A DNA stretch of 64,000 nt from IMG/VR virus record IMGVR_UViG_3300032116_000135, one strand, 5' to 3'. The notes under the pieces were generated by a model. The model saw only the letters and a list, made by a program, of their open reading frames with translations. It ran no database searches and was not told where the DNA came from. The position numbers and the translations under genes are program-made. Below are positions 1 to 64,000 of this stretch, piece by piece. The DNA is from an uncultured virus (IMG/VR IMGVR_UViG_3300032116_000135). Lineage: Duplodnaviria > Heunggongvirae > Uroviricota > Caudoviricetes. The number at the start of each line of letters is the position of its first letter. Within the stretch, counting starts at the first letter, position 1.

Positions 1-48
1 GCCATATATGTAAAGTATGGTAAATACACAATAGAAGAAACTCTATAA
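1..48 (+). CDS. 3' end of a truncated CDS (...AIYVKYGKYTIEETL*)
   Basis: Open frame from position 1 to TAA at 46-48, overlapping the next ATG (TAATG coupling). Confidence 0.5.
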   Translation, partial: AIYVKYGKYTIEETL

Positions 49-581
49 TGCCACATCAAATATCAATATCAGCGGTTACCGGAACTCCCCCATATTCAAT
101 CACAATATGTGATGTGACATTAACATATTGTTATTTAGTCACAGGTTCAACAACCATTCCCCCAACATTTATATTTGATGTTCCACCACCATTAGATGTT
201 GCCGATAGTGTTATTGTTAAGGTTACTGATAGTAATGGATGTCAAATATTTTATCCTTATAGTTGTCCTCCAACTCCAACACCCACACCATCATATAGTC
301 CAACCCCTACTCCAACACCAACAGGAACTTGTAGATGTATTCAGATAACAAATACTGGAGCGACAATTGGTTCATTTTATTTTACACAATGTGATGGAAC
401 GGTTACAAGTGTGTTACCAATTAATACGGGAACAACATTATATTATTGTGGGACAAATCCAATTAATGTTTCAGATTGTGACATTTATATTGGTGATAAT
501 TGTATATCAAATAGTTGTATTGCAATTACTCCAACAATATCCACAACACCAACAATGACTCCAACTCCGAGTAGTCCATAA
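48..581 (+). CDS. Cys-rich, Pro/Thr-repeat (mucin-like) protein, probable virion accessory protein
   Basis: 177 aa; two small Cys-rich beta domains linked by PPTPTPTPSYSPTPTPTPT, with a C-terminal TPTISTTPTMTPTPSSP. Confidence 0.7.
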   Translation: MPHQISISAVTGTPPYSITICDVTLTYCYLVTGSTTIPPTFIFDVPPPLDVADSVIVKVTDSNGCQIFYPYSCPPTPTPTPSYSPTPTPTPTGTCRCIQITNTGATIGSFYFTQCDGTVTSVLPINTGTTLYYCGTNPINVSDCDIYIGDNCISNSCIAITPTISTTPTMTPTPSSP

Positions 582-620
582 AAATAATTGTTTTATTATA
601 TCCTTTTATCCCATATTTTT

Positions 621-628
621 TATGTTTG
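621..628 (+). promoter_or_regulatory. Bacteroidota-type -7 promoter box TATGTTTG
   Basis: Exact TAnnTTTG match 12 nt upstream of the ATG at 641; no clear -33 element at canonical spacing. Confidence 0.45.
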
Positions 629-640
629 AGATAAAAATTA

Positions 641-1885
641 ATGTCAACAATTTTTATCCAAATAGCATCATTTAGAGACCCCCAACTCAATCCAACATTG
701 GAGGATATGATTAACAAATCAAAATACCCTCAGAACTTAAGAATTGGGATTTGTAACCAATATAATGTTGAGGATGAATTCACCCTTGAAAATTATAGAA
801 ATGATGACAGATTCAAAATTATTGATGTTTTGGACGTTGATAGTTTGGGTGTATGTTGGGCAAGAAATCAAGTTCAACAATTATATGATAATGAAGACTA
901 TACCCTCCAAATAGATTCTCATATGAGATTTGAACAAGATTGGGATGAAACCTTAATTAATATGATTAAGGACTTACAATCAAAAGGATATTCCAAACCA
1001 TTATTAACAGGATATGTTTCATCATTTGACCCAGACAATGACCCACAAGGTAGAGTTACCGAACCTTGGAGAATGACCTTTGATAGATTCATACCCGAAG
1101 GTGCTGTATTCTTTTTACCTGAAGTAATTCCAGGATGGAGAGAAATGACTAAACCAATACCAGCTAGATTCTACTCAGCCCATTTCTGTTTTACATTAGG
1201 GCAATTCAGTAAAGAAGTTCAACACGACCCCAACTATTATTTTCACGGAGAAGAGATAAGTGTGGGGGTTAGAGCATATACTCACGGATATGATTTATTT
1301 CATCCACATAGAGTTATTATTTGGCACGAGTACACTAGAAAAGGAAGAACTAAACAGTGGGATGTTGATTTAACTTGGTATAAGAAAAATGAATCATCTC
1401 ATCTAAGAAATAGAAAGTTGTTTGGTATGGATGGCGAAGTATTTAATCCAAATGATTTTGGGATTTATGGATTTGGTACTGAAAGAACATTGGAAGATTA
1501 TGAGAAATATGCTGGAATTAAATTCAATATAAGAGGAGTACAACAATATACCTTAGATAAGAAATATCCCCCTAATCCAAGTTATGATAATGATGAAGAT
1601 TACGTCAAAAGTTTTTCAAGTATATTCAAACATTGTATTGATATTCATTTTAGTCAAGTACAAGAAAAGGATTATGATTTTTGGGTGGTAGCTTTCCACA
1701 ATAAAAAAGATGAAACATTATTCAGACAAGACGCTGATGAGAATGAAGTTAATAGAATGTTAAATGATGAGGGGTATTGTAAGGTATGGAGAGAATTCCA
1801 AACCGTTGAGAAACCATCATATTGGGTTGTTTGGCCTCATTCAAAATCAAAGGGGTGGTGTGATAGAATAACTGGAAATTTATAA
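641..1885 (+). CDS. GT60-like polypeptide/hydroxyproline alpha-GlcNAc transferase (Pfam GlcNAc-like)
   Basis: N-terminal TIFIQIASFRDP, GVCWARNQVQQLY, LQIDSHMRF (DSH metal motif), FHGEE and IWHEY motifs typical of the Gnt1/GT60 family. Confidence 0.85.
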   Translation: MSTIFIQIASFRDPQLNPTLEDMINKSKYPQNLRIGICNQYNVEDEFTLENYRNDDRFKIIDVLDVDSLGVCWARNQVQQLYDNEDYTLQIDSHMRFEQDWDETLINMIKDLQSKGYSKPLLTGYVSSFDPDNDPQGRVTEPWRMTFDRFIPEGAVFFLPEVIPGWREMTKPIPARFYSAHFCFTLGQFSKEVQHDPNYYFHGEEISVGVRAYTHGYDLFHPHRVIIWHEYTRKGRTKQWDVDLTWYKKNESSHLRNRKLFGMDGEVFNPNDFGIYGFGTERTLEDYEKYAGIKFNIRGVQQYTLDKKYPPNPSYDNDEDYVKSFSSIFKHCIDIHFSQVQEKDYDFWVVAFHNKKDETLFRQDADENEVNRMLNDEGYCKVWREFQTVEKPSYWVVWPHSKSKGWCDRITGNL

Positions 1886-2598
1886 TGTTCACGGAACGTG
1901 AACAAACAAAAATAATGAACAAGATGTTAAGTATATTGGGATATAAATTAGCGGATATTGGATATTTTATTAATCTTAAAGAAAGTAAAGAAAGACTTAA
2001 TCATGTTAATAACTTGATTAAAAAATATAACATTCAGAACTTGAATAGATTTGAGGCGTTAAATGATGAACTGAAAGTTTATTCATGTACCAAGAGTCAT
2101 TTGAAAATATTTGAGGAATCTTTAAAACAAGATATTGAGATTTTATTTGTTTGTGAAGATGATTTTGATATTGAGGATATCTGTTATTACCCTGGCAAAA
2201 ATATAACGTTTAAAGAAACTTTAGAAAAAGTTTATAGTGATTTACAAACTATAGAATGGGATGTTGTCATGTTTGGATGTAACCCAAAAGAAGAATTAGT
2301 TGAGGTAACAAAAAATTTGGTTAAAGTTACTAAAAGTTCTGGTTCATGGTGTTACATTATAAAAAAAAGAGCATATGAATTTATTTTAAATAATTCAAAT
2401 TATAAAAGAGATTATATTGCTATAGATGATTTTTTACCATTATTAAATCAAAAAGGATTTATAACTCTCACAACTATACCCATGATAGTTAATCATGGTG
2501 TTGGATTTATATCCACTATGCAACCTGGTGAACCTGTAAACTATAATATTTGGATTAGGGGTAATTATGATAATTTTTATTTTGATTTAAAAAAGTAA
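1885..2598 (+). CDS. Glycosyltransferase family 25-like
   Basis: YFINLKESKERL, RFEA, CTKSHLKI and VCEDD motifs; TAATG-coupled to the GT60 gene. Confidence 0.8.
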   Translation: MFTEREQTKIMNKMLSILGYKLADIGYFINLKESKERLNHVNNLIKKYNIQNLNRFEALNDELKVYSCTKSHLKIFEESLKQDIEILFVCEDDFDIEDICYYPGKNITFKETLEKVYSDLQTIEWDVVMFGCNPKEELVEVTKNLVKVTKSSGSWCYIIKKRAYEFILNNSNYKRDYIAIDDFLPLLNQKGFITLTTIPMIVNHGVGFISTMQPGEPVNYNIWIRGNYDNFYFDLKK

Positions 2599-2599
2599 T

Positions 2600-4273
2600 A
2601 TGGGTAAAATAACATTAGTAACAGGATTATGGAATATAGGTAGGGACAACTTAAAAGAAGGGTGGTCAAGATCCTACCAGTATTATTTGGATAAATTCTC
2701 TCAACTATTAGATGTTGAGGAAAATTTAATCATATTTGGAGATCAAGAATTATTAGATTTTGTATTCAAAAAAAGAAAAAGAGAAAACACCCAGTTCATA
2801 TTAAGACATATTAATTGGTTCAAAGAAAATGAATTTTATCCAAAGATTCAAAAGATAAGACAAGACCCCAATTGGTTTAATCAAGTCGGTTGGTTATCAG
2901 ATTCAACTCAAGCAATACTTGAATTCTATAATCCACTTGTTATGTCCAAAGTATTTTTATTACACGATGCAAAAATATTGGACAAATTCAACTCAGAATA
3001 TATGTTTTGGATTGATGCTGGTTTAACAAATACCATTCATCCAGGTTATTTTACCCACGATAAAGTATTAGACAAATTACCAAAATATCTTGGTGATTTT
3101 AATTTTGTTTGTTTCCCTTATGAAGCGTCAACAGAAATTCACGGATTTGACTATAATGAAATGAATAGAATAACCAACTCAAAAATTAATAAGGTTGCAA
3201 GAGGTGGTTTCTTTGGTGGAAAGAAAGAAACAATTGGTGAGATTAATTCAATCTATTATCATCTTCTTAACGATACATTATCCAAAGGATATATGGGGAC
3301 TGAGGAAAGTATTTTCACCCTTATGACTTATCTGTATCCAAATATGATAACTTATTTTGATATTGAGGGAAATGGGTTAATGGGTAAGTTTTTTGAGGAT
3401 TTAAAGAATGATAAGTTAATACCCAAAAAAGAAACAAAAGAATTACCTAAAATAACAAACCATTCAATTGATAAGGTTGGATTGTATGTAATGTCATTTA
3501 ATTCTCCAAATCAATTTGAAACATTGATTAATTCAATGATGGAATATGATAGTGATTTCATAACCAAACCAAAGAAATTCTTATTGGATAATTCAACAGA
3601 TTTAACAACAACCCCAAGATATATTGAGTTATGTGAGCAATATGGATTTGAACATATTAAGAAAGATAATATTGGAATAATGGGTGGGAGGATATTCGTT
3701 GCCGAACATTTTAATGAAACTGATTTAGATTTTTATTATTTCTTTGAGGATGATATGGGGTTCTATCCCAAGAATGAAACTTGTAAAAATGGTTTTAATA
3801 GATATGTTAAAGGTTTGTATAGAAAAAGTTTGGAGATTATTCAAAAAGAAAACTTTGATTTTTTAAAATTAAACTATACTGAATTCTTTGGTGACAATGG
3901 AACACAATGGTCATGGTACAACGTAAGTCAGGATTTCAGACAAAAACATTGGCCGAACAAAACAAAGTTACCAGAATTTGGTTATGATATAGACGCCCCA
4001 AGAACTGAGTTTAAATATATAAAATCACATAAAGGAATTCCTTATGTTGGGGGTGAGATTTATTTATGTAATTGGCCTATTGTATTGAGTAAGGAGGGTA
4101 ATTACAAATGTTACTTGGAGACAAGATGGGGAAGACCTTTTGAACAAACTTTGATGAGTTATTGTTATCAAGAGACAATTAAGGGTAATATTAAACCAGG
4201 TTTATTATTAATCACCCCAACTGAACATAATAGGTTCGAACATTATATTTCCGCATTAAGAAAAGAAAATTAA
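2600..4273 (+). CDS. Two-domain glycosyltransferase: HtrL/YibB-like N-domain plus GT-A-fold C-domain
   Basis: N-domain ITLVTGLWNIGR...SKVFLL...YMFWIDAG...GGFFGG...TEES; C-domain LLDNS...YYFFEDDM. Confidence 0.7.
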   Translation: MGKITLVTGLWNIGRDNLKEGWSRSYQYYLDKFSQLLDVEENLIIFGDQELLDFVFKKRKRENTQFILRHINWFKENEFYPKIQKIRQDPNWFNQVGWLSDSTQAILEFYNPLVMSKVFLLHDAKILDKFNSEYMFWIDAGLTNTIHPGYFTHDKVLDKLPKYLGDFNFVCFPYEASTEIHGFDYNEMNRITNSKINKVARGGFFGGKKETIGEINSIYYHLLNDTLSKGYMGTEESIFTLMTYLYPNMITYFDIEGNGLMGKFFEDLKNDKLIPKKETKELPKITNHSIDKVGLYVMSFNSPNQFETLINSMMEYDSDFITKPKKFLLDNSTDLTTTPRYIELCEQYGFEHIKKDNIGIMGGRIFVAEHFNETDLDFYYFFEDDMGFYPKNETCKNGFNRYVKGLYRKSLEIIQKENFDFLKLNYTEFFGDNGTQWSWYNVSQDFRQKHWPNKTKLPEFGYDIDAPRTEFKYIKSHKGIPYVGGEIYLCNWPIVLSKEGNYKCYLETRWGRPFEQTLMSYCYQETIKGNIKPGLLLITPTEHNRFEHYISALRKEN

Positions 4274-4309
4274 AATCCATTATTCGTTGTATTTATATAG
4301 AAAAATCCG

Positions 4310-4795
4310 ATGGAGTTTAATATCAAGAAAAATGCGACACTTCCGCTTTTAAAATTACAAGTAGTGAAGAACGGAAGATTGGACTACAATAACTTTATGT
4401 CATTGATAGAACAATCTGCTTTATTTTTTTCAATGATTGATATTGAAACTGGTGTACCAAAAATATCCTCAAGACCAGCAGGATTTGTTGAGAAGACAAA
4501 TGTTGATCCAAATGCCGAAACGGAATATTATTTATATTATCAATTTCAAAACAGAGATACAAACAGAGTTGGTAGATATGAAGGACAATTTATGTTGAGG
4601 AGTAGCGATGGAGTACTAATCCTCCCGATTAGAGAAAAATTATTTATAACTGTTCAGGATTCATTCATTGCCGATGATTTAGAATATGATAGTTGTTATA
4701 CCTCAGAATTTCCTTGTTGTATTAATGGCCCTTACACCACAACAACCACTACTGAATGTTGTCCATGTACAACTACTACAACGACAATTCCATAA
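4310..4795 (+). CDS. BppU-like baseplate/virion protein with Cys-flanked poly-Thr tail
   Basis: FNIKKNATLPLL...YQFQNRDTNRVGRYEGQF resembles BppU N-terminal domains; C-terminus CCINGPYTTTTTTECCPCTTTTTTIP. Confidence 0.55.
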   Translation: MEFNIKKNATLPLLKLQVVKNGRLDYNNFMSLIEQSALFFSMIDIETGVPKISSRPAGFVEKTNVDPNAETEYYLYYQFQNRDTNRVGRYEGQFMLRSSDGVLILPIREKLFITVQDSFIADDLEYDSCYTSEFPCCINGPYTTTTTTECCPCTTTTTTIP

Positions 4796-4874
4796 TAAAA
4801 GATTGTTAATCTATTATTTTTTTGGTAAAAGTAAATACTTATAAGTAAATAAACACAAAATAAAAAAACTTAAT

Positions 4875-6554
4875 ATGCCATTAAAAGTAGATAGATTAGT
4901 CGCAAATATAGTTGATGCAATACAAATCCAAAAAAATGGACTCCCATTATCTTGTATTCCAATAACAAATAACGAATTAAATAATTTAATTAGTATAAAC
5001 GATTTAACTTGTGGTTCTTATTATTCAATTACCGATTATCAAACTTGTTATGATAGACCAGATTATGACAAATACAAAAACCCAATTGCGGTATCTAGTT
5101 CTTCATATGTAACAGGTGTAACTGAACCAATCATTGTTTTAGCAACATCAAGTAATACTTTAGCGGTTGACGCTTACCAACCAAGTTATCCGAATGATAA
5201 GATTAAGTATGATGTAACATATACTATAACTGAATCAGGTAATCCTGCATTTGGTAGAATTACTGAAAGAATTGATGAATTTGGAAATCGTACAGATTAT
5301 GATCATAGAAATATCACTTTCAAAAGATACCTATTAAGAACTTATGATAGATTAAGTCCTCTTCAAGGAACTGTTGAATTACAAGGAGATGGTACAGTAG
5401 TTGGTACATTAACAAATTTTACTTCACTTAGTTCAGGACAAATTATAGCTATCAGAAATAGCAATGAAACATTTTATGAAATTGTTAGTATTTCAGACGA
5501 TACCTCAATGATTGTAACAGGAGAAACAGTTACAGCAACAGGTGGTGGGTTTCAATTTTTCAATGCAAATTCCCATAGTTATGATAGTTATTATCCAAAT
5601 AATATTGATGGTCAAAGTGATTTTAATCTTTATAATACATTTGAAGCAATAACTATTGATGGTTGTATTAACACTTACATTGGAGATCATTCAAAATATT
5701 ATTTAAATGAAGGTATTGGAGATTTCTTATTGGCAAATAATGTTCTCAAAGATGGTCGTTATGAAAATAATACCATCGGTGATAGTTCTTATAATAACAC
5801 CTTTAATGATGACTGTACAGCTAATCAAATAGGTTATGGGTTTAGAAATAATATTACAGATGATGACTTTGATGAAAACGTAATTGGGACTTTTTTTGAA
5901 AATAACATCATTACATCAAATTTTTATGACAATCATATTGGTAATGATTTTAACGATAATATTATTATTTGTAGTAGTTTTTGGAGAAATCAGGTTGGAA
6001 ATGATTTTAGAAGTAATTGGTTAGATGGTAATTGGGGTTTTGATTTCCAAAATAATCAAATTGGAAACCAATTTAATAATAACGAAATTTATAAAGAATT
6101 TATAAAAAATGTTATTCTAAATGGTTATAATCAAAATAATACTTGGGACGCCGTAGAAGGCAATAAAATAGGTAACGGATTCAATGAAAATCAAATCTAT
6201 GCACCTTTTAGAGATAATATAATAAACGAATATTTTGAGAATAATACAATTGGTGATTCGTTAAATATTGGTTCAGGTAGTTTTTATGATAATAATATAG
6301 GTAACAACTTTGTTAATAATACTATTACAGGGTCTTGTTTTGACAACATAATTGGGGATAGCTTTGTTTCAAACATAATAGGTAACGATTTTAGATACAA
6401 TCAAATATTATACCCAGTGTCTGGATCTAATTTTTTAACTGCAACACATGTATATGCTGATTATAATTGTAAAATTATAAAATCGGATGACTCTAATTTA
6501 TACTTGGAATATTTGGCGGTAACAACACCTACATATGTTTCAATAACCGCTTAA
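4875..6554 (+). CDS. Asn-rich beta-helix repeat protein (putative fibre/receptor-binding protein)
   Basis: 559 aa; C-terminal half made of ~11-aa N-x-I-G-N-x-F-x-x-N repeats. Confidence 0.6.
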   Translation: MPLKVDRLVANIVDAIQIQKNGLPLSCIPITNNELNNLISINDLTCGSYYSITDYQTCYDRPDYDKYKNPIAVSSSSYVTGVTEPIIVLATSSNTLAVDAYQPSYPNDKIKYDVTYTITESGNPAFGRITERIDEFGNRTDYDHRNITFKRYLLRTYDRLSPLQGTVELQGDGTVVGTLTNFTSLSSGQIIAIRNSNETFYEIVSISDDTSMIVTGETVTATGGGFQFFNANSHSYDSYYPNNIDGQSDFNLYNTFEAITIDGCINTYIGDHSKYYLNEGIGDFLLANNVLKDGRYENNTIGDSSYNNTFNDDCTANQIGYGFRNNITDDDFDENVIGTFFENNIITSNFYDNHIGNDFNDNIIICSSFWRNQVGNDFRSNWLDGNWGFDFQNNQIGNQFNNNEIYKEFIKNVILNGYNQNNTWDAVEGNKIGNGFNENQIYAPFRDNIINEYFENNTIGDSLNIGSGSFYDNNIGNNFVNNTITGSCFDNIIGDSFVSNIIGNDFRYNQILYPVSGSNFLTATHVYADYNCKIIKSDDSNLYLEYLAVTTPTYVSITA

Positions 6555-6574
6555 ATAGTTTATTTAATATTAAG

Positions 6575-6609
6575 AGTTGGTGGTATTAATTTATCACCAA
6601 CTTTTTTTT
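6575..6609 (+). terminator. Intrinsic terminator
   Basis: AGTTGGTG...CACCAACT stem followed by a T run. Confidence 0.8.
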
Positions 6610-6638
6610 GACTTAACCCCATCGTCATACTATATTTA
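6607..6638 (+). promoter_or_regulatory. Host-RNAP-type promoter of the DNA polymerase gene
   Basis: TTGACT-17nt-TATATT; equally readable as Bacteroidota TTTG-20nt-TATATTTA. Confidence 0.55.
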
Positions 6639-6700
6639 TAAGGATAAGGTAAATGTCATTTCATATGACAGCTAATATACTAAAACTTAAAAATATAAAA

Positions 6701-9499
6701 ATGATAACACCAGAAGAAATCGAAAGTTTCCTCCACGGAAACGACCCAGAAGAACACATAGTCGCAATAGAATATGATTGGGCTTCAGAAAACATCTTTA
6801 AGATTAAAGAAATCCCCGGTAAAGGAAAAGAAATTAGAAAGGATACATTCACCCCATTCGCTTGGGTTGGTGATTTACACGGACTTAATTTCTACAAATC
6901 GTCCAAAGCATCACAAAAAGAAGCAATGACCAAACACGGAATCCTAATTGAGAAATTGGATACTGGTGGTAATGAAAGACTTGAGAAAGGTCTTAAGTTT
7001 ATGGTTAAATCTTTAAAGGGTTATAGGAATTTAATTCAATTCTTTAAAGAAGGTGGAATTGATCCATATGGTGAAAAGACCAAAGACTACTTCTTAATTC
7101 CCCCACCTGTTGAACAATATCTAATCCAAAAGGAAAAGAGATTGTTTAAGGGTTATGAGGAATATAATGACATTACAAGATTAGGATTCGACTTAGAAAC
7201 TACCTCTTTAGAACCAAAAGATGGTAGAATCTTTATGATTGGAATTAAAACAAATAAAGGATTACAGAAAGTAATTGAATGTGCAACTGAAGACCAAGAA
7301 CGAGCAGGTCTTGTTGAGTTCTTCAGAACAATTGATGAAGTTAAACCATCAATCATTGGTGGGTATAATTCATTTAACTTTGACTGGTATTGGATTATGG
7401 AAAGATGTAAGGCGTTACATTTGGATATTAAAAAGATATGTAGAACTCTACATCCTGAATACAATATCAAACAAACAAAAGGTATGTTAAAACTAGCCAA
7501 TGAGATGGAAGAATATAATCAAATTGGTATGTGGGGATATAATGTTATTGATATTCTACACTCAGTTAGACGAGCTCAAGCAATCAATTCGAGCATTAAA
7601 TCTGCCGGTCTTAAATACATTACCCAATATATTAATGCTGAAGCTCCTGATCGTGTTTATATTGACCACAACAAAATTGGTTCAATGTATGCAAATAAAG
7701 AAGAATATTGGTTGAATGTCCAAAATGGAAAATATAAGAAAGCTGATAACCCCCAATTCAATAACTTAGATAAAAAATATCCTAGTGTTTATATTAAAAC
7801 AACTGGGGACAATATTGTTGAGAGATATTTGGATGATGACTTGGAGGAAACCTTGAAGGTGGATGAGGAATTCAATCAAGGTACATTTATGTTGGCATCA
7901 ATGATTCCTACAACATATGAAAGAGTTTCCACCATGGGGACAGCAACTTTGTGGAAGATGCTAATGATGGCTTGGTCTTATAAGTATAAATTAGCGATAC
8001 CCCAAAAAGAACAAAAGAAAGATTTCGTTGGTGGATTATCAAGATTGTTGAGAGTGGGTTATTCCAAGGATGTGCTGAAACTTGACTATTCATCTCTATA
8101 TCCATCCATTCAATTGGTTCACGATGTATTCCCTGATTGTGATATTATGGGGGCAATGAAAGGTATGTTATCTTATTTTAGAAACTCTCGTATCAAGTAT
8201 AAAAACTTAGCCGCTGAGTGGTATGATAAAGATAAAAAGAAATCATTATCCTACGATAGAAAACAATTACCAATTAAGATATTCATTAACTCGATGTTCG
8301 GTGCGTTATCAGCACCACAAGTGTTTGCGTGGGGTGATATGTATATGGGTGAACAGATTACTTGTACGGGGAGACAATATCTTAGACAGATGTTAAAGTT
8401 CTTTATGAAGAGGGGTTACACCGCGTTGGTATGTGACACGGATGGTATGAACTTCTCATTACCTGAAGGTGGTGTAGATGATAGGGTTTATATTGGTAAA
8501 GGTCTTAATTGGAAAGTTAAGAAAGGAAAAGAATACAAAGGTTATGACGCTGATGTTGCCGAGTTTAACGATACCTTTATGAAGGGTGAAATGGCATTAG
8601 ATTGTGATGGAACTTGGAAATCTTGTATTAATCTTGCTCGTAAGAACTACGCCACAATGGAACATAATGGTAAAATCAAATTGACTGGTAATTCAATCAA
8701 ATCAAAGAAACTTCCATTATACATTGAGGAATATTTGGATAAAGCAATTAGATTGTTATTGGAAGGTGAGGGACAAAAGTTTGTGGAGTGGTATTATGAA
8801 TATCTTACCAAGATATATAATAAAGAAATTCCCCTACTTAAAATTGCTCAAAGAGCTAAGGTTAAGTTAAGTATTAAGGATTATATTGAACGTTCCAAAC
8901 AAACAACCAAATCAGGTGGAGCGATGTCTAGAATGGCTCATATGGAATTGGCAATGAAACATAATCTAAAGGTGAACCTTGGTGAGGTAATCTATTATGT
9001 AAATAATGGGGTTAAGGCAAGTCATGGAGATGTACAAAAAATTAATAAACCAAAGAAAGGTTGGTCTCAACAAGATTTAGATAATTTTATGGAGGGTTAT
9101 GGAAAAATACCACCAGAATCTGTTGATTCTTACGTACAACTAAATTGTTATATGTTAGACCCAAATGATGTTGAAAACAATCCTGATATGTTGGGTGATT
9201 ATAATGTTGCAAGGGCAATAACAACATTTAACAATCGTATTGAACCTTTGCTAGTCGTATTCAAACAAGATGTTAGAGATACGTTAATTGTTGATAATCC
9301 TGAGAAAAGACAATTTTATACACAACAACAATGTGAATTGATTAATGGAGTTCCATTTGAGGAAAAAGACCAAGACAGAATCAAAGAGGATTTGTTGGAT
9401 TTAGAACCAAAGGAAATTGACTATTGGAACAAGAGAGGAATTGACCCCAACTATATTTACGATTTGGCGGAAGAAGGATGGGAACAATATATTGATTAA
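6701..9499 (+). CDS. polB: Family B DNA polymerase
   Basis: Exo I FDLETT, Exo II GYNSFNFD, motif A DYSSLYPS, motif B KIFINSMFG, motif C CDTDG; start at 6701 preferred over 6653 (A-rich leader, promoter position). Confidence 0.95.
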   Translation: MITPEEIESFLHGNDPEEHIVAIEYDWASENIFKIKEIPGKGKEIRKDTFTPFAWVGDLHGLNFYKSSKASQKEAMTKHGILIEKLDTGGNERLEKGLKFMVKSLKGYRNLIQFFKEGGIDPYGEKTKDYFLIPPPVEQYLIQKEKRLFKGYEEYNDITRLGFDLETTSLEPKDGRIFMIGIKTNKGLQKVIECATEDQERAGLVEFFRTIDEVKPSIIGGYNSFNFDWYWIMERCKALHLDIKKICRTLHPEYNIKQTKGMLKLANEMEEYNQIGMWGYNVIDILHSVRRAQAINSSIKSAGLKYITQYINAEAPDRVYIDHNKIGSMYANKEEYWLNVQNGKYKKADNPQFNNLDKKYPSVYIKTTGDNIVERYLDDDLEETLKVDEEFNQGTFMLASMIPTTYERVSTMGTATLWKMLMMAWSYKYKLAIPQKEQKKDFVGGLSRLLRVGYSKDVLKLDYSSLYPSIQLVHDVFPDCDIMGAMKGMLSYFRNSRIKYKNLAAEWYDKDKKKSLSYDRKQLPIKIFINSMFGALSAPQVFAWGDMYMGEQITCTGRQYLRQMLKFFMKRGYTALVCDTDGMNFSLPEGGVDDRVYIGKGLNWKVKKGKEYKGYDADVAEFNDTFMKGEMALDCDGTWKSCINLARKNYATMEHNGKIKLTGNSIKSKKLPLYIEEYLDKAIRLLLEGEGQKFVEWYYEYLTKIYNKEIPLLKIAQRAKVKLSIKDYIERSKQTTKSGGAMSRMAHMELAMKHNLKVNLGEVIYYVNNGVKASHGDVQKINKPKKGWSQQDLDNFMEGYGKIPPESVDSYVQLNCYMLDPNDVENNPDMLGDYNVARAITTFNNRIEPLLVVFKQDVRDTLIVDNPEKRQFYTQQQCELINGVPFEEKDQDRIKEDLLDLEPKEIDYWNKRGIDPNYIYDLAEEGWEQYID

Positions 9500-9504
9500 A
9501 AAAA

Positions 9505-9528
9505 GAACCCCACTCAAAAGGTGGGGTT
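9505..9528. terminator. Hairpin, likely bidirectional terminator between convergent genes
   Basis: AACCCCAC...GTGGGGTT stem with an A run on the left side. Confidence 0.75.
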
Positions 9529-9534
9529 AATTAT

Positions 9535-9888
9535 TTAATCTAGTTTCATACCATCGGAGGATATTATATACCAACTACCATCAACATTTTCCAATTCTAT
9601 ACAAGCTCCATTTTCAATTTCAACTTCCGTATATAAATCATCAATTAATGAATCCTCGGTTTTTATAACAACCTTGGTTAATACTTTTATTTTAATTGAT
9701 TCTGTGGTATTTCTATTTAAAATCAATTCACAAGATTCAACATTTTTAATGACAATTAGATATTCTCCATTTGTATTATAATAGGGAACATCAACTATCT
9801 TTTTTATTTTGATAGGAGAAGTGATATTATTTACGTATCTAACACTTTTACTTATTTCACCAATTTTCTTTTTAATTATTTCACTCAT
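9535..9888 (-). CDS. Hypothetical small beta-rich protein, probably virion-associated
   Basis: 117 aa ORF coupled to the neck gene; C-terminal IELENVDGSWYII pattern resembles fibre-type beta domains. Confidence 0.55.
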   Translation of the reverse strand: MSEIIKKKIGEISKSVRYVNNITSPIKIKKIVDVPYYNTNGEYLIVIKNVESCELILNRNTTESIKIKVLTKVVIKTEDSLIDDLYTEVEIENGACIELENVDGSWYIISSDGMKLD

Positions 9889-11009
9889 TATATTACATAT
9901 ATTTGTCTTGGCATTGCTTGGAATTTTTTAACCTTATTCAGATTTTCAGCAATCAGTCCTTCTCTTTCCATAACCTTTTCAGGTCTCAATCTTGTTAATT
10001 TTCCTTCAGCACCTGTTAATTCTTCAATTAATTTTGATTTTTCATCTTTACCTTCAGTCGCCAAACTCTGATAATCCATTGTAAGTTCACTATCAGGTGT
10101 TTTAATGTTACCACTGAACTTACCTCTAACCTTGGATAAAGTTTCCTTGGCGGTTGCAAAGAACCATCTACGAACCCATATCTGAGCAGGGTTATTTAAA
10201 TCAGTCCAACCGATTTTATTCAATGGGACATCAGAAGGTAATTTAATTATATCAGGATTTTTCTTTAAACAATCATCTCTATCTGGACCGTCAACTTCGT
10301 AATACCAATACCATACTTTTCCATTCATTAACGTTGCATTACCAAAGTCGAATTTACCTCCAGGAGTTTGCATTAAATGAACCGCCTTTTTTCCTTCAGG
10401 TAAAGCTGTAACACGATAAGTTAAATCACCAGCAATAATTCTTCTTTGTATGTTAATTTCTTGCATCCTTAATAACATATCAAATGCTGGCATCATAAAA
10501 TATGAACCACCATAACCCATCTGAGTATAACCAGCTGGACCACCCAAACCAATACCACCCAATCCACCAAATGTCCATGGATCAAATAATAGATTATTCA
10601 AACTTGATGGAGTATACCATAATAATTCATTTAATTCTCTACCCGCAGGTATCTCATATATTTGTTGTTTTGGTACTAATTGTATATAATCTTTTTTTAG
10701 TACATTATCACCACCAGCTTGTAATCCAACAATTTTAGAATAAGCATATGAATATCGTTCTTCAAAATCAAAATTTTTGGTGATGAAGGCTTTAGATAAA
10801 GATTCTGTATCCAAGTTCAAACCATATAATGATGACCATTGAGATTCAATTAACCAATCTTGGATATATTGAGAATAATCTTCAATTGATAAGGCTAATA
10901 ATGAATCTAACATTTCATCTTCCAATTCAATACTTCTAAGAGGAGCACCTAGTAGGTGTCTTAATCTAGTGTATAGTTGGGTTCTTTCTGGTTCTGTGAT
11001 TATTGACAT
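9888..11009 (-). CDS. Neck/head-completion protein (T4 gp13-like)
   Basis: N-terminal LLGAPLRSIELEDEMLD and C-terminal WVRRWFFATAKETLSKVRGKFSG pattern of gp13-like neck proteins. Confidence 0.75.
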   Translation of the reverse strand: MSIITEPERTQLYTRLRHLLGAPLRSIELEDEMLDSLLALSIEDYSQYIQDWLIESQWSSLYGLNLDTESLSKAFITKNFDFEERYSYAYSKIVGLQAGGDNVLKKDYIQLVPKQQIYEIPAGRELNELLWYTPSSLNNLLFDPWTFGGLGGIGLGGPAGYTQMGYGGSYFMMPAFDMLLRMQEINIQRRIIAGDLTYRVTALPEGKKAVHLMQTPGGKFDFGNATLMNGKVWYWYYEVDGPDRDDCLKKNPDIIKLPSDVPLNKIGWTDLNNPAQIWVRRWFFATAKETLSKVRGKFSGNIKTPDSELTMDYQSLATEGKDEKSKLIEELTGAEGKLTRLRPEKVMEREGLIAENLNKVKKFQAMPRQIYVI

Positions 11010-11030
11010 TTTTGGTTTTATTAATAAATA

Positions 11031-12908
11031 TTATGGACACTTTATTTCGTCCTTGTATTTTCTAAAAAATGAATCAGATACTTGTCTTGAATTCTTAACT
11101 AAAATATCAGAACCTTTTGTGTATGTATATGTATTGATTTGGTTACTTTCGTCAGGTTTAATTCTGAATCGTATACTCAATCTTAATTCATCACATCCCC
11201 TCTGTCCTTTATTTGACCAATAAAAATGTAAATTTTCAATAGGAACAATAAGATAGTTATCAAATATGATTCCATTGATTTGACTTTTTATTTTTTCTAA
11301 ATATCCATCACCATTTTCTTTTACATAATTATAAATTTCTGTGATTACTTTATTATATTCACCTAAATAATCTTTTTTCACATTCTTTAAACTACTTTGT
11401 TTGAATATTGAAAAGAACTCTGAAAGATAACTATCAACCTCCACGTCCATTTTTTTAACTTCAAAATGGGTATTATCACCAAATATAATTTCTTTATTAT
11501 TATTTTCATCAATAATATACAGTGGTTTCTTTGTTATCAAATCGGCTTTGATTGGAGGGACATCACTTATTAATGCGGAATTAATACACTCTTTCATTTT
11601 ATTAACATACACATTAAAATCTTTTTCACCACTTTTAAAATGTTTTAATAGTTCAAATAATGTATAAAATTCTTCAGCATCACACGATAATGGTAAACTT
11701 AATTTGGTTTGTTTAATATCAAATTCATCACCTTCAAATGATTGTTCATATTTAGCATATTCTAATTCTCTAACCGCACTTAATATATCATTTAAATCAT
11801 CCTTGGATATATCATCAATAATTAATCCCGATAATCTTTTTTTGACTTCTTCTTTTTTGAATGTGTCACTTTCTATGAAATCTGCTAATATTTTCAAAAA
11901 TGATATTGTTCTACCATAATTTTCATCGGATAGTGAAATATCAATTACTTTTTGAAAGGATAATGTTCTATTAAAATTATAGAATTTACTTATTACTTTG
12001 ATGGAATCATTTAAACTTTTCTTAAGTTTTTTATCTTCAAGTGTTCTTCTCAATTTTAATAACTTACAAAAAGGATCGGATAATCCTTTCCTTTGAGTTT
12101 TTTTAAGACAAAGTGAATTTAAATAATCAATTTCTATTTCATCTTCAGGAAATAAAGATTGTTGTTGTTCCAAAAACAACATAAAATCTTTAACTTTAAA
12201 TTTAACTTCCTCCAATATATTTTCCTTTTTATCTTTAAGTTGATATAACTCATGAACAAATTTCCAATTCACAACACTCCAAAAGTTTTTAATATATTCA
12301 TCCCTTTTATTTTGGTATTTCAAATAATAAGCATGTTCCCATAAGTCCAAACCTAATATTGGAAATCCTCCACCTTCAACAACATTCATCAATGGATTAT
12401 CTTGATTTGGTGTTGACATAATTTTTAACCTACCATTTTTTGTTAAAACCAACCAACACCATCCAGATCCGAATCTATCTTTAGATTCTTCATTGAATTT
12501 ATTTTTGAATTCATTTATTGAACCAAAATCTTTTATAATTCTTGATTTTAGTTCTGATGGAATATCTTGTTTATTAGGTGATAACATTTTCCAAAACAAA
12601 GCATGATTAAAGGCTCCCCCACCATTGTTTCGGATTGTTTTTGGAAATTTACTAATTGATTTAATAATATCTTCCAATTCTAAATCACCATAATTTTTTT
12701 TGGATAACGCGTCGTTTAGTTTCTTAACATATGTTTTATAATGTCCATTATAATGAACATCCATGGTTTTACCATCAATAAATCTTTTAAGGGAAGATTT
12801 AGCATAAGGTAATTTATCAATCCCAATCTTTTTCATTTCCAATAATAGAAACTCACCCGCATTGATTTTTTCTGTTAATAAATTGATTTTGTTTTCAAGT
12901 ATCATCAT
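11031..12908 (-). CDS. sod: Fe/Mn superoxide dismutase (Mn-type signature) fused to a ~390-aa unknown C-terminal region
   Basis: LPY...TMDVHYNGHYKTYV, NNGGGAFNHALFW, FGSGWCW, NQDNP, DLWEHAYY: all four metal ligands present; start likely 12908 (ORF track gives 12935). Confidence 0.9.
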   Translation of the reverse strand: MMILENKINLLTEKINAGEFLLLEMKKIGIDKLPYAKSSLKRFIDGKTMDVHYNGHYKTYVKKLNDALSKKNYGDLELEDIIKSISKFPKTIRNNGGGAFNHALFWKMLSPNKQDIPSELKSRIIKDFGSINEFKNKFNEESKDRFGSGWCWLVLTKNGRLKIMSTPNQDNPLMNVVEGGGFPILGLDLWEHAYYLKYQNKRDEYIKNFWSVVNWKFVHELYQLKDKKENILEEVKFKVKDFMLFLEQQQSLFPEDEIEIDYLNSLCLKKTQRKGLSDPFCKLLKLRRTLEDKKLKKSLNDSIKVISKFYNFNRTLSFQKVIDISLSDENYGRTISFLKILADFIESDTFKKEEVKKRLSGLIIDDISKDDLNDILSAVRELEYAKYEQSFEGDEFDIKQTKLSLPLSCDAEEFYTLFELLKHFKSGEKDFNVYVNKMKECINSALISDVPPIKADLITKKPLYIIDENNNKEIIFGDNTHFEVKKMDVEVDSYLSEFFSIFKQSSLKNVKKDYLGEYNKVITEIYNYVKENGDGYLEKIKSQINGIIFDNYLIVPIENLHFYWSNKGQRGCDELRLSIRFRIKPDESNQINTYTYTKGSDILVKNSRQVSDSFFRKYKDEIKCP

Positions 12909-12931
12909 AAGATATAAATATCCTATAAATA

Positions 12932-14698
12932 TCAATGTGATACGTTAATCTTATTCATTATCTGTTCTATAAATTCAGCCTTATCTATATTGTCACCCAT
13001 AACAGTATCAATGATATTCTTTTTATTAATTAACATATCATATATAACACCCTCAATAGTATTATCAAAGATTGGGTAATAAACTGAAACACAATTTTTC
13101 TGTCCATATCTATAAGCTCTATCTTCGGCTTGTTGGTGATGGGCAGGAACAAATGATAAGTCATTGAATATAACGGCTTCCCCAGCGGTTAATGTAATAC
13201 CAACACCCGCAGCTTGTATATTACCAACGAATACAGATATCTTTTCATTCTCTTGAAATTGATCAACAGCGTATTGTCTTTGAGCCTTTGAACAAGTCCC
13301 ATCCAAATAAACCGATTTCTTCCCAAAGTGGGAATGAATTTGTTGGAGGGTATCAGTAAAGTTTGTAAAGACAATAACCTTCTTTCCCTGTTCCAATATA
13401 TTTTCAATCAATTCAATTGTATTCGGTACTTTGCCTTCGGCAATTGATTGTCTAACCTTCATTAACTTATTAAACTGAACGGTTAATGATTTTGATTCGT
13501 CAGGGTTTTTATTATACCACTCATAATATTCCCCCATTAATTCTTCATATTTCTTTGATTTTAATCTCAAATAGATTGGGGTTATAATCTTCTCAGGTAA
13601 ATCCAAGACATCTTCTTTTAATCTTCTTAACACTTGTCTTGATGTCCTATCTCTCAACTCTTCCAAGTTAGACGCACCATTAACATTCCACACCTTTCTA
13701 TTTCCAGCCTTGAATTGATAACCTTGACAATACCGAATAACATAAGCCATCCAATTTTGAGCGACAGGACTTTCAATTAAGTTTAATAAGTTATAATAAT
13801 TGATTGGTCTGTTTGTCATTGGAGTTCCTGTTAATAACCAAAGGTATTCTGAACTTTTAACAAAACTATTAATCAATTTTGTTCTCAATGATTGGGGATT
13901 GGCAACATAATGTGCTTCGTCCATTATAATCAAATCAAAATTACCTTTTGTAATTGGGGAGTTTTCTTTATCCTTTAAATCATAAAAGTTTTTAACAATA
14001 TCATAATTTATAATAACGATATCGTGTTCGGTGGAGAAATTCTTTCCCTCACATATATAAACACTTCTATCAGAATAATTTTTAATTTCCCTCTCCCACT
14101 TTAACTTTAATGATGCGGGACATATTATTAAGATTTTCTTAACGTTTGTTTCTAGTGATGCGATAATTGCCGCGGTTGTCTTTCCTAAACCCATATCATC
14201 TGCTAATATGAATTTTTTACTACCAACCAATTTTTCAATTGCAATCTTTTGATGTTCCAAAGGCATCCTATGACTATACTTTGAATAATCAATTTTAACT
14301 TCAGTTGTGTTATGAGTTTTTAATAAGGCTGCTTTAGGTAACCACATATCTGATAATGTATCACCAGTATTAAACTTACCCCAAATGTGATAAGATTTTT
14401 CTTTATCAACCAATAACTTTTCAACCCAAACATCTGTGGGGACGTTTAACATATTTTTTTCATCAGCAATCTTTTTTGCAAAATAAGGTTCAATGTTAAC
14501 CCATTTCTTCGCCACCTTTGGTTCAACTGAATTATAATTTACTATATATTCGGATTGTGATCTTGTTGGGTAAAATTTCTTATTAGTATCCTTTAGATAT
14601 TTTAATTTAAGGATATAGTTATTACCCCCCGAATAATTATCTAATATGTCGAGAGCTTTGGTTTCAATAAGATTCGATGTTTTTCCTGTTAAAGTCAA
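12932..14698 (-). CDS. SNF2-family helicase/translocase (SMARCAL1/HARP-like)
   Basis: ILADDMGLGKT, DEAH, LTGTPMTNRP, AGVGITLT, QAEDRAYRYGQ. Confidence 0.92.
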   Translation of the reverse strand: MTLTGKTSNLIETKALDILDNYSGGNNYILKLKYLKDTNKKFYPTRSQSEYIVNYNSVEPKVAKKWVNIEPYFAKKIADEKNMLNVPTDVWVEKLLVDKEKSYHIWGKFNTGDTLSDMWLPKAALLKTHNTTEVKIDYSKYSHRMPLEHQKIAIEKLVGSKKFILADDMGLGKTTAAIIASLETNVKKILIICPASLKLKWEREIKNYSDRSVYICEGKNFSTEHDIVIINYDIVKNFYDLKDKENSPITKGNFDLIIMDEAHYVANPQSLRTKLINSFVKSSEYLWLLTGTPMTNRPINYYNLLNLIESPVAQNWMAYVIRYCQGYQFKAGNRKVWNVNGASNLEELRDRTSRQVLRRLKEDVLDLPEKIITPIYLRLKSKKYEELMGEYYEWYNKNPDESKSLTVQFNKLMKVRQSIAEGKVPNTIELIENILEQGKKVIVFTNFTDTLQQIHSHFGKKSVYLDGTCSKAQRQYAVDQFQENEKISVFVGNIQAAGVGITLTAGEAVIFNDLSFVPAHHQQAEDRAYRYGQKNCVSVYYPIFDNTIEGVIYDMLINKKNIIDTVMGDNIDKAEFIEQIMNKINVSH

Positions 14699-14746
14699 AA
14701 TAAAGATTTTAACATAAAAATAGTTGAAAGTTTAATATTTATCAAT

Positions 14747-15259
14747 ATGACAAATAAAATGCCTATTACAAGAATTGGGAAATTCTTTGATGCTAATGAC
14801 TTTGAACTTGATACTGCAATCGGTGCTGAATGGTTATACGGTGACATGAATTTTACCGTGGTATTATATCGTATTGATAGGATGAAAACTAAAACTGATG
14901 ATGTATATGGTGAAGCCTTAAAAGATGGGATTAAATTTTTACCACCAATTGAACTTAAGGGGTATGTTCAAATAATGGCACCTGAAAACAAACTAATTGG
15001 AGGAAATAAAATAAATCAAGTTGAACCAGGTAATATGAGATTCTCAACATATCAAAGACAATTGGATGAATTGGATGTTGACATTCAATTCGGTGATTAT
15101 TTGGGGTATTATGAAACTGAGGATAGAATTAGATATTATGTTGTAAATAATGATGGTAGAGTTGTTTCAGATAACAAACACAACTATGCTGGGTATAAAC
15201 CATATTATAGAACTATTATGGCTTCAGCAGTAATAGACAACGAATTTAGAGGATTATAA
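14747..15259 (+). CDS. Putative head-closure/neck protein (gp14-like)
   Basis: 170 aa with DDVYGEA motif and beta-rich core; lies before the terminator and sheath genes. Confidence 0.55.
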   Translation: MTNKMPITRIGKFFDANDFELDTAIGAEWLYGDMNFTVVLYRIDRMKTKTDDVYGEALKDGIKFLPPIELKGYVQIMAPENKLIGGNKINQVEPGNMRFSTYQRQLDELDVDIQFGDYLGYYETEDRIRYYVVNNDGRVVSDNKHNYAGYKPYYRTIMASAVIDNEFRGL

Positions 15260-15261
15260 TT

Positions 15262-16299
15262 ATGCCGTTACCTAAAAAAATAAAAAAGAATATACCTTTA
15301 ACTGAACCTAAAGTAGGTTTAGCTAGACGAGAAGAACTTTTAGAAAAAATAAATAGAGATGGAACATATCTACCTAAATCATTATTACACGCTGATTTGG
15401 ATGGTGGTTTTTTGGATTTTGTTAAAAATGAATTAAAAACAGTTGTTGATGGTAAAACAGTACCAACAATTGATATATTAATAACAACACAGAATTGGTC
15501 TCAATTTACTGAAACTTGGGACTTACAAAATTTAGATAAAAACGTAGAATTACCTTTTATATCAATTGTAAGGGTTCCTGAAGTAAAATACGGATCAAAT
15601 CCATCGTTACTTTATACTATCCCAAATAGAAAACAATATTTTTATGCACAAGTCCCTACTTGGGATGGACAGAGAAGTGGAATGGATATTTACAAAATAC
15701 CCCAACCAGTTCCAGTTGATATTTCATATCAAGTTAAAATTGTATGTAATAGAATGAGGGAACTAAATCAGTTCAATAAACTTGTGATTGAAAAATTTAG
15801 TTCTAAACAATCATATCAAGTAATAAAAGGTCATTACATTCCAATAGTCATGGGTGATATCTCAGATGAATCAGTTATGGATGTTGAAAAAAGAAAATAT
15901 TATATACAAAGTTATCAATTTACTTTGTTAGGATTTTTGATTGATGAAAATGAGTTTGAAGTGTCACCAGCTAAAACAAGAGTATTACAAGTCTTGGAGG
16001 TTGATACACAAACAACAAAAAGAGGTAAAAATAGAACTACATCATTACCTAATGTTTTTGACGCAATTTTTGTAACAGGAAATACTATCTTATCTCAAAC
16101 ATTTGATTATACAACAAATCTATCTATTGGTGAGACTAATAACATAGATGATTTTGATGTTTATATAAATAATGATTATTACGGTACTAACGTAAATGAA
16201 ATAATGATAAACACGGGTGATGTTCTTAGACTTGAGGTGGTAAAAGTTGATACCCTATTAGAATCTTCAATTAAGATAGAACGACCCCTGTTAACTTAG
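15262..16299 (+). CDS. Putative tail terminator/completion protein (gp15-like) with C-terminal beta domain
   Basis: ELPFISIVR...PVPVDISYQVKI pattern; position upstream of the sheath gene. Confidence 0.6.
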   Translation: MPLPKKIKKNIPLTEPKVGLARREELLEKINRDGTYLPKSLLHADLDGGFLDFVKNELKTVVDGKTVPTIDILITTQNWSQFTETWDLQNLDKNVELPFISIVRVPEVKYGSNPSLLYTIPNRKQYFYAQVPTWDGQRSGMDIYKIPQPVPVDISYQVKIVCNRMRELNQFNKLVIEKFSSKQSYQVIKGHYIPIVMGDISDESVMDVEKRKYYIQSYQFTLLGFLIDENEFEVSPAKTRVLQVLEVDTQTTKRGKNRTTSLPNVFDAIFVTGNTILSQTFDYTTNLSIGETNNIDDFDVYINNDYYGTNVNEIMINTGDVLRLEVVKVDTLLESSIKIERPLLT

Positions 16300-16460
16300 T
16301 TGTCACCATAGATATCTTTTTTTTCTTTACACTTTTCAACAATAAGTTTTTCTAAGAATCTATACATCTTGATTCCATTCTTATCACAATAATTCTTAAG
16401 TATATTGTGTACCTCTAAAGATATTTTTAAATTCTTTATTTTATTACCTTCTTTATCCAT
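16296..16460 (-). CDS. Small ribbon-helix-helix-like DNA-binding protein (54 aa, not in ORF track)
   Basis: Translated by hand: MDKEGNKIKNLKISLEVHNILKNYCDKNGIKMYRFLEKLIVEKCKEKKDIYGDN; strand KNLKIS then helix-G-helix. Confidence 0.7.
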   Translation of the reverse strand: MDKEGNKIKNLKISLEVHNILKNYCDKNGIKMYRFLEKLIVEKCKEKKDIYGDN

Positions 16461-16576
16461 GGTAGAAAAAAGGTAGAATTTATTCTACTCAATTTATTAA
16501 TACATATCATAAAGTAAAGTTTTTGTGGTTTTAGATAATATTTATCTAAAAATAAATCATTTAAAAATAAAAAAAA

Positions 16577-19500
16577 ATGGCAAATAAAGTATTCGTTTCT
16601 CCTGGTGTCTATACTTCCGAGGTCGATTTAAGCTTTGTGTCTCAAAGTGTTGGTGTAACAACTTTGGGTATTGTCGGTGAAACTATTAAAGGTCCAGCCT
16701 TCGAACCAATTTTCATCACAAACTATGACGAATTTCAAACTTACTTTGGTGGAACTTCTCCTGAGAAATTTATTAACACTCAAATTCCGAAATATGAGGC
16801 GGCTTATATAGCTAAAGCATATTTACAACAATCAAATCAATTATTTGTTACAAGAATTCTTGGTTTATCAGGTTATGATGCGGGTCCTTCTTGGACAATA
16901 ACAACAAAAGCAAATGTTGATCCAACAACTGTTGATTTCTATTGTCAAAGTGCAATTACATTAAGTTGTGTAACGACTTGTATTGATTATTTAACAATAC
17001 CTTTTACAGCAAACTTTACAGGTTGTACTAATAGTACTGATAGTATTACATTTACTGATCCGACAAATGAACTTCCTGCTGAGTTATTAAACAAATTATA
17101 TTTACCTTACGAAAAATTTGATGGTAGTGTTTCGACAATTTATGCAAACATGACACAACAAATTTTTGATGTAATGAATGATCCATTCAGTGAGAGTGAA
17201 TCTGTTTATTATTACGGTCCAATTTCAGGTGCTGACTATACAAATTTAGTTACGGCTGGATTTACCGCGGCAACAAATGTATTTGGTGTTGAGGATGTAA
17301 ATAAAGATTTATGTGATTTAACATCATCATTAAATGATCCTTGGTATTATGCAACTTTTGATAATTTGGGTAATGCACAATACACAGGTTTTTCAATGTT
17401 TAATGTTATTGACATTACATTAATACCTACGACAACAACAACTACAATAACTCCAACAACTACAACTACCACAACTAACCCTTGTGTTACTCCAACCCCA
17501 TTAATAACTACAACAACTACTACGGCTAAACCAGTGTTCTGTTATACAGGTTCAGTAACAGGTGTTCTATATGTTTGGGAAGGTATGGCGTTCACTGATT
17601 ATGATGATTTAGTAATTGCAACATTCCGTTCAAGAGGTTTAGCAACATATAATTCTGATGATGGGGCGGTTTATGAAGTATCAGGTTTAACTGATGTAAG
17701 TATGGCTTGTACAGGTGCATACTCAGGGGTAACTAAAAATCCGTTTGCTACATTTGGATTGAATGTAACAAATAAAGATGGACAAACCTTATTCTTTGAA
17801 ACTTCGTTTACTAATTCAGATTCAAAATACTTAACTAAAGTTTTTGGTGTTTCTAACTTTGCTAAGCCTAAAACTACAGTACCATTATTTGTTGAGGAAA
17901 TATTCCAATCGTTATTAACTTATGGTTATAGAAAAGGTTATATTAGAGGTTTAAGTTGTTCATTAACAGCGTTACCAAATGCAAGACAACAGACTGATCC
18001 AACATCAATTGCTTGGTATTTGGAAAGATATCAATCACCTGAATCACCATGGGTGGTATCTGAATTAAGAGGTAATAAAGTGTTCAACTTATTCAAGTTT
18101 GTAACAATTGCTGACGGTAATGATGCTAATTATGAGGTTAAATTATCTATAGGTAATATATCATTCAATAATGGGACTTTTGATGTATTTGTTAGAGATT
18201 ATTTTGATAATGATTCTAATCCTGTTGTCCTTGAAAAATTTACAAATTGTTCAATGAACCCTCAAGAAAACAACTTCATTGCTAAGAAAATTGGAACAAT
18301 GGATGGAGAATTCCAATTGAACTCTAAATATGTTATGTTGGTAATGAATGAAGACGCACCAATAGATGCGTTACCTTGTGGTTTCGAAGGATACCAATTT
18401 AGAGAATACGCCGGTGTTAGACCTCCATTCCCTATTTATAAAACTAAATACGATTTTCCTGGTGAAGTTGTATATAATCCACCTTTTGGATTATCATCAG
18501 GTGCTGATGACATTGTTAGAAGTGCTGGTGATAATGTAAGAAGAACATATCTTGGTATATCTGATACAATCGGATATGACTTAGATTTCTTTGCTTATAA
18601 AGGTAAACAACTTCCTTTATCAGTATGTACTGATACAAGCGGTGACAATTGGTTGTACAAAACAAGAGGATTCCACATGGACGTAAATGCTAGTGGTATT
18701 ACAATTGGGAATAGTTTTGCAACAAGTGGAACACCAGCGTTCTATGTTGGTTCCGCTCCATTTACATCAGACCCAACAAATGAATCAAGTCCATATTATA
18801 GATTGTTCTCACGTAAGTTTACTTTATTATGTTCAGGTGGTTTTGATGGCTGGGACATTTATAGAGAGAGTAGAACTAATGAAGATAAGTTTATTTTAGG
18901 TAGAACTGGTTATTTGAAAGGTTCTTGTCCTTCATTTAGATATCCTACAGCATCAGGTTGGGGAGCATTTAAAACAATTACTGTTGGTAATAATAGTGTT
19001 GACTACGCAAATACTGACTATTACGCATACTTGTTAGGACAACAAACATTCTCTAATCCTGAAGCGGTTAATATTAATGTATTTGTTACTCCAGGTATTG
19101 ATTATGTAAATCATTCAAATCTTGTTGAATCAGCAATTGAAATGGTTGAATTTGATAGAGCTGACTCAATATACATTTGTACAACACCTGACTATAAAAT
19201 GTTTGTACCAACTACTGGTGATCAGTTAGATTTGATTTACCCTCAAGAAGCGGTTGATAATTTAGAAACTGCGGGTATTGATTCTAATTATACCGCAACT
19301 TACTATCCTTGGGTATTAACAAGAGATACAGTTAATAATACACAAATTTACATTCCACCAACTGCGGAAGTATGTAAAAACTTAGCATTAACTGATAACA
19401 TTGCTTTCCCTTGGTTCGCCGCCGCTGGTTATACTCGTGGTATTGTAAACGCAATCAAAGCGAGAAAGAAATTGACTCAAGAAGATAGAGACACTCTTTA

Positions 19501-19903
19501 CAAAGGAAGAATTAATCCAATTGCAACTTTCTCTGATGTAGGAACAGTAATTTGGGGTAACAAAACTCTACAAATTAAAGAATCCGCTTTAGATAGAATC
19601 AATGTACGAAGATTGTTATTACAAGCTCGTAAATTAATTTCAGCGGTATCAGTTAGATTATTGTTTGAACAAAATGACGATAAAGTTAGACAAGACTTCT
19701 TAAACGCTGTTAATCCTATCTTAGACGCAATAAGAAGAGATAGAGGTTTATACGATTTCCGTGTAACAGTTTCTTCAGATCCTGCCGATATAGATAGAAA
19801 TCAATTAACAGGTAGTATCTATATCAAACCTACAAAGGCTTTAGAATTTATAGATATTACATTCTACATCACCCCAACAGGTGCATCGTTTGAGAATATT
19901 TAA
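16577..19903 (+). CDS. Contractile tail sheath protein with insertions
   Basis: VSPGVYTSEVDLS start; YTATYYPW, PWFAAAGYTRG, LYKGRINPI, WGNKTLQ, RINVRRLL, LFEQND, KPTKALEFI. Confidence 0.95.
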   Translation: MANKVFVSPGVYTSEVDLSFVSQSVGVTTLGIVGETIKGPAFEPIFITNYDEFQTYFGGTSPEKFINTQIPKYEAAYIAKAYLQQSNQLFVTRILGLSGYDAGPSWTITTKANVDPTTVDFYCQSAITLSCVTTCIDYLTIPFTANFTGCTNSTDSITFTDPTNELPAELLNKLYLPYEKFDGSVSTIYANMTQQIFDVMNDPFSESESVYYYGPISGADYTNLVTAGFTAATNVFGVEDVNKDLCDLTSSLNDPWYYATFDNLGNAQYTGFSMFNVIDITLIPTTTTTTITPTTTTTTTNPCVTPTPLITTTTTTAKPVFCYTGSVTGVLYVWEGMAFTDYDDLVIATFRSRGLATYNSDDGAVYEVSGLTDVSMACTGAYSGVTKNPFATFGLNVTNKDGQTLFFETSFTNSDSKYLTKVFGVSNFAKPKTTVPLFVEEIFQSLLTYGYRKGYIRGLSCSLTALPNARQQTDPTSIAWYLERYQSPESPWVVSELRGNKVFNLFKFVTIADGNDANYEVKLSIGNISFNNGTFDVFVRDYFDNDSNPVVLEKFTNCSMNPQENNFIAKKIGTMDGEFQLNSKYVMLVMNEDAPIDALPCGFEGYQFREYAGVRPPFPIYKTKYDFPGEVVYNPPFGLSSGADDIVRSAGDNVRRTYLGISDTIGYDLDFFAYKGKQLPLSVCTDTSGDNWLYKTRGFHMDVNASGITIGNSFATSGTPAFYVGSAPFTSDPTNESSPYYRLFSRKFTLLCSGGFDGWDIYRESRTNEDKFILGRTGYLKGSCPSFRYPTASGWGAFKTITVGNNSVDYANTDYYAYLLGQQTFSNPEAVNINVFVTPGIDYVNHSNLVESAIEMVEFDRADSIYICTTPDYKMFVPTTGDQLDLIYPQEAVDNLETAGIDSNYTATYYPWVLTRDTVNNTQIYIPPTAEVCKNLALTDNIAFPWFAAAGYTRGIVNAIKARKKLTQEDRDTLYKGRINPIATFSDVGTVIWGNKTLQIKESALDRINVRRLLLQARKLISAVSVRLLFEQNDDKVRQDFLNAVNPILDAIRRDRGLYDFRVTVSSDPADIDRNQLTGSIYIKPTKALEFIDITFYITPTGASFENI

Positions 19904-19922
19904 TAAAAACTTTGATATTTAT

Positions 19923-19951
19923 GGGGGAGATTAATTCTCCCCCTTTTTTTT
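19923..19951 (+). terminator. Intrinsic terminator after the sheath gene
   Basis: GGGGGAGA-TTAAT-TCTCCCCC followed by T8. Confidence 0.85.
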
Positions 19952-19972
19952 ATAATCAATATATTTATAGAC

Positions 19973-20857
19973 ATGAGAAATACTATTATCAAAATATTAA
20001 GAGAATTCGAGGAAAGAGAAATTCCTATGAAATATTATGCGTTCGATTGGGATGATAATCTTATGTATATGCCAACTAAAATTTATTTAATGTCTGAAGA
20101 TGGTAATGAAGTTGGAATGGGTACTGAAGATTTTGCGACATACAGAACAAAAATTGGTAAAGAACCTTTTGAATATGAAGGTGAAATAATTGAAAATTTT
20201 GCCCCCGAACCATTCAGAGATTTCAAAGTAAGTGGAGATAAGAAATTTTTAAGAGATGTAATGACAGCGGAATTAGCTGAAGACGCTGCTTGGACGGATT
20301 TTGTTGAGGCAGTTAATAATGGTTCATTATTCTCAATAATTACCGCAAGAGGACATAGACCGACAACTTTAATGTTAGGCGTAAAAAAATTAATAGAATC
20401 AGAAAGAGGTGGTATTGATTCAGATATGTTGTATGACTCATTAGTTAAAATGAGAGAAAATGCTGGTGAAACTCCTGAAGATAAAGAAACTGAAATTATG
20501 AAATATCTACAATTATGTAGATTCTATCCTGTAACCTATGGTGAGGGTTCCGCTCAAAATCCTGAAGAGGCTAAGATTGTTGCTATGAATAAGTTTAAAA
20601 ATTACGTTCAATCACAAGCAGAAAAATTAAATATAAGACTTGCTAATAAAATGGAAAATGAAGTTAATAACAAATTTGTCCCAATGATTGGTTTTTCTGA
20701 TGACGATATTAGAAACGTGAAAGCAATGAGTAAGGGAGTTAAGGACATTAAAATCTTTTCAACTCATGGAGGTAAGAAAAAAGAATATAGACCAGAAGAA
20801 GATGAATTGCAACTAGAAACTAGAATAAAAAATTTATTATATAAATTATATTTATAA
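19973..20857 (+). CDS. HAD-superfamily phosphatase-like protein
   Basis: Motif I FDWDDNL, motif II IITARG, motif IV GFSDDD. Confidence 0.7.
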   Translation: MRNTIIKILREFEEREIPMKYYAFDWDDNLMYMPTKIYLMSEDGNEVGMGTEDFATYRTKIGKEPFEYEGEIIENFAPEPFRDFKVSGDKKFLRDVMTAELAEDAAWTDFVEAVNNGSLFSIITARGHRPTTLMLGVKKLIESERGGIDSDMLYDSLVKMRENAGETPEDKETEIMKYLQLCRFYPVTYGEGSAQNPEEAKIVAMNKFKNYVQSQAEKLNIRLANKMENEVNNKFVPMIGFSDDDIRNVKAMSKGVKDIKIFSTHGGKKKEYRPEEDELQLETRIKNLLYKLYL

Positions 20858-20969
20858 TAACTAACTAGTTCTAGTAAGAGAATAAAATATTTACAGTAAA
20901 AGTAAATAGAAAAATAAACAACATACTATTTATAGTAAAATAAAAGATAAAAATTAAAACTTATATACA

Positions 20970-21458
20970 ATGGCTGATTTATTAATGAAAATGCCGATTC
21001 CTTATGAACCAAAAAGAGCGAATCGATTTATTTTAAGATTTCCATCATCATTAGGAATAAACGAATGGTATGTTGAAAGTACAAGTAGACCCTCAATAAC
21101 AATAAATCCTGTTGAGATTCCATTCTTAAATACATCAACATATGTTGCAGGACGTTTTACTTGGGGAACTATTGATGTTTCTTTCAGAGACCCTATCGGA
21201 CCTTCAGCATCTCAAGCACTTATGGAATGGGTTCGTTTACATGCTGAATCTGTAACAGGTAGGATGGGTTACGCTGCTGGATATAAGAAAAACGTAGATT
21301 TAGAGATGTTAGATCCGACTGGTGTTGTTGTTGAAAAATGGATTATGGAAGGATGTTTTCTAACCAATGTATCCTTCAATAGTGTTGCTTACAACTCTGA
21401 TGCAATTATGACTATCAAAGGTACATTACGTCCAGATCGTTGTATTCTTGTTTATTAA
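20970..21458 (+). CDS. Tail tube protein (T4 gp19-like)
   Basis: 162 aa; EPKRANRF, W..I.VSFRDPI, LEMLDPTGVVVEKW..GCF; downstream of the sheath gene. Confidence 0.9.
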   Translation: MADLLMKMPIPYEPKRANRFILRFPSSLGINEWYVESTSRPSITINPVEIPFLNTSTYVAGRFTWGTIDVSFRDPIGPSASQALMEWVRLHAESVTGRMGYAAGYKKNVDLEMLDPTGVVVEKWIMEGCFLTNVSFNSVAYNSDAIMTIKGTLRPDRCILVY

Positions 21459-21520
21459 TTTTGTATATCCTTTACAACCAAAAATAATATCCATATATTT
21501 ATATGTAAAAATATAGATAT

Positions 21521-23113
21521 ATGGATTTTCAATTTTTTATAACTAACAATAGTTCTGGATTTAAAACAAAAGAAAAATGGTTATCCTATAACCATCCTGA
21601 ATTGTATAATAAAATTATTGAATATTCATCTAAAATTAACTTGGAACTTTCTTTTAAAGAAAAGATTTGGTTCTATTATAATAATTTAAAAGAAAGACCA
21701 AAATGTGTTTCTTGTGGGGGTGATATAAAGTTTAGAGAAAGGTTTGATAAACCATATGGTGAATTTTGTTCTTTAACTTGTATTAACACAAATAAAGAAG
21801 AAATGGTTAAAAGACAAAGTAAAACATTAAAACAAAAATATGGTGTTGATTTTTTTCCTCAACATGATGATTTTATTAAAAAACAACGAAAGACAAAACT
21901 AGAAAAATATGGGGATGAAAATTTTAATAATCCTCAAAAAAATAAGGAAACTAAATTACTAAAATATGGTAATCCTGTATTTAACAATTTTGAAAAATAT
22001 AAAGATACTTGTATCTTAAAATATGGGACGGACAACTATAGTAAATCAAACAACTACTCAAAAAAAATAAAAGAAAAATTCAAACATCTTTACCCTGAAT
22101 TGGAATTTAAAAAGATTGAAAAAGAATTTGTTGAGATAAAGTGTTGTGATTGTGGAGAGTCTACTGATATATCCAAACAACTATTATATGAGAGATATAA
22201 ACGTAATTATGTTATATGTACAAAATGTAACCCAATAGGACATAAAAGTAGAAGTGGACATGAAAAAGAGATATGTGAATTTCTAGCAGAAAATAATATT
22301 GAGTTTGTAACTAACAAAAAATTTAATAATAGTAAAACAGAAATTGATATTTTTATACCTGACTTCAATTTAGGAATCGAAGTTAATGGTGTGTATTGGC
22401 ACAATGAGTTATTTAAAAATTCAAATTATCATCTTGATAAGACATTAAGGTCAGAAAAAGAAAATATAACTTTGATTCATGTTTTTGAGGATGAATGGAT
22501 ATATAAAAAAGATATTGTTAAATCTATTATAAAAAATAGATTAAAACTAAATGGTAAAACAATATATGGTAGAAAGTGTGAAATTAGAGAATTAGATACA
22601 AAAACTACACAAGATTTTTTAAACCAAAACCATATACAGGGTAATGTAAATTCTAAATACAGAATAGGATTATTTTATGAAAATCAATTAGTTTCAGTTA
22701 TGACATTTGGAAATGGTAGAATAATGATGGGTGGTAAAAGTAATGAGTTTGAATTAACCAGATTTTGTAATTTGATAAATTATAATATTATTGGATCAGC
22801 CTCTAAATTACTTAATTTTTTTATTAAAAAATATGTACCACAAAAGATTGTATCATATTCTGACGTTAGATTATTTAATGGGGAATTATATAAAAAATTA
22901 AATTTTAATAAAATACATCAATCCAAACCGAATTACTGGTATGTTATTGATGACATCAGACATAACAGATTTAATTTTAGAAAATCCATATTAGTTAAAC
23001 ATGGATTTGATAAGAATAAAACAGAAAAGGAAATAATGTTTGAAAGAAAAATATATCGAATATATGATTGTGGTAATATTAGATGGGAATTAACACCAAG
23101 TTATGGATTATAG
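21521..23113 (+). mobile_element. Free-standing putative homing endonuclease: CxxC motifs, KYG repeats, Vsr/PD-(D/E)xK-like nuclease, GNAT-like C-domain
   Basis: CVSC, CCDC, CTKC; repeated KYG; EIDIFIPDFNLGIEVNGVYWH; FELTRFC...ASKLL...SYSD; Lys/Asn-rich and placed between the tube and chaperone genes. Confidence 0.7.
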
Positions 23114-23156
23114 TTTAGTTTTTTATAAAACTAACTATTATTTAAAATAAAAAACT

Positions 23157-23915
23157 ATGGATTCCAATTTATTTAATGCCGCTACCGAAAACTTTAATCT
23201 TCCCCATGATGTAGTCCCATTACCAACTGGAGGTATATTTTATAAAAATAAAAAAAAATCAGTTAAGGTTGGGTATTTGACCGCACATGATGAAAATATA
23301 TTAATTGGTGCAACTCAAAACTCAAATCAAAATATTATCTTAACATTATTAAGAAGTAAAATATATGAACATGATTTAAGACCTGAAGAATTATTGGAAG
23401 GTGATATAGAAGCAATTCTTATTTATTTAAGAAATACATCTTTTGGTCCTGAATATGTGGTTAATGTGATTGACCCAAAAACTAACAAAAGTTTTGAAAC
23501 AACAATCGTTTTGGACGAACTTAACATTAAAAAAACACAATTCACTCCTGATGAAAATGGAATGTTTACAACAATGTTACCTCGTTCAGGAAATACTGTT
23601 AAGTTAAGACCATTAACATATTCTGAGATTTTGGACATTGATAAGATGTCTGAACAATACCCTGTTGGTAGGGTAGCTCCAACGGTTACGTGGAGATTAA
23701 ATAAAATGATTCAAGAGGTTGATGGAATTGCTGATAGAGAAAAAATTGCATCCTTTATTGAAACATTACCAATATTAGATTCAAAATATATTAGAAACTT
23801 TGTAAGAGACAATCAACCATCATTAGATTTAGAAAAAACAGTTATAGCCCCGTCAGGAGAAAAGGTATCTTTCAAGATTACCTTTGGGGTGGAGTTTTTT
23901 CGCCCTTTCTTCTAG
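23157..23915 (+). CDS. Tail assembly chaperone / baseplate hub assembly protein (gp26-like)
   Basis: VPLPTGGIFY, LTAHDENIL, LLEGDIEAILIYLRNTSFGPEY; between the tube and tape measure genes. Confidence 0.75.
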   Translation: MDSNLFNAATENFNLPHDVVPLPTGGIFYKNKKKSVKVGYLTAHDENILIGATQNSNQNIILTLLRSKIYEHDLRPEELLEGDIEAILIYLRNTSFGPEYVVNVIDPKTNKSFETTIVLDELNIKKTQFTPDENGMFTTMLPRSGNTVKLRPLTYSEILDIDKMSEQYPVGRVAPTVTWRLNKMIQEVDGIADREKIASFIETLPILDSKYIRNFVRDNQPSLDLEKTVIAPSGEKVSFKITFGVEFFRPFF

Positions 23916-23925
23916 TTATAGACAG

Positions 23926-24063
23926 ATGATGATAGATGAGTACTTTGCATTAGGAAAATTTATTGGAACCTCATATTCAGATTTTTTGATAATGCCAACA
24001 TATTTTAGGAAATATCTGATAAATAAAATAATCGAAGTTAATAGTCCCCCTGACAATAAATAA
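23926..24063 (+). CDS. Small gp51-like ORF or frameshift extension of the chaperone (45 aa, not in ORF track)
   Basis: MMIDEYFALGKFIGTSYSDFLIMPTYFRKYLINKIIEVNSPPDNK; its frame stays open upstream across the chaperone stop. Confidence 0.65.
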   Translation: MMIDEYFALGKFIGTSYSDFLIMPTYFRKYLINKIIEVNSPPDNK

Positions 24064-24101
24064 TTGTTGGGGGTATTTATTTTATATTAAAATGAATCAA
24101 A

Positions 24102-25919
24102 ATGGGAAAATCTAGTGGATTAAGTCAGTTAACAAGTGCTTTACAAGCGGCGTCAAAAGCCGCTGATGGATTTAAAAATTCCATAATGGGAATGGAAGAT
24201 AATGCTATAGCAATTGCAAAACAATTCGGACAAGGACGAGAAAATATTACAAATATAAAAGCCGGTTTAGCGGACGCTTCCGATAGTTTGGTTAAAGTTG
24301 GGGTTAATATAAAACAAACTATTGAAGAAGCTGGGAAAATACAAGTTTCCTTTTCAAAAGAAATTGGAAGAAACGCACTTCTAACATCAGAATCTTTTGG
24401 ACAAATCAAAGCGATGACAGATGTAACTGGTGTTGGTGTAGACAAACTCACTGCAGGTTTTGCGGATGCTGGTATATCAATTTTGAATTCGGGAAAAGAA
24501 ATGCAAAAAGTTGTTAATGTGTCTCGGTCTTTGGGTTTGGATACACAAGCAGTGTCTGGTATGGTGGTTAAAAATTTAGGTGAAACATCTAAATTTAATT
24601 TTCAGGGTGGAGTTGAAGGTATGGCTAAGATGGCGGCACAGGCTGTTAATTTAAGAATAGATATGTCAACAATCCTATCTAAAGCTGAACAGTTATTTGA
24701 TCCTGAGAATGCTATTAATATGGCGAGTGCTATGCAGAGATTAGGTGTTGCTCAAAGTTCTTTATTAGATCCACTTAGATTAATGGATATGGCACAAAAT
24801 GACCCTGCTGAGTTACAAAACCAAATTGCTGAAATGAGTAAGGAATTTGTTAGATTAAATGAAAAAGGACAATTTGAAATTATGCCCGGGGCTAAAAGGC
24901 AGATGATGGAAATTTCTAAAGAATTATTTGGTAATACGACTCAATTAAGTAAAATGGCTTTAGCGGGTGCTGAGTTAGAAGATAAATTAAGTAAAATAAA
25001 ATTACCTGAAGATACTTTTACCGAAGAACAAAGAAAATTTATCGCAAATATGGCAACCATGGGACCTGGTGGTGAGTATAAATTAAAAGTTGATGGTGAA
25101 GATGTTGGTTTGGATAAGGCATTAGATTTATTTACTCAAGATAAAGGTAAATTAGATAAGTTTATGGAGGCACAAGCTCCAAAAACTATGGAAGAGTTGG
25201 CTAAAGAACAAATTGACATATTCACTAGTATGGCTAACGACTTAGATTTTCTTAAAAGTATTGATACACGTTTAGGTATGGTATTAGGTTCAAGTAAAAC
25301 TGCTGAAAGCATGTTAACTGCGGGTAAAGAATTATCAAGTGAATTACCTAAGATATTCGGAGAAGAAGAACTTAGTACTAAACAGTTAAGGAAAAAAACT
25401 GATGAAGGTTTAACGGGGGTAACTAGTGCTTTAAAGGAAGGTGATATTGCTGGAGCAGGTAAACAACTCTTGGATAATGTTGGTGGATTTTTAACTTCGT
25501 CATTTGAAGGTGTTGTTAGAAGAGGAGAATCAGCAATTAAGGAAATAGGTGAATCAAAAAATGAAAGTATACAAGCAATTAAAGGTGCTGGAACTGAACT
25601 AATAAAAGGATTAACAGGTGTTGATTTAAAAGATAAAGAACTTATTGAAAGTAATCAAAAATTAAAAGAGGGTACTGTAAAACCTATGGGTAGTACTGAA
25701 GAATTAAAAACAAAAGATAAATCTGAATCGATACCTAAAGAAGCGTCAACAAATGAAATTAAGTTTACACAACCACTTAAATTAGATATATCAGTATCTG
25801 GTGTTTCAGGGTTATCTGAGGATCAAATTAAATCACTCATCCAACAAGCCAATTGGGACCAATTACTTTATGATGCAGTACAAAGAGCGGAAAAACAAAA
25901 AGTTGGTACACCTAAATAA
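24102..25919 (+). CDS. Tape measure-like protein
   Basis: 605 aa, helical and Ala/Gly/Met/Lys-rich; follows the chaperone genes. Confidence 0.7.
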   Translation: MGKSSGLSQLTSALQAASKAADGFKNSIMGMEDNAIAIAKQFGQGRENITNIKAGLADASDSLVKVGVNIKQTIEEAGKIQVSFSKEIGRNALLTSESFGQIKAMTDVTGVGVDKLTAGFADAGISILNSGKEMQKVVNVSRSLGLDTQAVSGMVVKNLGETSKFNFQGGVEGMAKMAAQAVNLRIDMSTILSKAEQLFDPENAINMASAMQRLGVAQSSLLDPLRLMDMAQNDPAELQNQIAEMSKEFVRLNEKGQFEIMPGAKRQMMEISKELFGNTTQLSKMALAGAELEDKLSKIKLPEDTFTEEQRKFIANMATMGPGGEYKLKVDGEDVGLDKALDLFTQDKGKLDKFMEAQAPKTMEELAKEQIDIFTSMANDLDFLKSIDTRLGMVLGSSKTAESMLTAGKELSSELPKIFGEEELSTKQLRKKTDEGLTGVTSALKEGDIAGAGKQLLDNVGGFLTSSFEGVVRRGESAIKEIGESKNESIQAIKGAGTELIKGLTGVDLKDKELIESNQKLKEGTVKPMGSTEELKTKDKSESIPKEASTNEIKFTQPLKLDISVSGVSGLSEDQIKSLIQQANWDQLLYDAVQRAEKQKVGTPK

Positions 25920-25951
25920 AAATAAAAAATATCTATTTATTATAAAAAAGT

Positions 25952-28900
25952 ATGTCAGATAGTTCATTATCATTTATATCTACAGCTAGTTTCAGAAACA
26001 GTTTAATGTCTCGTAATTTAGCTCCTTATACATTACAAGGAGTGTATTCACCCCCTGTGTCTAATACTAATTACCCGACAGTCATAGGAGATTTAAATGT
26101 TATTGATTCACCAAATAATTTAATTGGTGATAGCCCGTTTCCTGATAGATTATATCCATTAAACGAATATGGACCTGAAGGTGGGTATTCTAATACTGTT
26201 ATAAATAACAAATATCCATTAAGACCAAACAAAGGTGAATATGACCCAAATGACACTGAACTTGATTTGGTTAACGAATTTTATATTGACGCAGCTTATA
26301 TAGAAAACAGATACGGACCTATTGGTGGTTACATGAGTATGGTGGTAATTGATTCTTTGGAAAATAAGAATAAGTTATATACCCCATATTGGAATCCACC
26401 GACATTTATTCCGTCTTCTTATTCACCTTATCAGATTTTGTTATCAAATGATCCAACAGGTTCTTCAGGTTTATTATCTCAGGATTCTTTCATCGTTAAG
26501 TTGGGCGCTCAAACATTAAAGAATTTATTACAAGATAGAGTTGATGTTGAAAATGCTCAAATAAATGGAAGTGCTGGTAGTTTGGACACATTTAGTAATC
26601 CTTTGAATTCAACTTTGCTTGTATCAGGTAGACTAGATACTACTAATAAAAATTACAAAATTACCATACCTGAACAAGGATTAGGAACATCTCAGTCATT
26701 ATCTTCAAGGTTATCAGACAATTATTTTCCTGCGTCACCAATACCCGGAGATTATTTTATCGAGAGTCCATTTAACGGTGGTTCAAGTGCTCAGATTACA
26801 AGTGGTGTAAATGCTTTAAATCAATTAACTGGTGGTGCATTGGGTGGGATTCTGAATGTTTTAAGAAATCCATCACAAATATTTTTAGCTAATACGGGTA
26901 ATGGACAACGTTCCATTCTTTTTGCCAATATAGATTATAACAGATACCAACCTCCATACGATAGAAACTTGGGAGCCGCAGTTGCCGTAGGACAATTTGC
27001 ACTTAACGCTCTTGATGTAACGACAGGTGGTTTTTATGTTGGTAGTAGAAATGCTGACCCATCAACAATTACCTCACCTCCGAATCAAATTCCTGTTGAT
27101 GCTTTTGGAAGACAGATTCAGACACCTGTTTATGGACCTTCTGAATTGGGAATTTTATTTGAAGGTAATGAAAATAAAATAAATTTTGGTTTAGCAGGTA
27201 AATCATTTACGGATGGTGGAGGTATTGATGGACAATTTGTTTGGACATCACCAAAATATAAAGGGAACGCTGGATATAAAGCAACACCTGGTGGGGGTGT
27301 TGGATCACTTGATACTGAATTCAATCAAATTAGTTCACAATATACTAGTAATGAATCAACAAGTATAACATTCAAACCTTCATCAATATTAGATGCTACA
27401 CAAAGATTAATTGAATCTGCGGATAATGTTGCTGGTATAACAAAATTAAAACATGTTGGAAACGCTATAAATCAAGTGAGTAAGGTTTTCAATGATGGGT
27501 ATAAAGAAATGACTAAAGGTTCAAGGGTTTTATCATATCAAGATAATACAAATGGGGGAGAAGCGGGTATTGAATATTGTAGGGTATTTACAAAAGATAC
27601 TCCATATTACACTTATAATGATTTACAAAAAACTGATGGAATAACAACATCAGGAAGAAGATTTGTGAATTCAGTTTTTGATAATACATACAACCTAAAC
27701 ATAGCACCACTAAGAAATCCTGGTTCTACAAATATACTACCTAATGAAAAAGGACAATTAGTTGCTAAGAAATATATGTTCTCTTTGGAAAATTTGGCTT
27801 GGAGAACTTCAAGTAGGCCTGGACTTACTTATGATGATTTACCTGTATGTGAGAGAGGACCTAATGGAGGTAGAGTAATGTGGTTTCCACCTTATGATTT
27901 AACATTTAGTGATACTAGTACACCAAACTTTCAACAAACCAATTTCTTAGGTAGACCTGAACCAATATATACATATAATAATACAACTAGATCAGGTTCT
28001 ATTAGTTGGAAAATAATTGTGGATCATCCATCAGTTATGAATACAATAATTGAGAAACAATTAAAAGGACAACAAAAAGAAAGGATTGATTCTATAATTG
28101 ATTCATTCTTTGCTGGATGTGTTAAATATGATGTATACGAACTTGCTAAAAAGTTTAATATGTTAAAACCATCCGATATCTATGAATATCAAGAAATTTT
28201 GAATAACCCTAGATTAACTAGAGAGGAATTAGCGGGTGTTAATTTTGAAATACAAAAAACTGTAACAATACCAGCACCTATAGGTGGAAGTACAAATGGT
28301 CAAGGTGGGGATTCAAATATATCAAATGTTGATAAAAAAACATATCAAGACGATCCTGAACAGAAAAATTTTGAAGATAGATATAAAGAATTGGCGTTTT
28401 ATTTCCATGATGATATACCAGGTCCTCAAACAGGAACTGTATCAAATCAACCTTATTCACAAACTTTTGATTCTTATAAATCTTTGATGACAACATATGA
28501 AAATACATCAAATTCATTATTTGGGGACACATCACCTTTCTGTAAAAAAACAGGAACAGTTAAAGTAACCGAAAATGGAAGAACTCAAGTTGATACTGGT
28601 AAGTCACATCAACAGTATTGTAATGAAGCTAAAAATGTTAAACAATTCTTTGATACCATAGTTGAATCAAACTATAATGTAATCTCAAAAAATGAGAAAA
28701 ATTTTATTGTTGATGCTTATAATATTATTAAGAAGGGAGGTACTGTAACTATCGAAATGATAGGTTCTGCGTCTGCGTTGGGTAATCAAGATTATAATAA
28801 AAATCTTTCTTTAAGAAGGATTGATTCAGTTAAGAAATTTTTTAAAGAAACAACAATAGGTGACGCTAATTTGGGTAATGAAATTGATAAAAAATTTTTT

Positions 28901-31072
28901 ATAAAATCAGCTCAAGGAGATGGTGAGGATATATCAATACCAAAAGCGGGTACTGGTGATACCTTTGGATTTGAGGTAAACTGTAGAAATGATATTAAAG
29001 GTGGAAATAATAACATAACCGACAATTCCAAAGCTCAGATATATTCAGTTTATGCAATGGCTTGTAGGAGAGTTAAAATTAAAGAAATTAAAGTTACATT
29101 ACCACAAGTTGAAGTTGAAAATGAAGTTAAAACCAATCAAACTGATATTGCCCCAAAAGAACAAAAGGTAGTTGTAAAATCAACAGTAATACCACCTAGA
29201 TTACAACCAACTATTAGTGTTACTAAAAAATTGAAAGATGGTATTAGTAAAAAAATATTAAGAAATCTATTTTCCGAATGTGATTACTTTGATGTAATAC
29301 AGAAAGAAAATCCGATGATATATCAAACAATTAAGGAAAAGATTAAATACTTCAACCCAGCGTTCCACTCAATGACACCTGAAGGATTGAATGCTCGTTT
29401 AACGTTCTTAAATCAATGTGTTAGACCTGGTGAAACAATTCCTGTAATAGGTGCTGATGGTAGACCGAAATATAATGATGCAGTTAATACATCATTTGGT
29501 GCTCCTCCCATTCTTATTTTAAGGGTAGGTGACTTTTATAATACAAAGATTGTTCCTACAAGTTTGGGTTTTACATATGAAAGTAATTTATTGGATATTA
29601 ATCCTGAAGGTATTGGTATTCAGCCAATGATTGTAAAAGTATCTATGGGATTCAATATGATTGGAGGACATGGTTTATCCAAACCTGTTGAACAATTGCA
29701 GAACGCATTATCATTTAATTATTATGCAAATACTGAAATATATGATGAAAGGGCGACGCCTACTGATGATTCGTATAAGAAGATAGATAAAGAATTAGAA
29801 CAAGTTATATTAGCTGGTGAAAAACCTGCAACTCTTAATAATGTTACTAATAATCCTACAAATGATGGTGGTGATACTATTGGTGAAATTCAGACAAATA
29901 TACCAATTCCTAGTGGACAAACAGGTGTTACCTCATACCAAAAAGTTATGGATAAATTCTTTGATGAAACCGTAACATACTTCAACACTGTGGTTAACCA
30001 AATGGAAAAAATCACATTGACGTATAATATGGGTATCATGCAATTAGTGAATGATAAAAGGAAAAATACTAATGGAACCATTTATTTAAGTGGAGCTAGT
30101 GTAACACCAAATCCTGAAGTAAAAATAATATGGGGACAACCTGATGGTGATAATACAAGATTAACTAAACTATTTACTGATGTAATAAAAGATATTGAAA
30201 CAAATCAAAATCCATTACTCAATGGCGGATTATTAAAAAATAATTTACAAAATGGATATTTTGGTGCTGAACCCGAAATCAAAGAATTTAAGCTTAATTT
30301 AATTAACTATATTAAAAAATTAAGTTCAGACTTTTCTAATGGTATTGTTACAACTTATACTGATTTAGTAAATTTTGAAGCTAACTATGTTCAGTATTTT
30401 AGAAAGATTAATTTAATTGAAACAAAAACCGATGGTAAAATTTTAGAAAGTAATGTTCCAAGAGTTTATAATATATCAGGAACCAGTGAAGTTAGTAACT
30501 CAAGTAAACCACCAGAAGGACAAGAACCAACAAACAGAGGTGTACCACAAAATACATTTGAGGAATTAGATTTTGATTATACAGATGTGATTCAATCACT
30601 CAAAGAGTATAACAAACTTTTGGATTCAAGTGGTATAACTACAAGTAATGAATATCAAGATGGTGAGTTTAGACTGGCTGATACTGAAGCTAATTTTGAT
30701 CTTGAGAATAAACTTTTCTTCATGGTTATTTCTAGAATTTTGGATAATAAAAATAAAAGACAAGAATTTGTTTCCGCTTTAACTAAAGGACCTTCAGTAA
30801 GTAAAAACAACTTTAAAAATAAATTAGAAAAGGTTGTTGAAAAGTTACAAAACAAATATTCAAAAGAATTAAGAAAAGAAGAAAAGTTATTTGAGAACTT
30901 TAGAAAAAATAAAGAGTTCAAAACATTTGTTAATGAACCATTACAAAAATTATTTCCTAAAGGTAAAACAAGAAAATTTGAATACTCAACAGTACCGGGA
31001 ACTAATGATGTTGCACAGAAGGCTCAAATATTAGCACTATACACAAAAAAAACAAATATATTAGAATTCTAA
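25952..31072 (+). CDS. Large baseplate protein: tube-initiator-like fold with internal OmpA-like domain
   Basis: FPPYDLTFSD...FLGRPEPIYTYNNTTRSGSISW and GAPPILILRVGD...PMIVKVSMGF halves; IEMIGSASALGNQDYNKNLSLRRIDSV...RRV between them. Confidence 0.6.
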   Translation: MSDSSLSFISTASFRNSLMSRNLAPYTLQGVYSPPVSNTNYPTVIGDLNVIDSPNNLIGDSPFPDRLYPLNEYGPEGGYSNTVINNKYPLRPNKGEYDPNDTELDLVNEFYIDAAYIENRYGPIGGYMSMVVIDSLENKNKLYTPYWNPPTFIPSSYSPYQILLSNDPTGSSGLLSQDSFIVKLGAQTLKNLLQDRVDVENAQINGSAGSLDTFSNPLNSTLLVSGRLDTTNKNYKITIPEQGLGTSQSLSSRLSDNYFPASPIPGDYFIESPFNGGSSAQITSGVNALNQLTGGALGGILNVLRNPSQIFLANTGNGQRSILFANIDYNRYQPPYDRNLGAAVAVGQFALNALDVTTGGFYVGSRNADPSTITSPPNQIPVDAFGRQIQTPVYGPSELGILFEGNENKINFGLAGKSFTDGGGIDGQFVWTSPKYKGNAGYKATPGGGVGSLDTEFNQISSQYTSNESTSITFKPSSILDATQRLIESADNVAGITKLKHVGNAINQVSKVFNDGYKEMTKGSRVLSYQDNTNGGEAGIEYCRVFTKDTPYYTYNDLQKTDGITTSGRRFVNSVFDNTYNLNIAPLRNPGSTNILPNEKGQLVAKKYMFSLENLAWRTSSRPGLTYDDLPVCERGPNGGRVMWFPPYDLTFSDTSTPNFQQTNFLGRPEPIYTYNNTTRSGSISWKIIVDHPSVMNTIIEKQLKGQQKERIDSIIDSFFAGCVKYDVYELAKKFNMLKPSDIYEYQEILNNPRLTREELAGVNFEIQKTVTIPAPIGGSTNGQGGDSNISNVDKKTYQDDPEQKNFEDRYKELAFYFHDDIPGPQTGTVSNQPYSQTFDSYKSLMTTYENTSNSLFGDTSPFCKKTGTVKVTENGRTQVDTGKSHQQYCNEAKNVKQFFDTIVESNYNVISKNEKNFIVDAYNIIKKGGTVTIEMIGSASALGNQDYNKNLSLRRIDSVKKFFKETTIGDANLGNEIDKKFFIKSAQGDGEDISIPKAGTGDTFGFEVNCRNDIKGGNNNITDNSKAQIYSVYAMACRRVKIKEIKVTLPQVEVENEVKTNQTDIAPKEQKVVVKSTVIPPRLQPTISVTKKLKDGISKKILRNLFSECDYFDVIQKENPMIYQTIKEKIKYFNPAFHSMTPEGLNARLTFLNQCVRPGETIPVIGADGRPKYNDAVNTSFGAPPILILRVGDFYNTKIVPTSLGFTYESNLLDINPEGIGIQPMIVKVSMGFNMIGGHGLSKPVEQLQNALSFNYYANTEIYDERATPTDDSYKKIDKELEQVILAGEKPATLNNVTNNPTNDGGDTIGEIQTNIPIPSGQTGVTSYQKVMDKFFDETVTYFNTVVNQMEKITLTYNMGIMQLVNDKRKNTNGTIYLSGASVTPNPEVKIIWGQPDGDNTRLTKLFTDVIKDIETNQNPLLNGGLLKNNLQNGYFGAEPEIKEFKLNLINYIKKLSSDFSNGIVTTYTDLVNFEANYVQYFRKINLIETKTDGKILESNVPRVYNISGTSEVSNSSKPPEGQEPTNRGVPQNTFEELDFDYTDVIQSLKEYNKLLDSSGITTSNEYQDGEFRLADTEANFDLENKLFFMVISRILDNKNKRQEFVSALTKGPSVSKNNFKNKLEKVVEKLQNKYSKELRKEEKLFENFRKNKEFKTFVNEPLQKLFPKGKTRKFEYSTVPGTNDVAQKAQILALYTKKTNILEF

Positions 31073-31074
31073 TT

Positions 31075-31398
31075 ATGGCTAGACAAATTTATAATCGTTA
31101 CAATGAATTTCTTGTTGATGGTCAACAAACGGTTGTTCCATATATTAACTTGCCCGCCAAGTCAACTGATAAAAGATATATTTACAAAGTCGGAATGACA
31201 AGGATGGATAAAGTATCACAACAATATTACGGTAGCCCAACATTTGGATGGTTAATTTTGATGGGTAATCCGATTTATGGTGGACTCGAATGGAATATAC
31301 CCGATGGGGCAATATTAACCATTCCGTATCCATTAGTTTCATCCTTGCAAGATTATAAAAACGAGTTAGAAAATTATTTCTTTTATTATGGTAAGTAG
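31075..31398 (+). CDS. LysM/gp53-like baseplate wedge protein
   Basis: RMDKVSQQYYGSPTFGWLILMGNP...GAILTIP. Confidence 0.8.
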   Translation: MARQIYNRYNEFLVDGQQTVVPYINLPAKSTDKRYIYKVGMTRMDKVSQQYYGSPTFGWLILMGNPIYGGLEWNIPDGAILTIPYPLVSSLQDYKNELENYFFYYGK

Positions 31399-34300
31399 AC
31401 CTGAAAATATATTAGTTGAATTTGATTACAATAACATTACAGTTATAGATCCAAATAAAGTTGTTGATGAATTTGGGGTATCAAAAGAAAGATTAATCCG
31501 ACATGAGGATTTGGTTATGTATGCAAACTTGGAATGTAGTTTATTACCAAGAACTAAGTTAGCTATCGGAGTTGCAAATAATGATGCAATTCAGACAATA
31601 TCAATAGCTAGTATTAACTTTTTGAAACCTGGTGGAAAACAGTATTTGGATAATTCTTATACTGATGAAATAACAGGTAAAGATACAATCAATGGTGAAG
31701 GTGTTAATCAACCTAAAGTTAATTCAATTAAAAATCCTAATAAATCAAATGATTATTATACTAGACAAACTATTTTGTCAGGAGGAAAACCAGGACCTAC
31801 GGACAATGGATTATTGGGTATTAAAAGTATTACAATTAGACAGAATACTTCATTCACACCTCAAGTTAAAATAACATTGGAAGATGTTAAAGGTAGAGCT
31901 TTGTTTGAATCGGGAGATCAGTCCCCATATGCTGCCTTCTTCAACTTACCTTATCCAACATTTTATTTAACAATAAAAGGATATTTGGGAAAGGCTGTTA
32001 GGTTAGCGTTAATGTTAACTAAATTTGGAGCATCTTATGATACAGGTAGTGGTAATTTTAAAATAGATTTGGATTTTGTAACATACAAATATACAATATT
32101 GGCTGAGGTTTCAATGGGACATCTGTTAGCCACTCCACATATGTATAAATCTAAATTAAGTATTCAAAGTACTAAAGGTGGTGGAAGTAATTTTACTGAT
32201 GTGAGTGATGGTGTAGTTGAAAAAGGATATCAAAAAATACAAGAGTTATATAGTGAGTATAAGTCGAAAGGTTTAATTCCTGATGATTTTCCTGAGTTAA
32301 CAATTTTACAACTAAGAGATAGACTTGATTTTTTTATTAAAAACAAGTTGGAAACTTTCGCTAAACAAAATATGACCCCATTAACAAATTTGGAGACATA
32401 TAGAACACAGTTATCGGATTATCAAGGTGAGGTATTTCTTTTTGAAGCGGGAAAAAGATCTTGGTTTAATACCTATATGGATAAAACTAATTTCTATGTG
32501 TTAGATGATAAAGTTACCAAAGTATATATTTTCAAAAAAGAATTTAGTTCATCGGTAGAAAGAGAAAAGGCGTTAACTAAACTTAACGGTATTATTAATG
32601 AATATAATAAAAAACTTAATGATAATAAAACTTGTGGAACTGTTGCTAATTCTGGGTATGAAATTGGTGGAAAATTTACACCAGCGTCTATACCAAATAG
32701 AGTTACCGTTAATGTATTTAATGTTGACATTAAAGTTGAAGATGTTGACATAACCGAAACTTATATTAAAAGATCTGGAAAAGAACCAACAGAAACACAA
32801 AGATTAGGATTGGAGGCAGAACTTAAAAGTTCATTTAGAAGTGCGACTCAAATGAAATTACAAAATGGTGAATTACTAACTGATACCACTTTTTATATAT
32901 TTGAGGGTGAAAATAGATTTATGGATTTAACTAAACAGATGGAAACTGAAAGGTTAAAAATTAAAGAAACTGTTGAAACTGAAATCACGAATTTATTATC
33001 AGAATTGTTAAAAAACAACAATGATGGAGTTGGATTTGTACCAAATCTTAGAAATGTACTTGCAGTTATATTTGCAAGTGGGGAAGCATTTATTCGATTA
33101 ATGGATGATGTTCACACAAAAGCGTGGGAACAAAGAGATAATGATATTAGAAAAAATGTTATCTTTAATAAAGAAGTTGCTGGAGCATCTCAAGATAACT
33201 TAAATTCGGGAAATAATTTTAATACACCAGTATATCCGTGGCCTCAAGTAATATTAGCGACGAATGGAGATAAGGGACAAGAGAAATATGAGATTAGATA
33301 TCCCGGTGATAATTCATTAGTCAAGATTACAAAGGCGGACAACTATGTGGCATGGCCGGAAGTTGAATTTGTTGAAGAATTTATAAAAGGTTTTGTTCAA
33401 AGAACTAACCCCAAAAAAGAACTAGGACCAACCCAGAACGAATTATATGATATCAAGAGGGTTACATTCAACGCCATTGAATTCCCTGTCACAAATCAGT
33501 TATTTAGTAATAAAGAAGAAGTAAAATATTTTTATGAATTATATGAGAGATTAATATTCATTTCAAATTATTCAAAACTATCAAGAGCGTATTTGTCAAA
33601 TTCTGTGGTTGGACAAATCACTGAGGTAATTGCTGAAACAGAAAAAATAAATATAGTTAATAGTTTATCTAATGATAATCCTTTTATAATACAAAAACTC
33701 AAAAACTATGGAATTAACTCAAGTAATATAACAACAATCTTGAAACAATTCTCTAATGGTGGAACAGGTATTAGCTGGCAAAATTATATTAGGGGTATAT
33801 TCAATACCAAATATATTAAAAATATTATTGAAAACAGTCAATTTGAATTTATAAGTCCTTCCATATTCAATAATAGATTGTCGCAACCTCAAGTTTCAAT
33901 ATCTGGTGAGGATAAACTTATAAATTACATTACAGGATCAACTGATTCAAATAGTATTGATTATACTGATACATTCCCTTTTACTAATTTGGATTGGGTT
34001 AAATCAAACTTATCCGATGGAAGTTCAATTTCCGATATCAAATCAAGTTTTGATACTAGAAAGGTATTAAATTACAGTCAGAGTAGAAAAACAATTACAA
34101 ACTTTTCTGATACCGCTGAAAAAAATAAAATCAAACCTTTTACTAATTTTTTAACACAAACACCTCAAGAACCACAACCTGTGGGACAGAATCAGGCGAT
34201 TAATTTAAAAACTTTTTATGAGGGTAGAATAAATGAATATAAGAATCAATTAGTTACTGAGGGAAATATAAGATATAGAAATTATAGTGGATTTGTAAAT

Positions 34301-37300
34301 GCGGAACAGACAACCTCAATGTTGAATACTCCATATTTTATAAATGCAATTCAGGATGGATTAAAAAAATTCAGAGAATATGATAAACATCCATTTGTAT
34401 CTGCAGCTTATTTATTTTTAAATAGTCTCCCCCTATCAACATTAAGGGAAAAGTATAAATCATTAACTAATAATCAACCTGAAGATTTAGATTATATCTT
34501 TGCGTCACTTAAAAAGTTTGGCGCGGTACACAAAATGCCGTATGCTTGGATATTAAAAATGGGTTCGATATGGCATAGATATAAAAAATATGTTGAGAGT
34601 GGTGTTGATATTTTGGATAATTCTTGGAAAAACTTTGACAGTTTAACTAATTACGATCCAGGTACATCAGCCTTAACCAAAACATATTATTTAACTTATG
34701 AAGGTGCTAATATAGATATTATTTTGGAGGATATTAATGTTTTGGGTTCACAAACATCGGTTATAATTAACACCGGGTTTTACCCAAAATTAATTAATGA
34801 TTTTAATATATTTTTACAAGGGTTTGAAATTATTAAAACTAATACCCAAGTTAATGGGGCGTGTTCGATTAACGGTACAACATTAACTGTTAATCAAATT
34901 AATGGGGGGTTATTACAAGTTGGTAATATACTTGCCGGATTAAATTTAGAACCTAATACAACTATTGTTTCATTTTTAAATGGAGCGACTGGTGGAACGG
35001 GTGATTATCAAATTAATATTTCACAAACGGCAACAACCGCTTTATTTAGTGTTACTAATGTTCCTTTCGGAGGATTTACAAGTGCAAGTATCAATGATGC
35101 TTTTGCGTCTGGTTTAACTTTAAATTATGTTGGGGATTCAATTATTGATTGGAGTAATACATTAGAGACAAAAAATATTAGGGTAATACCTTGGTCGATT
35201 ACGGTTAATAGTGGGGATAATAAATTTGCTTATTTATTACCATCACATGGTTCGTTATTAAATCAAGCTAAGTATGAAACATTCAAAAACAATGATTTAA
35301 AAATTGAACTAACAGGTAATACATCATTACATAATGGTTCTGTTAGATTATTTTGGACGGCGCCAAATTATGGTTATTATGATAATACTAAAGTTAGTAA
35401 ACCATCTCCGACTGATTATATTAAAAAAATATTTTCAGATAGAGTTAATCAGGAAAATTTCTCAATAAATGGTATATCGGCATATACCAAAATGGATGAA
35501 GTTTTATCTGTTTTTGAAAGATCGGTATTGGATGGTTTTGAGAAAGAGTTCTTAAAATTTTCGAGAACTGTATATGATATTGATGATACTATTGGTTCTT
35601 CGGTGGATCCATTACAAATAATGGAATTATCGTCTTCTGCAGATTTACAGAATCAAATAAATCAGAGTAGTGGAACGGTAAGTGAAAAAAATATTCGTAA
35701 TTTCCAAGCATTTATGAGGGAAATGATGAAGCTACCTAAATTAACTGGAAATACGGGAACTGAAATTGTTACAAAATATCAATCAAAACAGTTTGAAATA
35801 TTCAACAGTTATATCAATCAATTTTTACAGTTTGATGTTTATTTTAAATTTGGTAACCCATCAAATTATGATAGAAAACTATTCTATTCATTTTCAAATG
35901 TACCTGTTGTAGATGCTTACGAATGGGATAAATATACTATAGTAACTCCTGACGCACTACCTACTAATGGTGGTGGAGTATCACTATTAACATCCAAAAC
36001 AAATTATCCTGACGCATGGAGAACTTTGGAAACCTATGTTGGATTCTCAAATATACCTGAATTAAAATACGATAACAACGGTTCATATATTACAGATTTC
36101 TTTATTGATTTGAATGTTGCCTTCACCGAGTTTAATATTAAGCAATTTGCTAAAATTATTAAGATGTATGCAACTCAAAAGTTGAACAAATTTCAGTCGA
36201 ACCCAATAAGTCCACCAACACCTATCCCAAGTACACCACCAAATATTGTTGCGATTGCGTTACTTAAAAATCTATATACTATATCAGTAGAACAAAGAGG
36301 ACCTAAATATAGATCAATTTATAAAAGTCCTGAAGGTGTTTTATTGTTTGAAAGTGCTTTTACTTTTTATACTATAGTTGGTACAACACCTACTGATATT
36401 AAACAAAAATTAATAGATGAGGTTATTATCGGTGCTTACGGTAGTACAACAACTAATCCGAATGATCCACAGTATATTGTGAGATTAGAAGAAATTGATC
36501 CACCAACTTACGATCCGATACCAAGTCCACTTAACAAAAATGGTATTAATGCGTTCTTTAATGGTATGACAACATTTTTAAATGGGGTTGAAGATTTTCA
36601 AGGTAAGATTATAAATGTGTTAATACCTAAATTACAGAAAGATTTACCTGATGTTAATAATACTATAGAACCTGCAAAGGCTAATGAATTAAATGGAGAA
36701 CCACAACCTAAAGTTGAACTATGGGAATCATTTAAAGCTTTAAATGATAAATGGATTGCAGGTAACGATTTTAAAAACAAGACATTATTCGAGGACGTTC
36801 TTTTATTAGATAGAGCCAGTAGAAATATTGGTGATAAAGTTTTAATAGATATTTTTAAATTAAAAGAAACCTTAAATACCATAGCACCAAAAGTTAACAT
36901 GTTGTCATTTGTTCAGACAATAATCGTTGAAAATAATTTTGTTGTTATGAATATCCCATCGTATATTAATTTCTATAATGTACAAGAAGCAACTAAAAAT
37001 CCTAAACCCAAAGTTGAAGGTAGTGCGGATTTTGCAAACACACTATTCGGTACATTTTTGAATGTAGATTATAGAGATTCCACCGCAAAAATGGTTTGTT
37101 TTTATGGTGGTAAACCGAGTGAACAATTGGATATTAAAAATGTTGATTATAGATTTAGAAATGACGCTTTTGATTTGAGAAGAGCCAGTGACAATCCATT
37201 AATTGAAGATTTAACAGGAAAAAAAGATTGGGATAAATCAAACAAAGTTGTTGGATTTAATGTTGATATTGGACCTCAAAATCAAGGGGTATTTAAAACA

Positions 37301-38374
37301 TTTAGTGTTGGACAAAACTCAGGTTTGGCGACTGCGGAGTCGTTAGAAATATTAAATCAAATGGCTAATCAAGGTGGTAACCGTGGAGGGACAACTCAAA
37401 ACATTTCTTTATATAATTTATATAAAAATAGAAGTTATTCATGTTCGGTTAGTATGTTGGGTAATGCTTTGATACAACCAACGATGTACTTTAACCTTAG
37501 AAATGTCCCGATGTTTAGTGGACCTTATATGATATTGGAAGTAAATCACCAAATATCTTCAGGAGAATTTTCAACGGACATTAGAGGAATTCGACAACCA
37601 ACAGCATCATTACCAAAAATTGATAATTATCTACAATCACTTAAGACAAATTTAATTAGTAAAATCAATGAAGTAATTACACAAGAAAAAGATGCGGATA
37701 CTGCTAAGAATCCAACTAATATTGCGGGACTATCAAGTCAGGCTCAAACTTTATTGGCGACTAATTCTAATACAATTAATAGTAATCAGACATGTACACC
37801 AACGATAACTAGGTACGAAAGATTTACAAATGAATCACCAAAAAGAAATGAAATAACTGCATTAGATGCTAGAAATATAATTTCTGAAATTATTTTTGTT
37901 AATGTAACAGAACAAAATAAAGAGAAAAAATTAATATTGGCGATTAGTATTTTTGCAAAAATATATATTGGTAGTAGAAGTTCACAATCCTCAAAATTCC
38001 AAGCCTATGGTTATAATTTTATGGGGTTAGATTTGAAAGCTGATTGGGGTGAATTATCACCATATACTGACAATAAATTTTTCTGTTCTAATAATAATAC
38101 TCCTTATCTTATTTTTGGAAGTTTTAATAAGAATATTGATTTCTTAAAAGCAAGATGGGAACCTAGAATGTTGAATAATACCCAAGTTCCAGCAGGACAA
38201 GGAACACAAATAGCTATAGATTTTATTACTAAGTTTGTTGTTGAAAATGGATTTAATAATATTAATGAGGGTGTTGCGTTCTACAATAAAATAAAACAAG
38301 ATGGAACATTATCAGATTACACTAAAGTTGTTAGTGAAGCATTTGTTTTATGGGATTCAATGAGAAATCGATAA
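31388..38374 (+). CDS. Very large baseplate hub protein (gp27/gpD-like termini)
   Basis: 2328 aa; N-terminal LGIKSITI...VKITLEDVKG and C-terminal CSVSMLGNALIQPTMYF...SGPYMILEVNHQI...FST hub motifs; follows the LysM gene. Confidence 0.6.
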   Translation: MVSRPENILVEFDYNNITVIDPNKVVDEFGVSKERLIRHEDLVMYANLECSLLPRTKLAIGVANNDAIQTISIASINFLKPGGKQYLDNSYTDEITGKDTINGEGVNQPKVNSIKNPNKSNDYYTRQTILSGGKPGPTDNGLLGIKSITIRQNTSFTPQVKITLEDVKGRALFESGDQSPYAAFFNLPYPTFYLTIKGYLGKAVRLALMLTKFGASYDTGSGNFKIDLDFVTYKYTILAEVSMGHLLATPHMYKSKLSIQSTKGGGSNFTDVSDGVVEKGYQKIQELYSEYKSKGLIPDDFPELTILQLRDRLDFFIKNKLETFAKQNMTPLTNLETYRTQLSDYQGEVFLFEAGKRSWFNTYMDKTNFYVLDDKVTKVYIFKKEFSSSVEREKALTKLNGIINEYNKKLNDNKTCGTVANSGYEIGGKFTPASIPNRVTVNVFNVDIKVEDVDITETYIKRSGKEPTETQRLGLEAELKSSFRSATQMKLQNGELLTDTTFYIFEGENRFMDLTKQMETERLKIKETVETEITNLLSELLKNNNDGVGFVPNLRNVLAVIFASGEAFIRLMDDVHTKAWEQRDNDIRKNVIFNKEVAGASQDNLNSGNNFNTPVYPWPQVILATNGDKGQEKYEIRYPGDNSLVKITKADNYVAWPEVEFVEEFIKGFVQRTNPKKELGPTQNELYDIKRVTFNAIEFPVTNQLFSNKEEVKYFYELYERLIFISNYSKLSRAYLSNSVVGQITEVIAETEKINIVNSLSNDNPFIIQKLKNYGINSSNITTILKQFSNGGTGISWQNYIRGIFNTKYIKNIIENSQFEFISPSIFNNRLSQPQVSISGEDKLINYITGSTDSNSIDYTDTFPFTNLDWVKSNLSDGSSISDIKSSFDTRKVLNYSQSRKTITNFSDTAEKNKIKPFTNFLTQTPQEPQPVGQNQAINLKTFYEGRINEYKNQLVTEGNIRYRNYSGFVNAEQTTSMLNTPYFINAIQDGLKKFREYDKHPFVSAAYLFLNSLPLSTLREKYKSLTNNQPEDLDYIFASLKKFGAVHKMPYAWILKMGSIWHRYKKYVESGVDILDNSWKNFDSLTNYDPGTSALTKTYYLTYEGANIDIILEDINVLGSQTSVIINTGFYPKLINDFNIFLQGFEIIKTNTQVNGACSINGTTLTVNQINGGLLQVGNILAGLNLEPNTTIVSFLNGATGGTGDYQINISQTATTALFSVTNVPFGGFTSASINDAFASGLTLNYVGDSIIDWSNTLETKNIRVIPWSITVNSGDNKFAYLLPSHGSLLNQAKYETFKNNDLKIELTGNTSLHNGSVRLFWTAPNYGYYDNTKVSKPSPTDYIKKIFSDRVNQENFSINGISAYTKMDEVLSVFERSVLDGFEKEFLKFSRTVYDIDDTIGSSVDPLQIMELSSSADLQNQINQSSGTVSEKNIRNFQAFMREMMKLPKLTGNTGTEIVTKYQSKQFEIFNSYINQFLQFDVYFKFGNPSNYDRKLFYSFSNVPVVDAYEWDKYTIVTPDALPTNGGGVSLLTSKTNYPDAWRTLETYVGFSNIPELKYDNNGSYITDFFIDLNVAFTEFNIKQFAKIIKMYATQKLNKFQSNPISPPTPIPSTPPNIVAIALLKNLYTISVEQRGPKYRSIYKSPEGVLLFESAFTFYTIVGTTPTDIKQKLIDEVIIGAYGSTTTNPNDPQYIVRLEEIDPPTYDPIPSPLNKNGINAFFNGMTTFLNGVEDFQGKIINVLIPKLQKDLPDVNNTIEPAKANELNGEPQPKVELWESFKALNDKWIAGNDFKNKTLFEDVLLLDRASRNIGDKVLIDIFKLKETLNTIAPKVNMLSFVQTIIVENNFVVMNIPSYINFYNVQEATKNPKPKVEGSADFANTLFGTFLNVDYRDSTAKMVCFYGGKPSEQLDIKNVDYRFRNDAFDLRRASDNPLIEDLTGKKDWDKSNKVVGFNVDIGPQNQGVFKTFSVGQNSGLATAESLEILNQMANQGGNRGGTTQNISLYNLYKNRSYSCSVSMLGNALIQPTMYFNLRNVPMFSGPYMILEVNHQISSGEFSTDIRGIRQPTASLPKIDNYLQSLKTNLISKINEVITQEKDADTAKNPTNIAGLSSQAQTLLATNSNTINSNQTCTPTITRYERFTNESPKRNEITALDARNIISEIIFVNVTEQNKEKKLILAISIFAKIYIGSRSSQSSKFQAYGYNFMGLDLKADWGELSPYTDNKFFCSNNNTPYLIFGSFNKNIDFLKARWEPRMLNNTQVPAGQGTQIAIDFITKFVVENGFNNINEGVAFYNKIKQDGTLSDYTKVVSEAFVLWDSMRNR

Positions 38375-38416
38375 TTTTTTTTAATAAACCAATATATTTA
38401 TATTAAAATAAAAACT

Positions 38417-38641
38417 ATGAGCGTAAAATTAATTTTAGATAGTTACTTAGGTAAAAATACACGTCATTCTGAAAAAGATATGGGCGATGGAACTAAACAA
38501 GTTTGTGACTTGGACACCGGAGAGTGTTACACTGTTAGAATGAAAGATGGTTTAATTGAAAGAGTTGATAACACTTTGAAAACTAACAGAAAAATTCAAG
38601 TTGAAACCACAACAGGTATAAAACAATTATTAAACGGATAA
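38417..38641 (+). CDS. Hypothetical protein (74 aa)
   Basis: ORF with A-rich leader and upstream TATTTAT; VCDLDTGEC motif. Confidence 0.7.
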   Translation: MSVKLILDSYLGKNTRHSEKDMGDGTKQVCDLDTGECYTVRMKDGLIERVDNTLKTNRKIQVETTTGIKQLLNG

Positions 38642-38648
38642 CCCAAAA

Positions 38649-39335
38649 ATGAGAGTTGATTTAAAAATTATTGAAGAAATCAAAAGACATAATCAGATTA
38701 CTAGATATATCAATGAACAGGAATTACCACCTCCTCCACCACCAGGTGATGCAGGGGAATTACCTCCTCCACCTCCAGGTGACGCAGGTGCTCCACCCCC
38801 TCCTCCTGCACCTGGTGTAGGTGCTCCACCACCAGCCGCTCCACCACAACCTGTTGATGTTGCTGCGGATCCTGATGTGGAAAAAATTGGGGATGAAAAG
38901 GAAAAGGAAAACAAAGAAGAAATTAAAGTAACTGATTTAGTTAAAAGTCAAAAATCTGTTGAAGATAAACAAGAAGAATATTTTGAAACATTATTCAACC
39001 ACCTCAACGATTTGGAACAAAAACTTGGGACTATGGATGACATAATTAACAAGTTAAATACACTAGAGACTAAGATAGAAAAATATAGAACAAAAAGTCC
39101 TGAAGAAAAAATGGAATTAAGAACATTGGATTCAGGACCATTCAATCAGAAATTGAGTCAATTCTTTGAAGATAAAGAAGAAGACTTTGAAAAATCTGGA
39201 AAAGAACAATATATTATAACTCCTGACGATGTTGAAGGTTACTCACCAAATGAAATCAAAAGAAGTTTTAGAGACTTCGGAGATACGGAAATGACACCTG
39301 AAAACGACATGAGCGGATTCAAGAAAATATATTAG
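38649..39335 (+). CDS. Poly-proline / acidic coiled-coil protein (possible head core or scaffold component)
   Basis: PPPPPPGDAG repeats followed by a coiled-coil, acidic C-terminal half. Confidence 0.6.
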   Translation: MRVDLKIIEEIKRHNQITRYINEQELPPPPPPGDAGELPPPPPGDAGAPPPPPAPGVGAPPPAAPPQPVDVAADPDVEKIGDEKEKENKEEIKVTDLVKSQKSVEDKQEEYFETLFNHLNDLEQKLGTMDDIINKLNTLETKIEKYRTKSPEEKMELRTLDSGPFNQKLSQFFEDKEEDFEKSGKEQYIITPDDVEGYSPNEIKRSFRDFGDTEMTPENDMSGFKKIY

Positions 39336-39342
39336 TACTTTA

Positions 39343-39374
39343 TTTGACAAACCCACGGCTGACACTTACTATTG
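39343..39374 (+). promoter_or_regulatory. Host-RNAP-type promoter of the SSB gene
   Basis: TTGACA-17nt-TACTAT; also TTTG-20nt-TACTATTG (one mismatch to Bacteroidota TAnnTTTG). Confidence 0.65.
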
Positions 39375-39409
39375 TGTATAATATTTCTTAACTTAAAATT
39401 TATTAAAAC

Positions 39410-40258
39410 ATGGCGACAAATCCATTAGATGCTATTTTAGCACAGTACGAACAATCACAAAAATCTGGTAGTAATACCAACAAAATGTCTCAAGATGAAA
39501 GAATGAAGAAATACTTCGCAGCTCTTCTTAAAGACAATGAAAAACAAGGACAAAAAAGACTTAGAATTCTACCAACTAATGATGGAAGTTCCCCCTTTAA
39601 AGAGGTGTGGTTTCACGAAATCCAAGTTGATGGTAAATGGCAAAAATTCTACGATCCAGGTAAGAACTCTAATGAACGTTCACCTTTGAGTGAAGTTTAT
39701 GAAGAACTTATGGCGACTGGAAGAGAATCCGATAAAGAACTCGCAAAACAATATAAACCAAGAAAATTTTACATCGTTAAGGTTATTGATCGTGATAACG
39801 AACAAGACGGTGTAAAATTTTGGAGGTTCAAACACAACTACAAGAACGAGGGTATATTGGACAAAATAATTCCAATCTTCCGAGCTAAAGGTGATGTTAC
39901 CGATTCTCAAAAAGGTAGAGACATTATCCTTGAAATGACTAAAGCAAAAACTCCAAAAGGTGGATTCTATACAATTATACAAACTGTTATGTATGATGAT
40001 CCATCACCTCTACATGATAATGATGAAACATCAAAATCATGGATTAATGATGAATTAACTTGGGAAGATGTTTATTCTAAAAAACCTGTAGAATATTTGG
40101 AAGCAATTGCAAAAGGTGAAACGCCAAAATGGGATAGTGAAAAAGGTGGTTATACTTACGGTGATTCATCAACTGGTGAAGTTTCTATTGGTGGTAAATC
40201 AACAACCTATAGTGACCCTCAAGAAGATTTTGATGCTGACGGAGACCTTCCATTTTAA
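39410..40258 (+). CDS. Single-stranded DNA-binding protein (T4 gp32-like)
   Basis: LRILP...PFKEVWFH, FYIVKVIDRD...GVKFWRF, GRDIIL, acidic tail DFDADGDLPF. Confidence 0.85.
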   Translation: MATNPLDAILAQYEQSQKSGSNTNKMSQDERMKKYFAALLKDNEKQGQKRLRILPTNDGSSPFKEVWFHEIQVDGKWQKFYDPGKNSNERSPLSEVYEELMATGRESDKELAKQYKPRKFYIVKVIDRDNEQDGVKFWRFKHNYKNEGILDKIIPIFRAKGDVTDSQKGRDIILEMTKAKTPKGGFYTIIQTVMYDDPSPLHDNDETSKSWINDELTWEDVYSKKPVEYLEAIAKGETPKWDSEKGGYTYGDSSTGEVSIGGKSTTYSDPQEDFDADGDLPF

Positions 40259-40275
40259 AAATATTTTCTAATCTC

Positions 40276-40306
40276 GAACCCCATTTAATAGGTGGGGTTC
40301 ATTTTT
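40276..40306 (+). terminator. Hairpin/intrinsic terminator after the SSB gene
   Basis: GAACCCCAT...GTGGGGTTC stem then ATTTTT. Confidence 0.75.
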
Positions 40307-40326
40307 AAATTCACTAAAAATTTTAA

Positions 40327-41091
40327 ATGAATCACCCTTTCATTTCATGTAAATGTATAACTTATGGTAGAGTAAGTTTGTTAGAGGAAAGTTTATACTC
40401 TTTTTTAAATCAAAACTATGATGGAAAAAAAGAAATGATTATAGTTAATGACTACCCATTACAAACATTAAAATTCGATCACCCTGACGTTAAGATTTAT
40501 AATCTGAGTGAAACATTTCAAACTATTGGTGAAAAAGAAAATTATGCAGTTTCGTTATGTTCTGGTGAAATTATTGCGGTTTGGGATGATGACGATATTG
40601 CATTACCAAATCACCTATCAAACGTTTCAAAATATTTTATTAAAGATACCGATTTACTTCATTGGCAAAAAGGAGTATTTTATAACGAACCAAATATTAC
40701 TGCAATAACAAGTTTGGGAAATTCGGGTATTGTATATAGTAAACAAATTTGGGAGAAGGTAGGTAAACACCCAATAGAGAATGCCGGATATGATGCAACA
40801 TTTGTTCATAACATTATGAGAATGTCTAACAAAATTGTTAAAGCGTCACCACCTGACAATGAAGTATCGTGGTTTTACATGTGGGGAGGAAGAGATTATC
40901 ATATGAGTGGGATGGGAACTGATTCACCAGAAAGACCTAATGTCATTGTAAGACATTCACAATATATTGAAAATGAAAGAAGGAAAGGTAAAATACCAAC
41001 AGGTGAAATAGAATTAAAACCAAAATGGAAAAAAGATTATCAAAAATTATTAAACGATTATAACAATGGCAATAAAGAAAAAAGAAATTAG
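40327..41091 (+). CDS. Glycosyltransferase family 2-like
   Basis: ISCKCITYGR, SFLNQNY, EMIIVND, GEIIAVWDDDD. Confidence 0.85.
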   Translation: MNHPFISCKCITYGRVSLLEESLYSFLNQNYDGKKEMIIVNDYPLQTLKFDHPDVKIYNLSETFQTIGEKENYAVSLCSGEIIAVWDDDDIALPNHLSNVSKYFIKDTDLLHWQKGVFYNEPNITAITSLGNSGIVYSKQIWEKVGKHPIENAGYDATFVHNIMRMSNKIVKASPPDNEVSWFYMWGGRDYHMSGMGTDSPERPNVIVRHSQYIENERRKGKIPTGEIELKPKWKKDYQKLLNDYNNGNKEKRN

Positions 41092-42067
41092 TTTGGATTC
41101 TATTAAGTCCAAATTTTCAACAAAAACAAAATATAAGACGGAAAGTTTCTACAATTGTGGAGAATCGTTCATGGATGCTTGTGGATTACCAGGACCTGTT
41201 ATGGGTGGGATTAACATCTTTTTAGGGCATACGAATACTTCGAAAACTACTGCAATGATTTTAGCTGCGGCTGATGCACAAAAAAGAGGACATCTTCCTG
41301 TGTTTATTATTACCGAAAAAAAGTGGAATTGGCCACACGCAGTTGAATTAGGATTAGAAGCTGAACAAACAGAAGATGGAACATGGGATGGGGACTTTAT
41401 ATTCAACGATAGTTTTGATTATATTGAACAAGCTACTGAATATATAAATAATTTGTTAGACGCTCAAGAAAAAGGTGAGTTACCTTATAACTTACTTATT
41501 TTATGGGATAGTGTTGGTTCATTACCATGTCAAATGACTTTTGAAGGTAAAGGTGGAAAAATGCACAATGCGGCGGCTTTAGCTGATAAGGTTGGAATGG
41601 GTATTCATTCAAGAATTACGAAATCAAAGAAAGAAGATTATCCGTATTATAATACTATGGTTGTAATCAACCAACCTTGGGTTCAATTACCCTCAAATCC
41701 TTTTGGACAACCAAAAATTAAAGCTAAAGGTGGTGAAGCTTTATGGCTAGCAGCATCATTAGTATTTCTTTTTGGTAATGAAGTGGATAATGGTATTAAC
41801 CACATTACAGCAACGAAAAATGGAAGAACAGTTTCTTACGCTGTTAGAACTAAAATTTCTATACTTAAAAATCATGTAAATGGTATTGCTTACAAAGATG
41901 GTAAAATCATAGCAGTACCACAAGGTTATATATCCGATACAAAGGAAGCGTTGGAGAAATACAAAAAAGAATATTCACAATATTGGAACGCAATATTGAG
42001 TGGAACTGGTGAGATTACTTTAGATGAGACTGTATCTGAAATCAATGATATTTCTTATGAAGATTAA
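41066..42067 (+). CDS. uvsX: RecA/UvsX-like recombinase
   Basis: Walker A variant GHTNTSKTT, Walker B LLILWDSVG, VVINQ, KGGEAL, KNHV. Confidence 0.85.
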   Translation: MAIKKKEISLDSIKSKFSTKTKYKTESFYNCGESFMDACGLPGPVMGGINIFLGHTNTSKTTAMILAAADAQKRGHLPVFIITEKKWNWPHAVELGLEAEQTEDGTWDGDFIFNDSFDYIEQATEYINNLLDAQEKGELPYNLLILWDSVGSLPCQMTFEGKGGKMHNAAALADKVGMGIHSRITKSKKEDYPYYNTMVVINQPWVQLPSNPFGQPKIKAKGGEALWLAASLVFLFGNEVDNGINHITATKNGRTVSYAVRTKISILKNHVNGIAYKDGKIIAVPQGYISDTKEALEKYKKEYSQYWNAILSGTGEITLDETVSEINDISYED

Positions 42068-42078
42068 AAAATTTATAT

Positions 42079-42086
42079 TACATTTG
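42079..42086 (+). promoter_or_regulatory. Bacteroidota-type -7 box TACATTTG
   Basis: Exact TAnnTTTG match 14 nt upstream of the methyltransferase ATG. Confidence 0.45.
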
Positions 42087-42100
42087 TAAAAAAAACGCAC

Positions 42101-42940
42101 ATGCTTTCTTATATCGGTGGCAAATCAAAAATCGGAAAATGGATTGTACCATTCATTCCAAAAGACACAGAAACGTATGTAGAACCTTTCTCAGGAATGT
42201 ATTGGGTATTCTTCAACATGGATTTGAAAGAATACCCAAACCTGAAGAATGTTGTCTATAACGACTTCAACCCTTTAAATTATAACTTATTTAAATGTAT
42301 TCAGAACCCATCTGAACTATTGAAACATATTGAATCAATACCTTGTCAACAGTTTGGCGTTAGTGACACCCCACAAGTATTTAAAGAACAATTCAACCTG
42401 TTCCAATCTGAAATATTCAATGAAGGTTTTAAAGTCGAAACACCTGATTATTCAACAGCAGCAAAATATGTCTATGTGTTGACGCAAGTATTCAGTGGTT
42501 CTAAACCTGAAACAAGTTCATTCATTGATTTGAAAGGTAAGTATAAATCAAAGTATCTTACATTCAGAGATAAGTTGAGTAAACCTGATTGGGTTGAACA
42601 CTTCTTGAAAATCACCAATGTTGAGAATATGGACTTTGCTGATGTTATCAATAAATACGATTCTCCAAAGACTTATTTCTACACTGACCCTCCTTATTGG
42701 AAAACTGAGAATTATTACTCTAATCACGATTTTGACAGAAATGACCACGAGAGATTGGCAAATGTTTTAAAAGAAATGGAAGGTAAATTCAGTCTATCTT
42801 ATTATGACTTTGATTTACTTAGTCAATGGTTTCCTAAAGATGAATACAAATGGGAATCAAAAGAATTCGCCAAAGCGGCTGCGGCTAAAAAGGGTAAAGA
42901 ACAAACGAAAGGAACAGAATTGTTAATCATGAATTATTAA
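42101..42940 (+). CDS. dam: DNA adenine methyltransferase (D12/Dam-like class)
   Basis: YIGGKS, YVEPFSG, YNDFN, catalytic DPPY, ELLIMNY. Confidence 0.9.
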   Translation: MLSYIGGKSKIGKWIVPFIPKDTETYVEPFSGMYWVFFNMDLKEYPNLKNVVYNDFNPLNYNLFKCIQNPSELLKHIESIPCQQFGVSDTPQVFKEQFNLFQSEIFNEGFKVETPDYSTAAKYVYVLTQVFSGSKPETSSFIDLKGKYKSKYLTFRDKLSKPDWVEHFLKITNVENMDFADVINKYDSPKTYFYTDPPYWKTENYYSNHDFDRNDHERLANVLKEMEGKFSLSYYDFDLLSQWFPKDEYKWESKEFAKAAAAKKGKEQTKGTELLIMNY

Positions 42941-42944
42941 TTAA

Positions 42945-43952
42945 ATGAATAAAACGTTAATAATTGACGCAAACAACCTCCTTAAAATAGGCTTCCATGG
43001 TGTAAAAGATTATTACCACAACGGAAAACATATTGGTGGGATATGGCATTTCTTGAATACAATTAGACGATTTATTGAGGAACAAAACTTTGATAAGGTA
43101 ATTGTTTTTTGGGATGGTGAGGGTAACTCATCCGCAAGAAAATTAATCTATCCACAATATAAAGAAAATCGTAACAAAGTACCTGACGAACCGAAGGACG
43201 AATCTTTCAGTTACCAAAAACAAAGAGTCAAACAATATTTGGAAGAAATGTTTGTAAGACAAGTTGATATTGGAAATAATGAAGCTGATGATTTGATTGC
43301 TCATTATTGTCATATAGCGACTAATGAGAAAATAACCATATTCTCAGGTGATATGGACTTGACACAACTTATATCGGACAATGTATCGATATACTCACCA
43401 AGGATAAAACAAACGTATAAAAAGGGTGATAGAATCAAGGTACAAGAATACTGGGTACCTCATTACAATATTAAAACCTATAAAGTTTTGGCGGGTGATA
43501 AATCAGATAATATTGATGGAATATATTATTTAGGTGATAAAACCTTATTTAAATTATTTCCGGAGTTATTGGAGGATGAAATTAGTGTTGAACAAGTTTT
43601 GAATAAGGCTGAAGAATTATTAAAAGAAGATAAAAACAATTCCGTTCTCAAAAACCTTTTATCAGGTAAAACAAAAAGTGGAATTTATGGACAGGAATAT
43701 TTTGAAATTAATGAAAAAATTGTTAATCTTGATAACCCCTTGATTAGTAATGAGGGAAAAGAGATTGTAGAATTATATTACAAAGAAACTTTAGACCCTG
43801 AAGGTAGAGGACATAGAAACCTAATAAAAATGATGATGGAAGATGGTTTCTTTAAATTTTTACCGAAAGGTGATGACGCTTGGGTTAACTTTGTAAAACC
43901 ATTTTTAAAACTAACACGAAAAGAGAAAAAAAATTTTAAAACTAAAAATTAA
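42945..43952 (+). CDS. RNase H / 5'-3' exonuclease (FEN/T4 Rnh-like)
   Basis: LIIDANN, FWDG, YKENR, EADDLIA, SGDMDLTQL, GDKSDNIDGI. Confidence 0.9.
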   Translation: MNKTLIIDANNLLKIGFHGVKDYYHNGKHIGGIWHFLNTIRRFIEEQNFDKVIVFWDGEGNSSARKLIYPQYKENRNKVPDEPKDESFSYQKQRVKQYLEEMFVRQVDIGNNEADDLIAHYCHIATNEKITIFSGDMDLTQLISDNVSIYSPRIKQTYKKGDRIKVQEYWVPHYNIKTYKVLAGDKSDNIDGIYYLGDKTLFKLFPELLEDEISVEQVLNKAEELLKEDKNNSVLKNLLSGKTKSGIYGQEYFEINEKIVNLDNPLISNEGKEIVELYYKETLDPEGRGHRNLIKMMMEDGFFKFLPKGDDAWVNFVKPFLKLTRKEKKNFKTKN

Positions 43953-43957
43953 AAAAA

Positions 43958-44413
43958 ATGAGAGAGCAACACGATTTAATGAAACTTGAGTTTCTTATGA
44001 TGGTAAACGATAATATTATCGTTCAAAGATTTTTCAATGTAAGAGATTATAACCCCAAAGCCAAAAATTCTGTTGAATTGTTGGAGTATATGAATGGGTT
44101 GGTTTCAGACATTCAGTATTCACTTAAAATGAAGTCAGTGTCGTATTTGTTGGAGAATCAGTATGAGATAACAAATAACCCTTCAATCTTGAATACGTCT
44201 TTTATAGACGGTCCTGAGTACTTTAACATTTTCATAAAACAAAATGACAAGACAATTTGTCATAGACAAATTGATGCAAAATTGTACCCACCTAAAATAA
44301 GATACACCGTAGACATACGCCAGCAAATAAAAAATGTACTTTACGATCTTACTGACATTTTTTCAGATAAAGATTTAACATTTGAATATTTGGGATATAG
44401 CACTTTAGTATAA
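43958..44413 (+). CDS. Hypothetical protein in the replication cluster
   Basis: 151 aa ORF tightly packed between the nuclease and helicase genes. Confidence 0.7.
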   Translation: MREQHDLMKLEFLMMVNDNIIVQRFFNVRDYNPKAKNSVELLEYMNGLVSDIQYSLKMKSVSYLLENQYEITNNPSILNTSFIDGPEYFNIFIKQNDKTICHRQIDAKLYPPKIRYTVDIRQQIKNVLYDLTDIFSDKDLTFEYLGYSTLV

Positions 44414-44440
44414 TATTTATCTAAAACTCACCTAAAATTT

Positions 44441-45817
44441 ATGACTAATAATAAAAATTTTGATTACTTAGGAAGTTCATTTCAGATACAACTACTTAAT
44501 CAAATAATTCTAGATAGTAATTTTTCAAGGTCGATTGTTGATGTTATAGAACCAAACTATTTCGAAAACAAGTACTTTAAACTCATCATACAGATGATTA
44601 AAGAATACAATCAAAAGTGGGACAGTGTTCCCACTTTTGATACCTTAGAGCAAATCGCTAAATCGGAATTCCAACAAGAAAATGTTGTTAAGGTTGTTAT
44701 TGATACAATTAAAAAAATCAAAGAAGCTCAATTGTCTGGTGGTGAGTTTGTTCAAGAAAAGGCACTTAAATTCTGTAAACAACAAGAATTACAGAAAGCC
44801 ATTACCAAGGCTCAGAAAGTAATTGATGGGGGTGAATTTGAAAACTATGACACCCTTGAAGAAATGATTAGAGAAGCTCTACAAGTAGGTGTTAGAGATG
44901 ATGGGATGTTAAATGTATTCTCCAATTTGGATGATGTATTGAATGAAGATTTCAGACATCCAATTCCAATGGGTATCCCCGGTATTGATAAATTATTGAA
45001 AGGTGGTTTAGCTAAAGGGGAAATTGGTGTGGTACTTGCACCAACAGGTGTTGGTAAATCAACATTCCTAACAAAAATAGCAAACCATGGTTTTAATTTG
45101 GGATATAATGTTCTACAAATATTTTTTGAGGATAATCCCAAGGTTATTCAAAGAAAACATTTTACCTTGTGGACTAAAGTTCACCCTGATGATATGTCAA
45201 ACAAAAAGGATGAAGTTATCAAAAAGGTTAGACATATTGAAAATACCATGGAAAACCAACTTATCTTGGAAAAACTTCCATCTGATACAATGACAATGAG
45301 TCAAATCAAAAATCTTGTTAGAAAGAAGATTGCTGAGGGTGTTAAAATTGATATGATATTATTGGATTATATTGATTGTGTTGTGCCTGAGAAGAACTTG
45401 GGTGACGAATGGAAATCAGAAGGTTCAGTTATGAGAGCATTTGAGGCAATGTGTCATGAATTGAGTTTGGCGGGATGGACGGCAACTCAAGGTAACAGAA
45501 GTTCAATATCATCTGAGGTGGTAACAACGGATCAAATGGGTGGTTCTATTAAGAAGGCTCAAGTTGGACATGTTATCATATCAGTCGCTAAAACATTACA
45601 ACAGAAAGAGATGAAATTAGCAACTATAGCTATAACAAAATCAAGGATTGGTGATGATGGTATTATCTTCGAAAATTGTAAGTTTGATAATGGTATGTTG
45701 GACATTGATACAGAATCATCGGTTACTTTCTTAGGACATGAAGAACAAAAAGAAGAAAACAATAGACAGAGAATTAAAGATTTATTAGAAAAAAGAAAAC
45801 AAAAACAAGGTATTTAA
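44441..45817 (+). CDS. Replicative DnaB-family helicase (T4 gp41-like)
   Basis: APTGVGKST, LLDYID, WTATQGNR, KSRIG. Confidence 0.92.
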   Translation: MTNNKNFDYLGSSFQIQLLNQIILDSNFSRSIVDVIEPNYFENKYFKLIIQMIKEYNQKWDSVPTFDTLEQIAKSEFQQENVVKVVIDTIKKIKEAQLSGGEFVQEKALKFCKQQELQKAITKAQKVIDGGEFENYDTLEEMIREALQVGVRDDGMLNVFSNLDDVLNEDFRHPIPMGIPGIDKLLKGGLAKGEIGVVLAPTGVGKSTFLTKIANHGFNLGYNVLQIFFEDNPKVIQRKHFTLWTKVHPDDMSNKKDEVIKKVRHIENTMENQLILEKLPSDTMTMSQIKNLVRKKIAEGVKIDMILLDYIDCVVPEKNLGDEWKSEGSVMRAFEAMCHELSLAGWTATQGNRSSISSEVVTTDQMGGSIKKAQVGHVIISVAKTLQQKEMKLATIAITKSRIGDDGIIFENCKFDNGMLDIDTESSVTFLGHEEQKEENNRQRIKDLLEKRKQKQGI

Positions 45818-45820
45818 ATT

Positions 45821-46771
45821 ATGACTGAAAAAATATTAACAGAAAATCCAAATCGTTTTGTGATTTTCCCCATCCAATACAATGACATTTGGGAATACTA
45901 TAAACAACATCAGGCGGCTTTTTGGACGGCTGAAGAGGTTGACTTGACAGGTGACATCAGAGAGTGGCAGAACTTGTCTGAGAACGAACAATACTTCATC
46001 AAGAACATATTGTCATTCTTCGCAGCATCTGATGGTATTGTCAATGAGAACTTGGCTGAGAACTTCTACCGTGAAGTACAATACCCTGAAGCAAAATTTT
46101 TCTATGGATTTCAATTAATGATGGAAAATATCCATTCTTTAATGTATTCTTTATTAATTGATACTTATATATCCAGTCCAAAGGAAAAGGACGAATGTTT
46201 CAATGCGATTGATAGATTACCTGCGGTTCAGAAAAAAGCCAAATGGGCTTTGGATTGGATTGAAAAAGCGTCCTTCCAAGAAAGATTGGTAGCGTTTGCT
46301 GCGGTTGAGGGGATATTCTTTTCAGGGTCATTTTGTTCAATATTTTGGTTGAAATCAAGGGGGGTTATGCAAGGTCTTTGTAATGCTAATTCATTGATTT
46401 TCAAAGATGAAAACCTACATTGTGATTTTGCAATTCACTTGTTGAACAACCACGTTGAGAACAAACCAAGTGAAAAAAGAATAAAGGAAATATTATTGTC
46501 AGCTTTGGAAATTGAAAAAGAGTTTATCACAGAATCACTACCAGTGTCATTAATCGGAATGAATTCCAATTTAATGAAACAATACTTGGAATTTGTTGTT
46601 GATGGTTTGTTGGTTAAATTTGGATGTAGTAAACAATTTAATGTTGAACAACCATTCAAGTTTATGGAACAAATTGCAATTGAAACCAAAGGTAACTTCT
46701 TCGAATCAAGAACTATGGAGTATCAAAAAGCAAAACTTAACGAAACTATTTCATTCACAGACGATTTTTAA
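45821..46771 (+). CDS. nrdB: Ribonucleotide reductase class Ia beta subunit
   Basis: [45 protein letters not shown]. Confidence 0.97.
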
Positions 46772-46780
46772 AAATTAATT

Positions 46781-49198
46781 ATGTCATTAAGAATTCAAAA
46801 AAGAGATGGGGAGGTTGTCGCCTTTAACCCCACCAAAATACAAACAAGAATTAAACGAGCAAGTAAAACCCTAAATGTTAATTCAGATCAGATATTCATT
46901 AAGGTAATCACATCAGTTCCAACTGAGGGTATAATCTCAACAAAACAATTGGATAAGTTGATTTATGAGATTGCTGCGTCATATACTGGAAGTCATCACG
47001 ATTATTCAAGGTTGGCTTCCTCTGTTGCAATATCCTCATATCACAAAGAAACCAATGAAAGTTTTAGTCAAACAATGAAATCATTGGCTAGTGTTGGAAT
47101 TGTTAATGAAGAGTTAATAAATACAATTAACCAATATGGTGAATCAAACATTGATGAGGTTATTAATCACGATAATGATTATAACTTTGATTACTTTGCT
47201 TGGCGTTCATTGTATGAAATGTATTTGTTGAAAACTCCTGAAGGTGTTACAGTTGAAAGACCCCAACATATGTATATGAGGGTTGCTTTATGGGTAACAA
47301 AATCATTTGATGATGCTATTGAATACTACAAATCTTTATCAAATCAACTTATATCTCCGGCAACCCCAATCATGATTAATTCGGGAACAAAGATTCCACA
47401 ATTAGCGTCATGTGTATTACACTACAATGATGATGATAGTAGAGAAGGTTTATTGAATACAATGACTGACATATCAACATACTCAGCGGATGCCGCGGGT
47501 ATCGGACTTTGTATGTCAAATATTCGTAGTAAAGAAAGTAGATTGAGTACATCTGGTGGATATGCTGGTGGATTGTTAAAATATCTTAAAATTGTTAATG
47601 AATCGTTAAGATTTTTTAATCAACAAGGAAGAAGACCAGGTTCTGCTGCAATATACTTAGAACCTTGGCATAAAGACATATTTGACTTGTTGGACATCAA
47701 AAAGAATACTGGTGCTGAAGAACTAAGAGCTAGGGATTTATTCACTGCATTATGGATTCCTGACAACTTTATGAGAGCGGTGAAGGAAGATAGTGATTGG
47801 TATTTATTTTGTCCCAACGACATCAAGAAATCAGGATTACCTGCGTTGCAAGAAGTGTATGGGGATGAATATGAACATGTCTATAACAAAGCGGTTGAAT
47901 TAGGTATTGGTAAAAAAGTTAGAGCACAAGATGTGTGGACTAAGGTAATTGAGGCTCAAATTGAGACTGGTGTTCCTTATCTATGTTCTAAAGATAATGC
48001 AAACAAAAAGACAAACCATCAAAACATTGGGGTGATTAGACAATCGAACCTTTGTAATGAAATCTATCAATATACGGATGAGAAAACAACGGCAATCTGT
48101 ACATTATCTTCAATGGTATTAAAGAACTTTGTTAAAGATGGTACATTTGATTTTGAATTGTTATATAGAGAAACAAGAAAGGTTGTTAGAGCGTTGAACA
48201 AGGTTATTGATATTAATAACTACTCAACATCAAAAGGTGAAAAGGGTGGAAGAGAACAAAGATCAATTGCGATTGGAACACAAGGATTAGCGGATGTATT
48301 CTATCTAATGGATTATGAATTTACATCACCTGAGGCAAAACAACTTAATAAAGATATCTTTGAAACAATTTATTATGCTGCGATTAAAGAGAGTAATAAA
48401 TTAGTTAAAAGTGGTGAATACAAAGCGTATGATTTCTTTGTAGGGTCACCAATGTCAAAAGGTACATTCCAATTTGATATGTGGGGATTGACAGAGGATA
48501 ACTTATCAGGTAGATGGCCGTGGTTACTATTAAAAGATAGTGTAATCAAATATGGTGTATGTAATTCATTGTTTACAGCTCAGATGCCAGTTGCAAGTTC
48601 CGCCAAGATTACAGGTTCATATGAGATGACTGAACCTGCCCATTCCGCAATATTCAATAGACGTGTAGTTGGTGGTGAGATTACGATTGTTAACAAGTAT
48701 CTAATTGCTGACTTTGAGAAACTTGGAATATGGGGTGAAGATTTGAAAAATGAAATTATATATAACGAAGGTTCGATACAAAATATTAACTTCAATAACC
48801 ACCTTGATCCGGAAGATAAAAAGTACAATCAAAAAGTTAAAAGAATTGAACACTTGATTAAGAAGTACAAAACAATATGGGAGATATCACAGAGGGAATT
48901 GATTGATATGGCGGCAGATAGAGGTCCATTTATTGACCAATCACAATCAATGAATATCTATATGGGTAATCCCACCTTAACAAAAATAACATCATCACAT
49001 TTCCACGCTTGGCAGAAAGGATTGAAGACATTATGTTATTATATTAGAACTAAGGCAATATCAACTGGTGCCAAACATTTGGCTATGGACATATCTAAGA
49101 TGGACAAACCAAGGACAACACCAACATTACCTCACGTTGATCAAATAAAGACAAAACCTGACGATTCACCATTCGATTGTTTCGGTTGTTCATCGTAA
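46781..49198 (+). CDS. nrdA: Ribonucleotide reductase class Ia alpha subunit with ATP cone
   Basis: KRDG ATP-cone start, ERPQH, QLASC, SNLCNEI, LKTLCYY, C-terminal CFGC. Confidence 0.97.
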   Translation: MSLRIQKRDGEVVAFNPTKIQTRIKRASKTLNVNSDQIFIKVITSVPTEGIISTKQLDKLIYEIAASYTGSHHDYSRLASSVAISSYHKETNESFSQTMKSLASVGIVNEELINTINQYGESNIDEVINHDNDYNFDYFAWRSLYEMYLLKTPEGVTVERPQHMYMRVALWVTKSFDDAIEYYKSLSNQLISPATPIMINSGTKIPQLASCVLHYNDDDSREGLLNTMTDISTYSADAAGIGLCMSNIRSKESRLSTSGGYAGGLLKYLKIVNESLRFFNQQGRRPGSAAIYLEPWHKDIFDLLDIKKNTGAEELRARDLFTALWIPDNFMRAVKEDSDWYLFCPNDIKKSGLPALQEVYGDEYEHVYNKAVELGIGKKVRAQDVWTKVIEAQIETGVPYLCSKDNANKKTNHQNIGVIRQSNLCNEIYQYTDEKTTAICTLSSMVLKNFVKDGTFDFELLYRETRKVVRALNKVIDINNYSTSKGEKGGREQRSIAIGTQGLADVFYLMDYEFTSPEAKQLNKDIFETIYYAAIKESNKLVKSGEYKAYDFFVGSPMSKGTFQFDMWGLTEDNLSGRWPWLLLKDSVIKYGVCNSLFTAQMPVASSAKITGSYEMTEPAHSAIFNRRVVGGEITIVNKYLIADFEKLGIWGEDLKNEIIYNEGSIQNINFNNHLDPEDKKYNQKVKRIEHLIKKYKTIWEISQRELIDMAADRGPFIDQSQSMNIYMGNPTLTKITSSHFHAWQKGLKTLCYYIRTKAISTGAKHLAMDISKMDKPRTTPTLPHVDQIKTKPDDSPFDCFGCSS

Positions 49199-49206
49199 AA
49201 AATAAG

Positions 49207-49233
49207 AATCACGACATTATGTCGTGATTTTTT
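49207..49233 (+). terminator. Intrinsic terminator after nrdA
   Basis: Perfect AATCACGACA-TTA-TGTCGTGATT stem followed by a T run. Confidence 0.85.
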
Positions 49234-49279
49234 GTTTTATGGTATTTATAGAAATAATTCAAACATTATATTTATCAAT

Positions 49280-49738
49280 ATGGCAGATGGATTTACATAT
49301 GGTATAAACTTTCCATTCCGAGATTCATATCTTGGAAACTATTTAAGTTTATCTCAAACAACAGATGAGGAAGTAAGAACTAACTTAATTCACCTTCTCT
49401 TAACAAGGAAAGGTACAAGATATTATTTACCTGATTTTGGTACTAGATTATATGAATACATTTTTGAACCAATGGATGGACCGACTTTCTCTGATTTGGA
49501 AGCCGAAATAAGGGATTCAGTTACTGAATATTTACCGGGCATTACAGTTACAAATATAACAATAAATCCGGCATCTGAAGGTGAAGAAGATAAGGGTACA
49601 TATATCAACGACAATAATGAAAGAGTTTTTACAGTACCAGGAATTAGTCAAGCTGAACATACCGCGAAAATCAAAATAGATTACTTGGTTACCGATACAG
49701 CATTTAACTCAAGTGATTTTATAATTATCAATATTTAA
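49280..49738 (+). CDS. Baseplate wedge protein gp25-like
   Basis: YGINFPF, NLIHLLLTRKGTRYYLPDFGTRLYEYIFEP; start 49280 preferred over 49232. Confidence 0.9.
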   Translation: MADGFTYGINFPFRDSYLGNYLSLSQTTDEEVRTNLIHLLLTRKGTRYYLPDFGTRLYEYIFEPMDGPTFSDLEAEIRDSVTEYLPGITVTNITINPASEGEEDKGTYINDNNERVFTVPGISQAEHTAKIKIDYLVTDTAFNSSDFIIINI

Positions 49739-49742
49739 TATT

Positions 49743-51581
49743 ATGGCGAATAAAAAAATATCATATACAACCAGGGATTTTCAGTCAATAAGAACTGAAT
49801 TAATAAACTTTACTCGAACATATTATCCTGATTTAATTGATAATTTCAATGATGCTTCGGTTTTCTCCGCATTATTGGATTTAAACGCTGCGGTATCAGA
49901 TAACTTACAATTTAATATAGATAGAAGTATACAAGAAACTGTATTACAATTTGCACAACAACGTTCATCTATTTTTAACATAGCTAAAACTTATGGTTTA
50001 AAAATCCCCGGACAAAGACCATCAGTTGCGTTAGTTAATTTCTCGATAACAGTACCAGCATTTGGTGATAGAGAAGATTTAAGATATTGTGGTATATTAA
50101 GAAGAGGGGCTCAGATTAATGGTGCGGGACAAGTATTTGAAACCGTTTATGATATTGATTTTGCTTCGGCAGTAAATGCTGAAGGATTCCCAAATAGGTT
50201 AAAAATACCTAATTTTGATTCAGGAAATAGATTGTTAAACTACACTATTGTTAAACAAGAAACGGTTGTTAATGGTATCACTAAAGTGTTCAAAAGAGTA
50301 ATAACACCAAACGATATTAAACCATTCTTTGAATTATTTTTACCTGAAAGAAATGTTTTAGGGGTGACAAGTGTGTTATTAAAAGATGGTACACAATATG
50401 CTAACATACCCTCAGTACAAGAATTTTTGGGATTAGATAATAGATGGTATGAAGTAAAAGCTTTGGCGGAAGATAGAGTTTTTGTTGAGGATCCAACTAA
50501 AGTTGCTGATAACCCTGGTATAAAGGTTGGAAAATATATTACAACCTCAACCAAATTTATAACAGAATACACACCTGAAGGATTCTTTAAAATGACATTC
50601 GGAGGTGGAAGTCAATCGGCTGATGAACAATTGAGAGAATTCGCAAGAAATGGATATCAGTTAGATTTATACAAGTACTCTAATAACTTTGCTTTAGGTA
50701 GTACACTTAAGGCGAATACGACATTATTTGTTCAATATAGAATAGGTGGAGGAACATCTAGTAATTTAGGTGTTAATGTGATAACTCAAATAGGTACTGT
50801 TTCATTCTTTGTTAACGGTCCTTCAGATTCAGTTAATACAAGTGTGGTTAATTCATTATCTTGTACTAATGTCACTGCAGCTATTGGAGGGGCACCAAAT
50901 CCAACAACCGAAGAGGTTAGAAACTTGGTGGCATTTAACTTTGCTGCACAAAACAGGGCGGTAACTGTTAATGATTATGAATCAATAATAAGAACAATGC
51001 CGTCTCAATTTGGAGCACCTGCAAAGGTATCAATAACTGAGGAGAATAACAAAATTAAAATTAAGATTCTATCTTATGATGAGTCAGGAAATCTAACTGA
51101 AATCACCTCAAACACACTTAAAAGTAATATTGCGAACTATCTATCAAACTATAGAATGATAAATGATTATATATCAATTGAATCTGCAAATGTAATTGAC
51201 TTATCGTTTACAATTGATGTTGTCTTGGATAATAGTCAGAATCAGGGGGCGGTTATCGCTCAAATTGCCGATAGTGTTAGTGAATATATGAGTCCAAAAT
51301 CAAGAGAAATGGGACAAAATGTTAATGTATCTGAAATCAGAAGAATAATCCAATCTCAAAATGGAATTATATCAGTTGCCGATATTTTAATTTTTAATAA
51401 GGTGGGAGGACAATATTCATCATCTCAAACTTCACAAAGATATTTGGATAGTAATACAAAACAGATAGAATTAATTGACGATACCATATTTGCGGAACCG
51501 AGTCAAACGTATCAGGTTAGATTTTCTGGTAAGGATATTAATGTGAGAGTTAAGAATTTATCTACCGTCAATTTCTCCTAA
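49743..51581 (+). CDS. Baseplate wedge protein gp6 / baseplate J-like
   Basis: YTTRDFQSIRTEL, YRIGGG..SN, AQNRAVTVNDYE. Confidence 0.88.
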   Translation: MANKKISYTTRDFQSIRTELINFTRTYYPDLIDNFNDASVFSALLDLNAAVSDNLQFNIDRSIQETVLQFAQQRSSIFNIAKTYGLKIPGQRPSVALVNFSITVPAFGDREDLRYCGILRRGAQINGAGQVFETVYDIDFASAVNAEGFPNRLKIPNFDSGNRLLNYTIVKQETVVNGITKVFKRVITPNDIKPFFELFLPERNVLGVTSVLLKDGTQYANIPSVQEFLGLDNRWYEVKALAEDRVFVEDPTKVADNPGIKVGKYITTSTKFITEYTPEGFFKMTFGGGSQSADEQLREFARNGYQLDLYKYSNNFALGSTLKANTTLFVQYRIGGGTSSNLGVNVITQIGTVSFFVNGPSDSVNTSVVNSLSCTNVTAAIGGAPNPTTEEVRNLVAFNFAAQNRAVTVNDYESIIRTMPSQFGAPAKVSITEENNKIKIKILSYDESGNLTEITSNTLKSNIANYLSNYRMINDYISIESANVIDLSFTIDVVLDNSQNQGAVIAQIADSVSEYMSPKSREMGQNVNVSEIRRIIQSQNGIISVADILIFNKVGGQYSSSQTSQRYLDSNTKQIELIDDTIFAEPSQTYQVRFSGKDINVRVKNLSTVNFS

Positions 51582-51655
51582 TAATTTATTTCCCCCATAA
51601 TTGATTTATCTTTTTGAAAAAGTCAAATAAAGTATTTATTTAAAAAGATAAATTA

Positions 51656-54600
51656 ATGTCAAATACATATAGAATAAGAACCCAAGTTGGGGTTGATAAA
51701 TCCATTAAATTACTATTAGATCAGGATTTTGAACAGTTAGAGATACTTTCTCTTAAAATATTATCAAGTCAAGTTTATAATAGACAATGTTCCGATTATG
51801 GTGTTATCATTGGTAGAATATCTGCAAATAATGGATTAGGTTTACCAAATTGTAAGGTATCTCTATTTATTCCACTTTCAAGTGAAGATGAAGAAAATCC
51901 TGTAATATCAACTTTATATCCGTATAAATCACTATCTGATGTCAACGAGGATGGGTATAGATATAATTTATTACCATACACAAAATCATATAGTGCTCAC
52001 GTCCCTACAGGTAGTTTTCCTGATAGAGAAGATGCTTTGATTGACACCAATGTGATTGAAGTTTATGATAAGTATTATAAGTTCACAACACAAACGAATG
52101 ACAGTGGTGACTATATGATATTTGGTGTCCCACTTGGTTCACAAACGATTCATGTTGACATTGACTTATCAGACATCGGTGAATTCTCATTATCACCACA
52201 GGACTTAATTAGAGCTGGTGTTGCGACAGAATCTCAGGTTGCAGGTGCTTCATTTAAATCATCAAGTAATTTAAATAGTTTACCTCAGATTATATCATTT
52301 AACAGAACAATAAATGTTGATCCTTTTTGGGGAGAAACTGATGTTTGTAGTATTGGTATAACAAGAACTGACTTCGATATCACTGCGGAATCAAATGTGA
52401 ATATCACACCAACTGCGATATTCATGGGTTCTATTATTTCATCAGGGGATGATCAATCTCAAAAAAGTAATTGTAAAATAAAACCAAAACAAGGTGATTT
52501 ATGTGGATTAGTTGCTGGACCTGGTGAAATTTTAGCAATTAGACAAACAATACAACAAGATAATCAAGGTAGACCAATACTTGAAGTTTTTGAATTGGAC
52601 TCAGGAGGACAAGTTATTGATGATAATGGTACATGGTTAATTGATGTACCAATGAATTTGGATTATGTCTTCACTAATGAATTTGGTGAAAGAGTTATAT
52701 CTAACGATCCAAGTGTTGGTATCCCGACAAGAGGAAAATATAGATTTAAAATTAAATGGAATCAATCACCTAAGTTATCTGATCCAATTAAAAGAGCGTA
52801 TTTCTTAGTTCCAAATATTAGAGAATATGGTTGGACATCAGGTGGAAATGATCCGGGAGTGTCAAATCCAAATGTTTATAAATCATACGCTTTTAGTTTA
52901 GATTGGGATGAATATGTTGATCCTCAAGCCGCTATAGATTGTGAGGATTATTTTTATTTAATGTCATTTAATAAAGTTTATACTGTAACACAATTAATAG
53001 ACCAATATAGAAGGGGTTATTTACCTAATAGAACAATTTCAATAAGAAATATCTTGGACGATGCTTGTGAAAGTGAAAACGTTAAGTTCCCTACTAATGA
53101 TGCTTTTTATAGATTTGATTCACAATATTTGTTATTTATTATTTTGTTATATATCGCTAGACCAATATTATATATATTATTAATAGTTTCACATCTATTG
53201 GCGGGATTATTATATGTTTTAACATTTGGTAGTTCACTTTGGAGAAAAATTGCAAACTTAAGATTACCAAATTTATCTTATCCTGATTGTGATTTGTGTA
53301 ACTGTAAAGAAGGGGGTGACGCAACAGGTCCGGGTCCTTCAGCGGCACAAACAGCAATTGACGAGGCATTAACTCAACAAGGATATTTAACACCACTATG
53401 GTCTTTCAGTCAATATACACGACCAGCAGGACTTTGGCAAGATAGACATGGTGAACAGAACCCCAATCCCGCTAGTTTTACATATCCTTATGATCAAATC
53501 AGTCAACTAAACGGTGTTTGGTGTGGACAATATAGTCCTTTTTGTGATCCACAGACTAATTTCTTAGACGAACCCAATTATTTAACATTTTCTGAACAAC
53601 TTTTATTAACAGGAAAACCATACGATCCCGGATTACCATCGCCAGGTACATTTGCACCTCAAATGCAAGATTTATTAAACGGTAGAAAGATATTTACAAC
53701 AAGTATCCCAATTTTCGAGAGATTAAATCTTTTTAATTTAAAATCAGCATACTATGATGGTAATAGGACTACTGAATGGGATTATTATGTTACTGGTCAG
53801 GATGGGGATTGGTTTCCTCAAAATCAAGATGTAAGAAATTCAACCAATCCTTGGGGTGGTGGAAATAGAATTAGAGTGTCATTCAGACCAACATTAAATG
53901 GTTATCCTGATTGGCGTGACGATCCTTTTTCATTCACCGACAAATGGATTGTGTTTGGCACTGAAGCACCATATCATTTTGATAATGTATTAGTTTTGAT
54001 GGTAAAACCTGAAAAATTAGGTGAATTTACATCAGGTAAACTAGTAACATTCCAAAATCCTGAATTATCAAGTGATAGAAATCTAACAGGAAATACGACA
54101 AATCAATTTGGTAATACTGCCACTACAGGACAAACTATTAACACTGGACCTACGAGTATTGATGTTAATTGGGCTAAATTTGATGGGACGGGAGATAATG
54201 TAACAACCTATCTAATTAATGATGGGGTTGATGAAGTAGAATATAATAAATATCCAATGGATATTGAATATTTTCAAGTTATTACTGCAGACACTATTGC
54301 TAATTTTTATAGTTTTCTTTATGGACAACCAGGAAATCCTGAAAATTATCAATTTGATTATTCATTTCCTTTTTCTGGTAAACATTACCCCAACTATCCT
54401 GGTACATTACATCACGCATTGTTTACCCGTACTAATATTGTTACAATGAGAGTTGATGATAACGATTTTGTTCAAAATCAATATCGAGGTCAATCTAATA
54501 CTAATAGATTTTATCAAACAGGTACATATCGTGTTAGTCCTGCACAATCATTTAATAATTTTGAAAATCAAGTTCTTGTATTCTTAGTAAGAGGAGTTGA

Positions 54601-57178
54601 CCCGTATTCCAAGAGAGGTGAAGTTGAGTATGATTTATCAGGTGTTATTAATCCATTCTCTTCGCCTATATGGGCTAGAACTCCAGTTCCCCCAACAAAC
54701 TTGGGAATAAATAACTGGAATAGATTTGATTTTAGTTCAAATTGTAATCCTTATTATAATCCTGGATGTATCGATCCCTTACAATCCCCCCTTCCAAGAT
54801 TTGTAGTTAGAGGTGATAATTTTAAACTAAACATACCAATTAATGGAGGTATTAAAAATACTAGACACAATAATAATGTCGATGGGTTTGATTCTGATAG
54901 TGGACAATATTTGTATTATCCATCATATCGTTATAAACCAAATACTGTAGGTACATCTAGTTTTATTGAATTTAATTCAGGATTACCTAAATATTATTCA
55001 CAATTAGATAAAACAACATTTTATTCTTATTTGGATAATGCTAGAGATGTTAGTGATGTTACAAATAATAGTAACACAAACCCTACAACACAAGACAATC
55101 CAGTATATTTAAAACTGAATAGAGATTATCAGTCAAACAACAGAGGTTACCCCCCACGATATACTGAACAATTAAGAAACGCATTTCAAGTTGAATTCAG
55201 AAGAATACGTGATCTTCAAGAAGAAAGATATCCTATTTTAAATGGGGATCAAGATCGTATAGGGCTTGATAGACATAAAAGTCCAAACATATATTATCGT
55301 TCATATTGGCCGAATCAAATTGTTGAAGGTGGTACATTTATGAATCAAGTATTATGTTTAAATGGTGGGGCTGGACAATGTAGTTTAGGTCCTGATTTAG
55401 ATCCTAACGATAATAGACCAAAAGGGGTGTCTTATTATTACGCCCCATCTTACTTATTATATAATTTATCATATTCATATACCACTACAATGGCGTCTGA
55501 GGGTAGAATCGTAATGAGATCGGATAGGTTACCTATCTCAACATCATATATTCAAGATTTACAGAATGTTTTCCCATTATTTTCTAACCCATTATTTACG
55601 GTATATACCATAAATGAAGATGATGATGGAAGTGGAGGAACTGGAGGTTTATTTGGATCTAGTACATCATCACCTCTTAACACACCAAACTTTGGTGATA
55701 TAGCACAGAATGCTGAGGATAATCCGGAAGGAGTACCAATATTAAATACATTTTCATGCGAATCATTAGTACCATTAGGTTGTTATACTCCAGATGGTAA
55801 TGAAATTACTGTTTTAGAAAGACCCAATGTTTGTTATGAAAATGGTGTAAATAACGCACTTATCATCGATAATGGTTGTTATGTACTTATAACAGCACCA
55901 TTTGCCTCAATAATTAAAGATTTTTCATTATTAAACGAATGGACAAATAGGATACAAATTAACTATGCTGCTTGTAGAAATATATGGTCGCATATGTTTA
56001 CGAATAATTGGATTAATGGTACATTATATGCCTTCTCCTTCAAAAACGATACATTTTTCGACATTAATAACAACCCTGTACGTAATTATTGTAAAGATAC
56101 TGTAATACTACATCCGACTAATAACTATTATTATAGAAGTAGCCCATACATCTCAGGATCAACAACACAATCGGGAACATTTATTGGGGCTAATAGAAGA
56201 GCACCTACAGTTGGGACATATAAAGGTAATGAAAGAAATCTTAAATTCCCAACAACTATTGTTGATTTAGGACCTAGAAATGACTTCACACAAGAATTAG
56301 TACTTACTAATGAATATGATGGATATATAATGAACAGATTATCCGATACAACATATAAAGATGTATCTGAAATTCTTAATATCCTAATTGTAAGTAGATT
56401 AATTAATAACAGCTTTATTCAAAATTTATTAGGTACTGGAGGAGCAAATGTTAAGAGTTATTTCAATGGTAGAGATGAGTATAAAAACTTTGTTGATGGT
56501 GATTATGCTCAAATGATTTCAATAAATTCAGAATTGGGTGTTGTTGAATTTGATGCTGATAATTATCCACCAATTGGTGGACCAAATGATCAGGATCCAA
56601 TTTATTTTGTAAGTACTCGAAGTGATGATCCTGTATTTGGTATATTCTTTTCATCTGATTCACAAACTAGAGACTATCTTTCACCAAAGAGAACAATTAT
56701 TAATCCGCTAGCATCTCCGAATAGTAGCTGTGCTTTTAGTAATTTCTTTGTTTATTCACAAGAAGTGCCATTTTACCAGTGGCAAATAAATAACAATGAG
56801 AATTCAGCCGGATCACCATACAATAACATATTTGGTTCACAGAGTAACACATGGTTCACCACACCGATTTCAACATCGTTCTTTAAAAGAAGATATCAAT
56901 CATTGGATAGGTTAGATACAAACTCAAGATATTTCAGAAGTAATAGTTCGTTCTCAAGAGATTCTAAAGGATATATTTATTCGTATGACAGTAATCCATT
57001 ATCACCAAATTACAATCAATACGACGCATCGCGACCATCTTGGAATACAAATAGTCCCCAATCGAATGCGGTTACAGTTGGTGCCCCATATTATTTTTAT
57101 TTTGGGTTGAAAAATGGTAAAACCGCATGGGATAGATTTATTAAGAAATGGATAAACTTTGAAAACATAACAGAATAA
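51656..57178 (+). CDS. Large virion structural protein (baseplate/fibre region) with a hydrophobic segment
   Basis: 1840 aa, Asn/Gly/Pro/Cys-rich; follows gp6; N-terminal GVIIGRI...TNDSGDYMIFGVPLG beta-sandwich-like domain. Confidence 0.6.
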   Translation: MSNTYRIRTQVGVDKSIKLLLDQDFEQLEILSLKILSSQVYNRQCSDYGVIIGRISANNGLGLPNCKVSLFIPLSSEDEENPVISTLYPYKSLSDVNEDGYRYNLLPYTKSYSAHVPTGSFPDREDALIDTNVIEVYDKYYKFTTQTNDSGDYMIFGVPLGSQTIHVDIDLSDIGEFSLSPQDLIRAGVATESQVAGASFKSSSNLNSLPQIISFNRTINVDPFWGETDVCSIGITRTDFDITAESNVNITPTAIFMGSIISSGDDQSQKSNCKIKPKQGDLCGLVAGPGEILAIRQTIQQDNQGRPILEVFELDSGGQVIDDNGTWLIDVPMNLDYVFTNEFGERVISNDPSVGIPTRGKYRFKIKWNQSPKLSDPIKRAYFLVPNIREYGWTSGGNDPGVSNPNVYKSYAFSLDWDEYVDPQAAIDCEDYFYLMSFNKVYTVTQLIDQYRRGYLPNRTISIRNILDDACESENVKFPTNDAFYRFDSQYLLFIILLYIARPILYILLIVSHLLAGLLYVLTFGSSLWRKIANLRLPNLSYPDCDLCNCKEGGDATGPGPSAAQTAIDEALTQQGYLTPLWSFSQYTRPAGLWQDRHGEQNPNPASFTYPYDQISQLNGVWCGQYSPFCDPQTNFLDEPNYLTFSEQLLLTGKPYDPGLPSPGTFAPQMQDLLNGRKIFTTSIPIFERLNLFNLKSAYYDGNRTTEWDYYVTGQDGDWFPQNQDVRNSTNPWGGGNRIRVSFRPTLNGYPDWRDDPFSFTDKWIVFGTEAPYHFDNVLVLMVKPEKLGEFTSGKLVTFQNPELSSDRNLTGNTTNQFGNTATTGQTINTGPTSIDVNWAKFDGTGDNVTTYLINDGVDEVEYNKYPMDIEYFQVITADTIANFYSFLYGQPGNPENYQFDYSFPFSGKHYPNYPGTLHHALFTRTNIVTMRVDDNDFVQNQYRGQSNTNRFYQTGTYRVSPAQSFNNFENQVLVFLVRGVDPYSKRGEVEYDLSGVINPFSSPIWARTPVPPTNLGINNWNRFDFSSNCNPYYNPGCIDPLQSPLPRFVVRGDNFKLNIPINGGIKNTRHNNNVDGFDSDSGQYLYYPSYRYKPNTVGTSSFIEFNSGLPKYYSQLDKTTFYSYLDNARDVSDVTNNSNTNPTTQDNPVYLKLNRDYQSNNRGYPPRYTEQLRNAFQVEFRRIRDLQEERYPILNGDQDRIGLDRHKSPNIYYRSYWPNQIVEGGTFMNQVLCLNGGAGQCSLGPDLDPNDNRPKGVSYYYAPSYLLYNLSYSYTTTMASEGRIVMRSDRLPISTSYIQDLQNVFPLFSNPLFTVYTINEDDDGSGGTGGLFGSSTSSPLNTPNFGDIAQNAEDNPEGVPILNTFSCESLVPLGCYTPDGNEITVLERPNVCYENGVNNALIIDNGCYVLITAPFASIIKDFSLLNEWTNRIQINYAACRNIWSHMFTNNWINGTLYAFSFKNDTFFDINNNPVRNYCKDTVILHPTNNYYYRSSPYISGSTTQSGTFIGANRRAPTVGTYKGNERNLKFPTTIVDLGPRNDFTQELVLTNEYDGYIMNRLSDTTYKDVSEILNILIVSRLINNSFIQNLLGTGGANVKSYFNGRDEYKNFVDGDYAQMISINSELGVVEFDADNYPPIGGPNDQDPIYFVSTRSDDPVFGIFFSSDSQTRDYLSPKRTIINPLASPNSSCAFSNFFVYSQEVPFYQWQINNNENSAGSPYNNIFGSQSNTWFTTPISTSFFKRRYQSLDRLDTNSRYFRSNSSFSRDSKGYIYSYDSNPLSPNYNQYDASRPSWNTNSPQSNAVTVGAPYYFYFGLKNGKTAWDRFIKKWINFENITE

Positions 57179-59017
57179 ATGGGTAATAGAAATGATACAA
57201 GAATAGTTTTAGGTTCGTTTAGATATAAAGGATCACCTAATACCGATTTATCAATTCCACTTGATTTGGAGGAAACTCAAAAACAAATGGTTGAATATGA
57301 AAGAACCGCCAACGTAAATTTGGAAGAAACTTTTTTACAAGAAAGGGAAAGTTCTAACAAATTCAGACCGGCTTGTAAGTTCTCAATAATATTTAAAAAC
57401 GCTTATACTGGCTCGACTATTGGAAATCCACCATACCCGCCTTTTGAACAGAATTTGTATTATGTTAACGCTTTGGAAACAGTTATTCAAAGATGTGACC
57501 CAAACTCAAATTTCCCATGGGGTGGATTTCCATTGTATAATGAATTTGATTTTATTCGATATGATAATAATGTATCAGGATATACGGCATCATCGGGTTC
57601 AACACCTGCTCATGTAAACTTCGCAACTAAAAGTGCATCAAGTTATAATTGGAACTTTTTCATCAGTTATGCTTATGAGAATGATTATAATAAACAATTA
57701 CGAGCAACATTCAAAGTACCGAATGAGCCAAATCCTACATTCCCAACGGTAAATTGGGGAGTTAGTGATGGTATTCCATTCGTTATTAAACAATCAACAT
57801 ATAATGGAAGAAATATAATTGGATTTAGATGTCCTATTAAACACGGGATGAGTGTTGGAGATTTCTTTAAAGTTAGTTCCAATTTCAGATACACTGGAAC
57901 TAGTGTTAATGATGTTTATCAAGTATATTCATTGGGTGATAACATATTTGGTAGTGAAGAATATGTGTTTAATATCATTAATGTAGGATATACTGGTACA
58001 ACATTTAATGATGGAGGGCAAGGTACTGCTCGAAGAGTTATATCAAGAGATAATGTTGATGATACTATCTCAAAATATTATATAAGAAAAAATAAAATAT
58101 TAACAAATATTGATGATGTTATTGTTACTAAAACAGGATTCGAACAGACAGCATTTAGAAATGTTAAAAAATTTGAACCAGCAAATTTAACCCCTAATTT
58201 AACATCAAGAATATCAGTTAAAGAAGGATCTCAAGCTTATTCAGTTACAGTAAATAACATTGTAGATATTAATAATTTGTTGGATAATCAAAAGAGACCT
58301 GTTTCTGAATTATTTTTTACCGTTATGTGGAAAGGGTATTTTGGATGGACATTTGGAGTTAATAATTCTCAGACTGGAAATTATTACCCTATGAAACAAG
58401 GATGGGACTTTAATATACCATCATCAGGAACAACAACAGTTCCTAATCCTTGGTGGGATAATAACAATTCATTATCGAATACCAATTTCACATTTTCAGA
58501 CTATCAAAAAACGATAAATGGTAATGACTATAATTTCACCTATTTGAATACATTACAAAAAGATGATGTATTGGATGGTGATTTATGTGAGTGGAATGAT
58601 TTTGAACAAACTGAAAGAGTAATTTCTCGTGTTTACCATAAAATAAAATTTAACCCAAATTTATTTAATATAAATCAATCAAACGATACTACAGCCTCCA
58701 ACCAAAGAGGATATTATTATAATCCATTACACTCAATGACAATTAGAGTTTTTTCGGATTATATAGAGGAAGGTGATAAAAAATTGGTTGAAAATATTCC
58801 GAACTACGCATATTTCACATCAACAAATGATAAATTCATTTGGAGAGATTTATACCCTTATGGGTATGTTGACAGTACTGGATTGGGTGTTGATTATCCA
58901 TTTTTAAACGGTGTTCACTATCCTCATGAAAATTTTATTTTTAGAATTATTCCTGAAGGAACTAATTATATTGAACAAACCATAACCAGACAACCAATAA
59001 GTGACCCTTGTGAATAA
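57179..59017 (+). CDS. Putative baseplate/structural protein
   Basis: 612 aa, coupled within the structural operon. Confidence 0.6.
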   Translation: MGNRNDTRIVLGSFRYKGSPNTDLSIPLDLEETQKQMVEYERTANVNLEETFLQERESSNKFRPACKFSIIFKNAYTGSTIGNPPYPPFEQNLYYVNALETVIQRCDPNSNFPWGGFPLYNEFDFIRYDNNVSGYTASSGSTPAHVNFATKSASSYNWNFFISYAYENDYNKQLRATFKVPNEPNPTFPTVNWGVSDGIPFVIKQSTYNGRNIIGFRCPIKHGMSVGDFFKVSSNFRYTGTSVNDVYQVYSLGDNIFGSEEYVFNIINVGYTGTTFNDGGQGTARRVISRDNVDDTISKYYIRKNKILTNIDDVIVTKTGFEQTAFRNVKKFEPANLTPNLTSRISVKEGSQAYSVTVNNIVDINNLLDNQKRPVSELFFTVMWKGYFGWTFGVNNSQTGNYYPMKQGWDFNIPSSGTTTVPNPWWDNNNSLSNTNFTFSDYQKTINGNDYNFTYLNTLQKDDVLDGDLCEWNDFEQTERVISRVYHKIKFNPNLFNINQSNDTTASNQRGYYYNPLHSMTIRVFSDYIEEGDKKLVENIPNYAYFTSTNDKFIWRDLYPYGYVDSTGLGVDYPFLNGVHYPHENFIFRIIPEGTNYIEQTITRQPISDPCE

Positions 59018-59834
59018 ATTTTATTTAAAACTTTCAGATGTAAACCAAGGACTTCAATTACCCGTTGAAGTTAATTGGGATTTCCTTGGTAAACAAGATA
59101 GTATTGAAGATTACGAATCTACAGTAATTGATGAAATTATTGGTACTGCGACGGATTTTGAAGTATCAAGGTTTTATCATGATGAATACAATCCACCAAA
59201 TGATAATAGAACAAGTGTTCATTATGATTTCAGGTTCTATTCAAGTGGGGTTACATCTGTAAGTTCAACAACTGTTGCAAGTACTAACTTATGGGTTAAC
59301 AGTTATTTGGCGGAAGGATTCTCATCAACAGAGGTTTACTACTTCAGTCGACCTTTTAGAAATTCCTTCTTCAAGTTGGACTTCTATGATAGTAATGATG
59401 TTAAAAGTCAAACAAATTATTTTACGGTTATTATTCCAACCCAACAAGGATTAACTCAAAGTGCGTCAACATCTAGTGTATTAAGTAATGTTAATATAAA
59501 AAAACCATATTTCATCTTGGATTTCATTGGAGATCAGGAGGGATTCTTTTTTTATTGGTTAACCGATTTTGATTATTTACAGATTGACACATTTTATATG
59601 TCAGCAAAATTCTTTGATGCTAAATTGGGAGTCTTTATTAAAATGATGAATACACCTCAAGCATTATTACCAAACAAATTTATTTTTGATGGTGGTAAAT
59701 ATTTCTTTCATAAAGTTGAGTTAAATTATAGTAATAAAACATACAAAATATTTGATGGTGAGTCACCAAATACAAGAATTGGAACAAGTATTAATCCAAT
59801 GATATGGTATGAATATGTAAATCCGCCTGAATAA
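59001..59834 (+). CDS. Putative structural protein
   Basis: 277 aa, GTG start overlapping the previous gene. Confidence 0.55.
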   Translation: MTLVNKFYLKLSDVNQGLQLPVEVNWDFLGKQDSIEDYESTVIDEIIGTATDFEVSRFYHDEYNPPNDNRTSVHYDFRFYSSGVTSVSSTTVASTNLWVNSYLAEGFSSTEVYYFSRPFRNSFFKLDFYDSNDVKSQTNYFTVIIPTQQGLTQSASTSSVLSNVNIKKPYFILDFIGDQEGFFFYWLTDFDYLQIDTFYMSAKFFDAKLGVFIKMMNTPQALLPNKFIFDGGKYFFHKVELNYSNKTYKIFDGESPNTRIGTSINPMIWYEYVNPPE

Positions 59835-59835
59835 A

Positions 59836-61011
59836 ATGAGAACATTAAACAGACATATTAGAATTTCACCTGAAGTTATAAGTAGTGACTTATTCTTGGT
59901 TAGATTTAATGCTGGTGGGCAAGTAATTCCATCAGAAATCGATCCATGCTGTGAAATCACAACAACAACCACAACAAGTAATTTAACAGGGTTGACTTAT
60001 GTTTATTCATCAATGACACAACTATTGTCAGGTGGGACAAATGGAACATCATTATTAACTGGTTTAACAATCCCAATTTTATTAACTGAAACGGCAACTG
60101 ATATTGGTTACTATTCTGTTTTTGATGGAATGATATTACAACAAGATGTAATGAATAATTTCATATTTACAGGGGATTCTGTATTTCCATATTATACAGT
60201 TATATTGTATAATACCTCAGAGAATGAGTTGAAAAAATACTTAAGTTTCTCAAGTTATGAAATTTCTTGGGGAGATGGACAAACAGAACCAATCTCACCA
60301 TATACTCCTTTACCAATATCACACACATATGGAAGTGACGGAGAATACATAATATCAGTAAAAGGAATGAGTCCTTGGGGATTTAATACAATTAAAAAAA
60401 CTGTGTACATCCCAATTACAGGAGCAACTACCGATAATCCGAATGGTACTGCTTATTTCACACCATTGGGTGGTAGTTGGTCAGGAACGCCAATTATGTA
60501 TGATTATATATTCAGCGGAGATGCAAGTTGTGATGCGACAATTGATGGATTTGATGATTTCTTATCAGGAAGTCCTTTGGTTATTAGTGGATACACAAAA
60601 TCATCATTGAGTGACTTACAAGTTTATGGGCCTAAAAATACTTTAGTAGGTGGTAAATATAGAGTTGGACCCGTTACAGGTTCAAGTGGGGCTGTTGGAG
60701 TATTCTATGGAACTCCATCAAACTCTGATTATACCGCCTATACAATAAATAATATTGATTATTATGATTACCCTGATGATATAACAATTTTCATTGTCAG
60801 TGGGGTATCTTCGGTTGATTATGTGTGTTCGGCAATAACTAAAAATGAAGTGTTATTGAATGTAATTTTTGAGCCTGAAGTACAATCAAATGTGTTTATC
60901 GAAAGGGGTAAAAATTCTGGACTTGAGAGATTGATTAGATTAGGGGAGGTTGATAATATAGGTGACTTAGAAAAGTATGGGTATGGATTTTTCAATATAA
61001 TAAATACGTAA
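59836..61011 (+). CDS. Structural protein with PKD-like domain and CC-poly-Thr motif
   Basis: DPCCEITTTTTTS; YEISWGDG...SHTYGSDGEYIISV. Confidence 0.65.
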   Translation: MRTLNRHIRISPEVISSDLFLVRFNAGGQVIPSEIDPCCEITTTTTTSNLTGLTYVYSSMTQLLSGGTNGTSLLTGLTIPILLTETATDIGYYSVFDGMILQQDVMNNFIFTGDSVFPYYTVILYNTSENELKKYLSFSSYEISWGDGQTEPISPYTPLPISHTYGSDGEYIISVKGMSPWGFNTIKKTVYIPITGATTDNPNGTAYFTPLGGSWSGTPIMYDYIFSGDASCDATIDGFDDFLSGSPLVISGYTKSSLSDLQVYGPKNTLVGGKYRVGPVTGSSGAVGVFYGTPSNSDYTAYTINNIDYYDYPDDITIFIVSGVSSVDYVCSAITKNEVLLNVIFEPEVQSNVFIERGKNSGLERLIRLGEVDNIGDLEKYGYGFFNIINT

Positions 61012-61063
61012 CTTCAATATTTATAAGAAGTAAGAAATATAAACAGATTAAAATTTTAATTAA

Positions 61064-61972
61064 ATGGCGGTAGGTAGCTATGGTACGATTAGACCAGCAG
61101 ACGTTTCACCTGAAGATGTAGAAATAATATTAAATTATACTCCTTCGAGAGATGATACAAATAACTTTGTATTAACCAAATTGGATGCTCAATCAATATT
61201 GAGACCTTATTTTAATAACGATCAAACAGGGGGTAATGCAAATATAGAAATTTTAGGTGGACTTTATAACTTAAAATTACCTGCCGAACAGTTTAACAGA
61301 ATTGGTATATATACCCTTTATATTAGACCTGTACAAATTAGGACAACATTATTGGATTGTGGTGTTTTATCAGCCTTACCAAATGTTAGAGGTGTAATTA
61401 TCGACTTAAATGCGGTACCTGTACAATATAGAAATAAATTTGTTAATCAAGGTTTAGTTGGGTTTAGAATTGAATACTTGAATAGTGATGGAAGTAAAAT
61501 CCCTAACTTTTTTAGAATAATAACTTCTTCATTTTTCTGTGAACCAGTAATTCAAAATCTTACAAATACATCACAAAAAGCTATTAGATACCGATATACT
61601 GATAGTAGTAGTAATTTAATATTCTGTACATTATCGCCATCATCGGCACCAACGAATAAACCGAATGCTATCCCATTTATTGGACAACCAAATCAAAGTG
61701 TGATAATTAGTCATACATTCTTCAATCCTTTAAGTTTGGACATTGAAATTGCGGAACATGACTTCTCAACATTGGCGATTGCTCTATTTGGTAATCAGAC
61801 TAAATCAATTGATGACGGTATCTACACCTTATACGATTCTGATAACAACATTTACAGACAATACAACTTATATGAAATTAGAGATCAGTTTAATGAGTTG
61901 TTGTATGAGGTTAGACAGGATAGAGGGGATAATATTGATTTCAGTAAAAACTTCACAAATATAACTCAATAA
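61064..61972 (+). CDS. Putative structural protein
   Basis: 302 aa, preceded by TATTTAT and coupled to the next gene. Confidence 0.6.
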   Translation: MAVGSYGTIRPADVSPEDVEIILNYTPSRDDTNNFVLTKLDAQSILRPYFNNDQTGGNANIEILGGLYNLKLPAEQFNRIGIYTLYIRPVQIRTTLLDCGVLSALPNVRGVIIDLNAVPVQYRNKFVNQGLVGFRIEYLNSDGSKIPNFFRIITSSFFCEPVIQNLTNTSQKAIRYRYTDSSSNLIFCTLSPSSAPTNKPNAIPFIGQPNQSVIISHTFFNPLSLDIEIAEHDFSTLAIALFGNQTKSIDDGIYTLYDSDNNIYRQYNLYEIRDQFNELLYEVRQDRGDNIDFSKNFTNITQ

Positions 61973-64000
61973 TGGCTAATAAATTTACTTGTCCCCCACA
62001 GGCATCAGGTGCTGGTAGTTTCTCTAACAATTTAGTTGGACTACAACTTGTTGCGGGTGGTGGATTAACTCAAGGTAATTTTGAATTCACACAATCCGCT
62101 AGTGAAAAGGTAAATAGAACCTTTACCACAGGAACATTCTCAAACCCAATAAATTTAGAATCTTTGGGTTTAGATGGTGTTAATCAATCAAGATTAGTGG
62201 TTGAAAATAATTTTAAAGTTTATCCAAATTATGATTTAGCACAAATAAGTAACTTTGTTTTATATGGTTCAATGGTAAAACGAATGTCTGCTGCTGTAAC
62301 AACCATCATTAGTTATTTTCCTGGTGCAATTGAATCAACGTTTTTGGGTTTAAATTATTTAACAGGTGAAACTGCGTCTAATATAGCATATAATCAAGTT
62401 ACAAATGTAACCTCATTTGATTTAGATTTAGGTAGAATTAGAAATCCATTCGGAATAGATTTTACTGTTAACTCAACAAGAAACTTAGAATTAAGAGAAA
62501 TTCAAGTCTCAACTTTGAGAAATATGTCAATTCAATATGCTAACTATTCATTATATCTTAATGGTAATGGTTATCAAGTAGTTGGAATTGTGCCCACAAC
62601 ATCATTGACTGATGGAACACTCAACTTAACTGTTCAGGGTAATCCATTTTCAGGACAATCAACAACATTTGATGACTTGGTTATTCGACCTAATGATACA
62701 CAAGTTAACAAAGTTTTTAATGAAAATTTAGATGAAGTAGAGAATTTCCTATTAAATAGAAATATAACACCAAAATATACTGCAACATTTCAGATACCAA
62801 GAGAATCTGAAGATGGAACATTCTATATTGAAAATTCTCAATTAACTTGGACATTATATGGGAAATGGAATCTTGATATTATAACTGCAGCTTTCACTAA
62901 TTATTTAACTCAATTAAATGATATAAGTGAACTGTATGATGAGTTTAGAACAAACTTAGTCTCAAGGTTTTTAACTACTGGAGCGTTTAAAGAATTCGAT
63001 ACTGATGGACAAAAAGTAGAGAAAATTTTACAAATTTATGGTAGAAGTTTTGATGAAATAAATAAATACATCACCTCATTGTCATTTATGACTTCAGTAA
63101 ACTATACTGTAGGTAATGATATTCCAAGTCAACTTCTTAAGAATTTAGCTCAAACATTGGGTTGGAAGACAAACATCTCACCAATAACCAATGATGAATT
63201 TCTTGCTTCAGTATTCGGACAATCAAATCAACAAAAATCGAATTTTACTGGTTTAGCGGTTTCACAAACCCCTGATGAATTAAATTATCAATTCTATAGA
63301 AACATAATTTTAAATTCAGCGTACCTTTTCAAGTCAAAGGGAACTAGAAAATCAATTGAAATCCTTTTGAAACTTATAGGGGCACCAGATGCTTTGGTTG
63401 AATTTAATGAATTTATTTATTTGGCTGATCAAAAAATCAACATGAATAAATTCAATACTGAATTTGCAAGTATTTCAGGAGGAACATATGTGCAACAACT
63501 TCCTGTTTTAGAACCCGGAAATACGTTTTCTATTTTTGGGGTTGAATATACTGGATTTACAACTGAGGCAATAATCCAAGATGTAAACATATCAATAAAT
63601 GAATTCCCAATTGATAATTTGGGTTATCCCGCTTCTCCAATAGATTCTGAGGATTTTTATTTCCAAATTGGTAGTGGTTGGTTTGAACAAACTCCACAAC
63701 ATAGATCACCAGAACAAGTTGATTTAACTTTAAGTGTGTTTACAGGAAACAATCCAAATTTCCAAACATCATTATTACCTTTTTCATATGGACAGGAATA
63801 TCTTAATAGATTTAGGAGATTCCCATTCATGAATTTGGGATATAAATTATCGCCATCTGTTGATAACAATAAGAGTTGGTATGACGATGAAATAAATCTA
63901 AGATTAAATTTGGATGGTAACATCAATGCTAGATATTTTGTTGCTGATGATAAATTAGTTTTAAATGTTAAAAACACTGAAATATTCCTTAATCCTGCTC
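61972..64000 (+). CDS. Baseplate wedge protein, gp7/P2 gpI-like (runs off the window; not in ORF track)
   Basis: ATG at 61972 (TAATG coupling), MANKFTCPPQ...; contains IYGRSFDEI...IPSQLLKNLAQTLGW...AYLFKSKGTRKSIEILL. Confidence 0.7.
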   Translation, partial: MANKFTCPPQASGAGSFSNNLVGLQLVAGGGLTQGNFEFTQSASEKVNRTFTTGTFSNPINLESLGLDGVNQSRLVVENNFKVYPNYDLAQISNFVLYGSMVKRMSAAVTTIISYFPGAIESTFLGLNYLTGETASNIAYNQVTNVTSFDLDLGRIRNPFGIDFTVNSTRNLELREIQVSTLRNMSIQYANYSLYLNGNGYQVVGIVPTTSLTDGTLNLTVQGNPFSGQSTTFDDLVIRPNDTQVNKVFNENLDEVENFLLNRNITPKYTATFQIPRESEDGTFYIENSQLTWTLYGKWNLDIITAAFTNYLTQLNDISELYDEFRTNLVSRFLTTGAFKEFDTDGQKVEKILQIYGRSFDEINKYITSLSFMTSVNYTVGNDIPSQLLKNLAQTLGWKTNISPITNDEFLASVFGQSNQQKSNFTGLAVSQTPDELNYQFYRNIILNSAYLFKSKGTRKSIEILLKLIGAPDALVEFNEFIYLADQKINMNKFNTEFASISGGTYVQQLPVLEPGNTFSIFGVEYTGFTTEAIIQDVNISINEFPIDNLGYPASPIDSEDFYFQIGSGWFEQTPQHRSPEQVDLTLSVFTGNNPNFQTSLLPFSYGQEYLNRFRRFPFMNLGYKLSPSVDNNKSWYDDEINLRLNLDGNINARYFVADDKLVLNVKNTEIFLNPA

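Follow-up and report, generated by a model that had tools for sequence, protein, structure and literature searches.

A GT60-like glycosyltransferase cassette beside Thr/Pro-tract proteins in a large freshwater bacteriophage, and its candidate role in virion O-glycosylation

Organization of the cassette and candidate acceptor genes

The window, i.e. the whole 64,000-nucleotide stretch analysed here, derives from a large freshwater bacteriophage; DNA 5' of base 1 is known from relatives only. Its first genes are three glycosyltransferase-like genes lying between two genes for proteins with Thr-rich tracts. These five open reading frames, described in the initial annotation, were recovered at the same coordinates, and two further tract-bearing genes were found downstream:

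48..581, + strand: Cys-rich (11 Cys) protein, 177 aa, with two Thr/Pro tracts; open reading frame call, candidate acceptor, apparently accessory
641..1885, + strand: GT60-like enzyme (PF11397), 414 aa, soluble, predicted initiator
1885..2598, + strand: GT25-family glycosyltransferase (PF01755), 237 aa, occupying a variable slot and predicted to modify the chain
2600..4273, + strand: HtrL/YibB-like and GT2-like fusion (PF09612 at the N-terminus), 557 aa, predicted extender
4310..4795, + strand: protein of 161 aa whose N-terminal domain is conserved and BppU_N-like (a lead only), with the Thr-rich tail TTTTTTECCPCTTTTTT, optional among homologs; candidate acceptor
16577..19903, + strand: tail sheath (PF04984 and PF17482) with an inserted Thr-rich tract
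59836..61011, + strand: protein with a six-Thr run, 391 aa, in the baseplate gene block; weak candidate acceptor

The genes are tightly coupled, as had been noted: the GT60 and GT25 genes share a 1-base overlap, and the GT25 and fusion genes are 1 base apart. Positions 1312-6490 are present as one contig with zero differences in an independent sequencing run. A promoter/terminator scan stayed at chance level (48 vs 46.8 and 4 vs 3.0, respectively), and RNA run X20 yielded scattered short pieces only, with no sign of expression. PolB follows the cassette at a distance of 2.4 kb in the window, and the same order, cassette before PolB, recurs in many relatives.

Properties of the three enzymes

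The 641-1885 protein matches PF11397 with 242 bits against a cut-off of 21 (E 1.4e-71), which confirms the GT60 identity first proposed. Across 110 aligned homologs, D92, H94, E205, and H229 are invariant. The first two form a DxH motif (D92-S-H94), which replaces DxD and is accompanied by xE and a metal-binding C-His; by their position, E205 and H229 would fill these two roles. Motif conservation thus supports an intact active site. According to the available text of 10.1101/2019.12.31.891697, DxH marks families GT27 and GT60, which have polypeptide Ser/Thr O-glycosylation in common.

A structure model built from the 110-sequence alignment has a pLDDT of 97 and displays a GT-A fold that, at the level of the model, is closest to GT27. 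The structure search suggested with the initial annotation gave only mucin-initiating ppGalNAc-transferases among the Foldseek PDB matches down to rank 43, and the VIA Z values were 21.2 and 20.0 for these enzymes compared to 16.9 for the next fold. Identity to the solved ppGalNAc-transferases is only 10-16%, so the donor sugar is not readable from the match. The catalytic domain (residues ~1-310) is followed by an all-beta C-terminal domain (~325-414), which is barely covered by the fold searches and has no role assigned. No membrane anchor was detected in this protein (top 19-residue hydropathy 0.88, catalytic domain starting at residue 4), and hydropathy revealed no membrane segment in any of the three enzymes. 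Searches of PDB sequences with the GT60, the fusion, and the 4310-4795 protein gave no significant match. In the GT60 tree (FastTree, midpoint root, topology without a support test), the direction of transfer is not readable.

The 1885-2598 protein matches PF01755 over positions 69-198 of 199 (E 6.8e-7, 29.8 bits vs a cut-off of 24) and contains a CEDD motif. It occupies a swappable slot, which in relatives is filled by other genes, carbamoyltransferases among them. Of 79 viral GT60 loci, 46 contain the HtrL fusion but only 12 a GT25 homolog; the conserved core therefore consists of the GT60 and the fusion. Residues 3-252 of the fusion match PF09612 (HtrL_YibB, E 4.6e-17), with a score of 70.8 bits against the TIGR02192 YibB/HtrL equivalog, far below its cut-off of 264.9; judged by these profiles, the N-terminus is a Pfam-level HtrL relative and not the YibB/HtrL equivalog. 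WIDAG and GTEE motifs are found in this half and FEDD in the C-terminal one. Residues 285-557 have no Pfam match and score 0.97 to an Atlas cluster with PF00535 (GT2) on 25% of its members. Since the function of the HtrL family is not known, the four glycosyltransferase domains originally proposed come down to one firm, one probable, and two inferred assignments.

Thr/Pro tracts and their association with GT60

Thr/Pro tracts occur in 4 of the 39 window open reading frames, compared to 0.15 in shuffled sequences, so the tracts reported for this locus are real and above chance. They are encoded by mixed synonymous codons and are therefore not a simple DNA repeat. Several are Thr runs without Pro.

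The two flanking genes had been taken as substrates. Both bear tracts, located in the 48-581 protein at residues 76-92 and 162-177, but both look accessory: 5 of 15 aligned homologs lack the Thr tail of 4310-4795 (others have a longer Thr/Pro tail), and 48-581 is seemingly absent in near-identical strains. A joint skipping 48-581 was seen in three of four runs, a weak signal with only 23 letters on the shorter side, and its C-terminal tract shows in-frame insertions. This protein has no match in Pfam, PHROG, or NCBIfam; 4310-4795 scores 0.85 to an Atlas cluster with PF10651 on 13% of its members. Both are candidate virion proteins. Beyond the initial annotation, the tail sheath carries a tract at residues 284-317 (about 17426-17527), and it is the one certain tract-bearing virion protein of the window. 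Among 73 sheath homologs, this site holds a Thr tract in 21, a longer insertion without Thr runs in 14, and nothing in 38. The six-Thr run of 59836-61011, also newly noted, spans residues 42-47 of a protein with no family match in Pfam or PHROG.

In GenBank, a GT60 match was found in only 4 of 50,697 phage records, and the same four carry full-length homologs of the HtrL fusion. The three of these cultured phages that were tested have 16, 16, and 6 (TP)3T sites. All eight control large phages, three of which are relatives of XacN1, have neither GT60 nor TP tracts. Distinct tract proteins number 7 per 258 open reading frames in the relative G009 (about 1 in shuffles), 13 of 403 in XacN1 (1.4 in shuffles), and 1 of 460 in RaK2; among the tract-bearing proteins are two sheaths, two that match virion structural proteins in PHROG, and one with a weak Hoc-like match. 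In the reverse test, 8 of 31 TP-pattern contigs had a GT60, compared to 0 of 29 AP-pattern contigs (Fisher p 0.005). One of the positives, G046, was discarded as an independent case, its pattern reading Gly-Val on the opposite strand. In five further records of the TP set the pattern likewise belonged to a different frame or strand, leaving 7 of 25 with GT60; this frame check covered the TP set only, and all but five of the 25.

The co-occurrence proposed for testing thus holds as a non-random link, but not as a strict pairing. Complete phage G154 (296 kb; a short GT60, no HtrL fusion) has one tract protein in 307, and G137, with GT60 and fusion, has a single five-Thr run in 145 open reading frames. 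No strict (TP)4T pattern is present in 15 of the 38 viral records with a GT60, fragments being numerous among them, and real TP tracts without a GT60 occur in three small phages that are at least 98% complete. The sheath tract was rejected as a predictor of GT60: two GT60 phages have a sheath lacking it, and among eight GT60-positive records five have the tract, two no insertion, and one another insertion, the 24 GT60-negative records compared being fragments. These counts are not phylogenetically independent.

A tract protein lies within 6 kb of the GT60 in 27 of 79 bacterial loci. Among 27 bacterial genomes, hand-picked and enriched for tract-positive loci, the 13-kb GT60 locus contains (TP)4T in 11 of the 18 having such a site, while representing 0.16-0.35% of the genome. 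Bacterial GT60 homologs sit in surface-protein loci and in T6SS clusters, including some that encode a VgrG spike terminating in (TP)n. Gene neighborhoods and co-occurrence support a non-random association of GT60 with Thr/Pro-tract proteins in phages and bacteria; as the link is also bacterial, the system is not phage-specific. Across all life, GT60 falls into 6,618 clusters at 50% identity, with 489 matches in bacterial genomes. The literature covered, which excludes most subscription journals, yielded no assigned substrate for a prokaryotic GT60 and no link of GT60 to phage or VgrG tracts.

Interpretation and comparison with known systems

Because GT60 recurs beside Thr/Pro-rich proteins, the phage probably sugar-coats tracts of its own particle by mucin-type O-glycosylation in the cytoplasm, the virion stalks being the targets. 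Acting during infection, the soluble enzyme would draw on host UDP-HexNAc, most likely UDP-GlcNAc, hold a divalent metal by DxH and His229, and attach an alpha-linked sugar to tract Thr residues of tail and accessory virion proteins. The HtrL/GT2-like fusion may then lengthen the chain, and the variable-slot enzyme, GT25 here, would diversify the glycan. The particle would likely benefit by bearing surface stalks that are stiff, hydrated, and resistant to proteases. The original proposal is partly supported: GT60 identity, the intact active site, and the tract link hold, and the cultured phage XacN1, with the same GT60 and fusion genes, has glycosylated virion proteins, while donor, acceptor, order of steps, and benefit are predicted.

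An unlikely alternative is that the protein O-glycosylation initiated by GT60 falls mainly on other acceptors, for instance proteins of the capsid, the tube, or the host, or targets hydroxyproline in the manner of Gnt1 on Skp1. The nearly tract-less GT60 phages G154 and G137 are consistent with it, as are the Gly-Val-repeat protein adjoining the divergent GT60 of G046 and the hydroxyproline requirement of Gnt1 described in the available text of PMC6939170. Against it, several tracts of the window are Pro-free Thr runs, and no prolyl-hydroxylase-type gene was found with a single model (PF13640) in five GT60 phage genomes, three of them incomplete, the control being matched in 2 of 14.

It is improbable that the enzymes block superinfection by altering the LPS/LOS core or the capsule on the host surface, the tracts being plain linkers. 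GT25 and HtrL are LPS/LOS-locus families in the part of PMC10327509 available, jumbo-phage glycosyltransferase clusters have been read as host-surface modifiers (PMC7824862, available part), and phages that lack GT60 also have TP linkers. However, the three enzymes lack membrane segments, and this explanation accounts neither for the polypeptide-transferase fold, nor for the tract enrichment, nor for the sole genome-wide (TP)4T site adjoining GT60 in bacteria. Hypermodification of phage DNA seems very improbable: phage glycosyltransferases acting on DNA are known (10.1101/2023.12.21.572611, available text) and the position upstream of PolB would fit, but the enzyme folds like a polypeptide transferase, the bacterial homologs lie in T6SS and surface-protein loci, and no base-hydroxylating gene was seen in the window, which is part of the genome. 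A Tet_JBP profile search gave zero matches, as did its controls, so its result does not bear on this reading.

Extending the preferred reading of virion glycosylation, we tentatively propose, at somewhat below even probability, a so far undescribed cytoplasmic mucin-type O-glycosylation pathway of general occurrence, started by prokaryotic GT60 and exchanged among phages and bacteria. Its targets would be Thr/Pro stalks on contractile injection machines (sheath and accessory proteins of myophages, VgrG (TP)n spikes of the T6SS) as well as bacterial surface proteins, and a swappable slot would vary the glycan. Should these readings hold, mucin-type O-glycosylation would extend beyond the eukaryotic secretory pathway, and the lake phages concerned, a widespread group, would bear a glycan coat that varies. 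T6SS spikes may in some cases be glycosylated as well, and glycoengineering would gain a useful tool in a soluble peptide HexNAc-transferase. Prokaryotic GT60 genes are common, the candidate acceptors named by this locus can be purchased as peptides, and the GT60 and fusion core is shared by four phages in culture, for one of which, XacN1, virion proteomics data are deposited (PXD008065).

With the protist GT60/PF11397 alpha-GlcNAc-transferases, the phage enzyme shares a family score far above cut-off, DxH, a GT27-like fold, and mucin-like Thr-rich candidate acceptors. The protist enzymes comprise the mucin initiator OGNT of Trypanosoma cruzi and Gnt1 of Toxoplasma and Dictyostelium, acting on Skp1 hydroxyproline; the initial annotation had named TcOGNT2, and the available review text credits TcOGNT1 with activity (PMC9472816, PMC6939170). 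In contrast to these, the phage enzyme has predicted activity, no membrane anchor, an extra C-terminal beta domain, and linked bacterial-type extenders; lacking the type II anchor, it is not a member of the Golgi mucin-initiating OGNT subtype, although likened to it in predicted action. The closest solved fold is that of the animal and apicomplexan ppGalNAc-transferases (GT27; best VIA Z with rmsd 3.6 over 278 aligned residues), which also have DxH and C-His. At the low identity noted above, and with neither a ricin lectin domain nor a membrane anchor detected in the phage protein, GT27 is a sister family only.

To our knowledge, the enzymes of mycobacteriophage virion glycosylation are not GT60. 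As is proposed here for the window phage, mycobacteriophages carry glycans on their own particle proteins (Freeman et al. 2023), at the capsid and tail-tube C-termini according to the available part of PMC12619734, which cites that work. Moraphages are similar by description (freshwater, 200-307 kb, contractile tails, PolB, four core glycosyltransferase groups), with hosts predicted as Bacteroidota; that paper gives no glycosyltransferase family and uses "threonine", "proline", and "mucin" 0 times (PMC12619734).

A close counterpart is the ORF334 locus of the Xanthomonas jumbo phage XacN1, also found in Xoo-sp13, RAS14, and CM1, with the same gene order and full-length identities of 46-48% for the GT60 and 39-41% for the HtrL fusion (41% to XacN1 ORF330, annotated as hypothetical). 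The slot holds a carbamoyltransferase in XacN1 and GT25 in the window phage. XacN1 has other glycosyltransferases besides the GT60 cassette. In the available text of its description, GT60 is unnamed, "threonine" and "proline" appear 0 times in the main text, and the stained bands are not identified in text or legend (PMC5852040). XacN1 encodes many TP-tract proteins, with few Lys or Arg residues in the tracts, and its virions contain at least two Schiff-positive proteins, tentatively ascribed to phage glycosyltransferases (PMC5852040, available part).

Enzymes encoded by the cassette

The cassette encodes three enzymes on the same strand:
641-1885, + strand: GT60-family glycosyltransferase (PF11397, E 1.4e-71, profile search)
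1885-2598, + strand: GT25 (family profile match)
2600-4273, + strand: HtrL/YibB-like domain joined to a GT2-like domain, hereafter the fusion (family and cluster matches)

The initial annotation had read the first gene as GT60-like with a GT25 next to it, and both assignments held. Residues D92, H94, E205, and H229 of the 641-1885 protein are unchanged across 110 homologs; the accessible text of one study describes DxH as a mark of GT27 and GT60, and polypeptide Ser/Thr O-glycosylation as common to both (10.1101/2019.12.31.891697). In the PDB, the fold matches of the predicted structure (pLDDT 97), among those listed to rank 43, are ppGalNAc-transferases throughout, and a second, independent aligner also placed these enzymes on top (Z 21.2 and 20.0; next fold 16.9). 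Its best viral structure matches are same-family proteins from phages and giant viruses. A search for a membrane segment in this protein found none. For HtrL/YibB, the function is given as unknown in the accessible part of PMC10327509.

Genomic setting and Thr/Pro tracts of the window

With genes for PolB, tail sheath, gp25, baseplate J, gp32, RecA, DnaB, and ribonucleotide reductase and a GC content of ~31%, the window is a portion of a large contractile-tailed phage, whose relatives reach 304 kb. Each of 14 public runs contains at least half of the words of the region; six of these runs are labeled lake or freshwater, and eight are labeled fungus metagenome. Since 1312-6490 is present as one identical contig in one independent run, the cassette is not an assembly artefact. 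Synonymous codon changes outnumber replacement changes relative to the related locus L001 in 4/4 genes compared (65/51, 117/67, 19/4, and 51/18).

Several other genes deserve mention. An Fe/Mn superoxide dismutase (residues 38-228) is fused to ~400 residues lacking a family match (11031-12935, - strand). The 530-aa gene at 21521-23113 (+), between putative tube and baseplate genes, has a DUF7487 match and weak PvuRts1I-like and Mom-family matches, and is possibly a mobile endonuclease. The 228-aa protein at 38649-39335 (+) contains a stretch of prolines and, after it, a charged region. An additional GT2 gene (40327-41091, +; PF00535, E 1.9e-10), distant from the cassette between gp32 and RecA, may be part of its pathway.

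Tracts were defined as 15-residue windows with at least 6 Thr and at least 12 Thr/Pro/Ser, or as 5 consecutive Thr. By this rule, four of the 39 ORFs in the window are positive, where shuffles give 0.15. The four include no replication or metabolic enzyme, and one is the tail sheath (16577-19903). The sheath tract is an optional insertion: among 73 homologs, 21 have a tract, 14 another insertion, and 38 neither, and in close relatives (loci L114-L193) the same site holds a Thr tract, an insertion of ~90-120 residues, both, or nothing. The flanking genes 48-581 and 4310-4795, initially taken as the substrates, are weaker acceptor candidates than the sheath. A family search with both proteins gave no match; the 4310-4795 protein is at best BppU_N-like, as a lead from a cluster match (0.85), and its tail is optional. 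A joint skipping 48-581 (window 26-579) was seen in 3/4 runs, with a shorter side of just 23 letters; in three runs, this gene seems to be missing from near-identical strains, and others carry extra in-frame units in its C-terminal tract.

Association of GT60 with tracts in phages and bacteria

Across 79 viral GT60 loci, the fusion is found in 46, a GT25 homolog in 12, and a tract protein in 55; the de-replicated loci of at least 16 kb give 17/31, 4/31, and 23/31, respectively. The core of the cassette is GT60 plus the fusion, arranged about a variable slot filled here by GT25.

Variants of the GT60 gene were also observed. Tandem paralogs occur in several phages, and proteins of up to 2,461 aa contain up to five segments matching the GT60 profile (L023, L032, L034, L063, L066, and P0121-P0132). 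Two giant-virus bins (L041 and L042) hold close homologs (56-58%), one adjoining an HtrL fusion and a TP protein; these could be genuine giant-virus genes or mis-binned phage DNA. In the complete 108-kb phage G046 (L460:9586-13540), a divergent 339-aa GT60 adjoins a PASTA-domain protein of 735 aa that carries long Gly-Val repeats, alongside a 242-aa gene lacking an assignment.

Among 50,697 phage records, GT60 homologs occur in four, XacN1 (a cultured Xanthomonas jumbo phage), Xoo-sp13, CM1, and RAS14, and the full-length fusion in the identical four. The three of these four that were tested have 16, 16, and 6 (TP)3T sites; in eight large control phages of our choosing (Atu_ph07, SCTP-2, RaK2, Mel-JY01, LR756508, immuto_2-6A, CC2, and B23), neither GT60 nor such sites were found. 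Tract proteins account for 13/403 ORFs in XacN1, compared with 1/460 in the control RaK2; several adjoin sheath and baseplate genes, and two fall in PHROG virion families. At least two XacN1 virion proteins are Schiff-stained, as described in the text and legend of the XacN1 paper, which proposes ORF328 and ORF334 as makers of virion glycoproteins (PMC5852040). ORF334 is a GT60.

Contigs of at least 36 kb were also chosen solely by DNA pattern, (TP)5T or, as control, (AP)5A. Among the contigs searched, GT60 was present in 8/31 of the former versus 0/29 of the latter; the p of 0.005 overstates the difference, because most GT60-positive TP contigs come from a few related myovirus groups. In six of the (TP)5T records, including one with GT60, the pattern belongs to a different frame or strand, which brings the count to 7/25.

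The association of GT60 with tracts is strong in these sequences, yet obligatory in neither direction. The 307 ORFs of one complete 296-kb phage, whose GT60 is short, contain a single Ser/Thr tract; a 122-kb record that carries both GT60 and the fusion has one run of five Thr as its tract; and the strict (TP)4T pattern is absent from 15 of 38 GT60 viral records. Conversely, GT60 is absent from three small near-complete phages that do have TP tracts.

The bacterial genome scan gave 489 GT60 matches. A tract protein lies within 6 kb of GT60 in 27 of the best 79 loci, spanning Bacteroidota, Gemmatimonadota, Acidobacteriota, Verrucomicrobiota, and Burkholderiales; some of the MAG contigs may be mis-binned phage. 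The Burkholderiales gene order is TssE/F/G/A and a fimbrial gene, then GT60, facing Rhs and VgrG, and T6SS clusters of this type contain a GT60 at several loci (L497, L515-L517, L520, L523, L525-L529, L531, L532, L535, L539, L541, L542, and L550). Of 11 VgrG tails in view, seven end in a long (TP)n; the remaining four have Ser/Thr repeats of other kinds, of which three are Pro-rich. Glycosylation of this spike is possible. A (TP)4T site occurs in 18/27 hand-picked genomes, inside the 13-kb GT60 locus in 11 of the 18, and in seven of these 11 all such matches of the genome fall inside the locus. Because this choice favored tract-positive loci, 27/79 is the unbiased figure. Phage and bacterial sequences are intermingled in the GT60 tree. 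The sister group of the clade with the window's GT60 includes Saprospiraceae sequences, which gives a hint, no more, of a Bacteroidota host.

Proposed pathway and known systems

Taken together, we consider it probable that GT60 would prime tract Thr with alpha-HexNAc in the host cytoplasm, that the fusion would extend the glycan so begun, and that the slot enzyme, GT25 here, would vary it. UDP-GlcNAc is available in the bacterial cytoplasm, and dense O-glycans stiffen and protect Thr/Pro stalks. Three other readings explain less than tract priming. Transfer of the sugar to other protein acceptors or to hydroxyproline, which would suit the tract-poor GT60 phages, is unlikely. Modification of the host surface by the cassette is somewhat less likely still, and modification of DNA very improbable, the closest folds being polypeptide transferases.

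The combination of virion glycosylation and GT60 mucin initiation was not found in the open literature searched, and the accessible portions of the moraphage (PMC12619734) and jumbo-phage (PMC7824862) papers make no mention of GT60 mucin initiation on virions. Phage virion glycosylation and mucin initiation by GT60 are each known; what appears new here is their proposed pairing.
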